64,000 bases of DNA from Alphaproteobacteria bacterium. Its GTDB lineage: Bacteria > Pseudomonadota > Alphaproteobacteria > JAPOUT01 > G958296285. The DNA is taken from the NCBI GenBank assembly GCA_965212115.1, contig CBDBUR010000001.1, positions 240,596 to 304,595 on the forward strand. Direction: 5' to 3'. Shown one piece after another: positions 1 to 64,000 of the stretch (position 1 is the first letter of the stretch; each line of letters starts with the position of its first letter). The notes beneath the pieces were generated by a model that saw nothing but the letters and a program-made list of their open reading frames with translations, was not told the origin of the DNA and did not search any database. The translations under genes were made by a program, and so were the position numbers.

Positions 1-960
1 GAGCCAAGCCTGTGTTGCGTTAATTTTACGCGCCATTTCGGCGAATTTGTGTCGGATCACTTGGTGGTCGGCGAGTCGCTGTCCGAATGTCTGGCGCTGG
101 CGCGCCCAGCTCAGAGCGTCTTCGAAGCAGACGCGCGCATAGCTGACCATGCCTGCCGACATTGAGATGCGTTCATTATTAAAATTGCGCATGATTCCGA
201 TGAAGCCGTTATTTTCTTCGCCGATGAGGTTGTCTTTGGGGACGCGGACGTCATCAAAGTAGAGCGCGGCGGTATCGGAAGACCACCAGCCCTGTTTTTT
301 CAGCGAGGTGCGCGTAAAGCCGGGTCGATCGCGCTCGATGAGCAGCAGAGAGATGCCGCCGCGACCTTTATTGCCGGTGCGCACGGCGACGGTATAGAAG
401 TCGGCGCGCATGCCGCCGGTGATGAACATTTTTGATCCATTGACGATATATTCGTCGCCGTTGCGCTTGGCGGTGGTTTTGACGTTGGCGACATCGGAGC
501 CACCGGACGGCTCGGTGATCGCAAGGGCGTGGATTTTATCTCCGGCGAGCACTTGAGGCGCGATGCGCTTTTTGAGCTCTTCGGAGCCGATCGCGAGCAC
601 GGGCGGCAGGCCGATGCCATGGACGAGCAGGCTTGCATTGACTCCACCGGCGCCGAGTCGCGCCATTTCTTCAGAGGTGACGATCATGAACACTGTGTCA
701 TTGACCGGCGTTCCGCCATATTCTTCGGGGTAGCCCATGCCGAGCAGGCCGACAGCGGCGGCTTTTTTGTAGAGGTCGCGGGGGAAGCCGCCCTCTTCCT
801 CCCATTGATCGACGAAGGGGGCCATTTCAGTTTCGACGAATTTGCGCAAAGTGGCGCGCCAAGCGTGATGATCTTCGGTATAGAGCGGGCTGAAATAGCG
901 GTGATCGAAATCGATCGGGCTCTGGCTGTTGGATAAAGACATATTGGATAGAGATGACAT
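1..960 (-). CDS. Acyl-CoA dehydrogenase (isovaleryl-/citronellyl-CoA dehydrogenase type). The C-terminal part runs off the left edge of the window.
   Basis: I translated the minus strand myself from the ATG at 958-960: MSSLSNMSLSNSQSPIDFDHRYFSPLYTEDHHAWRATLRKFVETEMAPFVDQWEEEGGFPRDLYKKAAAVGLLGMGYPEEYGG...ALAITEPSGGSDVANVKTTAKRNGDEYIVNGSKMFITGG...NNERISMSAG. These are typical ACAD motifs. The frame is open to position 1. It is absent from the ORF track because there is no stop in the window. Confidence 0.85.
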   Translation of the reverse strand, partial: MSSLSNMSLSNSQSPIDFDHRYFSPLYTEDHHAWRATLRKFVETEMAPFVDQWEEEGGFPRDLYKKAAAVGLLGMGYPEEYGGTPVNDTVFMIVTSEEMARLGAGGVNASLLVHGIGLPPVLAIGSEELKKRIAPQVLAGDKIHALAITEPSGGSDVANVKTTAKRNGDEYIVNGSKMFITGGMRADFYTVAVRTGNKGRGGISLLLIERDRPGFTRTSLKKQGWWSSDTAALYFDDVRVPKDNLIGEENNGFIGIMRNFNNERISMSAGMVSYARVCFEDALSWARQRQTFGQRLADHQVIRHKFAEMARKINATQAWL

Positions 961-976
961 GAGCGGGAATACCTCT

Positions 977-3025
977 TTAAGATTTATCGGTTCTCTGTTC
1001 TTGTTCGAGCGGCGTGAGTTCGAACATCATGGCGCCTGCGGCGATTTGCTCGTCTTCAGCGACATGGATGTTTTTGACTTGGCCATCGATTGGCGCGGCG
1101 ATTTGATGTTCCATTTTCATGGCCTCAAGGATAGCGAGCGGCTGGCCTCGTTTGACTTCGTCGCCCGGCTCGACGAAGAGGCGGTGAAGGCGGCCATGCA
1201 TCGGAGCGGCGATGAGACCGGAGCGCGCGCCGTCTTCGGCGCTTGCGACGCGATTGAGCAGATTGGTGAACCAGAAGCTCCACCCGTCAATGATCAGATA
1301 GACAGCGCCCGAAGCGGCGATATGGCTGCGGATGGTTTTTTGCACATCGTCAATGATGAGGCGAATATGACCGGGCTGCGCAGCGATCATCTTAACGTGA
1401 TGTTCTGTGTGATTTTGGGCGATGTGATAGAGATCATTGCCGCGCGCGGTGATGATGATGTCTTGTGTTTGATTGGGGGCGAGTTCATAACGATAGCGCG
1501 ACGATAAATTTCCTGCACAGGCCCAATCCAAAAGATGTTCGGAAAAGAAAACGGCGCGATCGGCAGCAATCTGGCGCTCATGGCGATATTCCACCAAAGC
1601 CGCAAGAGCTGTTGCAATTGAGGCCGCCTGAATGGCAGCGGGCGGCGCGGCGGCGGGTATATCCTCTTGTGCGGGCGGATTAGCGATGAAATCATTGAGA
1701 AAGTCGGTCGTTGCCTGTCCGGCGGCGAATCTGTCATCGCTGAGGCAGCAGATCAAAAAATCGCGATTAGTTTGCAGTCCGGCGATCATCGTATTTTGCA
1801 AAGCGGCGATGAGCTTCTGCCGCGCGCTTTCGCGGTTGCTGCCGTGCGCGATGATTTTGGCGATCATCGGATCATAGAAGGGCGAAATCTCCTGACCTGA
1901 AGCTAGTCCATGGTCAACCCGCACATTTTCGCCTGTCGCGGGCTGCCAGTGATCGACGCGCCCGCTAACGGGCAGGAAATTTTTTGCCGGGTCTTCAGCG
2001 TAGAGGCGGACTTCCATCGCATGGCCTTGAAAAGCGAAATCGCTTTGCGCGATTGGCAGAGGCTCACCGCGCGCGACGCGCAATTGCCACGCAACGAGAT
2101 CAATGCCTGTTGTCATCTCGGTGACCGGATGTTCCACTTGAAGCCTTGTGTTCATTTCGAGGAAATAGAAATTGCCGTCTTGATCGAGCATAAATTCGAT
2201 CGTGCCCGCGCCGCTATAATCGATCGACTTGGCCGCTTGAACGGCGGCTTCGCCCATTTTGGCGCGCAGTTGCGGCGTCATCACCGAACAGGGGGCTTCT
2301 TCGATCACTTTTTGATGGCGGCGCTGAACGGAGCAATCTCTTTCTCCGAGGTGAATGATATTACCGAGCTGGTCGCCGAAAATCTGAAACTCGACATGAC
2401 GCGCCTGCTGCAGTGCTTTTTCCAAAATGAGCTCATCGGAACCGAAAGCGTTTTTGGCCTCCGAGCGCGCAATGGCGAGCTGCGCGAGAAACTGTGCGGG
2501 TTCAACGACGAGCCTCATGCCGCGGCCGCCTCCACCGGCGGCGGCTTTGATCATCACCGGAAACCCGATTTGATCAGCGGCAGAGGCTAGGGTTTCATCG
2601 GTTTGATCTCTATCTTCATAGCCCGGAATACAGGGGACGCCTGCTTCGATCATGCGCCGTTTGGCTTCGGCCTTATTGCCCATCAATTGGATTGCTTCGG
2701 GAGAAGGCCCGATGAAAACGATGTTGGCCTGCGCGCAGGCTTGAGCAAATCCGGCATTTTCCGACAGGAAGCCATAGCCGGGATGAATGGCATCAGCTTT
2801 TGTCGCGGCGGCGGCGCTGAGGATATTGTCTTGGCTGAGATATGATTGTGTCACCGGCGGCGGCCCGATGAGCACGGCCTCGTCGGCGAGCGCAACATGA
2901 GGCGCTTGGGCATCGGCCTGCGAATAGACAGCGACGCTCTTATAGCCGAGCGTGCGCGCCGAGCGTATCACGCGCACGGCGATTTCGCCGCGATTGGCGA
3001 TGAGTATCTTATTGAAGTTTATCAT
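977..3025 (-). CDS. Acyl-CoA carboxylase alpha subunit (biotin carboxylase plus biotin carrier domain; methylcrotonyl-/geranyl-CoA carboxylase type)
   Basis: 682-aa ORF. The N-terminus KILIANRGEIAVRVIRSARTLG is the ATP-grasp biotin carboxylase signature. The C-terminal EAMKMEH is the biotinyl-lysine motif. Confidence 0.92.
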   Translation of the reverse strand: MINFNKILIANRGEIAVRVIRSARTLGYKSVAVYSQADAQAPHVALADEAVLIGPPPVTQSYLSQDNILSAAAATKADAIHPGYGFLSENAGFAQACAQANIVFIGPSPEAIQLMGNKAEAKRRMIEAGVPCIPGYEDRDQTDETLASAADQIGFPVMIKAAAGGGGRGMRLVVEPAQFLAQLAIARSEAKNAFGSDELILEKALQQARHVEFQIFGDQLGNIIHLGERDCSVQRRHQKVIEEAPCSVMTPQLRAKMGEAAVQAAKSIDYSGAGTIEFMLDQDGNFYFLEMNTRLQVEHPVTEMTTGIDLVAWQLRVARGEPLPIAQSDFAFQGHAMEVRLYAEDPAKNFLPVSGRVDHWQPATGENVRVDHGLASGQEISPFYDPMIAKIIAHGSNRESARQKLIAALQNTMIAGLQTNRDFLICCLSDDRFAAGQATTDFLNDFIANPPAQEDIPAAAPPAAIQAASIATALAALVEYRHERQIAADRAVFFSEHLLDWACAGNLSSRYRYELAPNQTQDIIITARGNDLYHIAQNHTEHHVKMIAAQPGHIRLIIDDVQKTIRSHIAASGAVYLIIDGWSFWFTNLLNRVASAEDGARSGLIAAPMHGRLHRLFVEPGDEVKRGQPLAILEAMKMEHQIAAPIDGQVKNIHVAEDEQIAAGAMMFELTPLEQEQRTDKS

Positions 3026-3861
3026 TGATCACTGTCGGCCCAATAGGGTTTGCGTTTTTCGATAAAGGCGGCGACACCCTCGCGGCCTTCTGGTCCGAGC
3101 ATACATTGCGCGAAGCCATCAGCGGCGAAGTCGAGAGCTTTGGCGCGCGGGTTGCGGCTGGCCTCGAACAGGATCGCTTTGGTGATCGCGTTGGCGCCTG
3201 GGGCGCAGAGCGATATTTGCGCGAGGACTTGCTGGCATAGGCGATCGAGGTCTTCGGGTTTTTCGGCGAGCAGGTGTCCGATGCCGAGCTGGACGGCTTG
3301 GGCGCCATCGAACTTCGCGCCGGTGAGCATGAGGCGTCGCGCCTGTGTAAGACCGATGCGCTCGGCGACGAAGGGCGCGATTTGCGCAGGGGGGATTCCG
3401 AGGCTGGTTTCGCTGAGGCGGAAGCGGGTATCTTTGGCGACGATGGTCACATCGCCGATGCAGGTAAGTCCGAGTCCGCCGCCGATCGCCGCGCCTTCAA
3501 CGAGCATAACGATGGTCTGTGGCTGTTCATTGAGCTTAATCATCAGGTTGCCGAAGGAGCGGTTTGCGGCGGCGACATCTTTGTGAGAGGTCTTTTGCGA
3601 GGATTTTTGTTTTTGGTCGCTGCCCTGCATATTGGATTGGAAGCCTTTGATATCGGCTCCGGCGCAGAAGATTCCGCCTTTGCCGCGCAGGACGATGGTT
3701 CGGATTTCGCGATCATCGCGTGCTTGATCGAGCACATCGGCGAGGCCGCGTGTGATTTCATCGTTGAGCGAGTTTTTGGCTTCGGGCCGATTGAACCAGA
3801 TTCTGAGAACGCTGTGTTCCTGTTCGACGATGAGAGTGTTGGTTGCTGGCAATTTGATCAT
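3022..3861 (-). CDS. Enoyl-CoA hydratase/isomerase (crotonase) family protein
   Basis: 279-aa ORF with the crotonase pattern (VLRGKGGIFCAGADIKGF, VEGAAIGGGLGL). A 4-nt overlap with the downstream alpha subunit gene suggests translational coupling. Confidence 0.85.
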   Translation of the reverse strand: MIKLPATNTLIVEQEHSVLRIWFNRPEAKNSLNDEITRGLADVLDQARDDREIRTIVLRGKGGIFCAGADIKGFQSNMQGSDQKQKSSQKTSHKDVAAANRSFGNLMIKLNEQPQTIVMLVEGAAIGGGLGLTCIGDVTIVAKDTRFRLSETSLGIPPAQIAPFVAERIGLTQARRLMLTGAKFDGAQAVQLGIGHLLAEKPEDLDRLCQQVLAQISLCAPGANAITKAILFEASRNPRAKALDFAADGFAQCMLGPEGREGVAAFIEKRKPYWADSDQ

Positions 3862-3876
3862 GTTATCTCCTTAGGT

Positions 3877-5499
3877 TCACATCCGCCCAACGCCGAAGCT
3901 ATTGGGCGAGGTCTGTCGCATTTGGGCTTCACGGCAGGTCTGCAGCAGGAAACCGAGTGCCTTGCGGGTATCTTGGGGGAATATGACGCCATCATCGAGC
4001 ATATGTCCGGAGGCGTAGAAGGCGCTCGATTGCTTATCGAAATGATGGGTGAGCGCCTCTTCCTGCTGTTTGAGCTGATCGTGATCGATATCGACGCCGC
4101 GTCGTTGAGCGCCAGCGGTCATGACTTGGGTCATAGTTTTGGCGGCCTGGGCGCCGCCCATGACTCCGATGGTCGCGTTGGGCCATGCGAAGACGAAATC
4201 GGGATTATATCCCTGCCCGCACATGCCGTAATTGCCAGCGCCGAAGCTGGCGCCGGTCATGAAGGTGAGGCGCGGCACCGACACATTGGTCACCGCTTGG
4301 ATCATTTTTGATCCATGTTTAATCATACCGGCGCGCTCATATTGCTTGCCGACGAGATAACCGGTGGTGTTCTGCAAGAAGACGAGCGGCAGATCGGCCT
4401 GATCGCAGAGCTGCATGAATTGCGCGGCTTTGGTGGCGCCATCGGGATCGATGGGGCCGTTATTGCCGATGATTCCGACAGCGTGGCCAAAGACTTCGGC
4501 CTGCAAACAGACGGTTGAGATGCCGTAATTGGGCTTAAAGTCGAGCATCTCGGAGCCATCGACGATGCGCGCGGCGACTTCGCGCATTTCATAAGGCTGG
4601 CGGTAATCGATGGGGACGATGCCCGCGATTTCGTTGGGATCGTAGAGGGGTTCGGCGAAGCTTTTGGGTTTTTCTTGAGGGCAGCGCGTATTCCATTGCA
4701 GCCGCGCGATGACTTCGCGCGTGATCATCAAGCCATGGGCGTCATCTTCGGCGAGATATTCGGCGAGACCTGAAACTTGTGAATGCATTTCAGCGCCGCC
4801 GAGTTCTTCTTCGGTGGCGACTTCGCCGGTTGCCGCTTTAAGCAGTGCTGGTCCGGCGAGAAAAGCGCGGCCGCGTCCTTTGATCACGATCACATAATCG
4901 CTGAGGCCCGGCATATAGGCGCCTCCTGCCGTCGAGGGGCCGTGCAGAACGGTGATGACCGGCAATCCGGCAGCGCTCAGCCGCGCGAGATTAGCGAATA
5001 ATGCGCCGCCAAGAACGAAGCCCTCGACTTTATATTTCATCAGATTAGCGCCTGCGCTTTCGACGAGATGGATGAAGGGGAGTTTTTTATTGAGCGCGAT
5101 TTGCTGCGCGCGTCGAGTTCGATAGCCGCCGCCTTCGGTCATGGCGCCGGCATTGATGCCGCTATCATCGACGACGATCATCGAGCGCACACCGGCAACA
5201 AAACCGATGCCCGAAATGATCGAGCCGCCTGGCACCGATTTTTCTGGATCATTGGTGTCGAGCAAATAGCCGGCCATATTGCCGATCTCAAGAAACGGCA
5301 TTCCCGGGTCAAGCAGCCGCGACAGGCGCTCGCGCGGAGTGAGCTGTCCGCGCTCTTCAAAGCGGGGCTTGCGCTTTTCGGACAGGGTGATCGCTCTTTG
5401 ATTCAATTCAGCCAAGCTTTGAGTCAAAGCGTTCATGTCTTTGCGGTTGGCCTTGAATTCTTCGGATGTCGTGGTGATGTTTGAAGCGAAAAGCGGCAT
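3877..5499 (-). CDS. Acyl-CoA carboxylase carboxyltransferase (beta) subunit, MCCase/GCCase type
   Basis: 540-aa ORF. Its length and sequence (RGQLTPRERLSRLLDPG..., GGAYMPG, GPIDPDGATKAAQFM) are typical of LiuB/AtuC-like carboxyltransferases. Confidence 0.9.
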   Translation of the reverse strand: MPLFASNITTTSEEFKANRKDMNALTQSLAELNQRAITLSEKRKPRFEERGQLTPRERLSRLLDPGMPFLEIGNMAGYLLDTNDPEKSVPGGSIISGIGFVAGVRSMIVVDDSGINAGAMTEGGGYRTRRAQQIALNKKLPFIHLVESAGANLMKYKVEGFVLGGALFANLARLSAAGLPVITVLHGPSTAGGAYMPGLSDYVIVIKGRGRAFLAGPALLKAATGEVATEEELGGAEMHSQVSGLAEYLAEDDAHGLMITREVIARLQWNTRCPQEKPKSFAEPLYDPNEIAGIVPIDYRQPYEMREVAARIVDGSEMLDFKPNYGISTVCLQAEVFGHAVGIIGNNGPIDPDGATKAAQFMQLCDQADLPLVFLQNTTGYLVGKQYERAGMIKHGSKMIQAVTNVSVPRLTFMTGASFGAGNYGMCGQGYNPDFVFAWPNATIGVMGGAQAAKTMTQVMTAGAQRRGVDIDHDQLKQQEEALTHHFDKQSSAFYASGHMLDDGVIFPQDTRKALGFLLQTCREAQMRQTSPNSFGVGRM

Positions 5500-5523
5500 A
5501 TGCCTCCCTTTTTTTTTCTTTTG

Positions 5524-7338
5524 CTACGCCGATCGAGGCAGTTGATCTTGCTCGGCAAGAGATTGCGGCACTTCGATCGGACATTCAAGCAAAAGTTGGG
5601 CATAGCCTTTGCCTTGGGGATCGTTGCGCAGGCTGGCGATGCCGCCGCCGCCGAGCACATTATGGAGCAGGAAGTTGATCGCTTTAGGTCCGGGCAAAAT
5701 GAATTTGTCGATATGGTTATCCTCGAGGAAGTGGGCGAAGAGTTCGGCGACTTTTTCTTTGGTCAGGGATTGGAATATATAGGGGAAATATTCGGGTTTG
5801 CGGGCGATGATGCCGATATTGGCTTTGTTGCCTTTATCGCCGCTGCGCCCCCAAGCGAGCGCCACAAGAGGCACTTGAACATTGGGCGCTTGCGTCATTG
5901 CTTGCGGCGCTGCGGGCCGCGCGAGCTGGCTGGGATCGAAAGTTTGACCTTGCGGGTCTTTGAAGGGATGTTTTTGTCCATCGATGTTGATTTCGATATC
6001 GATTTCTTTTTTAGGGATGAGAAAAGAAAACAAACGCGCGACGGGCGCGGGTCTCGGGCGGCCTCCGGCAAAGCCTGACAGACCTGGCGGTGTTGCAAGT
6101 CCGAGGCCGGTTGCTTCTTTAAGCAAGATTGTGATTGCTTTATCGTCTGGATGTTTGGCGGCGATTTTGACAGTGACTTCGCGCGCGCTTTTGATTTTTC
6201 TTGCTGCGCCATATTGGCTTTCAGCGCCGATGACTTCGACATCTGTTTGAGTGAAGTCGGGCATATTGAGGCGTCGCAGAGTCTGTCGCGCGCGGCGATA
6301 GACGGCTTGAGCAAATTTTTCAGCTTTGAGGCTTGCGTCGATTCCGTAGAAGCTCATAGCAAGTCCGCCGCGGAAGCCATCGACATAGGTAGCGCTGACT
6401 TTATAGCTGTCGGGCGGCGGGCTGCCCAGCGCGCCGCTGACCAAGACTTGATCTTCACCCTGCTGTGCGATCTGGGTTTGAGAGAAATCACAGATGACAT
6501 CGGGCAGGATATAAGCTTGCGGATCACCGATTTCATAGAGCATCTGCTCAGCGATCGTGCCGACATTGACGAGTCCGCCGGTTCCTTTGGGCTTAGAGTA
6601 GATCGTGCTGCCATCGGACGAGATTTCAGCGATTGGATATCCGATATCCTCCAAGCGATCGATCACTTTGTGCCAATCGGTGAAATTGCCGCCGGTGGCT
6701 TGGACACCGCACTCAAGAATATGTCCGGCGAGGCTGCCGGCAGCGAGCTGATCGAGGTCATCTTTCTGCCAGCCAAAGGCGTGGATGCAGGCGCCGAGCG
6801 TAACGGCGCTATCGACGCATCGCCCTGTGATCACGATATCAGCGCCTTCGTCTAATGTTTTGGCGATTGGAAAAGCACCGAGATAAGCATTGATCGAAAT
6901 GATTCGCTCGCTTTCGGGGAAAGACTGGTTAGAGAACATTTCGCGGAAATTTTGCTGAGCGAACAGTTCTTTGCGGCTGACGAGATCGTCGCCGGTGATG
7001 GTTGCGACTTTGAGGTCAAGGCCGAGTGAATCGATCAGCTCTTTGACTTTGGCGGCGCAGGCTTCAGGATGGACGCCGCCTGCATTGGATAGGATTTTAA
7101 CTTTCTGCCGCGCGATTTCGACGAGGTTGGGCTTGAGCGCCTGTGAGACGAAATCGGTTGCATAGCCCATATCGGGCTTGGCGAGTCGGGCGCGCGCCAT
7201 GATCGACATAGTGATTTCAGCGAGATAATCATAGACGATATAGTCGAGATTTTCGGCAGCGAGCAGCTGGGGTGTTGCCATAGCGGCATCGCCCCAGAAA
7301 CCGCTCGCGCCGCCAATACGGATGGTTTTTGCGCTCAT
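5524..7338 (-). CDS. Acyclic terpene utilisation AtuA-family protein (DUF1446 with C-terminal extension)
   Basis: 604-aa ORF starting MSAKTIRIGGASGFWGDAAMATPQLL...DYIVYDYLAEITMSIMARA, which is the conserved DUF1446/AtuA N-terminus. It heads the carboxylase operon. Confidence 0.75.
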   Translation of the reverse strand: MSAKTIRIGGASGFWGDAAMATPQLLAAENLDYIVYDYLAEITMSIMARARLAKPDMGYATDFVSQALKPNLVEIARQKVKILSNAGGVHPEACAAKVKELIDSLGLDLKVATITGDDLVSRKELFAQQNFREMFSNQSFPESERIISINAYLGAFPIAKTLDEGADIVITGRCVDSAVTLGACIHAFGWQKDDLDQLAAGSLAGHILECGVQATGGNFTDWHKVIDRLEDIGYPIAEISSDGSTIYSKPKGTGGLVNVGTIAEQMLYEIGDPQAYILPDVICDFSQTQIAQQGEDQVLVSGALGSPPPDSYKVSATYVDGFRGGLAMSFYGIDASLKAEKFAQAVYRRARQTLRRLNMPDFTQTDVEVIGAESQYGAARKIKSAREVTVKIAAKHPDDKAITILLKEATGLGLATPPGLSGFAGGRPRPAPVARLFSFLIPKKEIDIEINIDGQKHPFKDPQGQTFDPSQLARPAAPQAMTQAPNVQVPLVALAWGRSGDKGNKANIGIIARKPEYFPYIFQSLTKEKVAELFAHFLEDNHIDKFILPGPKAINFLLHNVLGGGGIASLRNDPQGKGYAQLLLECPIEVPQSLAEQDQLPRSA

Positions 7339-7443
7339 ACTTCCTCCCTTTTGGCCTTCTCCCTTTTGGCCTCCTCACTTTTGGTTCGTCGGTGAGCAGT
7401 CTACACCAACGCGCAGGAAATTGCGCGGCACCATAAACAAATA

Positions 7444-7519
7444 TGGTGGGCGGTGACGGGTTTGAACCGCCGACCTTCCCGGTGTAAACGGGATGCTCTT
7501 CCAGCTGAGCTAACCGCCC
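7444..7519 (-). tRNA. tRNA-Val (anticodon TAC)
   Basis: The minus strand reads GGGCGGTTAGCTCAGCTGGAAGAGCATCCCGTTTACACCGGGAAGGTCGGCGGTTCAAACCCGTCACCGCCCACCA. I folded the cloverleaf by hand: acceptor GGGCGGT/ACCGCCC, D stem GCTC/GAGC, anticodon stem TCCCG/CGGGA with loop TTTACAC, a TTCAAAC T-loop, and an encoded CCA. Confidence 0.93.
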
Positions 7520-7548
7520 GAGCAGGCCTGAGGCTGTCCCGTTGTCAG

Positions 7549-7824
7549 TTAGACATTCACTGAAGTTTTGAGCGCTTTTCCGGCCTTAAATTTAGGCTGT
7601 TTGGATGCGGGGATTTCCATTGGCTCGCCGGTCTGAGGATTGCGCGCGGTAGTCTTGGCGCGATTATAGACCGAGAACGTGCCAAAACCGATGAGGCGGA
7701 CTTCCTCGCCTTTGGTGAGGCTCTCGGTGATGGAGCTGAGCACTGTTTCGACAACGCGTGTGCCTTCAGCTTTGGACATGCTGCACTTATTCGAGATGAC
7801 TTCGATTAGATCGTTCTTATTCAT
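7549..7824 (-). CDS. hup: HU family nucleoid DNA-binding protein
   Basis: 91-aa ORF MNKNDLIEVIS...RLIGFGTFSVYNRAKTTARNPQTGEPMEIPASKQPKFKAGKALK, the canonical HU/IHF fold signature. It lies downstream of lon, as is usual in alphaproteobacteria. Confidence 0.93.
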   Translation of the reverse strand: MNKNDLIEVISNKCSMSKAEGTRVVETVLSSITESLTKGEEVRLIGFGTFSVYNRAKTTARNPQTGEPMEIPASKQPKFKAGKALKTSVNV

Positions 7825-8057
7825 GAGATTACTCCTCTTGAGGGTGGATGTTGCGGACCAAACCCCGCCGTGACGGCGTTGATTCGTTTATAGGTTTAGT
7901 GTAGGAGTCTTACAGCTTAACTCAAGAAAAAAAGCCCTAAAAACAGGGGAAAAGAATTGATTTGAAATCAAGGTCAACCTAAAGGGCTGGAAATAAAAGG
8001 TTTTATCGGCAATCATCAGCGATGATCGGCGCGATTAGCGCGATTAATTGAGTCGAT

Positions 8058-10487
8058 TTAATGCGTCATTCGGGTGCTTTCGGGGTTATCAGCGCCAGAT
8101 ACGGGCGGCGGTGTTCCTTCATCCCATTCGATTGGGACGGGCATTCTGGTCAGCACGTGAGGGAAGATTTCATCGATGGTTTTGATCTCGACGATTTTGA
8201 TTTTGTTTTTGATGTTATCAGGGATATCGGCGAGGTCTTTGACATTGTCGTGGGGGATCAGGATTTTTTTAACGCCGGCGCGTAAAGCGGCGATCATTTT
8301 CTCCTTGAGGCCACCGATCGGCAAAACCCGTCCACGCAAAGTGATTTCGCCGGTCATCGAGACGTCGCGCCGGACGGGTATTTCAGTCGCGACCGAAACG
8401 ATTGACGTGATGATGGCGACGCCTGCTGACGGGCCATCTTTGGGGGTTGCGGCTTCGGGCACATGGACATGGATGTCGCGCCGCTCAAACAAAGAGGGCT
8501 CAATGCCGAATTCCGGCGCATGCGAGCGGACATAGGCTTGCGCTGCGGCGATCGATTCTTTCATCACGTCGCGCAGATTGCCGGTGATCGACATTTTTCC
8601 TTTGCCGGGGGTTAAGACGCTCTCAATGGTCAATAATTCTCCACCATATTGCGTCCACGCCATGCCGGTGGCGATACCGACCTTATTTTCGGGTTCGATC
8701 TCATCATGGATATATTTCGGCACACCGAGCAGGTCGCCGAGGTTGCCTTGAGTGATAGCGACGTGCTCTATTTTTTCGATCAGCAGCTTTTTGACCGATT
8801 TGCGCGCGGCAGCACTAATTTCGCGCTCAAGGGTTCGGACACCGGCCTCGCGCGTATAAAGCTGGATCAGCATGCGCAGCGCCTCATCGTCGAGGGTCCA
8901 CTCCTTGTCTTTGAGAGCGTGGGTTTCCATGACTTTGGGGATCAGATGACGGCGTGCGATTTCCATTTTTTCATCTTCGGTATAACCGGGCAGACGGATG
9001 ATCTCCATGCGGTCGAGCAGCGCCGGTGGGATATCGAGCGTATTGGCGGTCGTGATGAACATCACATCGGAGAGGTTATATTCAACCTCAAGGTAATGAT
9101 CGGTGAAGGCGTTGTTTTGCTCGGGGTCCAAGACTTCGAGCAAAGCGGCAGCGGGATCGCCGCGGAAATCGGTGCCGATTTTATCGACCTCATCGAGTAG
9201 GAAGAGCGGGTTTGAATATTTAACTTTCTTCATGGACTGGATGATTCGTCCCGGCATGGATCCGATATAGGTTCGGCGATGGCCGCGGATTTCGGCTTCA
9301 TCGCGCACACCGCCTAAAGACATTCGGACGAATTGCCGTCCTGTGGCGCGCGCGACCGACTTGCCCAGCGACGTCTTGCCGACGCCTGGCGGCCCGACAA
9401 GACAAAGTATAGGGCCCCGCAATTTGCCCGCGCGCTTTTGCACTGCGAGATATTCGACGATTCGATCCTTGACTTTTTCGAGGCCATAATGATCTTCATC
9501 GAGGATTTTTTGCGCTTCGGCGAGATCGATTTTAATATCGGCCTTTTTGTTCCACGGCAGGGAGACAATCCAGTCGAGATAGTTGCGCACGACGGTTGAT
9601 TCAGCGGACATCATATTCATCTGTTTGAGCTTTTTGAGCTCGCTGTTGGCTTTTGCGCGCGCTTCTTTGGGGAGCTTGGCCTCTTTGATTTTTTTTTCGA
9701 GTTCTGCGATGTCGCCGACGGAGTCGTCGCCGTCGCCGAGCTCATTCTGGATCGCTTTGAGCTGTTCGTTGAGATAATATTCGCGCTGGGTTTTTTCCAT
9801 CTGATTTTTGACGCGCCCGCGAATTTTTTTCTCAAGTTTGAGCGTGCTAATTTCTTTTTCCATCAGGGCATAGATTTTTTCAAACCGCTCGGCGAGGGTT
9901 TCGGTTTCCATGAGGTCTTGCCGCTCCTCGATGCTTTGCGCAACATGAGCAGCGATGATATCGGCGAGTTTGGTATCTTCATCAACATCGGCGATCGACG
10001 CGACTGTTTCGGCGTTGAGATTCTTTTTCAAGCGCACATAGCTTTCAAAGCGCTGCGCGACCGATTTGGAAAGGATTTCGAGTTTTTTTGCATCGCCTTG
10101 GCTGTCGCTGACTTCGAGGATATCGGCTTCGAGGAAGCCGTCATGCAAGCGGACTTCTTCGATGCGTCCGCGGCAGATGCCCTCGACGAGGACTTTCATT
10201 GTTCCGTCGGGCAGTTTGAGGATTTGCAGCACTGAGGCGATCACGCCAGTGTGATAGAAATCATTTTCGTCGGGATCGTTTTTGATGGCGTCTTTTTGTG
10301 TAACGAGCATGATGCGTCCTTTGTCGCCGACGACCTGCTCAAGCGCGCGCACCGATTTAGGCCGCCCGACAAATAGAGGCGCGATCATATGAGGGAAGAC
10401 GACGAGGTCGCGCAGCGGCAGAACTGGCAGCGTGACGCGCCCTTTAATGCCTGGCTGGGTTTTTATATTGTTTTGCTCATCGCTCAT
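8058..10487 (-). CDS. lon: ATP-dependent Lon protease
   Basis: The ORF shows LPVLPLRDLVVFPHM (LON N-domain), GPPGVGKTSLGKS (Walker A) and PKDGPSAGVAI (catalytic Ser motif). The track ORF starts at 10541. I prefer the internal ATG (MSDEQNN) at 10487, so the start is uncertain by 54 nt. Confidence 0.93.
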   Translation of the reverse strand: MSDEQNNIKTQPGIKGRVTLPVLPLRDLVVFPHMIAPLFVGRPKSVRALEQVVGDKGRIMLVTQKDAIKNDPDENDFYHTGVIASVLQILKLPDGTMKVLVEGICRGRIEEVRLHDGFLEADILEVSDSQGDAKKLEILSKSVAQRFESYVRLKKNLNAETVASIADVDEDTKLADIIAAHVAQSIEERQDLMETETLAERFEKIYALMEKEISTLKLEKKIRGRVKNQMEKTQREYYLNEQLKAIQNELGDGDDSVGDIAELEKKIKEAKLPKEARAKANSELKKLKQMNMMSAESTVVRNYLDWIVSLPWNKKADIKIDLAEAQKILDEDHYGLEKVKDRIVEYLAVQKRAGKLRGPILCLVGPPGVGKTSLGKSVARATGRQFVRMSLGGVRDEAEIRGHRRTYIGSMPGRIIQSMKKVKYSNPLFLLDEVDKIGTDFRGDPAAALLEVLDPEQNNAFTDHYLEVEYNLSDVMFITTANTLDIPPALLDRMEIIRLPGYTEDEKMEIARRHLIPKVMETHALKDKEWTLDDEALRMLIQLYTREAGVRTLEREISAAARKSVKKLLIEKIEHVAITQGNLGDLLGVPKYIHDEIEPENKVGIATGMAWTQYGGELLTIESVLTPGKGKMSITGNLRDVMKESIAAAQAYVRSHAPEFGIEPSLFERRDIHVHVPEAATPKDGPSAGVAIITSIVSVATEIPVRRDVSMTGEITLRGRVLPIGGLKEKMIAALRAGVKKILIPHDNVKDLADIPDNIKNKIKIVEIKTIDEIFPHVLTRMPVPIEWDEGTPPPVSGADNPESTRMTH

Positions 10488-10617
10488 AATCGAATCCTTT
10501 GCTCTTGAAGACAGCATGACGACATCACCGAGAATATGCAAATCACATAGCTCTCATCTACCATATTTGCATGAGATTCGCGGATTTCAAGGCAAATTAG
10601 GCATTATATTTCATGGG

Positions 10618-10694
10618 TGGCGGGAGTGACGGGACTCGAACCCGCGGCCTCTGGCGTGACAGGCCAGCGCTCTAACCAACTGAGCTACACCCCC
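10618..10694 (-). tRNA. tRNA-Asp (anticodon GTC)
   Basis: The minus strand reads GGGGGTGTAGCTCAGTTGGTTAGAGCGCTGGCCTGTCACGCCAGAGGCCGCGGGTTCGAGTCCCGTCACTCCCGCCA. The anticodon stem is CTGGC/GCCAG with loop CTGTCAC, the T-loop is GGTTCGAGTCC, and CCA is encoded. Confidence 0.92.
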
Positions 10695-10774
10695 TTCAAG
10701 GCGTATTTTCTTTGATAGGCCTGCGCGAGAGCGGCGTCAACATGATATATAGAAATAAAGTCTTGGGGGAGTTT

Positions 10775-12235
10775 ATGACGAGTTATGCGAAATTTCGGAT
10801 AACGGGGCTGATTGCGGGTCCGGTTTTTTTTGCGGGGGTGATGGCGTTTGCGCCGGACGAAGACATGGTCTGGCGATTGGGCGCGGTGATTTTATGGATG
10901 CTGATTTGGTGGGTGAGCGAAGCAGCGCCTCTGGCGGCTACGTCATTGCTGCCGATTATTGTGCTGCCGATTTTGGGGGTAAGAGAGGCGTCGGCAGTGA
11001 TGAGCAATTACGCGCATCCGCTGATTTTTTTAATGTTTGCCGGTCTGACGATCGCGCTGGCGATGCAGCGCGCGCACTTACATCGCCGAATTGTGGTGGC
11101 GATTTTGCGCCGCACCGGCACGCGTGTTGATGGTGTCATTTTAGGGTTCATGCTTGCCTCAGCCCTGTTGAGCATGTGGCTGAGCAACACAGCAACGACA
11201 GCAGCGATGCTCCCGATTGCCTTATCATTCATTGCGATTTTGACGGCGCCGCTCGATGCCTCGCGTGATGAGCCGCCGCGGCGCGAAGAGATGACCACAC
11301 AGCAGCATCGTCTTGCCTTGACGATTTTGTTGGGCATTGCCTATGCGGCGAACATTGGCGGCACGGCGACGCTCATCGGCACGGCGCCGAACGCTTTGTT
11401 TGCGGGTTATATGTCAACGCGGTTTGGTCTGGACGTCGATTTTCTAAGCTGGATGATGATGACGCTGCCCTTCACGATCATCATGCTGTTTGTGATGTGG
11501 TTTATGCTGACGCGACTGATTTATCCCAGCACACTTGGCAGGCTTGACGGCTTTGAGCAAGTTCTCGACAAGGCTGAAGAGGAGCTCGGTGAGATGTCGC
11601 GTGAGGAGAAAGCGGTTGCGATTTTATTTGCGGTGACGGTATTTTTATGGATTTTCCACCGCCTGATTCCACTTGAAGGTTTGGACAATGCGGTGATTGG
11701 CGTAGCGGCATCGGTAGCCTGTTTTGCGGTTCCGGTGCGGCTGCGGCCTTTGCAGTTCATGCTGCGCTGGCAAGACATGCGAAATTTATCGTGGGGGGTT
11801 TTATTGCTGCTGGGCGGCGGTCTCGCGCTCGGCGATGCGATGACTGCAACGGGTCTGTCGGCGTCATTGGGACGCCTCGTGATTGAATATTCAGCGCTGG
11901 GGGATAATATCTGGATGGCCTTTGCGGCGCTGGGCCTGACACTGACCGAGTTTGCCAGCAACACAGCGATGACAGCAACTTTACTGCCGGTGATTTCCGA
12001 GATCGCTGCCGAACAGGGGCGCAGCCCCCTAATGTTTGGTGTGCCGCTGACATTGGCGACCTCGTGCGCGTTCATGATGCCGATGGCGACGCCGCCGAAC
12101 GCTTTAGTTTTTGCGAGCGGTTATATTCGCGTTGCCGAGATGGTCCGCGCTGGATTTTTAATTAACATTGCCGCGTTGGTTGTATTGATTCTGATCTTGC
12201 AGATCACGGTGCCCTTTGTCGCGGCGCTGATTTAG
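10775..12235 (+). CDS. DASS/SLC13-family anion (dicarboxylate/sulfate):cation symporter
   Basis: Polytopic membrane ORF with repeated SNTA(T/M)TA hairpin motifs (WLSNTATTAAMLPI and EFASNTAMTATLLPV), which are typical of the DASS family. The start is placed at the internal ATG (MTSYAKF); the track ORF begins at 10712. Confidence 0.8.
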   Translation: MTSYAKFRITGLIAGPVFFAGVMAFAPDEDMVWRLGAVILWMLIWWVSEAAPLAATSLLPIIVLPILGVREASAVMSNYAHPLIFLMFAGLTIALAMQRAHLHRRIVVAILRRTGTRVDGVILGFMLASALLSMWLSNTATTAAMLPIALSFIAILTAPLDASRDEPPRREEMTTQQHRLALTILLGIAYAANIGGTATLIGTAPNALFAGYMSTRFGLDVDFLSWMMMTLPFTIIMLFVMWFMLTRLIYPSTLGRLDGFEQVLDKAEEELGEMSREEKAVAILFAVTVFLWIFHRLIPLEGLDNAVIGVAASVACFAVPVRLRPLQFMLRWQDMRNLSWGVLLLLGGGLALGDAMTATGLSASLGRLVIEYSALGDNIWMAFAALGLTLTEFASNTAMTATLLPVISEIAAEQGRSPLMFGVPLTLATSCAFMMPMATPPNALVFASGYIRVAEMVRAGFLINIAALVVLILILQITVPFVAALI

Positions 12236-12288
12236 AGTCAAAGAGGATTTATATAAAAAGCGCGCTTAAAATTTTCAAAAGCCTCTAT

Positions 12289-13158
12289 TTATCTTCTTCT
12301 GACGCGCATGAGGCCTTCTTGGATGGCCGACGCGACAAGCCGCCCGTTGCTTGTATAGATCAAGCCGCGATTATATCCGCGTGCGCTTGACGTCGAGGGG
12401 CTGTCTTGAACATAGAGCAGCCACTCATCGGCGCGGAAGGGCCGATGAAACCACAAAGCGTGATCGAGGCTGGCCATTTGGATATTTTCGTTAAGCCAGT
12501 TAATGCCGTGCGGTGCGAGGCTGGTATCGAGCAGCGACATATCTGATGCATAGCTCAGCACACACAGGTGGATTTTGGGATCATCGGGGAGTTTTCCTTT
12601 GGCGCGCAGCCACACCGATTGGGGTTCGGTGGTTGGCTGCGGATCGAGCAGGTGGCGCCGATTAACAGGACGCAATTCGATCGGGCGGCGGCGGAGGAAA
12701 TGTTCACGGAATTGTTCGGGGATTTTATTGGCGATTTTTTCTCTGATGTTGTTTTCGCTTTCGAGGTTATCGGGCGCTGGGACATCGGGCATGGGGACGG
12801 CGTGTTCAAGGCCGGTTTCTTCGATTTGGAACGAAGCGGCCATGTGGAAAATTTCTTTGGCTTTTTGCGTAGCGATGACGCGGCGCGACGAGAAACTTTG
12901 GCCATTGCGGCTGCGCACGACCTCATAGAGGATCGGCGTCGTGGGATCACCGGGGCGCAAGAAATAAGAATGGAGCGAATGACAAGCGCGTTCGTCGTCG
13001 ATGGTGCGCTGCGCGGCGACGAGCGCTTGCGCGACCACTTGACCTCCGAACACGCGGCCCCAGCCGCCGGGCGGACTGTTGCCGCGAAAGAAATTGATAT
13101 CGATTTTTTCAAGGTCGAGGAGTTCAACGAGCGCATCGACATTATGAGCCATGCTCAT
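12289..13158 (-). CDS. tesB: Acyl-CoA thioesterase II
   Basis: The sequence LVELLDLEKIDINFFRGNSP...VFGGQVVAQAL...HSLHSYFLRPGD...LDHALWFH matches the double hot-dog TesB pattern. The start is placed at MSMAHNV (13158), so the gene does not overlap the upstream GST gene that ends at 13163. Confidence 0.85.
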   Translation of the reverse strand: MSMAHNVDALVELLDLEKIDINFFRGNSPPGGWGRVFGGQVVAQALVAAQRTIDDERACHSLHSYFLRPGDPTTPILYEVVRSRNGQSFSSRRVIATQKAKEIFHMAASFQIEETGLEHAVPMPDVPAPDNLESENNIREKIANKIPEQFREHFLRRRPIELRPVNRRHLLDPQPTTEPQSVWLRAKGKLPDDPKIHLCVLSYASDMSLLDTSLAPHGINWLNENIQMASLDHALWFHRPFRADEWLLYVQDSPSTSSARGYNRGLIYTSNGRLVASAIQEGLMRVRRR

Positions 13159-13162
13159 GGGA

Positions 13163-13999
13163 TCATCGCGATCGCGCGCGCTGTCCGAACAGGACCGCGC
13201 GCGCTTTTTTAGCTTCTTTGGAATCTGCGGCGAGATTGGAGCGCAATTCGGCGCCGGCATGGAATCCGCGCTGGACGGCGGGACGATCGCTGACACGTTT
13301 GAACCAGGCTTTGAGGTAAGGGAAATCAGCGAGGTCTTGGCCTTGCATGCCGTGTGGCAGCACCCAGCCCCAGCAAGCCATGTCGGCGATGGAATAGCTG
13401 CCAGCGAGATATTTCTGTTTTTTGAGCTGCGTGTTCATGACACCATAGAGTCGATTGACTTCATCGGTATATCGTTTAATTCCATAGGGATTGTCTTCGC
13501 CGTTGCTGGGAGCATATTGGCGAAAATGATGCGCTTGGCCGGCCATCGGACCAAGCCCACCCATCTGCCAGAACAGCCATTGATCGACGAGCATACGATT
13601 GCGCTCATTTTTGGGGTAGAATTTTCCGGTTTTGCGGCCGAGATATTGCAGGATCGCGCCGGATTCGAAGATAGAGATTGGCTTATGGCTCGGGCCTTGG
13701 GGATCGACGATTGCGGGCATTCGGTTATTGGGCGAGATTTTCAAGAAAGCGGGCTTAAACTGGTCGCCGCTGCCGATATTGACCGGCTTGATCTTATAAG
13801 GCAGGCCACATTCTTCGAGCATGATGGAAACTTTCCATCCATTTGGAGTTGGCCAATAATAGAGCTCGATAGGATTTTTAGGATTAGAAGCGCGTTTTGT
13901 TTTTGTTGCGGCTTTCTTTTTGGTCACGGGCTTTTTGGTCACGGGCTTTTTAGCTGTGATTTTTTTTGCGGTTTTCTTTGCAGTTTTCTTTATAGCCAT
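13163..13999 (-). CDS. Glutathione S-transferase (Nu/YfcG-YghU-like) with an N-terminal lysine-rich histone-H1-like tail
   Basis: The GST fold begins at PIELYYWPTPNGWKVSIMLEECGLPY. It is preceded in frame by MAIKKTAKKTAKKITAKKPVTKKPVTKKKAATKTKRAS. A GGAGGG Shine-Dalgarno lies 7 nt upstream of the ATG at 13997-13999. There is no alternative in-frame start between the tail and the GST domain. Confidence 0.8.
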   Translation of the reverse strand: MAIKKTAKKTAKKITAKKPVTKKPVTKKKAATKTKRASNPKNPIELYYWPTPNGWKVSIMLEECGLPYKIKPVNIGSGDQFKPAFLKISPNNRMPAIVDPQGPSHKPISIFESGAILQYLGRKTGKFYPKNERNRMLVDQWLFWQMGGLGPMAGQAHHFRQYAPSNGEDNPYGIKRYTDEVNRLYGVMNTQLKKQKYLAGSYSIADMACWGWVLPHGMQGQDLADFPYLKAWFKRVSDRPAVQRGFHAGAELRSNLAADSKEAKKARAVLFGQRARSR

Positions 14000-14159
14000 G
14001 TTGGACCCTCCTTCTATCAAAGAGGGCTATTTGAGGCTATAAGGAGCTTATTGTCAACAAAGAAAACATCGAGAGAACCAGTCCGGGCAGGAAGAGGATT
14101 GATTTTCTTCACTGCCCTAAACTGGAACTCACATGATCTATCGCTGGATGCCTTGAAGA

Positions 14160-14414
14160 CTACGCAGATCTTTTTTTCCGCCGCGTTGTTTTGCGTTTAG
14201 CGGTTTTGCGTTTGGGCGTCTTGCGTTTAGCGGTTTTCCGTTTAGCGGTTTTCCGTTTGGCTGTCTTGCGCTTAGCGGCTTTTTTGACGGTTTTCCGTTT
14301 GGCGGTTTTCCGTTTAGCTGTCTTGCGCTTAGCAGCTTTCTTGACGGTTTTCCGTTTAGCGGTTTTCCGTTTGGCGGTTTTCTTTTTGGCAGTTGATTTA
14401 CGTTTTACAGGCAT
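14160..14414 (-). CDS. Histone H1-like lysine/alanine-rich repeat protein (about 85 aa, almost entirely AKRKT repeats)
   Basis: MPVKRKSTAKKKTAKRKTAKRKTVKKAAKRKTAKRKTAKRKTVKKAAKRKT... A GGAG lies upstream of the ATG at 14414. The longer 121-aa track ORF has an implausible hydrophobic, low-complexity leader. Confidence 0.6.
   Translation of the reverse strand: MPVKRKSTAKKKTAKRKTAKRKTVKKAAKRKTAKRKTAKRKTVKKAAKRKTAKRKTAKRKTAKRKTPKRKTAKRKTTRRKKRSA
14186..14390. repeat. Tandem 15-bp / 60-bp coding repeats underlying the AKRKT pentapeptide array
   Basis: Repeated gcggttttccgttta-type 15-mers are visible in the sequence. A higher-order unit of about 60 bp (gacggttttccgtttggcggttttccgtttagctgtcttgcgcttagc...) is repeated twice. 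Confidence 0.8.
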
Positions 14415-14671
14415 GATTTCTACTCCTACAGTTTGGTTTTCGTTATCTCTGTTTGCTTTCTTGGACGAAAACTTATAGCGAGATGGAATTGTGTTTAGAG
14501 TTGCGCAAAAAAAATAAAACAGCAAGTTTTTATTGCATTTGTTTTTTGTGCGTGACGCATCAACAAAACGAAAGAAGTTTTTCTATTTTTTCATTTTTGG
14601 GTGTTGCGGCGCAAGGATTTGTTAACTTTTCGAATCAGCTTCAATTAGGCGGTGAGCCTGCTTTTCGAGCG

Positions 14672-16153
14672 TTAGGCGGTTAGATTGAGTTTTTTGCGCA
14701 AGATGTCATTAACGGTTTGCGGATTTGCTTTGCCTTGCGTTTCTTTCATCACTTGCCCGACAAACCACGCCAACATTTTTGGTTTAGCCTTGACGCGCTC
14801 AATTTTGTCCAGATTTTGCGCAATAATAGAATCACATGCGGCTTCTATTTTTTTGGCATCGGTGACTTGTTGCAGGCCTTTTTCTTCAATGATGAGATCG
14901 GGAAGCTGGCTTGTGTCGTACATAATTTCGAAGACCTGTTTTGCGATTTTGCCGGAGATGACATTGTCTTTGATGCGGGTGATAAGCTGTGCGAGCGCTT
15001 CGGCAGAGACGGGGGAGTTGTCTATCGAGCGTTCGGTTTTATTGAGGTGAGCGAGGAGCTCGCTGAGGATCCAGTTAGCGGCCTGTTTGGCGGGGATTTT
15101 TGCTTCTGCGATCAATTTAGCGGTCTGTTCAAAGAAATTGGCGCGGGTGCGCTCGGTGGTGAGCACAGCAGCTTCATAGGCAGTGAGGTCATATTCGGAT
15201 TGGAAGCGCTGTTTTTTTTGATCTGGCAGTTCGGGCAGGGAAGTTTTGATTTGCTCGACTTTATTTTTATCCAGCACGAGAGGCGGGAGATCGGGATCGG
15301 GGAAGTATCGATAATCATGGGCGTCTTCTTTGGAGCGCATCGAGCGTGTTTGACCTTGAGCGCTGTCGAACAATCTTGTTTCCTGCGTGATGGTTTCGCC
15401 ATTTTCAATGATCTTGATCTGACGTTGTGATTCATAATCTATCGCCTGAACGATGGCGCGCATAGAGTTGAGGTTTTTGATTTCGCAGCGTGTGCCGAGC
15501 GGCGCGCCGTGATGACGCACCGAGACATTAACATCGGCGCGCAGAGAGCCCTGCTCCATATTGCCATCGCAGACGTTGAGGTAGCGCAAGATGGTGCGCA
15601 GCTTGCGGACATATTGGCGTGCTTCATCGGCTGAGCGCATATCGGGTTTGGAGACGATCTCCATCAGCCCGATACCCGCGCGATTGAGATCGACGAAGCT
15701 TAGATTGGCGCTGCCTTGGGTTTCTTCATGGATATTTTTACCGGCGTCCTGTTCGATGTGGAGGCGTTCGATTCCGATTTTGCGTATTTGTCCATCGGCG
15801 AGGTCGAGGATGATCTCGCCGCCGGTGGCGATTGGATGTTCATATTGCGAGATTTGGTAGCCCTGCGGCAGGTCGGGATAGAAATAATTTTTGCGATCAA
15901 ACCGCGAGGTCGAGTGGATTTCCGCGCCTAGACCCAGAGCGGCGCGCACAGCCTGATAGACGCAGGCCATATTGACGACCGGCAAAGTGCCGGGGAAAGC
16001 AGCGTCGAGCAGAGCTAATTGCGTGTTGGGGGCGGCGCCGAACTCTGTCGGCGCAGAGGAGAACAATTTAGTTTTGGATATGATCTGCGCATGGACTTCA
16101 AGTCCGATGACGATTTCCCAATTATCATTATCACTCATTTTTAATTCCACCAT
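14672..16153 (-). CDS. gatB: Asp-tRNA(Asn)/Glu-tRNA(Gln) amidotransferase subunit B
   Basis: [13 protein letters not shown]..., [15 protein letters not shown], and a C-terminal GatB/YqeY domain. The alternative start MSDNDNW at 16138 is equally plausible. Confidence 0.93.
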
Positions 16154-17616
16154 TTTTTAGGCTGATGATCAAACTGCGCGGCCTGTTCGAGCATGGCGGC
16201 GGCTTGGAGCATTGTTGCTTCGTCAAAGCGTCGGCCAATGATCTGCAATGACAGAGGCAGCCTTTGCTCGGACAGGCCGACCGGCACTGACATTGCGGGC
16301 AATCCGGCGAGGCTCGCAGGCACGGTAAAGACATCATTCATATACATAGCGAGCGGATCGACTTGACTTCCGAGCGGAAAAGCATCACTAGGCGTTGCGG
16401 GGGTCAACAGGACATCGATGTTATTTTCAAAAGCGTCTTCGAACTCTTGAGCGATGATCGTGCGCACTTTATGGGCTTTGAGGTAATAGGCGTCATAATA
16501 TCCGGCGGAGAGCGCATAGGTGCCGATGAGGAGGCGGCGCTTGACTTCATCGCCAAAGCCTTCGGCGCGGGTTTGGGCATACATATCTTTGAGGCTGGCT
16601 TTTTTTTTGCGCAGGCCGTAGCGGACGCCATCATAGCGCGCGAGGTTGGATGATGCTTCAGCAGGCGCGATAATATAATAGGTGGGGAGCGCATATTTTG
16701 TGTGCGGCAAGGAGACATCGACGATTTCAGCGCCCTGTTCTTTGAGCCATGTTATGCCCTTTGCCCATAAGGTTTGGATTTGCGCGGGCAGATCATCAAG
16801 CCGATATTCTTGGGGAATTCCGACGCGGAGTCCATCGCGCGCCTGATTAAGCTTGGCGCAAAGATCGGGGAGGGGCCTATCGGACGAAGTTGAATCTTTT
16901 GGATCATGGCCAGCGATGATCTGCAGCATCAAGGCGGCATCTTCAACCGACCTGGTGATCGTTCCGGCCTGATCCAAAGACGAAGCAAATGCGACAATGC
17001 CCCAGCGCGAACATCTTCCGTAGGTGGGTTTGAGTCCGACGGTTCCGGTGAAGGCGGCGGGCTGTCTGAGCGATCCGCCGGTATCGGTGCCGAGCGCAGC
17101 AAGACACAGACCGGCGGCGACGCTCGCCGACGGCCCTCCCGACGAGCCGCCGGGCGAGCGCGGTGTTGGATCATTATCGGCGCGCCACGGATTAATGACC
17201 GGTCCCCAGCAGCTTGTTTCATTGGATGAGCCCATCGCGAACTCATCGGTGTTGAGCTTGCCGAGCATCACCGCGCCTTGTTGTTCGAGTTTTTCGGTCA
17301 CGGTGGACGAATAGATCGGCACAAAGTTTTCCAAGATGCGGCTTGCGGCGGTGGTTCGGCAATTTTTTGTGCAGAAGAGGTCTTTGATACCGATCGGGAT
17401 ACCGTCGAGCGCGTGATTATTTCCGGCGGCGATGCGGCGATCGGCCTGTTCGGCTTGATCGAGCGCGCTCTCGGCGGCAACGAGCACGAAGGCATTGAGC
17501 GCTTGGGCTTCGGCGATTGCTTTAAGTGCGTCTTGGGTCAATTCTTTAGCGGAGAACTTGTGCTGACGCAGGCCTTTCAATGCGGCTTTTATGGTGAGAG
17601 CGGTTAATTCACCCAT
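16141..17616 (-). CDS. gatA: Glutamyl-tRNA(Gln) amidotransferase subunit A
   Basis: 491-aa amidase-signature protein ([28 protein letters not shown]) sitting between gatC and gatB. Confidence 0.93.
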
Positions 17617-17619
17617 TAT

Positions 17620-17931
17620 TCACTCGTTAGTTTTGGGCGTTACAAAGAATCCGCTTTGAGTTTCGGGCGCATTTTTGAGAATTTCGTCGCGTGAGACGGG
17701 CTGTGTGGCTTCGTCCTTGCGGGCGGGCGCGGTGGCGTTATGCGCTCCGACTTGATAATCGAAGTGGATATGATCGGTATTCACTTGCTGCAATTGACCG
17801 ATCCAGTCCAAGATGTGGCTGAGCTCATTGGCGATTGCGGCGCATTTTTCGTCGGGCACGGCGATATGCGCCAGACGAGCGATTTCGCGCACGGTTTTTT
17901 CATCGATTATTTTGGGCATTATTTTGGACAT
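17620..17931 (-). CDS. gatC: Glutamyl-tRNA(Gln) amidotransferase subunit C
   Basis: Small ORF immediately upstream of gatA with the IARLAHIAVPDEK...ILDWIGQLQQVNT pattern. The start is ambiguous (17952, 17931 or 17919). Confidence 0.85.
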   Translation of the reverse strand: MSKIMPKIIDEKTVREIARLAHIAVPDEKCAAIANELSHILDWIGQLQQVNTDHIHFDYQVGAHNATAPARKDEATQPVSRDEILKNAPETQSGFFVTPKTNE

Positions 17932-18005
17932 ATTTTGGTTATAGCCCCTCATCTATATAGTATAATTGAGGGAGTCAGGACAAAATCTATCGGGGAGATG
18001 GACAC

Positions 18006-19523
18006 ATGGAAAGACGTGAATTTTTGAAATTGATGTCGGCGGGGGGGATTTTAGCAATTGCGGTGCCGGCCTGCGATTTATTTCCGAGCAGCAAGAATGC
18101 GGCGATCATCTCGGATTTGCCGAAGCTGGATACAATCGCGCAAGCGGCGCTCGTGCAAAAAGGAGAGCTGAGTGCCTCAGAACTGGTCGAGGCGGCGATT
18201 GATCGCATTGAGGCGGTGAATCCGAAGATCAATGCAGTGGTGACGAAGTCCTATGATTTTGCGCGCGCGCGCGTCAAACAGAGCAAAAAGGGCGGTCATT
18301 TTATGGGGAGGTTATGGTCTGCGCCTTATCTGATCAAAGACCTGACGGCCTATAAGGGGGTGCGCTGGACATCGGGGACGCGGCTGTTTAAGGATCGCAT
18401 CGCCAAGACCCAGACGCCCTTTGTTGATGATATTGAGAGAGCAGGTCTTGTTGTTCTCGGCAAGACGAACACGCCGGAATTCGGATTGATTTCATCAACG
18501 GAGTCTTTGGCGTTAGGGCCATGCCGGACGCCGTGGAATCTGGACCACTCGGCGGGCGGATCATCGGGCGGCGCGGCGGCGGCAGTTGCGGCGCGGATTG
18601 TTCCGTCGGCGCAGGCGAGCGATGGCGGTGGTTCGATCCGGCTGCCGGCGAATAATTGTGGTCTTGTTGGTCTCAAGCCCTCGCGCGGACGCTTTGGCGA
18701 TCAATATCCTGACAGCCCCAAGCCGCTTTGGGAGCTATCGATCGCGCATACGGTGAGCTGGTCGGTGCGTGATAGCGCGCTGCTCTTGGCGCTGACCGAA
18801 AAAGAGACGAAGGCGCTCAAGCCGGTGGGTTTTGTGAATACGCCGATCAATCGTCGGCTGAAGATTGCTGTGAGTCTGGAAAACGCCCAAGGCGATTTGC
18901 CTGATCCCGAAATTCGCAAGGCGGTTCAAAAAGCGATGAAGCTGCTGGAGCATTTGGGTCATAGGGTCATTCCCGTCAAGAGGTCTCCTTTATCTGATCC
19001 GGCGCTCATTGAAGATTTTTTAAATTATTGGGCTTCGGGCGCCGCCGCGACACGCGATGCTCTCGCCAAGCAGACCGGCAAAAACATGGATGATTGGCTT
19101 GAGCCATGGACATTATCGCTTGCGCGTCAATTTGACGCGCTCAAAGATAAACGAAAAGCGATTGGCAAAGCGGTCAACACATTCAAGCGAGTTCAGCGCT
19201 CGACGCGGCGTTTTTTGCGTCGCTATGATGTGTGGCTGTCGCCGGTGACGGGCTCGCTGCCGCCGAAGATCGGCGAGCAGGCGCCGACGGTGAATTTTGA
19301 AACGCTCAATGAGCGCGTGTCTTCTTTTGCGGCTTATACGCCTCTGCATAATGCGACGGGGACGCCCGCAATGTCGGTGCCGATGCACTGGACGTCGGAA
19401 GATTTACCGGTTGGCGTTCAATTAGCGGCGAATTTTGGCCGCGATGGTTTATTGCTTCAACTGGCTTACCAGATCGAAGCGGCGCAGCCTTGGGCGGATC
19501 GTCTGCCGAAAACTCACGCTTAA
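18006..19523 (+). CDS. Amidase-signature family hydrolase with a twin-arginine (Tat) signal peptide
   Basis: MERREFLKLMSAGGILAIAVPA carries the RREFLK Tat motif. The amidase signature GGSSGGAAAAVAA...SDGGGSIRLPA is present. Confidence 0.85.
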   Translation: MERREFLKLMSAGGILAIAVPACDLFPSSKNAAIISDLPKLDTIAQAALVQKGELSASELVEAAIDRIEAVNPKINAVVTKSYDFARARVKQSKKGGHFMGRLWSAPYLIKDLTAYKGVRWTSGTRLFKDRIAKTQTPFVDDIERAGLVVLGKTNTPEFGLISSTESLALGPCRTPWNLDHSAGGSSGGAAAAVAARIVPSAQASDGGGSIRLPANNCGLVGLKPSRGRFGDQYPDSPKPLWELSIAHTVSWSVRDSALLLALTEKETKALKPVGFVNTPINRRLKIAVSLENAQGDLPDPEIRKAVQKAMKLLEHLGHRVIPVKRSPLSDPALIEDFLNYWASGAAATRDALAKQTGKNMDDWLEPWTLSLARQFDALKDKRKAIGKAVNTFKRVQRSTRRFLRRYDVWLSPVTGSLPPKIGEQAPTVNFETLNERVSSFAAYTPLHNATGTPAMSVPMHWTSEDLPVGVQLAANFGRDGLLLQLAYQIEAAQPWADRLPKTHA

Positions 19524-19969
19524 TGCGTTTGGCGGCAGGGGATTTTTCTGCCCTGCCCGTTCGAGCGCGCGTGATGGGCTTAGACCCTGGTCGTCGCCGG
19601 ATCGGCGTTGCGATTTCAGATGGATTGAGGTCATCGGCTCTGCCGCTTTGTGTCATTGAGCGCAAACGTTTCGCCGACGATGTCGCGGTGTTTAAAAAGA
19701 TCATTGAAGAACACAAGATCGGCGCGATCATTTTAGGTTTGCCGTTGCGCATGGATGGCAGCGAGGGGCGTCGAGCTCAATCGGCGCGTGATTTTGGCCG
19801 CGCGCTTTATGAGGCGCTTGGTATTCCGCTTGCTTTTTGGGACGAGCGGCTTTCGACAAAGGCGGCGCAGCGCCGGACGACGCATAGTCAAAAGGCACGC
19901 GAGATGGTCGACGCGCTTGCGGCAGCGGATATTCTTCAGTCGGCGCTTGATCGCATGAATCAGGTGTGA
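19523..19969 (+). CDS. ruvX: Holliday junction resolvase-like protein RuvX/YqgF
   Basis: VMGLDPGRRRIGVAISD...IILGLPLRMDGSEG...FWDERLST is the YqgF signature. The ATG at 19523 overlaps the amidase stop (TAATG). A start at 19574 is also possible. Confidence 0.85.
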   Translation: MRLAAGDFSALPVRARVMGLDPGRRRIGVAISDGLRSSALPLCVIERKRFADDVAVFKKIIEEHKIGAIILGLPLRMDGSEGRRAQSARDFGRALYEALGIPLAFWDERLSTKAAQRRTTHSQKAREMVDALAAADILQSALDRMNQV

Positions 19970-20032
19970 GGCATAGAGGCATAGAAGCATAAATGACGTG
20001 TTAGAGTGGTTTTAGCCATTGGACGGGCGCCA

Positions 20033-20386
20033 TCAACGTAAGCTAGCCTCACGCCAAGCGCCGTTATAGAAGGTCCGACGGCGATGATCGGCTTTATTCC
20101 ATGCCGTCCAGCCAATTTGCGGTGCAAAGAAAACCCATCGCCGATCCCAGACAGCTAAATGATGCGCCTTCCCCTCCCAAGCGCCGCTGGGATTGTCGCC
20201 GATGATATAGACCTCGCCCTCTTCGGCGTCAGACGGCGGCGTGCTGCTGATCGCCTCGACCGCGAGCTGAACAAGCACATCGAGGATCTTGAGCCCCTCA
20301 TTGACGGTGATATGTTTTTGCGCCTGCCGTTCTTGAACGAGCGGCAGGTTGAGCGACGTTGTTTTAGATGATGTTGTTTCAGACAT
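20033..20386 (-). CDS. DUF2793 domain protein (GTA/phage tail-fibre-associated family)
   Basis: LNLPLVQERQAQKHITVNEGLKILDVLVQLAVE...EEGEVYII...GAWEGKAHHLAVWDRRWVFFAPQIGW matches my memory of the DUF2793 consensus (LPLLQPGQAQKHVTVNEAL..LDALVQL). It overlaps the g15 stop by 8 nt. Confidence 0.7.
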   Translation of the reverse strand: MSETTSSKTTSLNLPLVQERQAQKHITVNEGLKILDVLVQLAVEAISSTPPSDAEEGEVYIIGDNPSGAWEGKAHHLAVWDRRWVFFAPQIGWTAWNKADHRRRTFYNGAWREASLR

Positions 20387-23300
20387 TGATTGTTTCCTCT
20401 CTGGGTGATCCGCGCCCGAAGACGGCGCTGAGTTGATAGATACGCACGGAGATTTGGTTAAGTTGAGCTTCAAAATCTTGTTCCTGCTGCGCGGCGGTAT
20501 AAAGGACGCGCGGCGCGGCGGCGTCGAGCTGGCGAATAACTTTGCCTTGTTTGAGGATGTCTATTTGATAGGCTTCATATTCCTCACCAAGCGTGACATC
20601 TTGTTGTCCCCAGCCATCATTGACGACGCTGCGTGTGCGGCGGATCCAGTTAAGGGCAATGTCGCCATTGTCGAGGTGTTCAGCGCGGAGGTGGACGGGG
20701 CTCAGAGGTCGCAGGTTGATTCCGGTGTAGCGATATTCAAACGCGCGATAGGCGATGGAGCTATAGGGCTGCGATGCGGCGCCGACTCGCCAATGATAGG
20801 AGACATTGCGCTCGACGGGCGTGAAGTCGAGCTGGACGACATTGTTGCTCTCAAGCAGCACGAAGGGCGCATTGAGGCTGATGGGTTGTTTCATTTCTTG
20901 TTCGGTTCCGGCGAGTCCGCGCAGCAGGCCGGAGATTTGGTAATAGGTTGCGTTTGGATTGTCGCCGCGCGCGAGTTCGGCATTGCGAAATTGGATAATT
21001 TCCCAGCCGGTCTGATGTTTAATCGCGGCGTAATTGGCGCCGGCGAGGACATCTTCTGTTGAGCGCGAGCTCAATTCATTATCGAGCATTTGGACACGGA
21101 AGTTATTGACTTCATCCCAACATTCTTCGGGGCCGACAGCGAGAGGCGTTTCGATGACGCCGATTGTGGGCTGCGCGCTGATTGTTGCTTTGCGCTGCCA
21201 GCCATATTGACCATTGGTCGAGCGATAGACGGCGAAGAGGTCTGGACGCGGCTGAGCGTGGATGGCGACATGCGGCGCGAGGATTTCATCGCCGCGCAGA
21301 TGAGGCAGGTCCATCATCTCAACGAGCGGCGGGCCATAGACAGGCTGTGCGGCGATCGCCGGATGAACGGGCGATGGACGATCTGGCAGAGCGGTGGCGC
21401 GTGCGGTGATCAGTTTTTGTGTTGCGGTAGCGCGCTGCGCTGCTGACGCGGCGGGGACATTATTTTCTGCGGGCGCGAATCTGCCACGATAGATCGACGG
21501 CTCGACCGCCACAGCCTCGATGATGCGCGCGCCTTCATCGCGGATGGAGGTGATGCGCATATTGCGCCGCCGCCGATCGTTGCAAATGAAAGTGATGACA
21601 TCGCCGGGCTCGAGCGCGAGTCGCGAGGGCGGCAGGCGCAATTCGGCGCGTTCGCGCGCGATGAGGGTTTCGTGGAGCCAGCTCTGCGCCGCGGCGAGCG
21701 CTTCGGCCTGATTGGCGATGATCGGCAGGCGCGCCTCAGCGACATAAGAGCTCGTGCCGGTGAGGCGGCGCGCTTCGGCGACGGCCTGCTGATAATTGCT
21801 ACTGTGAAGGATATAGACGAGCTTGACCGCTTGAGGCAATTCGGTTTCCTGCGCGCGGGTCAATTGATAGCCCGGTTCGCCTTCTTCAGTGATGACGCAT
21901 TCATCGGCGGTGATTTCGGCGACGGGTTTTTTATCGCGGTGAATGAAGTGGATTTTTCCGTTGCGTTCCACGGCGTCAAAGAAGAAGAATCGCATCAGCG
22001 CCTCGAGCACATCGCGCGCCGAGCTGATGCGATCGATGCGAAAGCCTTTGAGGCTAAAGCGCAAATCGCTGTCGTCATAATCGGCGAAATTGCGGCCTGC
22101 CATGATCTGCGCGACGGTGTCGGGCACCGAAGAGAAGGTGGCGCGTCCTGTGATCCAATGTCCTTGCGCCCAATTGACGCCGTCGCTCCAGACATCGAGC
22201 TGCTCTGGAAAATAAGGATAGGGTCGCGCATCCCAGCACCAGATAAACATATGATCTGGATCAATCATGCGGGTATTGTCGATTTTGGCGTTGAAATCGT
22301 CGAGATGGGCGGGATGTCCGGGATCAAAAGCCGTGAGCACGGCTTCGAGGTAGCGATTTTGCATAAAGTCATCGCGCGCGCCGGAAGAATAATATGGCAG
22401 ACCGGCAGAGCTCGAACTGAGCGAGCTCCGATCGATAAAAACATTGGGCTGGTTGGCGCTTTTATCGGCGGCGGCACAGCCGGTTTCGGTGAACCAGATT
22501 GGTTTCATGCCGGGTCTCCAAGCAGTGGGGTCTGTTTCTTCTTGGCCGTTGGAGCGATTATAATGGAAATTTTTCCACCACGAGCTGATATCTTTCCATC
22601 GATAGACCCACGGCTTGTTGAGGCCATCGGTGATGGGTGTGCGGATTTGCTGATCGCGCTCTGTTTTATTTTTGTAATACCACTCATAGCCTTCGCCGGC
22701 AGCGATATTGCCTCTGAGGTAATTGAGATCATAGATCGAGGCGGCGCGCCCTTGGCTTTCATCTATGTTGGGGGCGCGATCGCGCCAGTCGGCGAGCGGC
22801 ATATAATAATCGATGCCGACGAAATCGATAGCCTCATGCGCCCACAATGGATCAAGATGAAAATAGAATCTACCATCGCCTAGGTCATGGCCGCGATATT
22901 CATCCCAGTTAGCGCCGTAGGATATTTTTGTTGTCGGCAAAACCTGTTTCACATCTGCGGCAAGTTCGATTAATTTCTCGACCACAGGGTAAAAGCCTCG
23001 CACAGAATAAGATCGTGTGATGCCTCCCAATTCACTGCCGACCAAAAAGGCATCGACACCCCCCGCCAGCTTGCACAAGTATGCGTAATGCAGAATAAAT
23101 CGCCGCATCCCCCAAAGGCTTCGAGAACCGAAATAATTAACAAAATTATCGCGTATATCAAATTCGTGAACTTGGGTTTGGCCAAAGAAATTGGTCGCTT
23201 CGCCTATTACAAAAGGCGATTCATTTTCATTTCTTGGCCTAATTTCACCGCGCCACAGATAATTGGGTGGAACATCCACCATAATAAAAGGATGAAACAT

Positions 23301-24335
23301 CACGCGATAGCCGCGTCTTTTTAAATCTCTAATTGCCGCAACGACAGAAAGATCAGCCGGTGTGCCTCCAAAAGCAGGTCGGCCTTCAACATAAGTCACG
23401 CGCGACACTTGAGAGTCGCCGCGGCTTAATGGCCCTATAGACCATTGATTAGGAACATTTTGTCTTTCTTTGATAATCACTTTAGGTCTGATTTTGCAAC
23501 GCCCCATATAGATACTCGTGGCAAACCACGCCACGACGAGCGACACCGATTCACAATTGGGGCAAACTTCTTCGAGCTGATCGAGTGAAGCAGTCCAATC
23601 TGTTTTGCCGAGGTCATTATTTTTATTTTCAGTCAAATGAGTGCTGAGGCCGGTTGAGCGCAGATGCTCAACGGGATGATAGCCGAACTCGGTGGCGCCC
23701 GGGATGATCGTGATAGCGCGCACGCGATCCATCGTCTTGACGGCATTGCGCGTGATTCCAAATGAAAACTGCGGCAGACGATTGCCAAACAAAGACAGAT
23801 CAAGATTTTCAAACACCACATAGGCCAGTCCGCGATAAGCGGGCGCGAAGCCTTCTATGCGCTCGATGAGCGGATCAGGCTGCTGGTCTTGCGTTCCTTG
23901 ATAAAAACGCCATGTCCCGCGAGATCTTGCAAACTTTTGCCCGTCGGCCCAAATATGCTGTAAGGCATCTATTTTTCCCTGCCCCAAGCCGATCGCCAAT
24001 GAGACGGTATAATAACTTTCAGAGGCGGCCTGTCCGCCGCCTTTGCCCTGACCTGAAGAGCCTTCATGTTTTTGAAAAGGAGTTGCCCAGATGATCTGTC
24101 CTGCGGTGCGGATTGTGCCGAACGCTTCAAGGATGGGCGCGCCTTCGGTCGAGGTCTGGATATGGATGTCGCCTGGTGCGGCTGTCTGCGGCGCGCGCTC
24201 GGAGGGCGCATGGAGCGCGCCATCGATCTGATTGCCCGCCAGCGCGCCGAGCGACTGGCCAAGCGCCGCGCCCACAGGGCCGCCGACAAAAGCGCCTGCG
24301 GCGCTGCCGATCGTGGAAAAAATAATTGTTGCCAT
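20379..24335 (-). CDS. GTA g15-like host-specificity/baseplate protein with a glycoside-hydrolase TIM-barrel-like domain
   Basis: About 1318 aa from MATIIFSTIGSAAGAFVGGPVGAALG (glycine-zipper N-terminus). Large size and terminal position match RcGTA g15. The track ORF begins 90 nt further upstream, at 24425. Confidence 0.85.
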   Translation of the reverse strand: MATIIFSTIGSAAGAFVGGPVGAALGQSLGALAGNQIDGALHAPSERAPQTAAPGDIHIQTSTEGAPILEAFGTIRTAGQIIWATPFQKHEGSSGQGKGGGQAASESYYTVSLAIGLGQGKIDALQHIWADGQKFARSRGTWRFYQGTQDQQPDPLIERIEGFAPAYRGLAYVVFENLDLSLFGNRLPQFSFGITRNAVKTMDRVRAITIIPGATEFGYHPVEHLRSTGLSTHLTENKNNDLGKTDWTASLDQLEEVCPNCESVSLVVAWFATSIYMGRCKIRPKVIIKERQNVPNQWSIGPLSRGDSQVSRVTYVEGRPAFGGTPADLSVVAAIRDLKRRGYRVMFHPFIMVDVPPNYLWRGEIRPRNENESPFVIGEATNFFGQTQVHEFDIRDNFVNYFGSRSLWGMRRFILHYAYLCKLAGGVDAFLVGSELGGITRSYSVRGFYPVVEKLIELAADVKQVLPTTKISYGANWDEYRGHDLGDGRFYFHLDPLWAHEAIDFVGIDYYMPLADWRDRAPNIDESQGRAASIYDLNYLRGNIAAGEGYEWYYKNKTERDQQIRTPITDGLNKPWVYRWKDISSWWKNFHYNRSNGQEETDPTAWRPGMKPIWFTETGCAAADKSANQPNVFIDRSSLSSSSAGLPYYSSGARDDFMQNRYLEAVLTAFDPGHPAHLDDFNAKIDNTRMIDPDHMFIWCWDARPYPYFPEQLDVWSDGVNWAQGHWITGRATFSSVPDTVAQIMAGRNFADYDDSDLRFSLKGFRIDRISSARDVLEALMRFFFFDAVERNGKIHFIHRDKKPVAEITADECVITEEGEPGYQLTRAQETELPQAVKLVYILHSSNYQQAVAEARRLTGTSSYVAEARLPIIANQAEALAAAQSWLHETLIARERAELRLPPSRLALEPGDVITFICNDRRRRNMRITSIRDEGARIIEAVAVEPSIYRGRFAPAENNVPAASAAQRATATQKLITARATALPDRPSPVHPAIAAQPVYGPPLVEMMDLPHLRGDEILAPHVAIHAQPRPDLFAVYRSTNGQYGWQRKATISAQPTIGVIETPLAVGPEECWDEVNNFRVQMLDNELSSRSTEDVLAGANYAAIKHQTGWEIIQFRNAELARGDNPNATYYQISGLLRGLAGTEQEMKQPISLNAPFVLLESNNVVQLDFTPVERNVSYHWRVGAASQPYSSIAYRAFEYRYTGINLRPLSPVHLRAEHLDNGDIALNWIRRTRSVVNDGWGQQDVTLGEEYEAYQIDILKQGKVIRQLDAAAPRVLYTAAQQEQDFEAQLNQISVRIYQLSAVFGRGSPREETINV

Positions 24336-24339
24336 AATT

Positions 24340-24789
24340 CTATCGCCTTTCTTTTTCAGGGAAACAAAAAGCGTGCGTGATCCGGCGTGTCCACCAGCGA
24401 CCCATATGCGATTCACAGACATCATGGCCGCTATAGGCGTGAATCATGCGCTCGGCCTCAGACAAAAACGCGCAATGTTTGATCGGACCATGAGCAAAAA
24501 CGCGAAACAAAACGACATCCCCTGCCGCGCGAGCGCCGAGCGCACAAGGCTGTAGATAAAGCCGCGCGGCCTCAAGCAAGAGCTCCGGGAAGTCTCCGTT
24601 GCGATCGGGGGTTTCACCCCAATCAGGCGTATAAGGCGGAGGCTTGGGCGCATCGCCGTAAATCTCACGATAGACTCCGCGCAGCAGGCCTAAGCAATCG
24701 GCGCCGACAAGTTTCATCGACGCATTATGACGATAGGGTGTGCCAATCCATGAGCGCGCCTGCACAATGATTTCCTGTCTCAAACTCAT
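24340..24789 (-). CDS. GTA g14-like NlpC/P60 cell-wall peptidase
   Basis: GTPYRHNASMKLVGADCLGLLRGVY (catalytic Cys context) and a downstream His. Its position between g13 and g15 fits. Confidence 0.85.
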   Translation of the reverse strand: MSLRQEIIVQARSWIGTPYRHNASMKLVGADCLGLLRGVYREIYGDAPKPPPYTPDWGETPDRNGDFPELLLEAARLYLQPCALGARAAGDVVLFRVFAHGPIKHCAFLSEAERMIHAYSGHDVCESHMGRWWTRRITHAFCFPEKERR

Positions 24790-25664
24790 CGGGGTCTCGG
24801 ATAATTCTGAATAAAATCATTGCCGGGAATATGCGGAAAACCTTGAAAATTCTTATGATTTTTGAATCTCGTGCGGCAAATGGCGAAAGTTTTATTACAG
24901 CCGGGCTGCGCAATGAATTGATCGCCAACCGCAATGGGCTGCGGCGCTGTGTGCCAGAGCTCTATCGTTGCTGCGTCGCTCTGTTTGATATGATCGCGGA
25001 TATCAAAACTTTGACCCTCATTGTCTCCGGAGACAAAAGTCAGCTTGCCACCAGCGAGCCAGCCTCCTTCAAGATTGGCGACCTGATCGCGCGCGGTGAT
25101 CACGCGATAATTGTCATCTGTCGAAGCCACGCGCGCAGCACGGCGATAGCTAGATAAATTCACGCCACACCGCCGATCGCCGAGGTCAGCATCACAAAGA
25201 TGCTGGTAAAGTCGCCCCGACGGATGAGAAAGCCGATCGGCCAAGCCGCGCAGTTCGGCGGTGAAACCCCACGCGGTGCGCTTGATCTCGCCGAGATGAC
25301 CTTTGCGCATCAAAACCTTCTGCGACACATCACGCCAGTTGACGCGATAGATTTCCACCTCCGCATCATCATAGAGGCCTTTGGCGATTGCCTCTTCATC
25401 GAGCTTGCCCGACGATAAAGCGCCTTCAACTTCGAGATTGTCGATTTTAAGACCGAGTCCGCTTTCGATGGCGCTCGCGGTGAAGCCGCTAGCGGCCTCG
25501 AAGGTGATGCCATCAAAGACGAGCGGCTCGTCATGGTCAGTGAAGCCGCTGACCTGAGGCCGCAGCGCCGAAGCGCCTGTGCTGCGTGTGAGCTTCCAGC
25601 AATAACACAGGCTCGTCACGCCGCGTGCGAGCATATCGGCCATATTATGGTTCAGCTTTCTCAC
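24786..25664 (-). CDS. GTA g13-like tail hub protein (DUF2163 / BR0599-type C-terminus)
   Basis: 292 aa, LCYCWKLTRSTGASAL...GFTDHDEPLVFDGITFEA, C-terminal CNKTFAICRTRFKNHKNFQGFPHIPG. This is the characteristic DUF2163 plus phage BR0599 pattern. Confidence 0.85.
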   Translation of the reverse strand: MRKLNHNMADMLARGVTSLCYCWKLTRSTGASALRPQVSGFTDHDEPLVFDGITFEAASGFTASAIESGLGLKIDNLEVEGALSSGKLDEEAIAKGLYDDAEVEIYRVNWRDVSQKVLMRKGHLGEIKRTAWGFTAELRGLADRLSHPSGRLYQHLCDADLGDRRCGVNLSSYRRAARVASTDDNYRVITARDQVANLEGGWLAGGKLTFVSGDNEGQSFDIRDHIKQSDAATIELWHTAPQPIAVGDQFIAQPGCNKTFAICRTRFKNHKNFQGFPHIPGNDFIQNYPRPR

Positions 25665-26317
25665 AGCCTGATCTCGACAAGAGGGATTTCGGGAATCTGA
25701 CCGGCTTGAAAAGCGGCGAGATCAATTTCGAGATAGTCGGCATCAAAGCGCACGGGCACATCGAACTCAAAACCTGCGGTGATTTGGGCTCCCGGCGCGG
25801 GAATATAGGGATCGGCAAAGCTGACTTTGCCTGTTGTGGGATCGACTGTGAAATGCGCTTGTTCGGTCCGCGCGAGGCCATTGACCGCAATTTTGATGCT
25901 TCCCGCAACCGGCTTTGTGATGAGGCGCTCCCATTTTGAATCTTCTATCAACATATCTGCGACCGATCGATAGGTTTTGACAAGCTGGAAATCTTTTTGA
26001 CTTCCATTGCCGGTGCCGATCATTTGATCGAGCATCGATGGCCGCTTCAACGGCGCGCATGACTTCCAATCTATCGGGTCACGCCAGCGAAACCCGTAGA
26101 GACGACCGCGGCGACATTCAAAAAAATGAATGATCGCGTGGATGTCATCGAGCGAGCGGATGCCATAGCCGGCATTATAGCGCCGCCGCGACGAGCGCCA
26201 TTGTGTGTTGCGCTCTTCGTAGCCGGAGGCGAGCGTAATGACATCAGTGCGGCGCTCCGGCCCGCCCGATGAGCCCAGTGAAATATCCACTGGGAATCGA
26301 ATATCGTGAAAGCTCAT
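25661..26317 (-). CDS. GTA g12-like distal tail protein (DUF2460)
   Basis: MSFHDIRFPVDISLGSSGGPERRTDVITLASGYEERNTQW is the conserved DUF2460/TIGR02217 N-terminus. Confidence 0.88.
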   Translation of the reverse strand: MSFHDIRFPVDISLGSSGGPERRTDVITLASGYEERNTQWRSSRRRYNAGYGIRSLDDIHAIIHFFECRRGRLYGFRWRDPIDWKSCAPLKRPSMLDQMIGTGNGSQKDFQLVKTYRSVADMLIEDSKWERLITKPVAGSIKIAVNGLARTEQAHFTVDPTTGKVSFADPYIPAPGAQITAGFEFDVPVRFDADYLEIDLAAFQAGQIPEIPLVEIRL

Positions 26318-26325
26318 TTTTATTT

Positions 26326-26913
26326 TTATGAATTGCGCTGTCCGCGCATGACAGTGCGGCGCAGCATTCCGGCGATCTGTGTTTGGGTACGGCGAAAGCT
26401 CTGAACATCGGGCGTCGTGATATTGACGTTGATATGCATGTTCGCGCCGCCTGAACTTTGCGCGCGCACACCTAATCTTCCATCGACGCCGCGCGCAAGG
26501 GGCAGGATTGCCTCAGGGCCTGCCTCTCCGGCGAGGCCGACCCCGCGTCGCAGAGGAAAAAGCGCCGGACCATTCAGCACGCCGCCGCGCGCAAAAGGCA
26601 AAATCGATGATGCGATATTGCCATGAGGAAGCGCGCTCAGCGCATTCTTGAGCAAATCAGCGCCGAACTTCCTCAGCACCGTTTTGAACGAATCGCCTTT
26701 GACGATCAAGCTTTCTAAAGCGCCATCAAAACTTCGACCGGCGCGCTTGGCAAAATCTTGAAATTGCTTGTCAAAGACCTCGCCGAAATCTTTTTTTTCA
26801 ACCTCTTTGATTTTTCTGCCTGCCGATTGAGCGCTCTTTTTTGCTTGATCGCTCGCAGCGCGCAGAGAGGCAAGGTCTTTCTTGATCTGCTGAATGTCAT
26901 TTTCAGTTGGCAT
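26326..26913 (-). CDS. GTA g11-like short tape-measure protein
   Basis: 195 aa, with a coiled-coil N-terminus and a glycine-rich C-terminus. It follows the chaperone pair, as in RcGTA. Confidence 0.8.
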   Translation of the reverse strand: MPTENDIQQIKKDLASLRAASDQAKKSAQSAGRKIKEVEKKDFGEVFDKQFQDFAKRAGRSFDGALESLIVKGDSFKTVLRKFGADLLKNALSALPHGNIASSILPFARGGVLNGPALFPLRRGVGLAGEAGPEAILPLARGVDGRLGVRAQSSGGANMHINVNITTPDVQSFRRTQTQIAGMLRRTVMRGQRNS

Positions 26914-26930
26914 ATATTTTCCTGTTCGTT

Positions 26931-27131
26931 TTAATGATCGGAATGGTTTTTGATCATTTGTTCAAGTTTGGCGCGTGTGAATCTTTCGGCGTTTTGCGGC
27001 GACAGGCCCATAGCGGTCAAGAATTCAAAGGCGGTCATTGCCCAGAAATCTTTGGGCGCGAGCTTTAACTCGCCTAACCCTAAAGCGATGAGCTGTCGCC
27101 AGGGGAAGGCTCTGTCTTGATGAGCTTTCCC
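26931..27131 (-). CDS. GTA g10.1-like tail assembly chaperone extension (rcc01693-family motif). It has no start codon of its own and is predicted to be reached by a -1 frameshift from g10.
   Basis: My own translation of the -1 frame is AHQDRAFPWRQLIALGLGELKLAPKDFWAMTAFEFLTAMGLSPQNAERFTRAKLEQMIKNHSDH*. The frame opens exactly after an in-frame TGA (27132-27134) at the heptamer GGGAAAG (27125-27131). There is no ATG/GTG/TTG before the late internal Met. Confidence 0.7.
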   Translation of the reverse strand, partial: GKAHQDRAFPWRQLIALGLGELKLAPKDFWAMTAFEFLTAMGLSPQNAERFTRAKLEQMIKNHSDH

Positions 27132-27469
27132 TCAGAGGCGGCCTCGCCACCGCCTGCGTCTGCGCCGCCAAAAGACAAAGAAATCAATCGCGCGACGAGC
27201 TGCATCGCCTCACTGAGGCCGCCTGCGGGCATCATCTGCGCGGCGTCTTCATCGGCGACATCATGCCCGCCGCCGCGCAGCGCGCAGCCGAGCACATGGA
27301 TGATATCGCTTGCGCGGATGCGTCCTTCGCTCAGCCTTTCGGTGAACGCGATGATGTCCTCACCGCTAAGCGCGGCTTCCAATTCGGCGAGAGCGCCCAA
27401 TGTCAGGCAGAGTCTATAGGGTTTGCCCGCTAAGGTCGCCTGAACTTCGCCGCGCCAATGATTAGTCAT
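27080..27469 (-). CDS. GTA g10-like tail assembly chaperone
   Basis: 129 aa beginning MTNHWRGEVQATLAGKPYRLCLTLGALAELEAAL, the typical 'gene transfer agent family protein' N-terminus. It sits between the major tail protein and the TMP. Confidence 0.82.
   Translation of the reverse strand: MTNHWRGEVQATLAGKPYRLCLTLGALAELEAALSGEDIIAFTERLSEGRIRASDIIHVLGCALRGGGHDVADEDAAQMMPAGGLSEAMQLVARLISLSFGGADAGGGEAASEGKLIKTEPSPGDSSSL
27125..27131 (-). promoter_or_regulatory. Candidate -1 programmed ribosomal frameshift slippery heptamer G GGA AAG (g10 into g10.1)
   Basis: The plus strand ctttccc at 27125-27131 gives GGGAAAG on the coding strand. In the g10 zero frame it reads G GGA AAG (X XXY YYZ). The heptamer is identical to the one used at the phage lambda G/GT tail-chaperone shift. 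Confidence 0.65.
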
Positions 27470-27899
27470 CTGCGGCCTCGAAAGCGAGCGCGCCCGCCGA
27501 TTCCAGCGACAACCGCCATGTCACTTCGCCATCATATTCACCGGCATATTCCAAGCCGGTCACTTGGAACTTGCCGTTCACATCATAGAAGTCGGGGATG
27601 TGGATCAGCCATTCGCTGATCGTGCCATTGACAAATTCTTGACGAATTTTGTTATCGGCGTCTTCGTCGCGGAACACGCCTTCGCCTGAGACGCTCATGG
27701 TTTTGAGTCCTGCGCCCGCGAGCAGCTCGCGCCATTGATGGCTTTGACTCGCATTGGATATATCTACTGATGTTGTGTTCAGCGAGATGTTATGAGCGCG
27801 CAGGCCTGCCATCGTCGCATAGACTTTGTCTTCTTCCTGCTCGGTTTCTTCTGAAACGAGAAGCTTGATGAGAATATCCTTGCCTTTTTGAGCGGTCAT
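27462..27899 (-). CDS. GTA g9-like major tail protein (TP901-1 family)
   Basis: 145 aa with the expected position and size. GKDILIKL...ATMAGLRAHNISLNTTSVDISN...SVSGEGVF is typical of phage major tail proteins of this family. Confidence 0.82.
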   Translation of the reverse strand: MTAQKGKDILIKLLVSEETEQEEDKVYATMAGLRAHNISLNTTSVDISNASQSHQWRELLAGAGLKTMSVSGEGVFRDEDADNKIRQEFVNGTISEWLIHIPDFYDVNGKFQVTGLEYAGEYDGEVTWRLSLESAGALAFEAADD

Positions 27900-28306
27900 A
27901 TTATTTCTCCTTTATTTTGTTTGGGTTCGGTGAGAGCGCGGAAAGTTAACTGTCCGCGCCAAGTTTTGCCATCGCTGACAGACTGCCAGCGCATTTCGGT
28001 GATCGTCAACAAGATGAGCTGGTGGCCTTCAACAGATAAAGAGCGCGCCGCGAGCACATTGTGAATTTCTTCGACGATTTCTTTAGTCTCGCTGATACCG
28101 TCATGCTGCGAGAAAACAAAGACATGACATTGATGGTCATGGCGGTTGATCTGATCGACGCCTTCAATGAGCGCACGGCCTTCGCCGATCGTCACATAGG
28201 GAAAGACAGCATCGGACGGCGCGCCATCATAGACGGCGATATTATTCAAGGTGCTGCTCAATCTTTGATGCAGCGCTTTTTGCAAGGCTAAAGAGGCGGG
28301 TTGCAT
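27896..28306 (-). CDS. GTA g8-like tail completion/terminator protein (DUF3168)
   Basis: LQKALHQRLSS...VYDGAPSDAVFPYVTIGEG is the DUF3168 pattern. The ATG at 28304-28306 overlaps the g7 stop (TAATG). Confidence 0.78.
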   Translation of the reverse strand: MQPASLALQKALHQRLSSTLNNIAVYDGAPSDAVFPYVTIGEGRALIEGVDQINRHDHQCHVFVFSQHDGISETKEIVEEIHNVLAARSLSVEGHQLILLTITEMRWQSVSDGKTWRGQLTFRALTEPKQNKGEII

Positions 28307-28653
28307 TATGCTTTCGCCTGCCGTTCGCGCAGATCTTCCTCGCAGATGCAAGTAAGAAAGCGCTTCGTGCCAGTCTGATCGAGCACGGAGAGGATATTGA
28401 ACACTCTTTGGCTATCAACTTTAGCTTCAACGAATCGCATTAAAGGCGTCAAATCTTTGCGCCAGCGCAAAGTGATGCGCGTTCTTGTTTTGCTCGCGAG
28501 ACTTTCGGCGAAGCTTTCCTGCGCGCCGGATATATCACGCAGATCGGCCCAGATTTTAGCGACTTCGTGCCAAGTGCGATTTTGTCCGCCGGTTCCATCG
28601 GCGGTGAGAGTCGGCGCCTGCAAAATAAGACGATGCCGCAAGCGCCCGATCAT
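28306..28653 (-). CDS. GTA g7-like head-tail adaptor / head closure protein
   Basis: 115 aa, MIGRLRHRLILQAPTLTADGTGGQNRTWHEVAKIWADL, the SPP1 gp16/HK97 gp10-like head-tail joining motif. Confidence 0.82.
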   Translation of the reverse strand: MIGRLRHRLILQAPTLTADGTGGQNRTWHEVAKIWADLRDISGAQESFAESLASKTRTRITLRWRKDLTPLMRFVEAKVDSQRVFNILSVLDQTGTKRFLTCICEEDLRERQAKA

Positions 28654-29186
28654 AATCTCACATTCCGATAGGGGGCGAGCAAAGCGGCGACCGATTTCGG
28701 CACGGCGCTGCCCATCAAAGAGGTGTTGCCGCGATTTTCAAACCAATAAGCTGTCAACTGCAAGATCGCCTGCGTCAAAGGCGCGGGCACATCGGCGGCG
28801 GCGGCATAGCCTGCGACAAAGGCCACTTCAGCGCGATGAACCGAAGCTAGCAGCTTCACTTTGATCGTTTCACCGCGCGCCTCGGCAATATAAGCATTTG
28901 CAGCGAGAGAGGTCGGCGTGTCATCAGGATCAAAAACCATGACCTCAGCGATGGACTTCGTCGGCTTGAGCGGCAGTTCATAAAACCCTGAGGGCTCGTC
29001 CAAATGAAACAGCCATGTCTGCTCGATCAAAGCGCGGCCGGTGCGCGCTTCAACCATCAAGCGCGCTGCGGTGATCAGTGAATTGATCAGCCCTTCCTCA
29101 TCGTTGTCATCGATGCGCAGATGGGCTTTGGCCTGATCCAAACTGACCGGCTCGATTGCCGGTCCGGTTTTGAGTGAAAGAAACAT
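28650..29186 (-). CDS. GTA g6-like head-tail connector (phage gp6-like)
   Basis: PVSLDQAKAHLRIDDNDEEGLINSLITAARLMVEARTGRAL is the gp6-like connector signature. I prefer the ATG at 29186 (GGAG upstream) over the TTG at 29207 used in the track, which lies inside a hairpin. Confidence 0.8.
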   Translation of the reverse strand: MFLSLKTGPAIEPVSLDQAKAHLRIDDNDEEGLINSLITAARLMVEARTGRALIEQTWLFHLDEPSGFYELPLKPTKSIAEVMVFDPDDTPTSLAANAYIAEARGETIKVKLLASVHRAEVAFVAGYAAAADVPAPLTQAILQLTAYWFENRGNTSLMGSAVPKSVAALLAPYRNVRL

Positions 29187-29205
29187 TGTAAAAATTTTCT
29201 CCGTC

Positions 29206-29238
29206 AAATGCCCGTCCGCGCAGAACGGACGGGCATTT
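29206..29238 (-). terminator. Perfect 13-bp stem-loop between the capsid gene g5 and g6 (candidate intrinsic terminator or attenuator)
   Basis: aaatgcccgtccg (29206-29218), loop cgcagaa, cggacgggcattt (29226-29238). On the transcribed strand the stem ends in UUU and is followed by GACGGAGAAAAUUUUU. Confidence 0.55.
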
Positions 29239-29264
29239 CGTTAGATGCGTTCATCAGACGGCCT

Positions 29265-30569
29265 TTAGGACACGACGCATTTGAGCAATTTGATCGCATT
29301 GTGATCTGTGACGCCGCCGCCAATAGTTTTCGTCGTATAGAAAACCACATTCGGCTTGCTTGAATAAGGATCACGCAAGATTCGCATATCCATGCGATCG
29401 GCAATCAGATAGCCGCGCTGCCAATTGCCAAAGGCCAGAGGATAAGCAAAATTATCAGTGTTCTCCATGCTGTCTTTGTTCGGCATGACCTCAACTTCAA
29501 CGACGGGATAATCAAGCAAAGTCGCAGGCGCGCCGGGCTGAGTCGGCGGCTGCCAGAGCAGATTATTATTGCCATCGGTCCAGCCGCGAATGGCGGCGAT
29601 GCTTGTTTTGTTCATGAGCCAGCTCGCATCAGTGCGGTAGGCCGCCTTGAGCGCATAAACGACTTCAAGCAGCTTCGTCATTTTAGCCTCATCACTTACG
29701 GGCCAATTCTTGTTGGCACCGCTTGCGATATAGCCGATCTGGTCATTCGTCAAACTGCTGTCGTGCGCGGCGATGACCTCGCGCAGGAAGCCCTTTGGCG
29801 ATGGCGGGACGCTGCCCTTGCCTTTGACAAAAGCATCAGTTTCGTTTTCAGCAAAGCCGATATAGATTTCATCAGCGAGCCATTTTTCCAGATCAATGGC
29901 GCTGTCATCCAACAAGCTCTGCGTCGCGACGGGCTTGGCGACCAGTCGGCCAAAACTGAAATCGCGTTCAGCAAAACTGCCACTGGCATCAGAGATGCTG
30001 CCATCTACAGCGTCTGACTCTGCCCATATGACGCCCGGGGCTCCGCCTGACAAGATCTTCCTGAACGATGTTGTTGACACTTGCTGCACCGCTGCGAGCC
30101 GACGCAGAGGCGAAGTGTGCGCGAGTCGATCGGCGACAGCGACCATCACTGCCTCAGGCACGATGTAGCCGCCCGACGATGCTGCTGTTGTCAAAGCTTT
30201 GCTTTCGAAGCTCTCGAGGCTGCTTGTGATGCCTTTGCGTAGATAGTCATCAAAGGCGGCTTTATGTTCGCGCTCGGCGGATCCGACATAGCTGTCGAGT
30301 TCAGGGCGCTGCTGCGCGAGCGAGAAATCGTCGAGCACTTTTTGATGAATGTCCAGCGTCTCATTGAGGCGGTGGATTTTCTCTTCGGTGACGGCGTCGG
30401 AGGACAGTCGGCGATCGATTTGCGCGAGGCGCTCATTATTGGCCTGTTTGAAGGCTTCAAAGGCGCGCATCAGCTCGTCGAGCGCGTGGCGAACTTCATG
30501 GGTATCATGAGCGTCGGTGCCGAGCGCTTTGGTTTCACGGTTAGGGTTGGGGGAAGTTTCGGAATTCAT
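29265..30569 (-). CDS. GTA g5-like major capsid protein (HK97 family)
   Basis: 434 aa. An N-terminal delta/scaffold-like coiled coil is followed by the HK97-fold region (GGYIVPE..., FGNWQRGYLIADR). It follows the prohead protease. Confidence 0.9.
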   Translation of the reverse strand: MNSETSPNPNRETKALGTDAHDTHEVRHALDELMRAFEAFKQANNERLAQIDRRLSSDAVTEEKIHRLNETLDIHQKVLDDFSLAQQRPELDSYVGSAEREHKAAFDDYLRKGITSSLESFESKALTTAASSGGYIVPEAVMVAVADRLAHTSPLRRLAAVQQVSTTSFRKILSGGAPGVIWAESDAVDGSISDASGSFAERDFSFGRLVAKPVATQSLLDDSAIDLEKWLADEIYIGFAENETDAFVKGKGSVPPSPKGFLREVIAAHDSSLTNDQIGYIASGANKNWPVSDEAKMTKLLEVVYALKAAYRTDASWLMNKTSIAAIRGWTDGNNNLLWQPPTQPGAPATLLDYPVVEVEVMPNKDSMENTDNFAYPLAFGNWQRGYLIADRMDMRILRDPYSSKPNVVFYTTKTIGGGVTDHNAIKLLKCVVS

Positions 30570-30584
30570 AGTGTTTCTCCTTTT

Positions 30585-31148
30585 CTAGTTTCCGATGGGG
30601 GGTAAAGGGTGAGATGAGAGATGTCGCGCTGCGTGGCGCAGTTTTTGCGCGAGGTTCAAAGACGAGTCTTGAGGCTGACGGGGAGTCTGACGGGGAGCTA
30701 GGCGCCCGACCCGCGCCTGCGGATGCATGGGAAACGTAACGATAGAAATTTCAACGAGATCGATCTCATGGACGATGCGCACACCGCGCTGCCGCGAAGC
30801 GCCGGATTGGATCGTGCGAAAGCCGATCGATAGGCCGTCGATCGCGCCGACATTCATGAGCTTCCAAACATCATGAGCGCGCTCGACCTCAAGCAGCAGG
30901 CGGCCTTCGACCCAAAGACCTTGTCCGTCCTCTTTGAGTCTGTGCCAGACTCCGATTGGCTGTGCTGCCTCGTGCTGGTAGAGCATGCGCACACGTTTTG
31001 TGCCGCGCCGGTGCAGCGAACGAGCAAAAGCCCCTGGCATGATCACATCATGCGCTAAATCTGGGCTGTTAAAAATACTCGCATAGCCGCGAAACAAACC
31101 TGTCCGCTCTGGCTTAAGAGACAGTTCAAAAGAGGGTTCAAGATTCAT
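30585..31148 (-). CDS. GTA g4-like prohead protease (HK97 family)
   Basis: FRGYASIFNSPDLAHDVIMPGAF...MLYQHEAAQPIGVW...LSIGF is the HK97 prohead protease pattern. Confidence 0.88.
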   Translation of the reverse strand: MNLEPSFELSLKPERTGLFRGYASIFNSPDLAHDVIMPGAFARSLHRRGTKRVRMLYQHEAAQPIGVWHRLKEDGQGLWVEGRLLLEVERAHDVWKLMNVGAIDGLSIGFRTIQSGASRQRGVRIVHEIDLVEISIVTFPMHPQARVGRLAPRQTPRQPQDSSLNLAQKLRHAARHLSSHPLPPIGN

Positions 31149-31414
31149 TTTCCTGCCCTTTTTTCAGCGTGGAGCAGATCTATTTGGCGCTCGATGCGCT
31201 GGAGACTCGCGCGCGTAAACGAGCTGTTTTCCTCAAGCCGCGCGATGCGCTCGCCGATCTCGGCGACGAACAGAGTGTTCCGCTCGATGTGATTGATCCG
31301 CTGCGTGATCTGTCCGATCCAGACAAGCACGCCCGCGCTCTGCAAAATGATCGCGACAACAATCGCGAGCGGCACACGGCGATCTAAATACCAGCTTTGT
31401 TCGGTTAAATTCAT
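31145..31414 (-). CDS. GTA g3.5-like small membrane/coiled-coil protein
   Basis: 89 aa from MNLTEQSWYLDRRVPLAIVVAIILQSAGVLVWIG: one TM helix followed by a coiled coil. The position between portal and protease matches RcGTA g3.5. Confidence 0.65.
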   Translation of the reverse strand: MNLTEQSWYLDRRVPLAIVVAIILQSAGVLVWIGQITQRINHIERNTLFVAEIGERIARLEENSSFTRASLQRIERQIDLLHAEKRAGK

Positions 31415-31418
31415 AAAA

Positions 31419-32633
31419 TTATATCTGCGCTGGATTCCGCGCTGAAGACACTTGATGATTGGCGAGCTCGTCGCCGCGCGCGACAGGCTCATAGCCGACT
31501 GCGGCGCGCTTTTCGTTGATTGTCAGGAAGTCGGACGAAGCGATGCGCGCCCATAAAGATTCACGTTCGTTGGCTAAAGCAGCGACGCGGTCGACATCAA
31601 AAGACAAGCGCAGCCTGCGGTCAAAGCGCGGCGCGAGCCATTGCGTCAATGTTGCTGCGGTGCGCGTCACGAGCGGCAGGATCGTCTGACGCCAGAATGT
31701 TCGATTAGCTTCGGCATAATTGGTGAACGTGTTATCGCCGGGGATGCCGAGCAGCATCGGCGGCACGCCAAAAGCGAGCGCAATTTCACGTGCTGCCACA
31801 TGTTTCGTATCGATGAAATCCATGTCGCGCGGCGAATGACCCATGCTTGTCCATTCGAGTCCGCCTTCGAGCAATAAAGGCCGCCCGGCATTGCCTGCGC
31901 CTTGATAATTTTCTTCAAGCTCCTGCTTCAAGCGCTCAAACTGATCTTGAGTCAAGTTTGGCGCGCCGTCAGGCCCTTTATAAACAAGCGCCCCTGAAGG
32001 CCGCGCCGAATTATCCAGCAAAGCCTTGCTCCAAGAGCCCGCCGCATTATGAATGTCAATGCCATAAGCGGCAGCCTCCATCGGGCTCATGCCATAATAA
32101 TCATTGATCGGGTGAAAAAGACGCATATGTAAAATCGGCGCGAGGTTTTTTGCGTCGCGTCCGGGGTAGATCATCTGCCGCCCGCCGACGCGATATTCGT
32201 AAGCCGACGGCCAGCCGCGCTTATCCGGCACGACCCTCATCCGATCCGGACGCAGCACATGCAACTCGCGACGCGACGCGCTAACTTCAACGATCTCCAA
32301 ATAGCCATTGCCCGAAAGCTGCAAATGCCCATACCAATTTTCCATCAGATCAACGCCGCTCTGGCTGCTATTGGGGCGGCGGAGCAGATCCAGCATAGGA
32401 TGTTCGAACATCTCGGCCTTATTCTCATAAAGCAGCCAAGGGACATTGGCCGCAGCCTCCGCGATCATGCGCACACAGCGATAAACGATCGCGTTGCGCA
32501 TGAAGCCCTCGCGCGCGAGAGCCTCTATATTGCGCGGCGTCCAGACCGGTCGGCCTTGCACATGCAGCGCCACAAGGCGTTCAGCGCGTCCGGCTTTTCG
32601 TTCCGGCGCGGCGTTAAATGGCCAAAGTTTCAT
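31419..32633 (-). CDS. GTA g3-like portal protein (HK97 family)
   Basis: 404 aa with the expected size and position. Typical portal sequence is present (NAIVYRCVRMIAEAAANVPW, GNGYLE, FGVPPMLLG). Confidence 0.9.
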   Translation of the reverse strand: MKLWPFNAAPERKAGRAERLVALHVQGRPVWTPRNIEALAREGFMRNAIVYRCVRMIAEAAANVPWLLYENKAEMFEHPMLDLLRRPNSSQSGVDLMENWYGHLQLSGNGYLEIVEVSASRRELHVLRPDRMRVVPDKRGWPSAYEYRVGGRQMIYPGRDAKNLAPILHMRLFHPINDYYGMSPMEAAAYGIDIHNAAGSWSKALLDNSARPSGALVYKGPDGAPNLTQDQFERLKQELEENYQGAGNAGRPLLLEGGLEWTSMGHSPRDMDFIDTKHVAAREIALAFGVPPMLLGIPGDNTFTNYAEANRTFWRQTILPLVTRTAATLTQWLAPRFDRRLRLSFDVDRVAALANERESLWARIASSDFLTINEKRAAVGYEPVARGDELANHQVSSARNPAQI

Positions 32634-32650
32634 AATTGATATCCTTCAGG

Positions 32651-34039
32651 TTAGATTCTTCTTAGACGCGCGAGCGCGCTCGCGCCGCTGAGCATTAAGT
32701 TGGTGATCGCCCAGACGAGCGCATCGAGTCGGTCGGGGCTTTGCTCATGAGCTCCGCCGGTGAACGAGCACATCTGATCTTCAAGCTGCGTCAAAGCGCC
32801 GACATGGTGGATGCGATTCTGTTCGTAGAGCGCAGCGACCGGCTCGGCGCGCAGACGTTTGCCGCGTGATGCCCGCACCGCGCGAAACGGAATTTGCGGC
32901 GCAATCTGACGAATGACCGTCTCAACCATATCGCCGCCCTGATTAACTTCCGCGACGATCCGATCGGCCTTGTGCATCCGAAAGGCCTGCACCGCGCGCG
33001 ACGCCCATTGCGTCGGCGATAAATCACAGGCCGAATGATCGGCAAGCACATAAGCATGCTTTGGAGCATTGCTCGGCCCCCCCTTCTCACTCTCGCCAAG
33101 TCCGGCAGCGATGATTCCGCATTCGGCGGATTTCTTCGTTCCAGTGATCGGCGGATCAACAGCGATGACGATTCGCGTCAAGTTTTGCGGCGGCTGCTCA
33201 CAGCGGCTGCGATCGATCATCTGACGTGTCCATAGAGAGTCGGGATCATCTTCCATCATTTCGGCATTGAGTTCCTGTCGTCCGAGTCTCGTGCCTTCGT
33301 AGCCGCGAATGATCGAGTCAAAGAATGGCGGCGCGAGATTATTGCGATTGTCATAAGTCGTCGCGCGCGTGATGACATTGTCGGGCGAGGCCATGAGTTT
33401 TTTGAGCAGAGGCATCGCGCGCGGCGTTGTCGTGATCACTTGCTGCGGCCGCTCGCCGAGTCTCAACGCGAATTGCAGCATATTCCATGTTTCATCGGCA
33501 TAGCGCCATTTGCACAGCTCATCGCACCACGCCAAATGGAATTGCGGTCCGCGCAAAGCTTCGGGGTCTTCCGCCGAAAACAATTCGGCGAGCGCGCCAC
33601 TCGGCCAGCGGAGCTGTCGCCGCGAGGACTGAAACACCGGACGCTGATCTTCATGTCCAATGTTCAACAATCCACTTTCGCCTTCCACCATAACGGCGCG
33701 CGCGGCCAAATATGTTTCGCCGATGAGTGCGATACGCAATGAACTCGTCGGGGAATCTCCTGAAGAACCCGCTGCGGCGCTGTCGGAGGCTGCCGCGTGG
33801 ATCCATTCGGCGCCGGCGCGGGTTTTGCCCGCGCCGCGTCCGCCGAGGATGATCCAGCTTGTCCAGTCGCGCAAGCTCGATCGCGGCGGAAGCTGGTCCA
33901 AACGTGCCCAGAGCGGCCAATAGGCCATGATCCATTCTGCTTCTTCATAATTGAGGCTTTTTAGAAATGTTTGTCTCTGCTGGTCTGTCAATGAGCCGAG
34001 CCAGTCTTTGCTCAAGGCGTTGGTGTATGGCGTTGTCAT
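32651..34039 (-). CDS. GTA g2-like large terminase
   Basis: WIILGGRGAGKTRAGAEW (Walker A), and a C-terminal nuclease region with AHEQSPDRLDALVWA. The start is uncertain (34081 or 34039), and either choice overlaps g1 in another frame. Confidence 0.88.
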   Translation of the reverse strand: MTTPYTNALSKDWLGSLTDQQRQTFLKSLNYEEAEWIMAYWPLWARLDQLPPRSSLRDWTSWIILGGRGAGKTRAGAEWIHAAASDSAAAGSSGDSPTSSLRIALIGETYLAARAVMVEGESGLLNIGHEDQRPVFQSSRRQLRWPSGALAELFSAEDPEALRGPQFHLAWCDELCKWRYADETWNMLQFALRLGERPQQVITTTPRAMPLLKKLMASPDNVITRATTYDNRNNLAPPFFDSIIRGYEGTRLGRQELNAEMMEDDPDSLWTRQMIDRSRCEQPPQNLTRIVIAVDPPITGTKKSAECGIIAAGLGESEKGGPSNAPKHAYVLADHSACDLSPTQWASRAVQAFRMHKADRIVAEVNQGGDMVETVIRQIAPQIPFRAVRASRGKRLRAEPVAALYEQNRIHHVGALTQLEDQMCSFTGGAHEQSPDRLDALVWAITNLMLSGASALARLRRI

Positions 34040-34265
34040 TGCTCTGCCTTGAACGAGCGGGCTTGGTGATAAATTGTTCAATTTGTATCAGTTTCTCCAA
34101 AGTTCGCGCGAGGGTGCCAAAGACGCGCGCGTCGCGCTCTCGGTGTTCAAATCGGTAATCCTTATGCGCGAGGCTGTTTTCGATTGCATCAAAGTAGCGC
34201 TCGAGCAGGGCATGAATGCGCTGCAAAAGCTCGTCCAGATGCGCTGTATCGCTAAAGTTTGACAA
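33945..34265 (-). CDS. GTA g1-like small protein (putative small terminase/regulator)
   Basis: 106-aa helical, charged ORF at the head of the cluster. It has a TTG start without an obvious Shine-Dalgarno. The assignment rests on position and size only. Confidence 0.55.
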   Translation of the reverse strand: MSNFSDTAHLDELLQRIHALLERYFDAIENSLAHKDYRFEHRERDARVFGTLARTLEKLIQIEQFITKPARSRQSNDNAIHQRLEQRLARLIDRPAETNISKKPQL

Positions 34266-34300
34266 CAGAAAATAATTTCAATATGCAATATAAGGGGATC

Positions 34301-34330
34301 GCATCGGGAGATAGGGGGATCTCCCGATGC
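34301..34330. promoter_or_regulatory. Perfect 12-bp inverted repeat in the divergent GTA g1 / sulfite-reductase control region
   Basis: gcatcgggagat (34301-34312), loop aggggg, atctcccgatgc (34319-34330). It lies 35 nt upstream of the g1 start codon. Confidence 0.6.
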
Positions 34331-34422
34331 TTTCTCCGGCAGATGTAGTGGAGATGGGATCACACCGCCGCGCTGTCAACCGAGGATATCTTGAAAGGGC
34401 GCAATTAAAGCGACACATCAAA

Positions 34423-34743
34423 ATGGCACAACATACTCGCAAAAACGCTGCGCTGCAGGCGGTGACCGCCAACAGATTGATTGACGGCGTCGTAGTTTAT
34501 CTGTCATCATCGGGGAAGTGGTCGGAGTCTCTTGCTGATGCGGCTTTCGGCGATGAAGACGTCGCACAGGCGCTGCTTGCTCAAGGCGAGGCAAGTGCTG
34601 CAAAGCAGGAAATCGTCGAGCCTTATCTGTTTGAGGTCACCGCCGACAAAAACACGCCGAAGCCAGTCAGCGAACGGGAGTATATTCGCGCCAAAGGCCC
34701 GACTGTGCGTCTTGATCTCGGCAAGCAGGCCGAAGGAAAATAA
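34423..34743 (+). CDS. DUF2849 domain protein (accessory to sulfite reductase)
   Basis: MAQHTRKNAALQAVTANRLIDGVVVYLSSSGKWSE... is typical of the DUF2849 gene found upstream of cysI in alphaproteobacteria. The track start at 34327 lies inside the hairpin, so I rejected it. Confidence 0.7.
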   Translation: MAQHTRKNAALQAVTANRLIDGVVVYLSSSGKWSESLADAAFGDEDVAQALLAQGEASAAKQEIVEPYLFEVTADKNTPKPVSEREYIRAKGPTVRLDLGKQAEGK

Positions 34744-34773
34744 CTGGAGCTTGAATGAGGAGCTTGAAGAAAA

Positions 34774-36441
34774 ATGTATCGCTATGATGAATTTGACCAT
34801 CAGATCGTCAAGGAACGCGTCGATCAATTTCGCGGCCAAGTGGCGCGCCGCCTCAGCGGAGAGCTGAACGAAGATCAATTCAAACCTCTGCGCCTGATGA
34901 ACGGGCTCTATCTGCAGCTCCACGCCTATATGCTGCGGATCGCGGTTCCTTATGGGACACTCTCGTCGCGACAAATGCGCCAGCTTGCGATGATCGCGCG
35001 CAAATATGATCGCGGCTACGGTCATTTCACGACGCGGCAAAACATCCAGTTCAACTGGCCGAAGCTCAAAGATGTTCCCGACATTCTCGACGCGCTTGCC
35101 GAAGTGGAAATGCACTGCATTCAAACCAGCGGCAATTGCATCCGCAACATAACCGCCGACCATTATGCCGGCTGCGCCGCCGATGAAATCGAAGACCCGC
35201 GCATCTGGGCTGAGATCATGCGGCAATGGTCGACCTTTCATCCGGAATTTTCTTTTCTGCCGCGCAAATTCAAAATTGCGGTCACCGGCTGCACACATGA
35301 CCGCGCGGCGATCTTAGCGCATGATATTGGCATCCGCATCGTCAAGAACGAACAGGGCGAAGTCGGCTTCGCTGTTTATGCCGGAGGCGGACAGGGTCGC
35401 ACCCCGATGATCGGTCAGGAAATGTCGCCCTTCATTTCCAAAGTTGACCTCCTGCCCTATCTTGAAGCGATCATGCGCGTTTATAACCGCCATGGGCGGC
35501 GCGATAATTTATTCAAAGCGCGGATCAAGATTCTTGTTCATACGATCGGCGCGGAAGAGATGCGCAAACAAGTGGCCGAAACCTTTGCGGATATCCGCGA
35601 CAAAACGCAGCTCCGCCTGCCCGAAGAGGAAGAAAAACGCATCCGCGCCTATTTCGCGCCGCCGCCTTATCCGGCAAAAGACGACGCCGCGATCGCCGAG
35701 CTTGCTCAACTCGATGATCCGGAGTTTGACCGCTTTGTCCGGATCAACACCGCACAGCACAAAATCCCGAACTATACGATCGTCAATGTGTCGCTCAAAA
35801 CCAAAGACATCGCGCCAGGCGACGCCAGCAGCGAACAGATGGAAGCCGTCGCCGATATTGCCGAAAAATTTAGCTTCGGCGAAATCCGCGTCACCCACGA
35901 GCAAAACCTCACTTTAGCCCATGTCCGCAAACAAGATCTCGCTGAGCTCTGGCGCGAGCTCAAACAACATGATCTCGCAACCCCGAACATTGGCCTGATC
36001 TCAGATCAGATCACCTGCCCTGGGCTCGATTATTGCAACCTCGCCAATGCGCGCTCGATCCCGATCGCGCAGGATATCGCCAAGCGCTTCGCCGACCCGA
36101 TGCGGCAAGAAGATATCGGCGCGCTAAAAATTAAAATCTCCGGCTGCATGAATGCGTGCGGCCACCATCATGTTGGCCATATCGGCATTCTCGGCGTTGA
36201 TAAAAAAGGCACGGAATATTATCAACTGACACTCGGCGGCTCGGCAGACGAAAATACCGCAATCGGCAAAATTATCGGCCCGGCCTTCACCGAAGATGAA
36301 ATCGTCGATGCGATCGAAAACATCGTGGAGACCTATCGCGAGCTGCGGCACGAGAACGAAACCTTTCTCCAGACATGGCGGCGGCTCGGCAATGAGCCCT
36401 TCAAAGAACGGCTCTATCCTTCTTCTCATGCCGCTTCTTAA
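34774..36441 (+). CDS. cysI: Sulfite (nitrite/sulfite family) reductase hemoprotein, siroheme/4Fe-4S
   Basis: 555 aa. FKPLRLMNGLYLQLHAYMLRIAVPYGTLSSRQMRQLA, TTRQNIQFNW, and the cluster-binding CPGLDYC...SGCMNACGHHHV. Confidence 0.88.
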   Translation: MYRYDEFDHQIVKERVDQFRGQVARRLSGELNEDQFKPLRLMNGLYLQLHAYMLRIAVPYGTLSSRQMRQLAMIARKYDRGYGHFTTRQNIQFNWPKLKDVPDILDALAEVEMHCIQTSGNCIRNITADHYAGCAADEIEDPRIWAEIMRQWSTFHPEFSFLPRKFKIAVTGCTHDRAAILAHDIGIRIVKNEQGEVGFAVYAGGGQGRTPMIGQEMSPFISKVDLLPYLEAIMRVYNRHGRRDNLFKARIKILVHTIGAEEMRKQVAETFADIRDKTQLRLPEEEEKRIRAYFAPPPYPAKDDAAIAELAQLDDPEFDRFVRINTAQHKIPNYTIVNVSLKTKDIAPGDASSEQMEAVADIAEKFSFGEIRVTHEQNLTLAHVRKQDLAELWRELKQHDLATPNIGLISDQITCPGLDYCNLANARSIPIAQDIAKRFADPMRQEDIGALKIKISGCMNACGHHHVGHIGILGVDKKGTEYYQLTLGGSADENTAIGKIIGPAFTEDEIVDAIENIVETYRELRHENETFLQTWRRLGNEPFKERLYPSSHAAS

Positions 36442-36934
36442 AGATCAAAACATCATCTCCGATCGCTGGCACTCATTGGACGATGAGGCCGCTTTAGGCG
36501 ATCATTTGGGCGATCATGCGCAAATCATCATCTCATGGGAGAGGTGGCAAAAAGATCGTCCGACCTTGTCGCAAAGCAATGCGACGCTTGGCGTCGCTTT
36601 TCCGAATACGGAAGATCCAAAACTTCTGCAGGACGATCTTGCGCGCTTAAAGCTCATCGCTTTGACTTTTCCGGTTTTTCGAGATGGCCGCGCGTTTTCG
36701 CAGGCGCGGATTCTGCGCGAGGAAATGGGCTTTAACGGAGAATTGCGCGCCACTGGCGATATTTTACAAGATCAGGTGTTTTTTATGCTGCGCTGCGGCT
36801 TTGACGCCTTCGCCCTGCCCGACAGCGCCGATTGCGTCGCATGGCAGCAGGCGATGAAAGATTTTTCGCTGTGGTATCAGCCGACACACGGCGGGAAAAC
36901 AATCTGGCAAATGCGCGCAGAAAATAAAGGCTGA
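36428..36934 (+). CDS. DUF934 domain protein (sulfite-reduction associated)
   Basis: MPLLKDQNIISDRW...FPVFRDGRAFSQARILRE..GFNGELRATGDILQDQVFFMLRCGFDAF is the DUF934 signature. It overlaps the end of cysI by 14 nt. Confidence 0.78.
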   Translation: MPLLKDQNIISDRWHSLDDEAALGDHLGDHAQIIISWERWQKDRPTLSQSNATLGVAFPNTEDPKLLQDDLARLKLIALTFPVFRDGRAFSQARILREEMGFNGELRATGDILQDQVFFMLRCGFDAFALPDSADCVAWQQAMKDFSLWYQPTHGGKTIWQMRAENKG

Positions 36935-38194
36935 TTAAAACCGCGAAAGCGAAAATGGCGTCGGATCAAGCATCGGCGCGCGGCGTGAAATGAGATCCGC
37001 CGTCAATTGCGCGCTCGCATGACATAAAGTCCAGCCCAAAGACCCATGGCCGGTATTCAAATAAAGATTATCCATCATCTGCGCACGGCCCAAGAGCGGC
37101 AGACCGTCGGGTGTCATCGGGCGCTCGCCGATCCAAAACTGCGCCGACGCGCCATCTGCGCTTTCAGGAAGCAGCTCGCGCCATGCGCGCATCAAAATAT
37201 CCGCGCGATGACTGGGGATCTCATTGCCCGCCGCGCCGATATCAGCCAGACCCGCCAAGCGCAATTGCGCGCCCAAGCGACTCACAACGACGCGGCGCGC
37301 CTCATCCACCAGGCCCAGGCGAGGCGCATGAGCTCCATTAGTTGCCATCGTCACCGAATAGCCGCGCACTGGATAAACCGGCAACCGCAATCCGAAATGC
37401 CGCGCAAACGCGACGCTGTCTGTGCCCAGCGCCAAAACAAAAGCATCGCCGCTGACCTCGCCGCGGCTCGTCAACACAGCTCGAATATAACGCCCCTGCG
37501 TTGCGACGCCATTCAGTTCATGGTTGAATAAAAACTTGACGCCCTTCGCCGCCGCGCGCGCGCCGAGGGCTTCAGTAAAAGCGCGCGCGTCGCCGGTTTT
37601 GTCGTCTGGAAACAGCAGCCCCGCTTCAACGCGGCGATATTGCACCGCCTTGGTCAAAGCGGGTTCGGTGCGCATACAATTGTATCCATCGAGCACCTCG
37701 ACCTCGATTCCATTAGCGCTCATCAATTGAGCGCGTTTTTGCGCGCGCTGCATCGCTTTGCGCCCGGCAAATATATGCACAACGCCCTGCGCGCTGACAT
37801 GAAAATCTTGATCGGCGATTTCATCAAGCCATTGCGTAAAACAGGCCTGGCTCAAAGCCGCCAGTGATAATAAACGATGCGCATTAATCCCCCATGACCC
37901 GGACGAAGCGCTCCGGACCATCCGCGCAAGCCACATCCACTGCGCCGGATCAGTGCGCAAATGCAGACGCATAGCGCCTCGATGATGAAAGAAGCTCAAA
38001 AGCAGACGGCGCAAAATTAGCATGCTCGACCAAGGCAGGGCATCGCCCGTTGCAATATGACCGCCATTGGCAAAGCTCGTGCCGCGCGCCACGGTCGCGT
38101 GGCGATCAATGACGATCACCTCATGGCCATCGCGCGCGAGAGCCCAACTTGCACAAATGCCTGCCAATCCTGCACCTAAAACAATTATTTTCAT
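36935..38194 (-). CDS. FAD-dependent oxidoreductase, D-amino-acid dehydrogenase (DadA)-like
   Basis: MKIIVLGAGLAGICASWALARDGHEVIVIDR (GxGxxG Rossmann motif) within a DAO-family body. The start is placed at 38194 rather than the track's 38227. Confidence 0.8.
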   Translation of the reverse strand: MKIIVLGAGLAGICASWALARDGHEVIVIDRHATVARGTSFANGGHIATGDALPWSSMLILRRLLLSFFHHRGAMRLHLRTDPAQWMWLARMVRSASSGSWGINAHRLLSLAALSQACFTQWLDEIADQDFHVSAQGVVHIFAGRKAMQRAQKRAQLMSANGIEVEVLDGYNCMRTEPALTKAVQYRRVEAGLLFPDDKTGDARAFTEALGARAAAKGVKFLFNHELNGVATQGRYIRAVLTSRGEVSGDAFVLALGTDSVAFARHFGLRLPVYPVRGYSVTMATNGAHAPRLGLVDEARRVVVSRLGAQLRLAGLADIGAAGNEIPSHRADILMRAWRELLPESADGASAQFWIGERPMTPDGLPLLGRAQMMDNLYLNTGHGSLGWTLCHASAQLTADLISRRAPMLDPTPFSLSRF

Positions 38195-38359
38195 TTCTGC
38201 TTTTACTCTCCCTAGGTGTGGCGTCAATTAACCGTCTTGACCCTCCCTGTGACGGCTTAGCTTGCCGAAAAAACAAACACCATAAAATGATTTTTGATAT
38301 CCCCGTCCACAATGGAGCGCTGTATATTACAACTAATGAGCACTTTATATTCTTTGTAT

Positions 38360-38374
38360 GTTCTATTTATGTTC
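38360..38374. promoter_or_regulatory. GTTC-N7-GTTC direct repeat (matches the alphaproteobacterial LexA/SOS box consensus) upstream of the GafY-like gene
   Basis: gttc tatttat gttc at 38360-38374, which is 57-71 nt upstream of the ATG at 38431, inside an AT-rich promoter-like stretch. Confidence 0.45.
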
Positions 38375-38430
38375 TTTGTATATACTCTTTTTACACGTAT
38401 AGAGTGCATTTCATCAATAAGGAGGCAAAT

Positions 38431-38811
38431 ATGGGAGATATCCACACTCAACCCAATCGACAATCCGCACAGGCGCGGGTTGACTTAGCACAAGCTGCCG
38501 TTGCGCGAGCTTTCAACGTCGAACTAGCCGCGATGCGTGCGCCAACAAGATGTAAAGCGCCGATCGCCTTCGCGCGCCAGACCGCGATGTATCTCAGTCA
38601 TGTGGCGCTCGGCGTCTCGCTGACGCGGACCGGCGCGTGTTTCGGACGCGATCGGACAACGGCCTCTCATGCGTGCCGCGTCATTGAGGAAAAACGCGAC
38701 GATCCTCATTTTGATATGCAATTATGTCGGCTTGAAGAAGGGCTGGCGCAAATTGCCGCACGGATTTCGCAGCCTTCTCATTATGTCGATCATGCGCGCA
38801 GCCCCCGGTGA
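38431..38811 (+). CDS. Small DnaA-domain-IV-like helix-turn-helix protein, a candidate GafY (N-terminal half of the GTA activator GafA)
   Basis: ARQTAMYLSHVALGVSLTRTGACFGRDRTTASHACRVIEEKRDD closely follows the DnaA C-terminal DNA-binding motif (ARQiAMYL....S...IG..FGRDHTTV.HA). AAGGAGG lies 6 nt upstream of the ATG. Confidence 0.75.
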   Translation: MGDIHTQPNRQSAQARVDLAQAAVARAFNVELAAMRAPTRCKAPIAFARQTAMYLSHVALGVSLTRTGACFGRDRTTASHACRVIEEKRDDPHFDMQLCRLEEGLAQIAARISQPSHYVDHARSPR

Positions 38812-39571
38812 TCAGATCGGGCGCAAGGCTTTTGAGCGCCAAGCCCGACAAATTTTGCGTCGCCTTGTTGCACCGAAAGCCTGCCTGCTGCCGCAGAAAG
38901 ACGGTGCCTACGGATTATATACAGCGCGATCAAAAACAAATGCCACTATGGTCTTCAATGCGGAATTGATCGCCGCCATGCGCGCGCATGATTTTCTTGT
39001 CAAGCACGGCGAAAAACTAACCGCAAGCCAGACCGGCGCGATGTGGCTCAGGCGGATCGAACTCAAAGAGCAAGATGCGTTTCGCGGCCAGCATCAAATG
39101 AGGGCCAAGCAAAAACATTCCTCCTGCAGCCCTGAGCGCGATGGCTGCGAAATCAACGTTACGGAAAACCCTCTGCTCTGGCTCAGCCGACGGCGCGGGC
39201 CGGATGGTCAAAACCTTATCAGCGAGACACAACTGCAAGCCGGACACCGCCTGCAAAATGATTTTGCCCGCAGCACAATGCGTCCGCGCCTCACTGTTGA
39301 TCTCGCAGCACCACCGGCCAATAAGCATTCCGGGCGGCGATCTCATGACGGGCTGCGCCTCGACGAAAGAGCGCTCGCCGCGCGCGACCGCTTTAATCGC
39401 GCGCTCAAAGCGCTTGGGCCGGGGCTTGCTGAAATCGCTGTAGAAATATGCTGCTATATGCGCGGCCTCGAGCAAGCCGAACGCGCGCTCAACTGGCCAA
39501 AGCGCGCCGGCAAGGTCGTGCTTGGCATTGCGCTAACGCGACTTGCTCACCATTACGGCATGATCCGCTAA
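38783..39571 (+). CDS. DUF6456-like protein with a C-terminal sigma-region-4/LuxR-like HTH, a candidate GafZ (C-terminal half of GafA)
   Basis: NPLLWLSRRRGPDGQNLISETQLQAGHRLQNDF and ICCYMRGLEQAERALNWPKRAGKVVLGIALTRLAHHYG match my recollection of the family that follows the small DnaA-like gene in alphaproteobacteria. It overlaps the upstream gene by about 29 nt. Confidence 0.6.
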   Translation: MSIMRAAPGDQIGRKAFERQARQILRRLVAPKACLLPQKDGAYGLYTARSKTNATMVFNAELIAAMRAHDFLVKHGEKLTASQTGAMWLRRIELKEQDAFRGQHQMRAKQKHSSCSPERDGCEINVTENPLLWLSRRRGPDGQNLISETQLQAGHRLQNDFARSTMRPRLTVDLAAPPANKHSGRRSHDGLRLDERALAARDRFNRALKALGPGLAEIAVEICCYMRGLEQAERALNWPKRAGKVVLGIALTRLAHHYGMIR

Positions 39572-39579
39572 TCTCTAAG

Positions 39580-40008
39580 TTAAACCGTGAGCGCTGTTTG
39601 CGCATCTTTTTTGATCCGCTGCACCATCGCATAAAAGCCGCTCGAACGCTGCGGTGTCAGATGATCGGCAAACCCCAATCGCTCGAATATGCCTTGGGAA
39701 TCAGCTTCTAACACCTCTTGCGGCAGCTTGTCGGAATAAATTTTCAGAAGCAGAGCGATCAGACCGCGCACAATATGCGCATCGCTCGTGCCACGAAAAA
39801 TAAGCCGACCCCCATCTCCTGACCCTGAGACCAGCCACACTTGACTCACACAGCCCGAAACTTTGTTCGCCGCAACCTGCTCGCCGCGCGACAAAGGCGC
39901 TAGACCATTGCCCATATCAATGAGATAGCGGTATTTATCCTCCCATGTCTCAAATAGAGCAAAATCATCCAAGACCTGCTGCAAGGTTATATCCTTTACG
40001 TCCATCAT
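39580..40008 (-). CDS. sufE: SufE-family cysteine desulfuration (sulfur acceptor) protein
   Basis: FETWEDKYRYLIDMG...KVSGCVSQVWLV is the SufE signature, including the acceptor Cys. Confidence 0.88.
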   Translation of the reverse strand: MMDVKDITLQQVLDDFALFETWEDKYRYLIDMGNGLAPLSRGEQVAANKVSGCVSQVWLVSGSGDGGRLIFRGTSDAHIVRGLIALLLKIYSDKLPQEVLEADSQGIFERLGFADHLTPQRSSGFYAMVQRIKKDAQTALTV

Positions 40009-40014
40009 GACATC

Positions 40015-41013
40015 CTACACAAAAAGCGGCTGCCCATGTCGAATGCGCCCCATCTGGCTTTCAATATCACTAATGAGCAGCGTCCACTTTCCTGCCGCGA
40101 TCCGGCGGCGCGCCACAGACTCCGCAGAACCGCCAAAAAGCGCAGACTCCCCATCACTGCCAAAAGCCGCAAGAAAGCTCCGTGCGATCAATTGATGCGC
40201 AAGCGTCGGAGTCAAAACCGGTGCCGCATAATCTGCCAGCCGCGATAAAGCCTCTGGGATCGTCTCAGCATAAAGCCCCAGCAAAACAAGATGACCAGAA
40301 CACGCCGCCGTCAAAGCCTGCGCCGCACATTCAGACTCTTTGATTTCATCAATCAAAATATAATAAGCCCCCGAACGACAGGCCGCGTGAACCGTCTCAC
40401 CCCAAGACATTTCAGAAATATGCGCCTGAACGCAATAACCCTCATGGTGCGCATTGTTATAAAGCCCGGCCAATCGATAGGCCGGACGGCTTTCCAAAGT
40501 CCACGCCAATTTCCCCTGCGCGCGCAGCAGCAAGCTCAGCAAAGACGATGATACCGCCGCACGGCGCATCTCATCCAAGCCCGTCGCGACAACAAGCCCG
40601 GCCTTGCCGCAACTCTGCTCAATATGCCAAATCAGCCCCGGCGACAAGCCCAATTGCGCTAAATCAGGCGCTTGTGCCTCAAGACGGCGCAAATGAAACA
40701 AAGCCCCATCAAACACAACATCGGCGCGCAGTGGCAGGCGGCTGAAATGATAAACACAGCCATCATGATGAACCTCGCCGACTGCGTCGCCGCGCGTGCG
40801 CACAAGATCGTAAAGACTCTGGCTATCGGCAATGATGCCGCGCGATACCACAGCTAAATCCATCCCCGGTTCATTCAAAATAGAGCGCAGAAAATCCGCG
40901 CCCCCTTCCGCAACAAGACGCTCAAGCGCAAGCAGGTCGCCGTCAATCGACAGCAGCACACGCCCGTCCATCGTGAAATAAAGATCACTCATCCTGATCT
41001 TTGAAAGACTCAT
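40015..41013 (-). CDS. PilT/GspE-superfamily-like protein with degenerate nucleotide-binding motifs (predicted pseudo-ATPase)
   Basis: The N-terminal SDLYFTMDGRVLLSIDGDL resembles the PilT SDLHL...R..G.L motif. At the Walker A position it reads GLVVATGLDEMRRAAV, so there is no GxxGxGK[ST]. The Walker B/His-box region is still recognisable (YILIDEIKESECAAQALTAACSGHLVLLGLYAE). Confidence 0.6.
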   Translation of the reverse strand: MSLSKIRMSDLYFTMDGRVLLSIDGDLLALERLVAEGGADFLRSILNEPGMDLAVVSRGIIADSQSLYDLVRTRGDAVGEVHHDGCVYHFSRLPLRADVVFDGALFHLRRLEAQAPDLAQLGLSPGLIWHIEQSCGKAGLVVATGLDEMRRAAVSSSLLSLLLRAQGKLAWTLESRPAYRLAGLYNNAHHEGYCVQAHISEMSWGETVHAACRSGAYYILIDEIKESECAAQALTAACSGHLVLLGLYAETIPEALSRLADYAAPVLTPTLAHQLIARSFLAAFGSDGESALFGGSAESVARRRIAAGKWTLLISDIESQMGRIRHGQPLFV

Positions 41014-41052
41014 ATCAATATACCTTTCAATAAACCTTAGAATTTGGCGAGA

Positions 41053-41535
41053 TCAGCCCATATTATTGAACCATATTAACTGTATCGCATTTTTCGTTTT
41101 ATTGGCAAAGCCCCGACAATCATGCGCGCGCGTCCGAATGGCCTCGCTCCAATTGACGACATCATCAGCATCTTCAATAACATGAATCAAAAAACGCTCC
41201 GCGCTTAAAGTCTTGAGCAAATCCTCGCAGATAGAATCCGGAATCTGTGTGAGCCGCACTTGAATATGCGACGAACCGACGCTGCCATCTCCGGTGCTGC
41301 GGCTGATCGTGAAATTTCCCCAAGGATTCTTGCCGCGATCATCATAGGCTGTGCTCAAAGCGCGATAATCCCGCTCGGTGGCAAAATCGGCGCGGATCTG
41401 TCCCAATGTGCTGTTTATGCCCGCCATTAATATATCGACATCGTCCCGCTCCTGATTCAGCGCGATGCCGCCCGCAACAATAACCCCCGCGACACAGATC
41501 ACGAATAAAGTATCAGGGAAAGCCTTTCGTCTCAT
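41053..41535 (-). CDS. Hypothetical membrane-anchored periplasmic protein (single N-terminal TM helix)
   Basis: MRRKAFPDTLFVICVAGVIVAGGIALNQ is followed by a soluble domain of about 130 aa. A 4-nt overlap with the upstream PilP-like gene suggests coupling. I recognise no known motif. Confidence 0.5.
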   Translation of the reverse strand: MRRKAFPDTLFVICVAGVIVAGGIALNQERDDVDILMAGINSTLGQIRADFATERDYRALSTAYDDRGKNPWGNFTISRSTGDGSVGSSHIQVRLTQIPDSICEDLLKTLSAERFLIHVIEDADDVVNWSEAIRTRAHDCRGFANKTKNAIQLIWFNNMG

Positions 41536-42008
41536 TTTCTAGCAGACACCGACAGCCTCGCCATCGGCAAAAGAAAAGTCCTGCCGCTTTGGACAAGCCT
41601 CACATTTTTCTCGGTGATCGCCTCGACGATGAACGGACGCGACGAACGCGCGTTGGAACCTGCGCTCAAACGATCTCCAATTTTGACGCGGATCACCTCA
41701 CGCTGCGGCGTCAAGAGATCAGCTTGCAGCTTCCCGCGCCAGCCCGCAATGAGCAGTATGCGATAGAATGGCTTTTGAGGCGTATTTTGAGTTCTAGGTT
41801 TTTGAGCCTGCTTGATCTTGCTCTTGGCCTCAGATTTTTTTGGCTTCTTTTGAGGCGTTTGGGCGCGCTTTTGGCGCTCTTGCTCAATTTGTTGCTGAAG
41901 AAATTTCTCCATCTGACTGGCCTGTGGACGCGCCTGCATCTCTTCGGTGAAAAGCAGCACCCAAGCCATCAACCCCAAGATCATCAAACTTCTACCCTGT
42001 CGTTTCAT
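41532..42008 (-). CDS. PilP-like (type IVb pilus biogenesis) periplasmic protein
   Basis: Signal peptide, then a lysine/glutamine-rich linker. The C-terminal beta domain is YRILLIAGWRGKLQADLL...VKIGDRLS...FIVEAITEKNVRLVQSGRTFLL, which resembles the PilP fold consensus. The position after the secretin fits. Confidence 0.5.
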   Translation of the reverse strand: MKRQGRSLMILGLMAWVLLFTEEMQARPQASQMEKFLQQQIEQERQKRAQTPQKKPKKSEAKSKIKQAQKPRTQNTPQKPFYRILLIAGWRGKLQADLLTPQREVIRVKIGDRLSAGSNARSSRPFIVEAITEKNVRLVQSGRTFLLPMARLSVSARK

Positions 42009-43542
42009 CAGACCTATCCACGATCGTCGGCGTGATCAAAATGATGATGACCTTGCGTGATTCAACTTTGTCGGCTTCAACGTTAGATTTAACGTCAGCC
42101 TCCACCTTAACAACATCATGTTCAAAACCCGAAACGACAAGAGTCGTGCCATCAGGAATGACCGTCTCTTGCGCCCAAGAGCTCGTCGAGATTTCGGGGA
42201 TTTGAACCCTGTTATTGCCCGCGCCCAAACTCTTGAGTCGGCTGAGCAGGCGCAATGACATCGACATATCCACCTGAACCCGATCGCGCGGCAAAATATG
42301 CGGGCGCAAATTCATCGAAAAACCGGTCGTGATTGTCGCAGGTGAAGCTGCACTGCCGCTCGCTGCACTGCCGCTCGCCGCTGCTGCCGTCGGACGCGGC
42401 AAATAGGCGCGCTGCGATATCGTCTTGATGGGTATAACTTTGCCGTCGCGTGTGCGCGTATCGGTGATCGTCAAAACAGAGACTTTGCCAACCTTGCGCA
42501 GCGCCGCAATAATCACATCAGTGCCGACGTCCGCCAATTTAATCTGCGGCGGCTTTTTGGATTTTTTATCCTCATCCAAGAGCGGTATCTGGCTGTCCAA
42601 ACCGATCGCCTCCAACAAGGCAGGCAGATTCAAACGGCCTCGATCCGAAAAACTCCGGCCGCCACTGACATCAAATGACAAAACCTGAACGTTTAAGTGA
42701 ATCTCACGGATGAAATATCGATTATGCGCGCGAATAAATTTCGCGGCCTGCTGCATGGCCGGAGGCGTGGTCGTCAATGTAATTTTGCCCGCCTCAGGCG
42801 ATAGATAAATCCGCGAGCCCGACGGCATCACGCTGGCCAAAATGCGCTTGATCCCCTGCCACCTTTTGCCCTCCGCAAGCAGCGGCGAGGCCGCTTCACC
42901 GGCCGCGCGCGAATCTAAAACAGGCAGCGCCACCGCGACACCATCGGGCGGCGCGTAAAAATCAAATGCGCGCGTCATGAGCCTCGTAAAAACAAGACTG
43001 CGGCTTTTTCGGTCATAAGACCATGAGGCCTCAAAGGCGCTCGCGACAACATCGAGCAGGCCCGTCAGTGCGCCGCGATAGTTCAAGCGCGCGAGCTTCA
43101 CCAGCTTGATCTCTCCGACATGGCCTGTTCTCACCCGCACCGGAATGCCAGCCATCTCAGATATTCTGCGGGAGATATGCTTGAGCTTCAAATCCACCGC
43201 GCTGATAAAAACCAGCTCCTGCTGATGCGTGATCGCGTCCGGCAGATTTTGTTGTCCCGGCGTGAAAAACTCCGACTCATCGCCGAGCCAAGCCTTGTCA
43301 ACATAGCGCGTGAGAGAACGCTGCGCTTTTTTCTTTTTCTCTTGTTTCTTTTGTTGGGGCCTCTCCTTGAGACTCTGCTGCAGCGCTTGATAGAATACTT
43401 GACGCTTTTCTTTGCTGCGCGCCTGCTCTTTTTCTTTCTGCACGGCCTCCTGCGAAGGCGGCGGCGCGATTTCACGAAATGAATAAGCGGCGCAGCCCGA
43501 CAGCAAAACAAAAGCGAGAAAAAAAACGATCAAACGCATCAT
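41992..43542 (-). CDS. Outer-membrane lipoprotein secretin (PilN/TcpC-like, type IVb family)
   Basis: Lipobox MMRLIVFFLAFVLLSGC. The C-terminal secretin-like core is VLTITDTRTRDGKVIPIK...IPEISTSSWAQETVIPDGTTLVVSGFEHD...RKVIIILITPTIV. Confidence 0.7.
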   Translation of the reverse strand: MMRLIVFFLAFVLLSGCAAYSFREIAPPPSQEAVQKEKEQARSKEKRQVFYQALQQSLKERPQQKKQEKKKKAQRSLTRYVDKAWLGDESEFFTPGQQNLPDAITHQQELVFISAVDLKLKHISRRISEMAGIPVRVRTGHVGEIKLVKLARLNYRGALTGLLDVVASAFEASWSYDRKSRSLVFTRLMTRAFDFYAPPDGVAVALPVLDSRAAGEAASPLLAEGKRWQGIKRILASVMPSGSRIYLSPEAGKITLTTTPPAMQQAAKFIRAHNRYFIREIHLNVQVLSFDVSGGRSFSDRGRLNLPALLEAIGLDSQIPLLDEDKKSKKPPQIKLADVGTDVIIAALRKVGKVSVLTITDTRTRDGKVIPIKTISQRAYLPRPTAAAASGSAASGSAASPATITTGFSMNLRPHILPRDRVQVDMSMSLRLLSRLKSLGAGNNRVQIPEISTSSWAQETVIPDGTTLVVSGFEHDVVKVEADVKSNVEADKVESRKVIIILITPTIVDRSDETTG

Positions 43543-44276
43543 TGAACACCCTCGCCCGCCTCAATGACAACAACACGGTTCTTATAAAAAACTGCATGAA
43601 TCGCAGAGCGCTTCTTCTCAAACGATGCCAAAACGCGACCGACGGCTTTCGGAAAATCTCCGATGAAAACAGCGTTGGCCTCGATCGGATATTCATAGGA
43701 CGACTTCCAAACAACGCGCCAGCCCGCGCGCGCGCCCCATTTTGCAAGTGTGCTCTGCAGCGTCTGTCCGGCATAGACCTGCCACCAATTCGGATTGAGC
43801 AGAGGATCACGCGAAGACACCCCAGTGATCGTCTGGCGCGGATACCATCTTTTGCCTGTCACCTCCTCATAGGCGTCATAGGCCGAGCTCATCAGCTCAT
43901 CAAGCAGGCGCTTTTTGTTGATCCCGCTTTTATAGACCGGCACCTCATAATCGGGGGTAGCTATTTTATTCGGATCGAAGTCATCGCCATAAAGCGCGCG
44001 GCCAAGACGATCAATCGCCTGATCGCCCTTCACGGCGGGCTTTTTGATCTTTTTTTGATCCAATGTACCGGGATCAATGTCGGCAGCTCCCGTTGAAACG
44101 CCATCTTGCGTCACAATGTAAGAATCCGGCGCAACCAATCCCTCCAACCCTTCCTGCGCCTCATCAGGCAGCACGATTTGCTCGCGGCTCGCGCAGCCGC
44201 TCAGAAAAACAAAAGCCGCCAAAATAGCTGCGCTCAAATTATAATTTTTTCTGCTCATATCCTTATATTTCCGCAT
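43539..44276 (-). CDS. Lipoprotein with a C-terminal TcpQ/PilL-like domain (secretin pilotin/partner)
   Basis: Lipobox AAFVFLSGC. The C-terminus WWQVYAGQTLQSTLAKWGARAGWRVVWKSSYEYPIEANAVFIGDFPKAVGRVLASF fits the TcpQ-domain pattern (W.v..G.tL...L..Wa..aGw.lvW....dy.i.a...f.G.f..Av..L). An ATGA overlap joins it to the secretin gene. The start is ambiguous (44336, 44276 or 44258). Confidence 0.65.
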   Translation of the reverse strand: MRKYKDMSRKNYNLSAAILAAFVFLSGCASREQIVLPDEAQEGLEGLVAPDSYIVTQDGVSTGAADIDPGTLDQKKIKKPAVKGDQAIDRLGRALYGDDFDPNKIATPDYEVPVYKSGINKKRLLDELMSSAYDAYEEVTGKRWYPRQTITGVSSRDPLLNPNWWQVYAGQTLQSTLAKWGARAGWRVVWKSSYEYPIEANAVFIGDFPKAVGRVLASFEKKRSAIHAVFYKNRVVVIEAGEGVQ

Positions 44277-44412
44277 TATCGGCTCAATTATCCACTCACC
44301 TCCCGACCAAACGGGGGCAGATAATATCTCTATCAATATCGCCTTAGGGTTAATTTTACCTTACCTCATAGCCTTGCGGCAGGCTCATTATATCTCCATA
44401 ATCGCTGCCAAA

Positions 44413-45669
44413 ATGAGCGAAATACCTGATATTCGACCAAGCCAGCGCATGGTGCTCACTTGGTATATGATGGGACAAAGCCTCTGGTTCATCGGACTAG
44501 GCATCCAATTTGTCGTGTTTCAGGCAATCGGTGCCCTCACCTTAAACCTCAGCGGCACACAATTAGGCTTTGCGCAGTCTGCGCTGCTGTTGCCAACCCT
44601 GCTATTCATGCTGCCCGCCGGAGTCGCCGCCGAACGCAATGATGGCCGCTTGCTGCTCATCAGATTGCAGCTCGCCGCTATATTACCGCCGCTCGCACTC
44701 GGCTTCATGGTGCTCACTGGACAATTAGACTTCATCGGCCTCATCATCTACGCCGTCATGATGGGTATCATCTCCTCCTTCGTGATGCCAACACGCGATG
44801 CGCTCATCTCTTACATCGTCAGCCCGCACGAAATCCAGCGCGCCGTGACAGTCGCGACCGGCTTGCAATTTGTCGGCCAGATCATCGGCATGACCTTCGT
44901 CGGCCTGTTGGCGCTTGATATTGGCTGGATGCCGATGTTCCAAGCCCTCGCTCTTGTGTTGGCCGCTTTTGTGACCCATCGCCTGCCCTACCGGCTCATG
45001 CCGTCGGCGTCGCGGCAAACCTACGATTCTTCGGCGCGGCGCGCGGCGCAAATCATGGATGGCTTGCGGCTCGCTTTTTCGCATCGCGAAATCGCGCCGG
45101 TCATCATCCTAACGTTCTTTATCAGCCTGTTTTATATGGGCACGTTTTTTGTCTTCTTCCCGCTCATCGTGCGCGATTATTATCACGGCAACACCGGAGA
45201 CATCGCAACCCTCAATATATTGTTCTTTGCCGGCATGGTGTCCGCTTCGATCGTGCTGCTGCGTGCCGGACGAATCGAACATCTTGGCCGCTTACTCGTC
45301 TTCGCCGCCATTACCGGGTTAATCGTCCTTATCTCGCTGTCCATTCCCGGCCCCCTGTGGTGGCCCGCCGCTCTATGCGGCCTGTGGGGATGCGGCGGTG
45401 GAGTCTTTATGTCGGTCAGCCGGACGATCGTCCAAAGTCGCGCGCCGGAAAGCCATCGCGGGCGGCTCTTGTCGATCTACCAGCTCTCCTTCCTCGGCGG
45501 CGCGCCGCTTGGCACGTTGATGTTCGGCGCGTTTGCTGATATTATCGATAATCTCCATGCAACACCCCTCGTGCCGATGATCGGTATGTTCATCACACTC
45601 ATTTGTGTTGTCTTCTCAACCGGACTCTGGAATATCAAGCTCGACCAAAACGAACAAAAAATCGAATAA
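44413..45669 (+). CDS. MFS transporter (MFS_3/EntS-like), paralogue 1
   Basis: 12-TM-like hydrophobic profile. It is about 45-50% identical by eye to the next ORF (WYMMGQSLWFIGLGIQFVVFQAIGAL versus WYMAGQAFWFLAHGIQLVAFQAIGAL). Confidence 0.8.
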   Translation: MSEIPDIRPSQRMVLTWYMMGQSLWFIGLGIQFVVFQAIGALTLNLSGTQLGFAQSALLLPTLLFMLPAGVAAERNDGRLLLIRLQLAAILPPLALGFMVLTGQLDFIGLIIYAVMMGIISSFVMPTRDALISYIVSPHEIQRAVTVATGLQFVGQIIGMTFVGLLALDIGWMPMFQALALVLAAFVTHRLPYRLMPSASRQTYDSSARRAAQIMDGLRLAFSHREIAPVIILTFFISLFYMGTFFVFFPLIVRDYYHGNTGDIATLNILFFAGMVSASIVLLRAGRIEHLGRLLVFAAITGLIVLISLSIPGPLWWPAALCGLWGCGGGVFMSVSRTIVQSRAPESHRGRLLSIYQLSFLGGAPLGTLMFGAFADIIDNLHATPLVPMIGMFITLICVVFSTGLWNIKLDQNEQKIE

Positions 45670-45689
45670 AAAACATCGAATAAAAAACT

Positions 45690-46964
45690 ATGAGTGAAAT
45701 CGCAAGAACCGAAACCCCCGCTTTGCCTTGGTATATGGCCGGACAAGCTTTCTGGTTCCTCGCGCATGGGATCCAGCTCGTCGCCTTCCAAGCGATCGGC
45801 GCGCTAGTGCTAAAACTTGACGCGACGATGCTCGGCGTCGCGCAGGCCTCGCTGCTGATACCCGCACTTTTTCTGATGCTGCCCGCCGGGGTCACTGCCG
45901 AGCGCAATGATGGCCGGATTATATTATTGCGGCTGCAGATCGTCGCGTTTTTTCCGCCGATCGCGCTGGGCTATATGGTGCTCGCCGACCAGCTGAGCTT
46001 GTTTGGCCTGATCATCTATGGCGTTGCGATGGGGACGATCAGCTCGTTCGTGATGCCCGCGCGCGACGCACTTCTGTCGCACATTGTCGGGGTTGATCAG
46101 ATACAGCGCGCGGTCAATATCGCGTTAGGCCTACAATTCACGGCAATGCTGACCGGCATGACTCTCGCCGCGCTTTCCGAGTTCATCGACATTGGCTGGA
46201 TACCCATCATGCAGAGCTTTATATTTATCGGCGCGAGCTATGCGGCGTTTCGTCTGCCGCGTGATCTCGCCCAGCGGCCAGAGCTATCCGGCGCGCTGCC
46301 GCGGCGACTGCCCGAAATGATTGACGGCATCAAAGTCGCGTTCGGCCATAAGGATATCTCACCGGTTCTGATTTTGCAGTTTGGGATTTCAATTTTTTAT
46401 ATCGGGACGTTTCTGGTGCTGCTGCCGATCTTGGTGCGCGATCATTATCAGGGCGACGCGGCAGACATAGCGATATTGAATATGATGTTTTGGGCAGGGA
46501 CGATCGTCTCGACGATCATGTTGCTGCGGATCGGGCAGATTGCCTCAGTCGGACGGCTACTGGCGATGGGTATCAGCTCTGGCCTTGTGGTGATTTTTCT
46601 GCTCTCCATCGAGAAGCCCTATTGGATGCTCGCCGCCCTTTGCGTATTTTGGGGGATCGCGGCAGGCTGTTCGATGTCGTCGGGACGGACGATCATCCAA
46701 AACCGCGCGCCGGACAGCCATCGCGCGCGGATTCTCTCGGTCTACCAGCTATCTTTTATGGGAGGCGCCCCGTTCGGCGCGCTCTTGACCGGCATTCTCG
46801 TTGATCTCTTCGGCAGCCATCAAGCGCCGTTATTCTCGGTCGGCGGGATGGGGATCATTTTGGCGCTTGTCGTGTGCTTCTCCGGCCTGTGGAACATCCG
46901 CCTGTCCGAGCGGGAGGTCGATAATGTCGAGGAAACCACCAGAATCACCGCCGAAGAAGAATAA
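45690..46964 (+). CDS. MFS transporter (MFS_3/EntS-like), paralogue 2
   Basis: Same architecture as the preceding gene, so this is a tandem duplication. Confidence 0.8.
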   Translation: MSEIARTETPALPWYMAGQAFWFLAHGIQLVAFQAIGALVLKLDATMLGVAQASLLIPALFLMLPAGVTAERNDGRIILLRLQIVAFFPPIALGYMVLADQLSLFGLIIYGVAMGTISSFVMPARDALLSHIVGVDQIQRAVNIALGLQFTAMLTGMTLAALSEFIDIGWIPIMQSFIFIGASYAAFRLPRDLAQRPELSGALPRRLPEMIDGIKVAFGHKDISPVLILQFGISIFYIGTFLVLLPILVRDHYQGDAADIAILNMMFWAGTIVSTIMLLRIGQIASVGRLLAMGISSGLVVIFLLSIEKPYWMLAALCVFWGIAAGCSMSSGRTIIQNRAPDSHRARILSVYQLSFMGGAPFGALLTGILVDLFGSHQAPLFSVGGMGIILALVVCFSGLWNIRLSEREVDNVEETTRITAEEE

Positions 46965-46969
46965 AAACC

Positions 46970-47254
46970 TTATAGTAGCCGTCTATAGCGACCATGCCGT
47001 TCATCATGGTGTTTTCTACACAAGACCTCAAGATTGCTTGGCCGATTATCACCTCTTTGACCGTTCTTATGATGGACTTCTATCAATCTATCTCTATCTA
47101 TATAATCTTTATAGCACTTACCGCCTTCCTCACAGGTATAGTTTTTTCTTTCTTTCCTTTCTTTCGCTATTTCTGGCCAATCCTTAGTATAATTTCCAGG
47201 CGGCATGGTTCCTGGCGTATTGCATGGTTTAGGTGGGGGCTTCATACTTTCCAT
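46970..47254 (-). CDS. HNH endonuclease domain protein (possible C-terminal part of a frameshifted ZorE-like effector)
   Basis: YTCEEGGKC...LIEVHHKNGQRGDNRPSNLEVLCRKHHDERH is a canonical HNH (beta-beta-alpha-Me) motif. It lies in the AT-rich island. Confidence 0.8.
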   Translation of the reverse strand: MESMKPPPKPCNTPGTMPPGNYTKDWPEIAKERKERKNYTCEEGGKCYKDYIDRDRLIEVHHKNGQRGDNRPSNLEVLCRKHHDERHGRYRRLL

Positions 47255-47735
47255 CTAAATAATCTCCAAAATTAAAATCTTCCCTTTTTATATTTGTATT
47301 ATTGATTTTATTATAGATGTCAAGGCAAGGTTGGCAAGGCAATAATTCATACAGCTTCTCAGGAGGTTCTTTATTATCAATAATAAGTTTTGCAGGAAAT
47401 TTTTCATCACCTCTTCTTACCCAAACAAATTTGTCTTTATAATCATTTTCATTCTGCTTCTTTTGAAGAACCCAACAATTTGTAAGGTGAACTCTGCGCC
47501 TGTCTTCTATATTATTAACAGGATCTTTGCCATAGTGAGACTGATACGTTTGATTATAAATATAAACGAGATACCACTGCCTATATTTCCCAAATACTCC
47601 TTCCGGTCCTACAAACTTCTCGATATCTTTCAGTTCAATATCACCACCTTCTTCCATTATATACACTTTGCCTCGGAGGTGAGGAGGTAAAATCCTGTCT
47701 AAAGTTTCCCGCACTTCTGATATATCAATATTCAT
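47229..47735 (-). CDS. Hypothetical protein (168 aa) of the MotAB-HNH island (possible N-terminal part of a ZorE-like effector)
   Basis: I recognise no motif. It is AT-rich, has a 4-nt overlap with the upstream MotB-like gene, and a 26-nt out-of-frame overlap with the HNH ORF. Confidence 0.55.
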   Translation of the reverse strand: MNIDISEVRETLDRILPPHLRGKVYIMEEGGDIELKDIEKFVGPEGVFGKYRQWYLVYIYNQTYQSHYGKDPVNNIEDRRRVHLTNCWVLQKKQNENDYKDKFVWVRRGDEKFPAKLIIDNKEPPEKLYELLPCQPCLDIYNKINNTNIKREDFNFGDYLDGKYEAPT

Positions 47736-48427
47736 TTTTTCTCAAAACCTCTGATAATTTCTTCAATCCTACTTTCAGCTTTTGTGCGCACACGAAATTC
47801 AACCCGGCGTGAGAGGCGCTTATTTTCCCGCCCTCTCGTCTCACGCAACCGACTTGAAGACAGCCCGGTTGCCGTTAGATACCTCCTAATCCAAGAGCGA
47901 TACTGACCCACACCAGAGAGGCTATCAGCATATTTCAGAACAGCGAGTGTGCGCTCCTGAGAAAGTTTCATATTACAAAAATATGCATCCGGACATTTAT
48001 CATCCTCTTTCCATTCTGATGATGTATGACCTTCAATGCGCACTTCGCTGATTTCCTTTCTGTGCTCAGAGTGAAGCAAGTGAATAAAACGGGGGAAAAA
48101 ATCTCTGATAATCACCTTAAATCTTTTTTTGAGCTTTGCTTTTCCCGCATCAAAAAATACCCTTGGCGTATTGAAGCGAATTATCAAAGTATCGCGCTCA
48201 ATTTCCGCATTCCACCGCGGAAGATCATCCTTAAACTCTTCATATAGGCTTTCGTAAATTTTATCTTTTGAGTCCTTCCAAGCCTGCGCTGTATTAAGTG
48301 TCTGGAGAATAAAGGCGATTGCGATAAACAAAAACAGCACCATCAGCCCGGCCATGAGGTCAGACACAGAGAGCCATTGTTCTTGTTCTGAACCTTTGCC
48401 CTCGCCAAAAATCTGTTCCGTGCTCAT
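47732..48427 (-). CDS. MotB/OmpA-like stator subunit with a peptidoglycan-binding domain (ZorB-like)
   Basis: The single TM helix carries the conserved Asp (WLSVSDLMAGLMVLFLF, compare the MotB plug/Asp region). The C-terminal OmpA-like domain reads RIEGHTSSEW...MKLSQERTLAVLKY...NKRLSRRVEFRV. Confidence 0.8.
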   Translation of the reverse strand: MSTEQIFGEGKGSEQEQWLSVSDLMAGLMVLFLFIAIAFILQTLNTAQAWKDSKDKIYESLYEEFKDDLPRWNAEIERDTLIIRFNTPRVFFDAGKAKLKKRFKVIIRDFFPRFIHLLHSEHRKEISEVRIEGHTSSEWKEDDKCPDAYFCNMKLSQERTLAVLKYADSLSGVGQYRSWIRRYLTATGLSSSRLRETRGRENKRLSRRVEFRVRTKAESRIEEIIRGFEKK

Positions 48428-49617
48428 TGTCTTCCGTTGAACCTATCGATTGCTTGTGTCAGGCTGTCAACCGCCTGATTTACTTTATCATATTGACCAG
48501 CAAGCGCCTCCGCCAAAACCACTAAACGGTTTCCTAGTTCTTGAATGGCTGTTCTTAATGCGCGTTCTATCTCTCCGTCAAGAGCGTTTTGATTGTTTTT
48601 AATCGCTTCCAACAACTGCTTGGCGAATTTAGTTTGATCGACAACCGCATCTTTTGAGGTGTTAATGGCCTCATTAACCGCAGCGGCCATTCCTTCTGTC
48701 ATTGACTTCAAATTATTCTCTATAATTGGAAAAGTGTTTTGCGCCTTATCTCCGAGACTAGCTATCGCCGTAAGAGTTGCCTCTAATTTTGTTGTCTTAT
48801 CTCTAGCGTCCTCCAATAATGGGCCAAGGCTCTCAAGCGTCTCTGGCAAGGCCGTTGTCTTGTCCACAATCTGGGTCAAAGATTCAGCCGATCTGCCCAG
48901 ATCACCAATCACTCTTTTAATTTGCTCTTCAAGGTTATCCATTTGCTGGCGATAATTCTCTTGCCAATCCACTAACTTACCGACAGCTTCATTTAGCTGT
49001 TTGAAATTATCACCAAACTGCTCGTTAATCTTGGCATTAAAATCTCGCATAACATTTTCAAGAGCTTCTATAAGAGCTTGTGAATTGTCCTCAGCCATTT
49101 TTTGAGCAAACTCTTGAAACTCGAATATAAGTTTTTTGCTGTTATCATTCATTTCTGTCCGAAGATTCTTTAACTGGGTTAACAAGGTGTCGTCAGAATC
49201 TCCGGCAATAGACTTCCGCAAATCACTCAAAGCAGTTTTTTGCTCCTGTGTTGCATTTTGTATGCCCACCAAAACACTATGAATCTCGCCCGGCCCGACG
49301 TCGCCTTGACTAGCTTCTTCACCAAATGAACCGCGCGCAGAAAGAATCTTGAAGACAAGCCCTGCGAACATGCCAGCAATACTTGTCGCAAAAGCAATCT
49401 TAAGACCGCCAAGCAAAGGAGGAATGCTCTCTCTAATTTTTTGGGGATCTTCGACATTAAAATCCCACAAGCCAATAAAAATACCAACAAAAGTTCCAAG
49501 AACGCCAATTGTTGTAAGAGTCGCAGGAGTCGAGCTTCTAAGTTTAGAATTGCGCCACCCTTGTATAAAAAACAAAGCAATAACTACTACAAAAATTGCA
49601 ATAACGATGTATTCCAT
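48424..49617 (-). CDS. MotA/ExbB-family proton-channel protein with a C-terminal helical/coiled-coil tail of about 280 aa (ZorA-like)
   Basis: TM helices with MotA_ExbB motifs (TTIGVLGTFVGIFIGL; GLKIAFATSIAGMFAGLVFKIL). These are followed by a long E/K/Q/L/N-rich heptad-like sequence up to the stop. Confidence 0.78.
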   Translation of the reverse strand: MEYIVIAIFVVVIALFFIQGWRNSKLRSSTPATLTTIGVLGTFVGIFIGLWDFNVEDPQKIRESIPPLLGGLKIAFATSIAGMFAGLVFKILSARGSFGEEASQGDVGPGEIHSVLVGIQNATQEQKTALSDLRKSIAGDSDDTLLTQLKNLRTEMNDNSKKLIFEFQEFAQKMAEDNSQALIEALENVMRDFNAKINEQFGDNFKQLNEAVGKLVDWQENYRQQMDNLEEQIKRVIGDLGRSAESLTQIVDKTTALPETLESLGPLLEDARDKTTKLEATLTAIASLGDKAQNTFPIIENNLKSMTEGMAAAVNEAINTSKDAVVDQTKFAKQLLEAIKNNQNALDGEIERALRTAIQELGNRLVVLAEALAGQYDKVNQAVDSLTQAIDRFNGRQ

Positions 49618-49729
49618 AAAAATCCCCCCTAAATTAAGATCGTCCTGCCGACTGCGCAGGACAGAAATTTTACTATATCAGACTGGATCCCCGCTTGCGC
49701 GGGGATGACAAATGGAAACCAGCGCCTAT

Positions 49730-49795
49730 GACTAGCTTAGGACTAGCTTAGGACTAGCTTAGGACTAACTTATGACTAACTTATGACTAACTATA
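49730..49795. repeat. Six tandem copies of an 11-bp unit (gactagcttag x3, gactaacttat x2, gactaactata x1)
   Basis: Read directly from the sequence. The array overlaps the stop codon of the enoyl-CoA hydratase gene (49787-49789) and lies upstream of the ZorA-like gene. Confidence 0.9.
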
Positions 49796-50695
49796 GTCTC
49801 GCTTCTTCTCCCACGGAAAAAACGACGGCATATCCTTGCTCACCTTGCCCGGAAATTTCGCCGCGCGCTTGTCCAAAAACGCCGTAACCCCCTCGCGCGC
49901 ATCCGACGCCCGACCCAGCGCAAATATCCCCCGACTGTCTACCTTATGTGCCTCCATCGGATGATCCGCCCCCAACATCGACCACATCATCCGCCTCACC
50001 AGCGCTACCGATACAGGCGCCGTATGATCCGCTATCTCATGCGCTAACTTGAACGCCTCCGGCAATAACTCGTCCGACTCGTGAACCGAACGCACCAAAC
50101 CGCCCTGCCACGCCTCATCCGCATCAAAAATCCGACCCGTCAACATCCACTCCTGCGCCTGCGCAATCCCCACCAGCCGCGGCAAAAACCACGACGAACA
50201 CGCCTCCGCCACTAACCCGCGACGCGTGAACACAAAACCAAAACGCGCCTCGCTCGACGCTAACCGAATATCCGCAGGCAACATCATCGTCACACCTACC
50301 CCCACCGCCGGTCCATTAAACGCCACAATGATCGGCTTCAAACAATGATACAAACGCAACGACGTCAAACCTCCGCCATCACGCATTCTCTGGTTCGCGT
50401 AATCAGGTGTCCCGTCCGACAGGCGCGGCGTGCGGCGATCAGGCCGATCCTCACGCTTTTCATAGTCAAACGTCGCCGCGCCCGCCGAAAGATCCGCGCC
50501 CGCGCAAAAACCTCGACCCGCACCCGTAAAGATAATCACACGCACCTCGTCATCTTGGTCGGCGGCGTCCAAGCACGCGATAATCTCGCGCATCATCTCC
50601 ACCGTGAAGGCGTTCAGCTTCTCCGGCCGGTTCAACGTGATTAATAAAACGCCGTCCTTTTTGTCGGCAAGGATCGTCTTGTAGCTCTGGGTCAT
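49787..50695 (-). CDS. Enoyl-CoA hydratase/isomerase (crotonase) family protein
   Basis: VLLITLNRPEKLNAF...IIFTGAGRGFCAGADLS...FNGPAVGVGVTMML are crotonase motifs. The G+C content is high, like the core genome. Confidence 0.85.
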   Translation of the reverse strand: MTQSYKTILADKKDGVLLITLNRPEKLNAFTVEMMREIIACLDAADQDDEVRVIIFTGAGRGFCAGADLSAGAATFDYEKREDRPDRRTPRLSDGTPDYANQRMRDGGGLTSLRLYHCLKPIIVAFNGPAVGVGVTMMLPADIRLASSEARFGFVFTRRGLVAEACSSWFLPRLVGIAQAQEWMLTGRIFDADEAWQGGLVRSVHESDELLPEAFKLAHEIADHTAPVSVALVRRMMWSMLGADHPMEAHKVDSRGIFALGRASDAREGVTAFLDKRAAKFPGKVSKDMPSFFPWEKKRDYS

Positions 50696-50707
50696 GGGAT
50701 GCCTCCT

Positions 50708-51418
50708 CTATAAATCTTGCGGCGAGGCTATGTTCATATAGCCATTATATTCCTTGTCAATGAGATCAAAACTCTTGAACTTGACCCGCTTCTTCATCGA
50801 CTGAAACGTCGCACTTTTCATTTTGTCATCAAAGCTGCGGCGGCGCGAAACATCCGAGATAATAAAAAACTCCGCATGAAAATCTTGCAGCTCGGTGAAC
50901 TTCATCAAAGAACGAATGAAATCCGTCGTGAACTCAACCTCATAAAAACGCGCAGGCATGCGGCGGCCATTAAACCAAATCGCATCGACCGTCTTGGCCT
51001 GCTGCAAAAGCTCGCGATGACTGAACGCAGGCAGATCAGCCTCGTCGCAGAAATCGCCGACCAAACCGCCCGAAAATACCTTCTTCTGCCTGTCCTGAGG
51101 CGGCGCGTAGGTGCGGAACTGCCTCAGACGACCCAGCTCCAACAAGCGCGCCTGATAATAACTATGAAAATCATTATGCTCTTTGGTGATCTTCGTGCCG
51201 GTCTTGAAATGCGCAAATTGCTTGTCGTGCTTGGCGAGGCAGTAAAGGCCCGGACGCAGACGGCAGAACTCATCCTCCTGCTGGACGAGCCGCTGAATGG
51301 ACAAAAAAGGTGTCTTCGTCGACCATTGAGAAATATCGGTCTTTTGATAGAGATCGCGCAATGTCGCGATGCCACCGAGACGATCAAACGCCTCAACGAG
51401 CTGGATTTTCTGTTTCAT
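50708..51418 (-). CDS. Hypothetical protein with an N-terminal winged-helix and a C-terminal putative nuclease. It is a candidate restriction endonuclease partner of the adjacent methyltransferase.
   Basis: The N-terminus LGGIATLRDLYQKT...RLRPGLYCL resembles Mrr_N-type wHTH domains. The C-terminal VDAIWFNGRRMPARFYEVEFTTDFIRSLMK could be a PD-(D/E)xK-like core. It lies directly downstream of the MTase on the same strand. Confidence 0.35.
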   Translation of the reverse strand: MKQKIQLVEAFDRLGGIATLRDLYQKTDISQWSTKTPFLSIQRLVQQEDEFCRLRPGLYCLAKHDKQFAHFKTGTKITKEHNDFHSYYQARLLELGRLRQFRTYAPPQDRQKKVFSGGLVGDFCDEADLPAFSHRELLQQAKTVDAIWFNGRRMPARFYEVEFTTDFIRSLMKFTELQDFHAEFFIISDVSRRRSFDDKMKSATFQSMKKRVKFKSFDLIDKEYNGYMNIASPQDL

Positions 51419-51489
51419 TTCTCCCCCTACCCTTTCCGTGATTATTTTTTCTTAACCCAACAAACGAGTATGTCGCGGGAATGATGATT

Positions 51490-52329
51490 CTATACTATCT
51501 CCGATAGACGCGGGATGGCAAAATTTCTTAAATAATTCATCTCTGAATCTATGCCGACAAACTGGCGGCCATGATGAAGCGCGGCGACTCCCGTTGTGGC
51601 ACTGCCGCAAAAAGGATCAAGAACGAGGCTGCCCTTTTGGGTAGACGCGAGAACGATGCGCTCCAAAAGAGCGAGAGGCTTTTGGGTCGGATGTTTGCCG
51701 TATTTTTTCTCTGACGGGCTGGGCGTTGGAATTGCCCAGACAGAGCGCATTTGCTTGCCGGACTTTTTGATTGTGTCCTTCGGCCATTCGCAGTCGCGCA
51801 TGGTTTCGTAGTTAAAAACATGAGAGGCTTTTTTATTCTTGCGCGCCCAGATAAGAGTTTCATGGCTGGCGGTGAACATGCGGCAGGATAGATTGGGCGC
51901 GGCATTGGGTTTGAACCAGCAAATGTCGTTCAAAATATGCCAGCCGCCCTGCTGCAGAGCGAAGCCGCAGCTATAAATAGAATGATAGGTGCCGGAAATC
52001 CATAGAGTGCCGTTGGGCTTCAATGCCCGACGACAAGCGGCAACCCAGCTCTGATGAAAAGCAAAGTCTTCGTCTATGCCTTGGCTTTTATCCCATTTGC
52101 CCTTATTGACGCTGACGCGGCGGCCAGCATGGCAGGTGAAGCCGTCATTGGATAGGTTATAAGGCGGATCAGCAAAAATCATATCAAACGACTCCGCTGG
52201 AAAGCTCGCCATCACCTCAAGCGCTTCGCCATAAAAAAGGCGTAGATTCTTAGTCTTAAATAGGGGCTTCACCGATTTCTCCGAAAACGAATCGATCGGA
52301 TCGTTGATCAGATCGGTGAAACAGATCAA
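51490..52329 (-). CDS. Beta-class DNA methyltransferase (N6-adenine or N4-cytosine)
   Basis: The catalytic motif IV FADPPYNL precedes the AdoMet motif I LDPFCGSATTGVAAL (order IV then I, hence beta class). The ParB-less MT-A70-unrelated N6_N4_Mtase pattern is present. The start is TTG at 52329. Confidence 0.85.
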   Translation of the reverse strand: MICFTDLINDPIDSFSEKSVKPLFKTKNLRLFYGEALEVMASFPAESFDMIFADPPYNLSNDGFTCHAGRRVSVNKGKWDKSQGIDEDFAFHQSWVAACRRALKPNGTLWISGTYHSIYSCGFALQQGGWHILNDICWFKPNAAPNLSCRMFTASHETLIWARKNKKASHVFNYETMRDCEWPKDTIKKSGKQMRSVWAIPTPSPSEKKYGKHPTQKPLALLERIVLASTQKGSLVLDPFCGSATTGVAALHHGRQFVGIDSEMNYLRNFAIPRLSEIV

Positions 52330-52423
52330 TAGATCGCAAAATCGATCATTTGCGATAAAATCGATCTTTGTTCTTTATATACCCCTATAATATGCCCTCA
52401 TAAATTGTTTATATGAAAACTAG

Positions 52424-52504
52424 TGGTTGTATATACATCTAGCAGCTGTATATATGTGTAATATACAACTCAAAACATTGTGCGCCCTCAATGGTTGTAT
52501 ATAC
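52424..52504. promoter_or_regulatory. Cluster of GTATATAC-core palindromic motifs: two exact TGGTTGTATATAC 13-mers, an inverted variant and a partial copy
   Basis: TGGTTGTATATAC at 52424-52436 and at 52492-52504. An inverted GTTGTATATTAC lies at 52458-52469, and TGTATATA at 52447-52454. All sit in the 403-bp divergent region between the MTase gene and the acyl-CoA synthetase gene. Confidence 0.55.
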
Positions 52505-52732
52505 GAAAAGAGCGCTCTCCTAATACGAGAATATCGTCGAGCATTGGCGACGATAACAAAGGCGAGTCTGGCACGAAAATGACAGGGCACAAAAATGAAA
52601 GAGTTAAGTGTCGTTTGAAATAACGAAAGAGCTGCCCTTAGCCTTCAACCAGCCTTCAACTCACACGACACCAACCCTCTTGCCCTTCCCTCTCAAAATA
52701 TCAATAATACCGAAAAAGAGCAGGAGAAAATT

Positions 52733-54331
52733 ATGAGCCAAATAACCCCAAACCCCCAACCCCTCGAAACCATCGATGCGCCCGCGCATCCTCATCATCA
52801 CGCCAAAACCAAACCCGATCAGCCCGCCTTCATCATGACTCAAACCGGCGAGAGCGTCTCTTACGCCCAACTCGAAGAGCGCGCTAACCAAGTCGCTCAC
52901 CTGCTCCGCAGCGCCGGACTCAAACACGGCGACGCTATCGCACTCTTTATGGAAAATACACCCGCTTTCCTCGAAATTTGCTGGGGCGCTCAACGCGCCG
53001 GCATCTACTTTACCCCCATGTCCACTCGACTCACCGCGCCCGAAGCCAATTACATCATCAATGACTGCAACGCTAAAATGCTCTTCGTCTCCGACAAACT
53101 CCGACACACCGCAAGCAAAATCAAAAATATCATCTCCCCCGACATCCTCGCCTTCTGCGACGGCAACGAAATCAGCGGCTTCCAAAACTACCTCAACGCT
53201 CGACAGCAACAGCCCACCAACCTCATCGCCGACCCCTCTGCTGGCGCTGATATGCTCTACTCCTCCGGAACCACCGGGCGGCCTAAAGGTGTGCGCCATC
53301 CTCTCCCCGAAGAGCCCTTCGATGCGCCAAACCGCATCATCGGATTGCTTGTCTTGCTCTATCAGGCGTCCGCTGAAACGATCTACCTCTCGCCTGCGCC
53401 GCTCTATCACGCCGCGCCGCTCAGATTTACAATGGGAATCATGTGCTGCGGCGGAACCGCTCTCATCATGGACCGCTTCGATCCCGAAGAAACCCTCCAA
53501 CTCATCGAAAAATATAAAATCACTCACAGCCAGTTCGTCCCGACTATGTTCGTCCGCATGCTCAAAATGCCCGACGAAGTCCGCGCAAAATATGATGTCT
53601 CATCGATGAAAATCGCCATCCACGCCGCCGCGCCATGCCCGATCGAAATTAAACGCAAAATGATCCAATGGTGGGGGCCGGTCATCTACGAATACTACGC
53701 CGGAACCGAAGGCAACGGATTCTGCGCTATCGACTCCCAACAATGGCTCGAACATGAAGGCTCGGTCGGCCAGGCCGCCATGGGCGTCATACACATATGC
53801 GACAAAAACGGCAATGAACTCCCGCCGCGACAAGAAGGCCTCATCTACTTTGAAAACGAAAATCAATTCTCCTACCACAACGATCCCGATAAAACACACG
53901 ATTCCAGACACAAGCAGCATCAAGACTGGTCAACGCTCGGCGACATTGGCTGGATCGATGAAGACAGCTTCCTCTACCTCACCGATCGCAGCGCCCATAT
54001 GATTATCTCCGGCGGGGTCAATATCTACCCCCAAGAGGCCGAAAATATCCTCATCAACCACCCCAAAGTCGCCGATGTCGCCGTCATCGGCGTCCCTCAC
54101 GAGGAGTTCGGCGAGGAAGTCAAAGCCGTCGTCCAGCCCACCGATTGGGCTCACGCCAATCCCGAGACCGCCGACGAACTCATCGCTTATTGCCAAAAAC
54201 AGCTCTCTTTGATAAAATGTCCTAAATCGGTGGACTTTGAAAAGGAACTGCCTCGTCATGCCACCGGTAAGCTCTATAAACGGCTCCTACGTGATCGCTA
54301 TTGGGGCCATAAGCAATCAAAAATCGTCTAG
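52733..54331 (+). CDS. AMP-dependent acyl-CoA synthetase/ligase (FadD-like)
   Basis: MLYSSGTTGRPKGV (AMP-binding P-loop), YYAGTEG, GDIGWIDEDSFLYLTDR, and the C-terminal GKLYKR. Confidence 0.9.
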   Translation: MSQITPNPQPLETIDAPAHPHHHAKTKPDQPAFIMTQTGESVSYAQLEERANQVAHLLRSAGLKHGDAIALFMENTPAFLEICWGAQRAGIYFTPMSTRLTAPEANYIINDCNAKMLFVSDKLRHTASKIKNIISPDILAFCDGNEISGFQNYLNARQQQPTNLIADPSAGADMLYSSGTTGRPKGVRHPLPEEPFDAPNRIIGLLVLLYQASAETIYLSPAPLYHAAPLRFTMGIMCCGGTALIMDRFDPEETLQLIEKYKITHSQFVPTMFVRMLKMPDEVRAKYDVSSMKIAIHAAAPCPIEIKRKMIQWWGPVIYEYYAGTEGNGFCAIDSQQWLEHEGSVGQAAMGVIHICDKNGNELPPRQEGLIYFENENQFSYHNDPDKTHDSRHKQHQDWSTLGDIGWIDEDSFLYLTDRSAHMIISGGVNIYPQEAENILINHPKVADVAVIGVPHEEFGEEVKAVVQPTDWAHANPETADELIAYCQKQLSLIKCPKSVDFEKELPRHATGKLYKRLLRDRYWGHKQSKIV

Positions 54332-54345
54332 TTAGGGAGAAACAA

Positions 54346-54798
54346 ATGCGCGAATTCAACAATGTCGAAGAATATACCCAAGCCCAAGGCCAAGAAATCG
54401 GCGTCAGCGAGTGGCTCACCATCGACCAAAATCGCATCAACGACTTCGCCGACGCCACCGAAGATCATCAATGGATCCATATCGATCCCGACCGATGCCA
54501 AAAAGACCTTAATATGCCAACCATCGCTCACGGCTACCTGACGCTCTCGCTGCTGCCGAAAATGACCTCGAACATCAGCCGCATCAAATCGGTGACGCGC
54601 GGAATCAATTACGGTGCCAATAAAGTCCGCTTCACAAATATGGTGCCGGTCAATTCGAAAGTCCGCGCGCGAGTCAAATTGCTCGACAGCCAGCCTAAAT
54701 CGGGCGGAACACAATGCACCACCGAAGTCACAATGGAAATCGACGGCCAAGATCGCCCGGCGATGGTCGCTGAAACTTTGACCCTCCTCTTTGAGTAA
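54346..54798 (+). CDS. MaoC-like (R)-specific enoyl-CoA hydratase/dehydratase
   Basis: 150-aa hot-dog fold with [18 protein letters not shown]...[12 protein letters not shown] (the MaoC motif). Confidence 0.85.
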
Positions 54799-55195
54799 AA
54801 ACAAAAAAAGCGAAGGCAATGAAGTCTGGCGTCAGAAACTCACGCCAGAGCAATATCACGTCACCCGCGAAGCCGGAACCGAACGCCCTTTCACCGGACC
54901 CCATTGGGACGAAAAACGCGGTGGACTCTATCACTGCATCTGCTGCGGGCAGCTCCTATTTTCATCGGCAACAAAATATGACAGCGGCACCGGCTGGCCA
55001 AGCTTCTATGCGCCTGCAAGCCGCAACGCCGTCGCCCAACATGATGATACGAGCCTCTCGATGCGCCGCACCGAGATCGCCTGCGCGCAATGTGATGCTC
55101 ATCTCGGCCATGTCTTCCCCGACGGCCCGCCGCCGACCGGTCTGCGCTATTGCATGAACGGCCACGCGCTCGATTTTCATCGTCAAAAAACATGA
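54791..55195 (+). CDS. msrB: Peptide-methionine (R)-S-oxide reductase
   Basis: [20 protein letters not shown]...[11 protein letters not shown]...GWPSF...[12 protein letters not shown] is the SelR/MsrB signature with both CxxC pairs. The start is TTG. Confidence 0.9.
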
Positions 55196-57273
55196 TCACG
55201 CCGCCGCGCGCGCTCAAAAAGCCCGCACAAGATGTTCACCATGGCCTCACCCGCAAAGATGATTATGCATGGCTCAAAGCCGATAATTGGCGCGACGTCA
55301 TCCATGATGGTTCAGCCCTGCCGCAAGACATTCGCGCTCATCTTGAGACCGAAAACAAATATGCCGAGCAAGTTTTGCAGCCGGTCGATCAATTGCGCCA
55401 AACTCTGCTCAACGAAATGAAAGCGCGCATTCCTCCCGATGACAAAAGCGTCCCTGAACGCGATGGCGATTATTTCTATTATGATCGTTTCTCAGCGCGC
55501 GATGAGCAGCCGCGCCTCTGCCGCGCGCAGGGCGATCAGCCTGACACGCCCGAAGAAATCATGCTTGATGGCAATAAAGAGGCGCAAAATCACAGTTTTT
55601 TCAAGCTGGGCACAGCCGCGCATAGTCCCGATCATCAATGGCTCGCTTGGGCGGCGGACTTGTCGGGCGGAGAATATTGGACGATCCGCATCCGCGACCT
55701 CACGGCGCAAAAAGACAACGACACCATCATCAACAGCGACGGCACCGCCATCTGGGCGGCGGATAGCCGTCATTTTTTCTATATTCATGTTGATCAAAAT
55801 CACCGCCCCTGCGAGGTGCGCTGCCACCTGACCGGCAGTGATCCGGCAAAAGATGCGGTCGTCTTTCGTGAGCCCAACCCCGCCTTTTTTTTATCCCTCA
55901 ATCAAATGCAGAGCGAAGATTACATAACGATCAATTCTTATGATCACAGCTCATCGGAGGTTCGCCTGATCGACGCGCATGAGCCTAAAAAATCGCCGCG
56001 TCTTATCGCGGCGCGGCGCGATAAGATCGAATACAGCATTGAATATGATCGCGCGCATCAAAGATTTTTTATGCTGACTAACAACAATGCGATCGATTTC
56101 AAAATCATGGCCGCGCCAGAACAAAATCTCAGTGCATGGCACGATTTCATTCCCGCGCGCAGCGGCGTTTATATTATCGATTTCAACCTTTATAAAAATT
56201 ATCTCATCTGGCTCACGCGCGAAAAAGGCCTTCCATGTCTGCTGGTTCGTGATCTCACATCGGACAAGACCTCTCAGCTATCCTTTGGCGATGAGCCGCA
56301 TGATCTTGATATTGAACCAGGTCTTCTCTACGCAACGAATAATCTACGTGTCCATTACAGCTCGATGCGCCAGCCGGAGCAGGTCTATGACATCAATATG
56401 GCAACACAAGAGCGAACCCTGCGCAAAACACAGCAAATCCCCAGCGGCCACAATCCCGATGATTATGCCACCAAAAGAATCTTCGCCAAAGCGCACGACG
56501 GCGAGACAATCCCGATCTCTCTTTTATATCATGTCCGCACGCCACCCGATGGCGCGCGGCCTCTTTTGCTCTACGGCTATGGCGCTTATGGCATTACGAT
56601 TCCGGCTTATTTTTCATCGGCGCGGCTGTCGCTGGTCAATCGCGGCGTCGCGATCGCGATCGCTCACATTCGCGGCGGCAGCGCCAAAGGACGCAAATGG
56701 TATCATGACGGCAAACTCAATCGCAAAACTAACAGCTTCAAAGACTTCATCGCCGTCGCTGAATATCTCGTGCAGCACCAATACGCTCAACACGGCAACA
56801 TCACCGCACAAGGCGGATCCGCTGGGGGTATGCTCATGGGTGCCGTCACCAATATGGCGCCCGATCTGTTTCGCGCCATCATCGCCCAAGTGCCTTTCGT
56901 GGATGTGCTCGCGACAATGCTCGATAAAAACCTCCCTCTCACTCCAGCCGAATGGCTTGAATGGGGCAACCCCATCATCAATAAAACCGCCTATGAGCAA
57001 ATCGCCGCCTATTCCCCCTGCGATAATGTCCGCCCACAGGCCTATCCATGGATCCTCGCGACCGGCGGCCTCACCGATCCGCGCGTCGGATATTGGGAGC
57101 CCGCCAAATGGGTCGCCCGTCTGCGCGACGCTCAACAAAGCTCAGCGCCCATCCTGCTCAAAACCGAAATGCGCGCCGGTCATGGCGGTAAATCAGGCCG
57201 CTTCCGCCAACTCGAAGAAATCGCCCAAGCTTATGCCTTTGCCCTGCTCGCTCACGGCCTCACCGGCGCTTGA
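55192..57273 (+). CDS. ptrB: Oligopeptidase B / prolyl oligopeptidase family S9A serine protease
   Basis: [11 protein letters not shown] at the N-terminus, a beta-propeller region, the catalytic [10 protein letters not shown], and a C-terminal GHGG. The ATG at 55192 overlaps the msrB stop (ATGA). Confidence 0.88.
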
Positions 57274-57304
57274 CCTCTACCCGTCAGAGCGCCTATCAAA
57301 ATAT

Positions 57305-58171
57305 ATGATCGATAATCCCGACAACTTCCAAAATATGATCCTCGCTCTGCAGAAATTTTGGGGCCAGAAAGGCTGTGTGCTGCTCCAGCCCTACGATATC
57401 GAAATGGGCGCCGGAACCTTCCACCCCGCTACCGCTCTGCGCGCGCTCGGACAAAAAACGTGGAAAGCCGCCTATGTCCAACCCGCGCGCCGACCCGACG
57501 ATGGCCGCTATGGCGAAAACCCCAATCGACTGCAACATTATTACCAGTTTCAAGTGATCCTTAAACCAGCGCCGCCGAACATCCGCGAGCTTTATATGGA
57601 AAGCCTCGATCAACTTGGGCTCAAGCCTCAACAACATGATATCAAATTCATCGAGGACGATTGGGAAAGCCCGACGCTCGGCGCTTGGGGACTCGGCTGG
57701 GAAGTGCGCTGCGACGGAATGGAGGTTTCGCAATTCACCTATTTTCAACAGATCGGCGGCATCGATTGCGAGCCGGTGTCGGGCGAAATTACCTACGGAC
57801 TCGAACGACTCGCAATGTTCAAACAAAATAAAGATAACGTCTTTGAGCTCAATTTCGGCGGCAACACCTCCTACGGCGACGTGTTCCAAGAAGCCGAACG
57901 GCAGCACTCGGCCTATAACTACGAAGCCGCCAATAAAGAAATGCTCCAGCGCCACTTCGACGATATGCAGGCCGAATGTCTTGCTCTGCTGGACAAAAAC
58001 CTCGTCCTGCCCGCCTATGACCATTGCGTCAAAGCCAGCCACCTGTTCAATCTGCTCGATGCGCGCGGCGTCATCGGACACTCGGCGCGGCCCGATTACA
58101 TCAAAAAAGTGCGCGACCTCGCCTGCCAATGCGCCGCAATGTGGGTGAGCCAAGAGAAACAAAATGTCTGA
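57305..58171 (+). CDS. glyQ: Glycine--tRNA ligase alpha subunit
   Basis: [36 protein letters not shown]...[28 protein letters not shown] is nearly invariant GlyQ sequence. Only the last 288 codons of the long track ORF 56087..58171 are real. Confidence 0.95.
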
Positions 58172-60251
58172 ACTGCTGCTCGAATTATTGTCGGAAGAAA
58201 TTCCCCCTTCTATGCAAGAGCCCGCTGCCGAAAATCTCCGGAGCTCACTACACCAGATGCTCGAAATGGATTATGGTTGCGAGGTGTTCCCAATAGAACA
58301 TTTTTCAACACCGCGCCGGATCGGTGTTTGGTTTAATTATTTACCCACTTCACTTGCGGCGCAGACTGAAACAAAACGTGGGCCAAAAACTAGCGCGCCC
58401 CAACAGGCCATTGATGGCTTCAAGCGATCTTTGGACGGTGCCAGCGTCAAAATCTTTGAGCAAGACGGCTATTATTATGCGCAGATTGAGCGTCCGGCGA
58501 TGGAGATGAAAGCCCTGCTCGCTGAGGAGATACCGCAATTGTTAAAAACATTCCCTTGGCCGAAATCCATGCGCTGGCCGCAAAACAAAGATGGCAGTGG
58601 AGATTTTCGCTGGGTGCGGCCTCTGCGCTCGGTTTTGTGCATTCTGGATGGCGAGGTCGTCCCTTTTTCCATTGGCGGCGTACAATCAGGCGACACCTCT
58701 TATGGCCATATCTTTGATGCGCCTGATAAAATCAAAATCTCTTCTTTTGAGGATTATCAGCAAAAATTGCGCAAAGCTCATGTTCTGATTTCTGCCGATG
58801 AGCGCCACGATAAAATAATATCTGAAATAGAAGAAAAACGAAAAGGCATGTCTGCAAAACAGACAAAAACTATCGCCTATCAGATGAAGCGATTTTCAGA
58901 ATATCCTATTTTGCAAAAAGGAGAGGTCCATTTTACGAAAACCGATAAAGCTGAGAAGTTAATCATACTTCCAACAAAAATTAGGGATTCAATTTTTATC
59001 AAAGAACATTGTCTGCCGCTTTTTAAAGATAATCTCTGGATGGGAAATTTCCTTGCTTGTATTGATGGAAAGAAAAAAAATGATTCTGTGATTCTTGCAG
59101 GTTTTTCCACCGTTCTGCGCGCAAGAATGAACGACGCGCTTTTTTTCATAGAAAACGATCATGAGACCGGCCTTGATCGTTTAAGAAAGCAGTTAAAGGA
59201 AATATCCTTTCACCCCAAACTAGGCAATTTTTTGGATAAAGCCGAGCGGTTTGAAAAATTATCCTTAGGGAAAACATTGCGCAACCTATTACCTGATGAA
59301 AAGTGGGACTCTGTAATACAACCTGCGGCGCACTATGCCAAAGCGGATATTGCCAGCCAGAGCGGTAGAGAATTCCCTGAAGCTCTTGGCCAGATTGCAA
59401 TGAGATTATTTTCAAAACACCACCCTAACCTAAATGAAGATATAGGCAGAACAATCATAAAAGCGATTGAAACACATTATGAAGCCCAGCCGCCGTCAAG
59501 GGAAAGCCGGATACTCGCGCTTGTCGGCAGAACGGATACGTTTGTCGGTTTCTTTTCCATTGGCGAAATGCCCACCGGCTCCAAAGACCCATTCGGATTG
59601 CGCCGCGCAGCGCTTTCAATCATTCGGATCATTTTGGAAAACCAAAATGATTTTCAAAACCTCGACCTCAATGATTTATTCTCCGAGGCGCTTGATCTTT
59701 ATCAGGTTAAAGATAAAGAGCCCGCCCTCAACGAATTGCGCCGCTTCATTGCCGATCGGCTAAAGTTTTATCTGCGCCGCCAAGACCAGCCTGCCGATCT
59801 CGTCGATGCCGCCATGCAAGCCGAAACCGGCCTCAACCTCGCGCGCATCCAAGCGCGACTCGTTGCGCTCAAAAATTTTCTCAAAGACGAAAATGGCGGC
59901 CATCTGATGATTGCGTGGCGGCGCATTGTCGGTATTCTCAAAGATACGAAACAGGCCGGACAGCGTAGCGGCGCTCCGCTTGCCGCAGCACTTCTCACCG
60001 AGCCAACTGAAAAAAAACTCGCCCAAGCGCTCCGGATGGAGGGCTACGACCAAGCCCTCGCAACACACGATTTTCCCCGCGCCTTCGGACTCTTGGCCGC
60101 TTTGCGTCAGCCCGTCGATGACTTCTTCGACAATGTCCGCGTCAATGTCGATGATCCCGCAATCCGCCAAAATCGGCTCGCGCTGTGCGCCGCTCTGCGC
60201 TCTATCATGAACCGCGCCGCTGATTTCTCCTCCATCTCAGGACGGTCATAA
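58164..60251 (+). CDS. glyS: Glycine--tRNA ligase beta subunit
   Basis: [15 protein letters not shown]...TPRRI, 695 aa. It overlaps the end of glyQ by 8 nt. Confidence 0.93.
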
Positions 60252-60255
60252 TCTC

Positions 60256-62976
60256 ATGCTCCGCAGAAAAGCAAAAAAGAAATGGACATATCTCTTTGGC
60301 AATGGTCGCGCCGAAGGCGACGCCAATATGAAAAACCTGCTCGGCGGCAAAGGCGCGAACCTCGCCGAAATGAACCTCATCAAACTGCCCGTGCCGCCTG
60401 GCTTCACAATCACCACCGAAGCCTCTAACGCCTTCTACGAAAATGACGGAAAATTCCCCGACGGTCTTGAAAAAGAAGTGCAGCGCGCACTCAGGCGTCT
60501 TGAAAAAATCTCCGGCGGAAAATTCGGCCACGAAAAGCGGCCGCTGCTGCTTTCGGTGCGATCGGGCGCGCGCGCCTCAATGCCGGGCATGATGGACACC
60601 GTCCTCAACCTCGGACTCAATGACGCCACCACCGAAGCGCTCGCGCGGCGCACCCAAGACCCACGCTTCGCTTACGATTCCTATCGCCGCTTCATACAGA
60701 TATATGCCGACATCGTGCTGGGCATCGAGCATCATCTGTTTGAGGATATCCTCGAAAGCCACAAAATGGCCAAAGGCTACCTCCTCGATACCAACATGAC
60801 CGGCGAAGATTGGAAAGACATCGTCAAGCTCTATAAAAAAATCGTCGCCGAAAATACTGATCAGGAATTTCCCCAATCGCCTCAAGAGCAGCTCTGGGGA
60901 GCAATCGCCGCGGTTTTCCACTCTTGGAACAATGTCCGCGCGCAGACCTATCGCCGCCTGCACGTCATCCCGCATTCATGGGGCACCGCCGTCAATATCC
61001 AAGCGATGGTCTTCGGCAATATGGGCAACAAAAGCGCCACAGGCGTCGCCTTCACCAGAAATCCCGCCAATGGCGAAAACGAATTCTATGGCGAATTCCT
61101 GCTCAACGCTCAGGGCGAAGACGTCGTCGCTGGACTGCGCACACCTTCGCCGCTCACAAAAAAATCCCAGCAAGAACAAAACGCCGAGCCGCAAACGTCT
61201 ATGGAAGAGATCATGCCCAAAGCTTTCAGTGAACTCGCCGCGATCCGCAAAAAACTCGAACAGCATTACCGCGATATGCAGGACATCGAATTCACGATCG
61301 AAAACGGCAAACTCTGGATGCTCCAAACACGCGCCGCTAAACGAACCGCCGCCGCCGCTCTGCGCTGCGCGGCTGATATGGTCACTGAAGGCCTCATCAC
61401 CGAAGAAGAAGCCGTCGAGCGCATCGAGCCGACATCGCTCGACCAATTGCTCCACCCAATGCTCGACCCCGACGCTAAACGCGATGTGCTCACGCGCGGT
61501 CTGCCTGCCTCGCCAGGCGCGGCAAGCGGCGAAATCGTCTTCACCTCCGCTGAGGCCGAGCGGCTGAAACATCAGGGACGACGCGTGATTCTCGTGCGCC
61601 ACGAAACAAGCCCCGAAGACATCCACGGCATGCACGCCGCCGAAGGAATCCTCACCGCGCGCGGCGGCATGACAAGCCACGCCGCCGTCGTCGCGCGCGG
61701 CATGGGACGCCCCTGCGTCGCTGGAGCAAGCGCCGTGCGCATCGACACCGCCAAACAAAACCTCGAAGTCGATGGACGCATGCTCGCGCTCGGCGACATC
61801 ATCACGATCGACGGCATCACCGGCGAAGTGATCTATGGCGAGGTGCCGCAATTGCAGCCGCAAATGTCAGATAATTTCGTCAAAATCATGCAATGGGCCG
61901 ACAAGTTCCGCCGCATGAACGTCCGTGCCAACGCCGAAACAAAAACCGATACCAAAACCGCGCGATCTTTCGGCGCCCAAGGAATCGGGTTGTGCCGCAC
62001 CGAACACATGTTCTTTGATATTGGCCGTGTGCGCATCATGCGCGAAATGATCCTCGCCAAAGACAAAGATAATCGCCACGCAGCGCTCGCGCAATTGATG
62101 CCTCTGCAGCGCCAAGACTTCGTCGAGCTGTTCGAAATCATGTCGGGCTTTCCTGTGACGATCCGGCTGCTTGATCCTCCGCTCCATGAGTTCCTGCCGC
62201 ACGAAAATGAAATCCCGCAAGTCGCGCGCGAGCTTGATGTCGAAGAAGATTATCTGCGCCGCCGCGTCGCCCAGCTATCAGAGACAAACCCAATGCTCGG
62301 ACATCGCGGCTGTCGACTCGGCATCACCTCCCCGGAAATCTACGAAATGCAGACGCGCGCTATCCTCGAAGCCGCCCACATCGCTCAAAGCCGCAATAAT
62401 GCGCAAATTTTCCCTGAAATCATGATCCCGCTCATCGCAATGAAAAGCGAGCTCGAATTCATCAAAGACTTGATCGTAAAAATCGCAAAAGAAGTAATCA
62501 CAGAAAAAGGCGTCGATATCCCCTATCACATCGGCACGATGATCGAACTGCCGCGCGCGGCTCTATGCGCCGATGCGCTCGCCGAAAGCGCCGACTTCTT
62601 CAGCTTCGGCACCAATGATCTGACCCAAACCACGTTCGGCATCAGCCGCGATGACGCCGCGCGCTTCATCGGAATCTACGCACAGGAAGGCCTGTTCGAG
62701 CGTAACCCGTTCGTCACGATCGACATCCAAGGCGTTGGCAGCCTGATGCGCATGGCATGCGCTAAAGGCCGACAAACCCGCGCTGACATCCAACTTGGCG
62801 TTTGCGGCGAGCATGGCGGTGATCCTACAAGCATCCAACTCTGCGAAGAGATCGGTTTGGATTATATTTCCTGCTCACCCTATCGGGTACCGATCGCAAG
62901 ACTCGCCGCAGCTCAAGCAACCATCTTGGCCAAAAAAACAAAATCCCTCAAAAAAAGAGAGCGTTCAAAATCATGA
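60256..62976 (+). CDS. ppdK: Pyruvate, phosphate dikinase
   Basis: WTYLFGNGRAEGDANMKNLLGGKGANLAEM, the phospho-His region GGMTSHAAVVARGMG, and the PEP-utiliser TIM barrel FFSFGTNDLTQ. 906 aa. Confidence 0.95.
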   Translation: MLRRKAKKKWTYLFGNGRAEGDANMKNLLGGKGANLAEMNLIKLPVPPGFTITTEASNAFYENDGKFPDGLEKEVQRALRRLEKISGGKFGHEKRPLLLSVRSGARASMPGMMDTVLNLGLNDATTEALARRTQDPRFAYDSYRRFIQIYADIVLGIEHHLFEDILESHKMAKGYLLDTNMTGEDWKDIVKLYKKIVAENTDQEFPQSPQEQLWGAIAAVFHSWNNVRAQTYRRLHVIPHSWGTAVNIQAMVFGNMGNKSATGVAFTRNPANGENEFYGEFLLNAQGEDVVAGLRTPSPLTKKSQQEQNAEPQTSMEEIMPKAFSELAAIRKKLEQHYRDMQDIEFTIENGKLWMLQTRAAKRTAAAALRCAADMVTEGLITEEEAVERIEPTSLDQLLHPMLDPDAKRDVLTRGLPASPGAASGEIVFTSAEAERLKHQGRRVILVRHETSPEDIHGMHAAEGILTARGGMTSHAAVVARGMGRPCVAGASAVRIDTAKQNLEVDGRMLALGDIITIDGITGEVIYGEVPQLQPQMSDNFVKIMQWADKFRRMNVRANAETKTDTKTARSFGAQGIGLCRTEHMFFDIGRVRIMREMILAKDKDNRHAALAQLMPLQRQDFVELFEIMSGFPVTIRLLDPPLHEFLPHENEIPQVARELDVEEDYLRRRVAQLSETNPMLGHRGCRLGITSPEIYEMQTRAILEAAHIAQSRNNAQIFPEIMIPLIAMKSELEFIKDLIVKIAKEVITEKGVDIPYHIGTMIELPRAALCADALAESADFFSFGTNDLTQTTFGISRDDAARFIGIYAQEGLFERNPFVTIDIQGVGSLMRMACAKGRQTRADIQLGVCGEHGGDPTSIQLCEEIGLDYISCSPYRVPIARLAAAQATILAKKTKSLKKRERSKS

Positions 62977-64000
62977 GTCGTGCCGCATCAACCCAACAAA
63001 AAACGCCAACACAAACATTCGAAGAACTCGTCGAGCGCCTCGCGCCCGAAATGGCACAGGTCGATAAGATGATCGCACAGAACCTCAAAAGTCAGAGCGA
63101 GCTTGCGCAAAAGATCGCACAGCACTTAATCTCATCGGGAGGCAAACGACTGCGCCCGATGCTCGTCTTGGCCGCCGCCCATCTCGCCGATGAGCGCGGC
63201 GTATATCAAGAGGCTGCGCATATCCAGATGGCCAGCGCCGTCGAGCTCATCCACACCGCGACTTTGCTCCATGACGACGTCGTCGATGAAAGCGCGCAGC
63301 GCCGCAACCAGCCCTCAGCGCGCATTTTATGGGGTAATCCGGCAAGCATTCTCGTCGGTGATTTTCTGCTCGGCCGCGCCTTTGAAATCACGGTCGCGGT
63401 CGGCGAACTCGAAGCGCTCAGAGTCTTGTCGCGCACAGCATCGATCATCGCTGAAGGCGAGGTCATGCAGCTCGCCGTCAATGACTCAACACAAGATGAC
63501 GCAACGCAAATGGATCAGACAAGAATCATAGAGATCATCAGCGCCAAAACAGCCTCTTTGTTTTCCGCCGCCGCCGAAACCGGCGCGATCCTCGCGCAAT
63601 GTTCGGGCGAAAAGCGCGCCGCCTTGACACAATATGGTCATCACCTCGGCATGGCGTTCCAATTGATGGACGACGCCCTCGATTATGACGGCGCATCGTC
63701 AAAATTCGGCAAGCCGATCGGCGGAGACTTCCGCGAAGGCAAGATAACATTGCCGATGGCTCTATGCTGGCAGCACGCCAACAGCGCTGAACGCGATTTT
63801 TGGCGCGCGGTGATCTCGGTGCCGAAAAAGACGAGACCCTCCGACTTCAAGAAAGCGCGCCAGCTCATGGAGCGGCACGGCTCGCTCAAAGCGACGCGCG
63901 ACTATGCGCTTGATTATGCCCATAAAGCACGCGCGACGCTGAAAGTTTTTCCCGACAATGTCTGGCGGCGAGGCTTTGAGAATATGGTCGATTTCTCAAC
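62973..64000 (+). CDS. ispB: Polyprenyl (octaprenyl/decaprenyl-type) diphosphate synthase. The C-terminus runs off the right edge of the window.
   Basis: My own translation from the ATG at 62973 (ATGA overlap with the ppdK stop): ...GGKRLRPMLVLAAA...ELIHTATLLHDDVVDES..RRN (first DDxxD) ...MAFQLMDDALDY (second DDxxD). The frame is open to 64000. Confidence 0.85.
   Translation, partial: MSRAASTQQKTPTQTFEELVERLAPEMAQVDKMIAQNLKSQSELAQKIAQHLISSGGKRLRPMLVLAAAHLADERGVYQEAAHIQMASAVELIHTATLLHDDVVDESAQRRNQPSARILWGNPASILVGDFLLGRAFEITVAVGELEALRVLSRTASIIAEGEVMQLAVNDSTQDDATQMDQTRIIEIISAKTASLFSAAAETGAILAQCSGEKRAALTQYGHHLGMAFQLMDDALDYDGASSKFGKPIGGDFREGKITLPMALCWQHANSAERDFWRAVISVPKKTRPSDFKKARQLMERHGSLKATRDYALDYAHKARATLKVFPDNVWRRGFENMVDFS

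Follow-up and report, generated by a model that had tools for sequence, protein, structure and literature searches.

A lipoprotein secretin module with a putative degenerate pilin, conserved in uncultured Alphaproteobacteria and probably derived from a type IVb pilus operon

The best overall explanation for a six-gene operon in a 64,000-nucleotide stretch of alphaproteobacterial DNA (hereafter the window), and one in which we place moderate confidence, is that it holds a domesticated, vertically inherited remnant of the type IVb pilus operon of an R64/PAPI-1-type conjugative element. The module is kept under purifying selection in a small group of uncultured alphaproteobacteria, and its products most likely form a stand-alone secretin complex resembling BfpB/BfpG. 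An earlier reading of this DNA (the sequence-only reading) had described an outer-membrane module of the type IVb style with a dead PilT-like protein and had judged this combination not to be a described system. Both views were upheld by the analysis reported here.

Results

Gene content and architecture of the operon

An ORF check of the window recovered six minus-strand genes exactly where the sequence-only reading had placed them, and the junctions agree as well. In operon order these are a 4-nt ATGA overlap, a 17-nt overlap, a second 4-nt overlap, a 39-nt gap, and a 6-nt gap. The ORFs are intact and translationally coupled as described, and the GC content of the module (0.50–0.55, compared with about 0.54 for the window) indicates a native composition.

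The first gene (43539..44276, 245 aa) encodes a PilL/TcpQ/BfpG-like outer-membrane lipoprotein whose lipobox reads FLSGC; this is followed by a middle region specific to the clade and, at the C terminus, by a TcpQ (N0-like) domain (PF10671, E 4.6e-22). Its sole significant match in the PDB is BfpG (9u5s_R, E 2e-9). Clade members share both the lipobox and the middle block FDPNK...YKSG...AYDAYEEVTG..WYP, neither of which occurs in canonical PilL.

The second gene (41992..43542, 516 aa) encodes a lipoprotein secretin of the PilN/BfpB type, in which the lipobox LLSGC is followed by a K/Q-rich N-terminal helix and linker, N0 and N3 domains, and the secretin barrel. The protein matches TIGR02520 (PilN) with an E value of 2.3e-37, yet remains under the NCBI cut-off, and scores 27.3 bits against PF00263, for which the cut-off is 27.5. 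BfpB (9u5s_A, E 2.7e-19) is its sole PDB match by sequence. An AF2 model with a pLDDT of 56 overall, but 70–85 in the domains, places a helix at residues 31–59, and a Foldseek search with this model returned 9u5s_A as the top match (E 5.5e-19), followed by PilQ, InvG, and GspD. The core secretin motifs are invariant, even when distant PilN proteins are included. Profile and structure searches therefore back both the TcpQ and the secretin assignments of the sequence-only reading, and the K/Q-rich linkers that it noticed in the secretin and in the PilP-like protein are real. In lipoprotein-type secretins such as BfpB, an LG domain bridges the outer membrane and N0 (PMC12531336). By analogy, the K/Q-rich N terminus may be the counterpart of this domain, which offers a ready explanation for its presence.

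The solved complex closest to the module is BfpB–BfpG of EPEC (PDB 9u5s; PMC12531336), which is equivalent to TcpC–TcpQ of Vibrio cholerae. Both pairs combine a lipoprotein secretin (N-terminal linker, N0, N3, and barrel) with a partner of the TcpQ/BfpG fold, and the two window proteins match the BfpB and BfpG chains of 9u5s, with essentially no other PDB matches, although identity is only about 17–25%. Unlike BfpG, the window TcpQ-like protein is itself a lipoprotein, and its conserved middle region adds 60 aa. A further difference is that BfpB and BfpG serve a full machine with the BfpD ATPase, the BfpE platform, bundlin, and the BfpP peptidase, none of which is present at the module.

The third gene (41532..42008, 158 aa) immediately follows the secretin gene and encodes a periplasmic protein that has a signal peptide, a K/Q/P-rich linker whose length varies, and an HR-like beta domain at the C terminus. 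It holds a conserved (Q/P)MExxLxxQIxQxR motif; its relatives have A-x-A-type cleavage sites, and no lipobox Cys occurs in the family. The protein scores 22.9 bits against TIGR03021 (cut-off 34.65). This model ranks first for six of seven family members (best E 3.8e-5), with every score under the curated cut-off, and the remaining member matches GspC instead. An hhalign comparison with the protein at the same position in a complete pil cluster gave an E value of 7.5e-5 and a probability of 62%, and among the full-length related loci, the two that diverge most yielded no detectable copy of the protein. The earlier PilP-like call is thus kept as a weak one; these profile matches hint at a PilP identity.

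The fourth gene (41053..41535, 160 aa) had been listed as a membrane-anchored unknown in a module with no pilin, and this description needs to be revised on both counts. At its N terminus the protein has a membrane anchor that cannot be cleaved, followed in the periplasm by a pilin-like head in which two cysteines are conserved. An exhaustive profile search with the family yielded seven matches among 1.84 billion proteins, one of which (P0019) is a genuine prepilin (RG|LTLVE; PF08805, 32.5 bits). With hhalign, the family matches this prepilin at 97.3% probability (E 2.3e-11), in an alignment that places Lys at Gly-1 and Thr at Glu+5 of the window protein. Conservation in the pilin-like alignment extends to NPWG, the PD..C motif, and C103, and C140 is present in 8/9. 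The ORF cannot be extended upstream and has only about eight residues ahead of the hydrophobic helix, leaving it without a leader; indeed, leader, Gly-1, and Glu+5 are missing in every family member. The AF2 model is poor (pLDDT 44), and the fold assignment draws on sequence profiles only. We interpret the protein as a degenerate PilS-type pilin that would be incapable of being processed. Minor pilins and pseudopilins are likewise small, with an N-terminal hydrophobic helix, a globular alpha/beta head, and a C-terminal disulfide. However, to our knowledge all of them retain the Gly-1 cleavage site, even those that lack Glu+5, whereas here both the leader and Gly-1 are gone throughout the family.

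The fifth gene (40015..41013, 332 aa) encodes a PilT-like protein that is, by an hhalign match (probability 98%, E 4.5e-14, 251 columns) to the small second T2SSE ATPase encoded at L005:7768-8721, a homolog of that ATPase of ICE-type pil clusters with a destroyed P-loop. Motif alignment confirmed that Walker A is lost (GPTGSGKS to GLDEMRRA), as are the Asp box (EDPVE to ESRPA) and the His box (TLHT to GLYA), whereas the Walker B DE is retained. Inactive T2SSE/PilT-family paralogs resemble the window protein in their PilT-like fold, length, and Walker B Asp-Glu, but in the window protein all three of the other motifs are replaced and the gene occurs in only 2/9 clade loci. These are the window and L001; the gene is missing at the other seven of the eight related loci. 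The loss of Walker A was therefore read correctly, but the protein is not a core member of the module: its gene is accessory and dispensable. The two copies are 68% identical with a dN/dS of 0.195, and such purifying selection in both genomes that keep the gene sits awkwardly with the term dispensable.

Relationship to conjugative-element pil clusters

The nearest relatives outside the clade (P0009 and P0010, 26–27% identity) reside in pil clusters of the R64/PAPI-1/ICE type. One of these clusters is complete (PilL-N-(P)-O-Q-R-S-T-M-SLT-V), and the other (PilL-N-O-P-Q-R) is on a contig that ends there. The genes retained in the module follow the order of these clusters (L-N-P...S-T), which likewise encode PilL and PilN lipoproteins, a PilS-type pilin, and, in the ICE type, the small second ATPase matched by the PilT-like protein. 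Given this gene order and homology, the module appears to be a collapsed R64/PAPI-1-type operon, PilL-PilN-PilP-[PilO, PilQ, PilR lost]-PilS-PilT. Homologs of PilO, PilQ, PilR, PilM, PilV, and the SLT transglycosylase, all components of the conjugative-element clusters, were not found by tblastn in the 64-kb window, and none were called in the 10-kb flanks of related loci. The sequence-only reading was accordingly right about the absence of PilO, PilQ, PilR, and PilV from the window, but not about that of a PilS-type pilin. The module differs further from the known clusters in that its pilin lacks a cleavable leader and its ATPase lacks a P-loop. Other differences are its chromosomal location, native composition, and vertical inheritance, and the absence of conjugation genes from its vicinity.

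Conservation within the clade

Seven further full-length loci carry the four-gene core in intact, syntenic form and with its overlaps conserved, and the downstream part of the core is seen on a 2.7-kb contig. Where detectable, module proteins are 25–76% identical across related loci, compared with 71–88% for the neighboring sulfite reductase and enoyl-CoA hydratase, so that the module evolves faster than the genes around it. Its dN/dS values nevertheless range from 0.15 to 0.35 wherever dS exceeds 0.25, the only comparisons used for this range, and SufE is comparable (0.13–0.19). For individual genes, the values are 0.15–0.30 (TcpQ-like), 0.22–0.30 (secretin), and 0.07–0.24 (pilin-like). No full-length locus has a disrupted ORF among the four core genes, across a divergence that saturates synonymous sites.

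Neighboring genes

The last gene of the operon (39580..40008) encodes SufE, as previously assigned (PF02657, E 7.9e-41). The gene comes after the module at every related locus, separated by a short gap except in L012, where the two overlap by 4 nt. SufE was also found at 65 of 80 alphaproteobacterial metagenomic gafZ loci, adjoining and convergent in nearly all of the long ones, whereas no module gene was present at any of the 80. The gafY-gafZ-sufE order is thus an old alphaproteobacterial arrangement in which sufE is the ancestral neighbor of gafYZ, and the module was inserted upstream of sufE. Because sufE accompanies gafYZ at those 65 loci without the module, the position of SufE at the operon's end and the proximity of GafYZ are by-products, and the placement beside GTA regulators is an accident of the insertion site. 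The sufE gene itself is a housekeeping gene, probably cotranscribed as the last gene of the operon.

On the other side, two tandem MFS_3 (EntS-like) transporter genes (44374..46964, plus strand; PF05977, PF07690) are divergent from the module and adjoin it in 8/8 loci with that side visible, and this pair was found at 0/80 gafZ-sufE loci of other alphaproteobacteria. The divergent spacer of about 100 bp contains a short block, AAAATTAACC (44348..44357, minus strand), that is invariant in 6/6 aligned loci, whereas no other part of the spacer can be aligned. The block resembles the CtrA half-site TTAACCAT; AAWTTAACC has two matches in the window compared with 0.9 expected, and the full TTAA-N7-TTAAC box is not found. 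As a lead only, AAAATTAACC is possibly a promoter or operator element.

Discussion

Descent from an ICE- or plasmid-type pil operon that lost most of its genes, deletion of the PilT-like gene in most relatives, and rapid evolution of the module could all be taken as signs that an integrated conjugative element left behind a nonfunctional relic in slow decay. This prospect, which the sequence-only reading had recognized as a threat to novelty, is largely refuted and now very improbable: the core ORFs remain intact despite saturated synonymous sites, the low dN/dS values reveal purifying selection, the coupling overlaps are conserved, and the composition is native. The module could instead provide the outer-membrane half of a functioning machine, either a pilus or a secretion system, that draws its ATPase, platform, peptidase, and true pilin from another part of the genome, such as a Tad/Cpa locus or another type IV filament locus. 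Splitting of type IV pilus loci is common, our searches covered the window and the 10-kb flanks of its relatives only, and the barrel motifs of the secretin are fully conserved. However, we consider such a division unlikely, given that no member of the module's pilin family has a leader, Gly-1, or Glu+5 and that the module's own ATPase is dead or deleted. Moreover, Tad systems carry their own secretin, and a type IVb secretin–PilP pair normally co-evolves with cognate PilO, PilQ, and PilR, which are here lost from the operon.

Two further proposals draw on the genomic neighborhood. The secretin complex might let a small molecule or peptide out through the outer membrane once the adjacent MFS_3 pair has moved it across the inner membrane, in a two-step export route under a shared divergent promoter. 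The conserved divergent adjacency across a spacer with an invariant motif favors this link, and neither the pair nor the module occurs at the 80 other gafZ-sufE loci, so they may have arrived or been fixed together. However, synteny in the clade extends over the entire 20-kb region, which means that the adjacency does not count as independent evidence. The MFS genes also change at a lower rate than the module (55–91% versus 25–76% identity), and we know of no precedent for MFS–secretin coupling. A functional link is therefore uncertain, and this export route seems improbable. Least credible is the earlier speculation that the module serves GTA biology by aiding DNA or particle traffic. In all syntenic relatives the module adjoins gafYZ, about 5.7 kb from the GTA cluster, and its upstream motif is CtrA-like. 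Nevertheless, this idea loses its only support because gafY-gafZ-sufE is an ancient arrangement and the module is present at none of those 80 loci. GTA clusters are widespread in Alphaproteobacteria, whereas the pilin-like family has only its seven members; GTA uptake goes through the Com machinery, and published GTA work assigns no role to any secretin. GTA particles leave by cell lysis (PMC5026251).

For the conjugative-element remnant that we favor, the course of events may have been as follows. A pil operon would have been inserted between the MFS pair and sufE in an ancestor of a small uncultured alphaproteobacterial clade with small genomes, and PilL-PilN-PilP-PilO-PilQ-PilR-PilS-PilT would then have shrunk to PilL-PilN-PilP-PilS(-PilT). 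This reduction would have eliminated the alignment protein, the assembly ATPase, the platform, the minor pilin, and the transglycosylase, while the pilin shed its leader and peptidase site and the leftover ATPase its P-loop. With motor, platform, and pilin processing gone, the module alone would be unable to polymerize a pilus.

In the present-day organisms, the two lipoproteins would be sorted to the outer membrane and form a multimeric secretin ring like that of BfpB/BfpG, with the K/Q-rich helix and linker of the secretin acting as the LG bridge to N0. The secreted PilP-like protein would dock onto the N0 ring. The uncleaved pilin-like protein would stay in the inner membrane through its anchor and expose its disulfide-bonded head to the periplasm, and it might serve the channel as a static partner or as a plug. 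The sufE gene would be carried along as a passenger at the transcript's end, and the nearby gafYZ and GTA genes would be unrelated neighbors. As far as homology can indicate function, the clade may thus have retained, from a former conjugative pilus, a motor-less, gated envelope channel or tether.

Results

Gene organization of the operon

The six minus-strand open reading frames that a sequence-only reading had assigned to this operon are all present, and they encode, in order, a TcpQ-like lipoprotein (43539-44276, 245 aa), a secretin (41992-43542, 516 aa), a PilP-like protein (41532-42008, 158 aa), a pilin-like protein (41053-41535, 160 aa), a PilT-like protein (40015-41013, 332 aa), and SufE (39580-40008, 142 aa). 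The junctions are also as described earlier, with a 4-nt ATGA overlap shared by the TcpQ-like and secretin genes followed by a 17-nt overlap, a 4-nt overlap, a 39-nt gap, and a 6-nt gap. The GC content of the six genes (0.50-0.55) matches that of the window, in agreement with the native composition noted before, and the lipoboxes FLSGC and LLSGC support the lipoprotein calls for the first and second proteins, respectively. The last gene product is SufE (PF02657, 139.1 bits against a cut-off of 27). Scans of the operon with promoter and terminator patterns returned matches at or near the chance level, and PADLOC and PHROGs gave no meaningful match for any of the five module proteins.

Secretin and TcpQ-like lipoproteins

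The second protein is a secretin of the type IVb lipoprotein class (PilN/BfpB/TcpC). The only PDB sequence that it matches is BfpB, from the bundle-forming pilus of EPEC (9u5s_A, E 2.7e-19), and residues 230-505 match TIGR02520 PilN (E 2.3e-37) with a score of 128.7 bits, which does not reach the NCBI equivalog cut-off of 287.65. The score against PF00263 is 27.3 bits, short of the cut-off by 0.2. Secretin_N_2 (PF07655), one of the profiles named in the sequence-only reading, has no match in this protein at E<1 and one in P0009, a distant secretin relative from a complete pil cluster. The AF2 model (pLDDT 56, with domains at 70-85) comprises an N-terminal helix, N0, N3, and the barrel, wherein helix 31-59 and a linker lie ahead of N0 at about residues 110-194. 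Foldseek returned 46 matches to this model at E<=0.001, nearly all of which are secretins, with BfpB ranked first (E 5.5e-19) and followed by PilQ, InvG, and GspD. Residues G16 and C17 of the LLSGC motif are invariant, distant PilN proteins included, and the C terminus directly follows the last barrel strand, leaving the protein without a C-terminal S domain.

The TcpQ-like protein carries a C-terminal TcpQ (N0-like) domain (PF10671, 78.3 bits against a cut-off of 27, E 4.6e-22), and its sole significant PDB match is BfpG (9u5s_R, E 2e-9). Because the two proteins match BfpB and BfpG of the same entry, the window encodes a counterpart for each half of the solved BfpB-BfpG complex, and the earlier TcpQ and secretin assignments are upheld.

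The N-terminal "LG domain" of lipoprotein secretins bridges the roughly 80 Å that separate the outer membrane from N0, and it also binds BfpG (PMC12531336). In the window secretin, the obvious analogue of this domain is the K/Q-rich N terminus, made up of helix 31-59 and the linker. The K/Q-rich linker previously called unusual is indeed there, but it need not be regarded as an oddity because it would correspond to the LG domain. For the linkers of both the secretin and the PilP-like protein, the sequences suggest a constraint on length rather than on sequence.

PilP-like protein

On weak but consistent evidence, the third protein appears to be PilP-like. It scores 22.9 bits against TIGR03021 (cut-off 34.65), which is the top NCBIfam match for six of the seven family members (best E 3.8e-5, all under the cut-off), and one member instead matches GspC. 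Alignment with the gene at the same position in a complete cluster gave an hhalign E of 7.5e-5, and the architecture (a signal peptide and a C-terminal beta domain) and position beside the secretin gene fit PilP. Because its relatives have clean A-x-A signal-peptide sites and are without a lipobox, the protein is probably soluble and periplasmic.

A pilin-like protein

The module had been described as lacking a pilin, and this description is overturned by its 160-aa protein, earlier called unknown. When searched against PF08805 (PilS), the protein scored 16.2 bits (E 0.011), below the cut-off of 22. Four orthologues were available for a profile, and a search with this profile that used no word index matched just seven of 1.84 billion representative proteins. 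Four of these are similar small proteins from other clade members, and another, P0019, is a genuine type IVb prepilin with the cleavage motif RG↓LTLVE, an N-methylation motif, and a PF08805 score of 32.5 bits (above the cut-off). Use of hhalign with a six-sequence profile against PilS and PilM of the complete pil cluster L005, which lies outside the clade, was uninformative and became informative once divergent members had been added. The eight-member family aligns to P0019 with a probability of 97.3% (hhalign, E 2.3e-11, 104 columns), and the two share a long N-terminal helix with Gly, NPWG, (I/V)P(D/E)xxC, and a C-terminal Cys. Of the cysteines in the alignment, C103 never varies and C140 is found in eight of nine sequences.

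The window ORF starts with MRRKAFPDTLFV and cannot be extended upstream, and therefore it has no leader. The loss is common to the whole family, and relative to P0019, all eight members have Lys at Gly-1 and Thr at Glu+5. Given the absence of the leader and the replacement of both residues, the 160-aa protein is a pilin derivative predicted to be neither cleavable nor N-methylatable, and it should stay bitopic in the inner membrane with a periplasmic head. The AF2 model from a four-sequence alignment (pLDDT 44) was too poor for fold confirmation or a fold search, and so the pilin homology rests on the profile searches.

PilT-like protein and missing machine components

Over 251 columns, the PilT-like protein aligns with an ATPase of an ICE-type pil cluster, namely its small second T2SSE protein (E 4.5e-14, probability 98%), and its own score against TIGR01420 (PilT/PilU) is 39.4 bits, below the cut-off of 319. 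Comparison with PilF and PilT structures revealed that three of four motifs are substituted: GLDEMRRA stands where the Walker A sequence GPTGSGKS is expected, as the sequence-only reading had recognized, the Asp box EDPVE is replaced by ESRPA, and the His box TLHT is replaced by GLYA. Just the Walker B Asp-Glu is kept.

This protein is the sole T2SSE-family member found in the window and flanks; no assembly ATPase (PilQ/BfpD/TcpT) with an intact Walker A was detected in the window by tblastn or in the flanks of related loci. PilR and PilO from two complete clusters yielded no tblastn match in the window, there was no Pfam call for T2SSF or PAP_PilO in any related locus, and no prepilin peptidase was present among the annotated window genes (a minority of its ORFs) or the Pfam calls of related loci. 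The earlier view that platform, alignment protein, and active ATPase are missing from the window therefore holds for PilR, PilO, and PilQ, and the same is true of the flanks of the relatives.

Origin from a complete pil operon

Among 5.8 billion proteins, close homologues of the secretin (60-62% identity) number only about eight, every one of them encoded in a metagenome-assembled genome in the size range 1.6-1.9 Mb, and the family is confined to one small clade. One homologue belongs to the GTDB species representative OZ243043.1 ("Alphaproteobacteria bacterium"), which was the only genome recovered by scanning GTDB species genomes with the secretin alignment; a scan of IMG/VR gave no match. 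The next relatives, at 26-27% identity, reside inside complete pil clusters. The first has the order PilL-PilN-(195 aa)-PilO-PilQ-PilR-PilS-PilT-PilM-SLT-PilV, and the second reads PilL-PilN-PilO-PilP-PilQ-PilR to the end of its contig. If the first cluster is stripped of PilO, PilQ, and PilR and cut short after PilT, the exact order of the window remains, and thus the module is a collapsed R64/PAPI-1-type operon. Its ancestry lies in the outer-membrane complexes of type IVb pili (BfpB/BfpG, TcpC/TcpQ, PilN/PilL), and we hold this evolutionary identity with considerable confidence. A literature search yielded no description of an orphan secretin or of a reduced PilL/PilN/PilP module, consistent with the prior statement that this is not a described system.

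Conservation and selection in related loci

Eight related loci were read, seven of which are complete; the eighth (L012) is a 2.7-kb contig that starts within the secretin gene. Their common order is two divergent MFS_3 genes, then the TcpQ-like, secretin, PilP-like, and pilin-like genes, sufE, and the convergent genes for GafZ (DUF6456) and GafY (DnaA_C). The module gene overlaps are kept, and the pilin-like gene of L012 runs 4 nt into sufE. Only the window and L001 carry the PilT-like gene, which is cleanly missing from the remaining seven loci.

Among relatives, identities range over 25-76% for the module proteins, compared with 71-88% for the products of neighboring housekeeping genes (sulfite reductase, enoyl-CoA hydratase), and therefore the module evolves clearly faster. 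The PilP-like protein gave no tblastn match in the two most divergent full-length loci. Pairwise dN/dS values for all module genes are 0.15-0.35 wherever dS exceeds 0.25, and those for SufE are 0.13-0.19. The module is under purifying selection, not decay. A decaying, pseudogenised remnant, which had been raised as an outcome that would undercut the novelty of the module, was rejected on these values and on the intact ORFs.

The secretin linker (window 42530-42640) varies in length by short repeat expansion, with PAATP repeats in two related loci (L003 and L004), and the PilP-like linker (window 41770-41930) changes length and has poly-Pro runs in the copy at 11583-12167 of locus L008. Residues of about 115-175 of the TcpQ-like protein (window 43740-43920) contain the block FDPNKI.APDY.VP.YKSG...ELMSSAYDAYEEVTG..WYPR in every clade member, and this middle block is absent from the canonical PilL of complete clusters.

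The gafYZ-sufE arrangement

In the window, gafY-gafZ and the convergent sufE occupy 38149-40008. An alignment of clade GafZ proteins was scanned against JGI metagenome contigs, and the 80 loci kept (34-55% identity) were probed by tblastn with all window proteins of the region. Genes for SufE and GafY were detected in 65 and 61 of these loci, respectively, and the TcpQ-like, secretin, PilP-like, pilin-like, PilT-like, and MFS genes were each detected in none. Where the SufE position is listed for a long locus, sufE is convergent and within about 260 nt of the gafZ end in 19 of 21 cases, most within 150 nt. So gafY-gafZ-sufE is an old and widespread arrangement in Alphaproteobacteria, and the pil module was inserted upstream of sufE in one lineage, which explains why the operon ends in SufE and adjoins gafYZ.

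A role for the module in GTA-related traffic had been a speculation of the sequence-only reading, and the count of 0/80 leaves it without its only support: there is no co-occurrence beyond shared synteny, and the module was rejected as a GTA accessory. Our literature searches found no mention of a gafYZ-sufE linkage in GTA papers, no role for a secretin or SufE in the RcGTA literature, and nothing relevant on a GTA-secretin link. The RcGTA gene rcc01866, which adjoins gafA, was considered as a possible SufE gene and is not described as such. Separately, about half of the long gafZ loci encode a homologue (about 50% identity) of the 690-700-aa ORF at window 55192-57273 (plus strand). In those loci the homologue lies 3-5 kb upstream of gafY, and the window copy is about 16 kb away, on the other side of the module.

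Upstream spacer and defense islet

The spacer of about 100 bp between the module and the divergent MFS pair contains one block, AAAATTAACC (window 44348-44357, minus strand), that is invariant in six loci whose spacers otherwise fail to align, and a TATA-like element follows it. The block resembles the CtrA half-site TTAACCAT, with an exact match in L011, and the window holds no full CtrA box (TTAA-N7-TTAAC). We regard AAAATTAACC as a lead only.

The slot between the enoyl-CoA hydratase (ECH) and MFS genes is a variable defense islet with different cargo in each relative (window 46965-49786; L001 3306-4748; L002 4653-6433; L003 4472-6178; L004 1613-6307; L010 1780-4511; L011 2667-4722). The cargo includes Zorya, methylase-HNH fusions, a type I RM system, a TPS-domain protein, and a 1564-aa ORF, and in L001 a DndB gene lies just outside the slot, upstream of an NmeDI_C gene. 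In the window, a type II Zorya anti-phage system forms an AT-rich islet (46970-49617, minus strand, GC 0.39-0.45) with ZorA2 (48424-49617, E 7e-83), ZorB2 (47732-48427, E 3e-82), and ZorE, all on the minus strand. ZorE is split into two overlapping ORFs, the N-terminal part at 47229-47735 and the HNH part at 46970-47254, which suggests a frameshift.

Discussion

We propose that the secretin and the TcpQ-like protein form outer-membrane multimers together, on the model of BfpB and BfpG, and that the PilP-like protein would bind the N0 ring in the manner of the HR domains of PilP and GspC. The pilin-like protein would not leave the inner membrane and would serve as a static partner or plug on the periplasmic side. 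Given the missing motor and platform, no filament would be made, and the complex may act as a gated channel or an envelope tether. In its working it would resemble the BfpB/BfpG, TcpC/TcpQ, and PilN/PilL complexes. Taken as a whole, this explanation (evolutionary identity together with a stand-alone channel) is the one we favor, if by a modest measure; its functional component, the stand-alone channel, is tentative and somewhat doubtful when judged separately. An elaborated version, which we think unlikely, is that the outer-membrane half of a conjugative type IVb pilus was exapted as a motor-less envelope device, with a secretin ring, a PilP collar, and a non-polymerizing membrane-anchored pseudo-pilin that gates or plugs it, possibly serving as the outer-membrane exit or entry for a substrate of the co-conserved MFS_3 transporters. 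This would be the first secretin system to work without any type IV filament ATPase, platform, or peptidase.

Partner machinery encoded elsewhere in the genome could in principle complete the module, a prospect we rate as improbable given that the pilin-like protein is predicted to be uncleavable and the ATPase is dead or deleted. Coupling of the module to the co-conserved MFS_3 exporters draws on their adjacency and shared spacer in all loci and on the absence of both the module and the MFS pair elsewhere; however, the whole region is syntenic and such a coupling has no known precedent, and we rate it as distinctly unlikely. The dN/dS values and intact ORFs contradict a decaying relic, so that we give this explanation very little credence, and participation in GTA traffic, contradicted by the 0/80 result, is the least credible of all.

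To our knowledge, every secretin described so far is the outer-membrane part of an ATP-driven machine, be it type II or type III secretion, a type IV pilus, or the export of filamentous phage. In the present module, a secretin, a TcpQ-type partner, a PilP-like protein, and an apparently unprocessable pilin have been kept by purifying selection after loss of the motor, platform, and alignment proteins, and the tempting link of this module to gene transfer agents is removed. The reach of the finding is limited in that the module family is tiny and known from uncultured genomes only. If there is no partner machine elsewhere in the genome, then a secretin complex can have its own selectable function, the pilin fold can find a second use in a static protein anchored to the membrane, and the four proteins would constitute a naturally minimal type IVb outer-membrane complex that is suited to structural work.

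Follow-up and report, generated by a model that had tools for sequence, protein, structure and literature searches.

A compact type II Zorya cassette, recognised by homology, with a frameshifted zorE gene in an uncultured alphaproteobacterium

On the evidence of its predicted proteins, the AT-rich island found in a 64,000-nucleotide stretch of DNA from an uncultured alphaproteobacterium (the window) is a type II Zorya anti-phage cassette of the compact kind, made up of three genes in the order zorA-zorB-zorE. The system itself is a known one, and the new element is one more representative of a compact type II clade. Four ORFs were called in the island, and profile and alignment data show that the last two of them encode DUF8245 and HNH, the two domains of one ZorE whose gene is split by an extra C. 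A genuine lesion is favoured over an assembly error, with a probability of about 0.55 that the effector gene is really disrupted; if it is, the system is effector-defective and probably inactive for canonical defence. The features of the locus are as follows.

48424..49617, minus strand: zorA, encoding ZorA2 of 397 aa (PADLOC PDLC00637, 7.3e-83; PDB 8vvi_F, 1.8e-50)
47732..48427, minus strand: zorB, encoding ZorB2 of 231 aa (PADLOC PDLC00641, 2.8e-82; Pfam OmpA, 1.6e-08; PDB 8vvi_A, 2e-43)
47229..47735, minus strand: 5' fragment of zorE with the DUF8245 domain, 168 aa as called (PADLOC ZorE2 PDLC00642, 2e-10; PF26739)
47235..47239, minus strand: C5 homopolymer with the +1 frameshift that splits zorE (sequence ...GAA GCC CCC ACC TAA...)
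46970..47254, minus strand: 3' fragment of zorE with the HNH domain, 94 aa called from an internal ATG (ZorE2, 1.8e-19; HNH_3, 1.3e-06)
49618..49786, minus strand: region upstream of zorA, part of the insert (repeat, palindrome, -10-like motif, hairpin and Shine-Dalgarno sequence)
46942..49786, no strand assigned: AT-rich cassette, its extent set against the empty site in the relative L003 (blastn homology limits; G+C 0.413)

In PADLOC searches the products of the first two genes match ZorA2 and ZorB2, each outscoring all other PADLOC models, and both downstream fragments match ZorE2. Type II Zorya is thereby returned for all of the proteins, which together with the matches of ZorA and ZorB to the structure 8VVI upholds the Zorya type II-like defence locus proposed in the initial annotation. 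The effector sequences (DUF8245 and HNH) lie directly downstream of zorB on the same strand. The top-scoring models in an NCBIfam profile search are likewise ZorA2, ZorB2 and ZorE, with scores that do not reach the equivalog cut-offs (207 vs 700, 185 vs 400 and 51 vs 600 bits, respectively); these equivalogs represent the E. coli-type proteins, while the broader PADLOC ZorA2, ZorB2 and ZorE2 models do include those of the cassette. Scores so far under the cut-offs mark the cassette, at the level of sequence, as a divergent compact clade, and only three close relatives of its ZorE were found among approximately 5.8 billion proteins. Type I Zorya (ZorABCD) was rejected, as the cassette contains no further genes that could be ZorC and ZorD, the type II models greatly outscore those of ZorA1 and ZorB1, and ZorA is not of about 700 aa.

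The predicted ZorA begins with three transmembrane helices (approximately residues 3-92) and continues in a helical tail of about 300 aa that lies in the cytoplasm, in agreement with the MotA-like channel core and helical tail described for gene 1, and the ZorA2 profile aligns residues 5-388 with profile positions 18-374 of 420, while the best ZorA1 model of PADLOC gives only 7e-20. No Pfam family matches ZorA above its gathering threshold, weak coiled-coil-type matches being the only ones obtained. The match to 8vvi_F, the ZorA of the type II ZorA5B2 complex of Sulfuricurvum kujiense (PDB 8VVI; PMC11890865), covers residues 6-324 and leaves the last ~70 residues of the tail outside the alignment. 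The S. kujiense protein is compact too, with 378 aa, and the best PADLOC model has 420 positions; thus a ZorA of 397 aa is normal for type II rather than the oddity it had been taken for. Homologues range from 351 to 601 aa (9 of 120 have 400 aa or fewer), a ZorA-like protein of a Psychrobacter plasmid has 363 aa, and the ZorA proteins of the sister cassettes have 394-445 aa, one of them likewise 397 aa.

ZorB carries an N-terminal transmembrane helix with the channel aspartate D23, which aligns with D21 of the solved type II ZorB (8VVI), and an OmpA-like peptidoglycan-binding domain whose Pfam OmpA match lies above the gathering score, as was recognised from the start for this MotB-type protein. 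An exact-sequence look-up of ZorB in other assemblies returned no record. Neither ZorA nor ZorB has an excess of mismatches at conserved columns, unlike ZorE, and by this measure zorA and zorB still look intact. The S. kujiense and window proteins have in common the TM2/TM3 motifs, the tail segment FGDNFKQLN...WQENYR and the ZorB aspartate; they belong to different clades, and homology to 8VVI suggests a ZorA5B2 stoichiometry for the putative complex of the cassette.

ZorAB falls in the same 5:2 motor superfamily as such modules of other function, and ZorB has weak matches to MotB models (the best with 30 bits vs a cut-off of 259). The pair could on these grounds be a MotAB-, TolQR- or ExbBD-type energising module serving motility or the envelope, with an unrelated HNH gene alongside, a reading whose probability is close to negligible. 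The Zorya models are ahead by more than 150 bits, ZorA is without a Pfam assignment, the downstream gene is ZorE-like in both domains, and L003, the closest relative, does not have the cassette; partner genes of flagellar, Tol or Ton systems are also lacking in the flanking ~8 kb, as had been noted initially. The profile matches, and the sequence matches to solved structures, effectively refute a MotAB, TolQR or ExbBD identity. Type I Zorya (PDB 8QYD, 8VVN) and flagellar MotAB share the same 5:2 ion-driven motor core, and the ZorA1 and ZorB1 models and structures give weak matches; but MotAB has neither tail nor nuclease partner, and the type I ZorA has a much longer tail and works with ZorC/ZorD effectors. 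The nearest envelope genes to the cassette are a secretin gene and a TcpQ-like pilus gene.

In 400-nt windows the G+C content varies between 0.34 and 0.45 within the island and between 0.51 and 0.60 in its flanking genes, substantiating the description of an AT-rich foreign island; overall values are 0.413 for the cassette and 0.542 and 0.527 for its flanks. One flanking gene encodes an MFS transporter, the other a crotonase (enoyl-CoA hydratase). In L003 the convergent crotonase and MFS2 genes have stop codons about 12 nt apart, without Zorya genes, while the flanking proteins are 61-91% identical to those of the window (88% and 91% for the two genes abutting the junction) and blastn homology ends at window positions 49787 and ~46941. 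Another relative, L004, contains different cargo at the same crotonase/MFS junction. Given the empty site in L003, the other cargo in L004 and a G+C content of the cassette of ~41% in three different hosts, genome comparison identifies the cassette as a real insertion, acquired horizontally into a variable convergent crotonase/MFS junction. No integrase was found in the cassette, no direct or inverted repeats at its termini, and no tRNA gene near it.

Upstream of zorA, Tandem Repeats Finder detects an 11-nt tandem repeat (5.5 copies, 49730-49789) that begins at the crotonase stop, and a pattern search a palindrome (49689-49704) that is not repeated elsewhere in the window. They are followed by a terminator-like hairpin (49663-49641, terminator scan) and a G-rich Shine-Dalgarno sequence (49624-49630). 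An extended -10-like motif, TGATATAGT, was spotted by eye at 49680-49672 and is a candidate -10 element of zorA, since it resembles TGATATAAT / TGATATGAT upstream of zorA in the sister cassettes L001 and L002; a sigma70 scan of the 169-nt upstream region gave no promoter match. The sisters have a clear TGnTATAAT-type promoter at this place and lack the hairpin and tandem repeats of the window.

The ORFs are packed as first described, all on the minus strand with overlaps of 4 nt between zorA and zorB, 4 nt between zorB and the zorE 5' fragment, and 26 nt, out of frame, between the zorE fragments. The two fragments are consecutive parts of one ZorE profile: the first matches positions 47-177 of 283 in PDLC00642 and carries DUF8245 in precomputed annotation, and the second matches positions 186-260 of 282. 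The HNH nuclease assignment of gene 4 therefore holds, but gene 3 is not a protein of its own kind, being the DUF8245 domain encoded by the same gene, and the effector that had appeared unusual is a ZorE, split in the sequence as assembled. Because the presumed unknown protein and HNH nuclease are the two halves of a single zorE, the cassette is not a new subtype, minimal or variant; its proteins score essentially as ordinary type II ZorA, ZorB and ZorE, and the suggested novelty falls away.

The 5' fragment is ended by a premature TAA two codons past the frameshift, and deletion of one C at the C5 run yields a 254-aa ORF. Against the ZorE profile the repaired protein produces one unbroken match (residues 29-245 to positions 47-257 of 283, 107 bits). 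It also aligns over its whole length, without interruption, with homologues of 251-266 aa that are each encoded by one ORF, in operons of three genes with the same 4-nt overlaps. Of 884 ZorE representatives the best 150 were inspected, and only the window's own fragment stops at the split junction; the relatives all have a single ORF, which is absent from the window as assembled. An AlphaFold2 model of the repaired protein, built from a 104-sequence alignment, is confident as one unit (pLDDT 85.5, pTM 0.73). A Foldseek search of this model against the PDB gave no significant whole-protein match, only weak partial matches to HNH domains, and no solved ZorE structure was found by sequence search.

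Residue conservation was assessed in the same 104-sequence alignment, with HNH residues numbered on the repaired protein. The DUF8245 zinc-site residues H83, C87, C134 and C137 are intact, and the HNH catalytic residues H221, H222, N234, H243 and H247 are present. However, two zinc-ligand cysteines are replaced in the window ZorE (G204 and H242), both positions being Cys in 103/103 other sequences, so that it is the only one of the 104 without C204 and C242; it also has the highest number of mismatches of all at columns conserved in at least 90% (4/22; median 0). Both features favour a real lesion. The two replacements could also represent not damage but compensated remodelling, in which the clade-specific C207 and H242 serve as ligands. 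Divergence between window and sister proteins, divided by that among the sisters, is 1.37 for ZorE, 1.94 for ZorA and 2.17 for ZorB; this relative-rate comparison reveals no overall acceleration of zorE in the window lineage, and any decay is therefore recent or limited to a few residues. Long-standing pseudogene decay of zorE, for which the comparison gave no support, is not claimed.

It is possible, although less probable than real disruption, that zorE is intact in the organism and that the additional C of the run at 47235-47239 arose through a homopolymer error during sequencing or assembly, leaving the operon fully functional. The frameshift falls exactly on a homopolymer, and removal of one base restores a full-length ZorE collinear with all relatives. 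The kept catalytic residues, the unaccelerated zorE and the fully constrained appearance of zorA and zorB agree with this explanation, as does the fact that the related contigs are low-coverage metagenome assemblies ('8x' appears in the name of one sister contig). Errors of this kind would, however, not explain the two Cys substitutions in the same zorE, and no other broken gene was encountered among those checked: the five pairs of neighbouring, out-of-frame ORFs tested in the window each proved to consist of two complete genes, and alignments to L003 span 90-100% of the length of the 10 flanking genes that have a match there. The coding density of 94%, with long uninterrupted ORFs, also speaks against this explanation. 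A C5 run, short as it is, is a classic place for real indels and sequencing indels alike.

The split might instead be functional. ZorE could be made as one protein if the ribosome shifted by +1 or transcription slipped at the C-run, perhaps as an on/off switch, or its two domains could work as separate polypeptides. The HNH frame would be regained by a +1 slip at either CCC-A or the ACC-TAA stop. The HNH fragment also has an ATG of its own, preceded by GGAG at a distance of 8 nt, and a sigma70-like promoter match (11/12) about 55 nt upstream of that ATG. Such matches are, however, common in AT-rich DNA (9 in the region vs 5.5 +/- 2.3 in shuffled sequences). The break lies in a predicted coil between the two domains, which would suit a functional split, but the coil is predicted to be ordered and the domains to be packed together as one unit. 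No homologue in the set of representatives described above is split or frameshifted at the junction, five C are short for phase variation, and E. coli ZorE needs both domains for defence (PMC13192584), separately supplied domains lying outside that work. Functional splitting is on balance improbable; programmed +1 frameshifting in particular is unlikely, with no canonical slippery or stimulatory context and the shift present in no homologue. A broader reading, in which the split is not a defect because the ZorE halves act separately, the C-run serves as a slippage switch or ZorAB is kept without a working ZorE, is judged quite improbable. With separate halves, the HNH half would use a remodelled C-x5-C...C-x2-H zinc site; if ZorAB were kept, selection would hold it for signalling to another effector or for an effector-independent role.

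The nearest relatives of the cassette are the sisters L001 and L002 (ENA ERZ25069326) and a third on a 47-kb contig, with identities of 64-71% for ZorA, ~76% for ZorB and ~51% for ZorE. They have the 4-nt overlaps and ~41% G+C of the window, but their zorE genes are single intact ORFs that retain all four zinc-knuckle cysteines. The type II Zorya of E. coli (ATCC 8739; PGAP-annotated zorA2-zorB2-zorE on plasmid NZ_CP127005.1) has the same gene order in a tight operon; its ZorB (235 vs 231 aa) is 41% identical to that of the window and its ZorE likewise combines DUF8245 and HNH, of which the repaired window protein represents a minimal 254-aa form, frameshifted as assembled. The Psychrobacter plasmid pA17BP1 (NZ_MN657036.1), mobilizable and 7.5 kb in size, contains an operon for the short ZorA-like protein, a 223-aa OmpA-family ZorB 48% identical to the window ZorB, and a 291-aa HNH protein, an intact ZorE; this cassette is not annotated as Zorya.

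The proposed mechanism rests on experiments with relatives (PMC11890865, PMC13192584). Five ZorA and two ZorB subunits would form an ion-driven 5:2 motor in the inner membrane, anchored to peptidoglycan by ZorB, with the ZorA C-termini bundled as a cytoplasmic tail. Upon phage infection the complex would recruit the soluble ZorE nickase to the membrane, where nicking of phage and host DNA would result in population-level protection. The DUF8245-HNH architecture of ZorE follows PMC13192584, and its ZorAB-dependent recruitment as a nickase was established experimentally in E. coli type II Zorya; phage protection dependent on ZorA, ZorB and ZorE has been demonstrated only for the E. coli system (PMC11890865).

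The value of these results is mainly corrective: the appropriate annotation is type II Zorya in which zorE is frameshifted, and not a four-gene variant. They also put on record a rare compact type II Zorya clade. The junction, empty in one relative and filled with other cargo in another, is a clear case in nature of a hotspot gaining a cassette. The pA17BP1 operon shows that type II cassettes with short tails are mobile and can already be found in RefSeq. The locus may represent a snapshot of effector loss in which the ZorAB motor is still intact and, if the frameshift is true, would bear on the shedding of costly nuclease effectors.

The window contains a cassette of four co-directional minus-strand ORFs, flanked by a tandem pair of MFS transporter genes and by an enoyl-CoA hydratase (crotonase) gene:

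48424-49617, minus strand, gene 1 (zorA), 397 aa
47732-48427, minus strand, gene 2 (zorB), 231 aa
47229-47735, minus strand, gene 3 (5' part of zorE), 168 aa
46970-47254, minus strand, gene 4 (3' part of zorE), 94 aa
47310-47337, minus strand, sigma70-like promoter match (TTGCCA-16-TATAAT, 11/12) inside the 5' fragment of zorE

Successive ORFs overlap by 4, 4 and 26 nt, the last overlap being out of frame. The G+C content is 0.34-0.45 within the segment versus 0.51-0.60 in the flanking genes (0.413 for the whole cassette versus 0.542 and 0.527 for the two flanks). The tight packing, overlaps and AT-richness reported in the initial annotation are accurate.

Gene 1 matches the PADLOC ZorA2 model (PDLC00637; 7.3e-83, profile positions 18-374 of 420) and gene 2 the ZorB2 model (PDLC00641; 2.8e-82), while both score far lower against the models for types I and III. 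The best NCBIfam matches are the type II ZorA2 and ZorB2 equivalogs, with bit scores far under the equivalog cut-offs (207 versus 700 and 185 versus 400, respectively), which marks the clade as divergent from the E. coli reference. Among solved structures, ZorA matches 8vvi_F (1.8e-50, residues 6-324) and ZorB matches 8vvi_A (2e-43). [quoted passage not shown] The locus is therefore a type II Zorya system, as first proposed. The length of ZorA, which had prompted the idea of a minimal subtype, is not unusual: the ZorA of S. kujiense is shorter (378 residues), one of the sister loci (the nearest type II cassettes, in metagenome contigs) encodes a ZorA of exactly 397 aa, and the 120 best homologues span 351-601 aa with a median of 476 aa, nine of them being at most 400 aa long. 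[quoted passage not shown] These lengths do not bear out a minimal subtype.

Genes 3 and 4 together make up a single zorE rather than an unknown protein followed by a separate HNH gene, as initially annotated. They cover consecutive positions of the same PADLOC ZorE2 models (47-177 and 186-260). The minus strand at their junction reads GAA GCC CCC ACC TAA, and deletion of one C from the C5 run at 47235-47239 yields a 254-aa ORF with an unbroken ZorE2 match (residues 29-245 to profile positions 47-257 of 283, 107 bits). The only close relatives in a collection of 5.8 billion proteins are single ORFs of 251, 251 and 266 aa, to which the repaired ZorE aligns end to end (~50% identity, 98-99% coverage); two of them lie in three-gene zorA-zorB-zorE operons with 4-nt overlaps as in the window. 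A profile of the intact relatives recovered 884 proteins at E <=1e-10 from 1.84 billion representatives, and among the best 150 of these the junction stop occurs only in the window's own 168-aa fragment. [quoted passage not shown] AlphaFold2, with an input alignment of 104 sequences, gave a confident model of the repaired protein (pLDDT 85.5, pTM 0.73), in which the break falls at about residue 167, in a coil (162-185) linking the final helix of DUF8245 to the first of HNH. In this prediction the coil is ordered and the two halves pack together as a single unit.

We estimate a probability of about 0.55 that zorE is genuinely disrupted. The repaired window protein alone lacks the cysteines at positions 204 and 242, which are kept in the other 103 members of the 104-sequence alignment; each is the second cysteine of one of the two CxxC knuckles in the HNH zinc site, and here they are replaced by Gly and His. 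It also has the most mismatches at columns conserved at >=90% (4/22; family median 0, sisters 0-1), whereas ZorA (6/77; sisters 5, 6 and 12) and ZorB (5/83; sisters 4, 7 and 4) show no excess. Both features argue against a tentative second explanation, that the extra C is an assembly error. Nor does the assembly appear error-ridden, since coding density in the window is 94%, five further close out-of-frame ORF pairs, considered as other split genes, are separate complete genes, and all 10 flanking genes matched in L003, the closest relative, align across 90-100% of their length. In favour of an error, the shift lies in a homopolymer. Also against a real lesion, every catalytic residue and the DUF8245 zinc site (H83, C87, C134, C137) are kept, a clade-specific C207 together with H242 could stand in for the lost zinc ligands, and zorE of the window lineage is not accelerated overall (divergence ratio 1.37, versus 1.94 for ZorA and 2.17 for ZorB). 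It is very unlikely that the split gene is functional, or is subject to frameshifting or switching. The HNH fragment has an in-frame ATG with GGAG 8 nt upstream and the sigma70-like match ~55 nt upstream, which could allow its separate expression, and the frame would be regained by a +1 slip at CCC-A. No relative, however, shares this arrangement, and promoter matches of this kind arise readily in AT-rich DNA and may be due to chance.

With the crotonase as query across 185,579 species genomes, the nearest relatives are MAGs of uncultured Alphaproteobacteria (88% and 76% identity); Parvibaculum and Tepidicaulis come next (~63-66%). In L003 the whole neighbourhood is syntenic and the convergent crotonase and MFS2 stops lie ~12 nt apart, representing an empty site. 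Homology to L003 stops at 49787 and ~46941, indicating an insert of ~2.85 kb that supplies the last ~7 codons of MFS2. Another relative, L004, carries at this junction (11016-15462 in L004) two paralogous secreted proteins of ~690 aa with haemagglutinin-type N-termini (43% G+C), which marks the junction as a hotspot for foreign cargo. The cassette was found in three hosts, and in each its G+C is ~41%, versus 47-56% in the flanks. No integrase, tRNA target or terminal repeats were present at the cassette. Fourteen plasmids and one phage-like contig carry type II ZorB relatives (41-48% identity); in an E. coli plasmid among them, PGAP annotates zorA2/zorB2/zorE.

The 7.5-kb mobilizable Psychrobacter plasmid pA17BP1 (NZ_MN657036.1) carries little besides mobilization genes and a compact three-gene operon (zorA-like, 363 aa, shorter than in the window; zorB-like, 223 aa; HNH, 291 aa). 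RefSeq labels these only hypothetical protein, OmpA family protein and HNH protein, and the operon looks like an unannotated type II Zorya.

Upstream of zorA, an 11-nt tandem repeat (5.5 copies, 49730-49789, minus-strand unit TAGTCMTAAGY) starts exactly at the crotonase stop codon, within the inserted segment and without counterpart in L003; it may have arisen by slippage or serve as a protein-binding array. It is followed by a perfect palindrome, CCCCGCGCAAGCGGGG (49689-49704), occurring once in the window, an extended -10-like motif, TGATATAGT (49680-49672), and a terminator-like hairpin (49663-49641) that separates this motif from the zorA Shine-Dalgarno sequence. Because the sister loci share the -10 motif and lack the hairpin, expression of zorAB in the window may be attenuated.

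Adjoining the crotonase (50708-52329) are genes for a CcrM-like beta-class N6-adenine DNA methyltransferase (PADLOC MTase_II, 1.5e-93; 279 aa, matching the 350-position CcrM profile only up to position 249) and a 236-aa protein that matches no Pfam family and resembles a type II REase only weakly (E 0.005). L003 has the 236-aa gene and no match to the methyltransferase, and L004 the reverse; the two could form a small restriction-modification pair or be unrelated. A secretin gene (516 aa) and a TcpQ-like gene (265 aa), conserved in L003, lie upstream of the MFS pair on the minus strand (41992-44336) and are probably part of a type IVb/Tad-like pilus locus. At ~27080-29207, head-tail genes bear gene-transfer-agent signatures (GTA-gp10-type Phage_TAC_11 domain, tail tube, tail completion and head completion proteins, head-tail connector); they fit an RcGTA-like cluster of the kind typical of Alphaproteobacteria, which probably extends to ~24.4-34 kb.

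By homology (PMC11890865), ZorA5B2 would be an ion-driven motor that is anchored in peptidoglycan, has a pentameric tail in the cytoplasm and, on infection, would bring ZorE to the membrane, where this HNH nickase would damage phage and host DNA, resulting in population-level immunity. In the E. coli system, deletion of any component abolishes protection against T7 (PMC11890865); therefore, canonical defence should be inactive if zorE is truly frameshifted. The claim of novelty fails. The locus falls in a known type of Zorya, within a compact type II clade that is rather rare, and its effector gene is either broken or mis-assembled.
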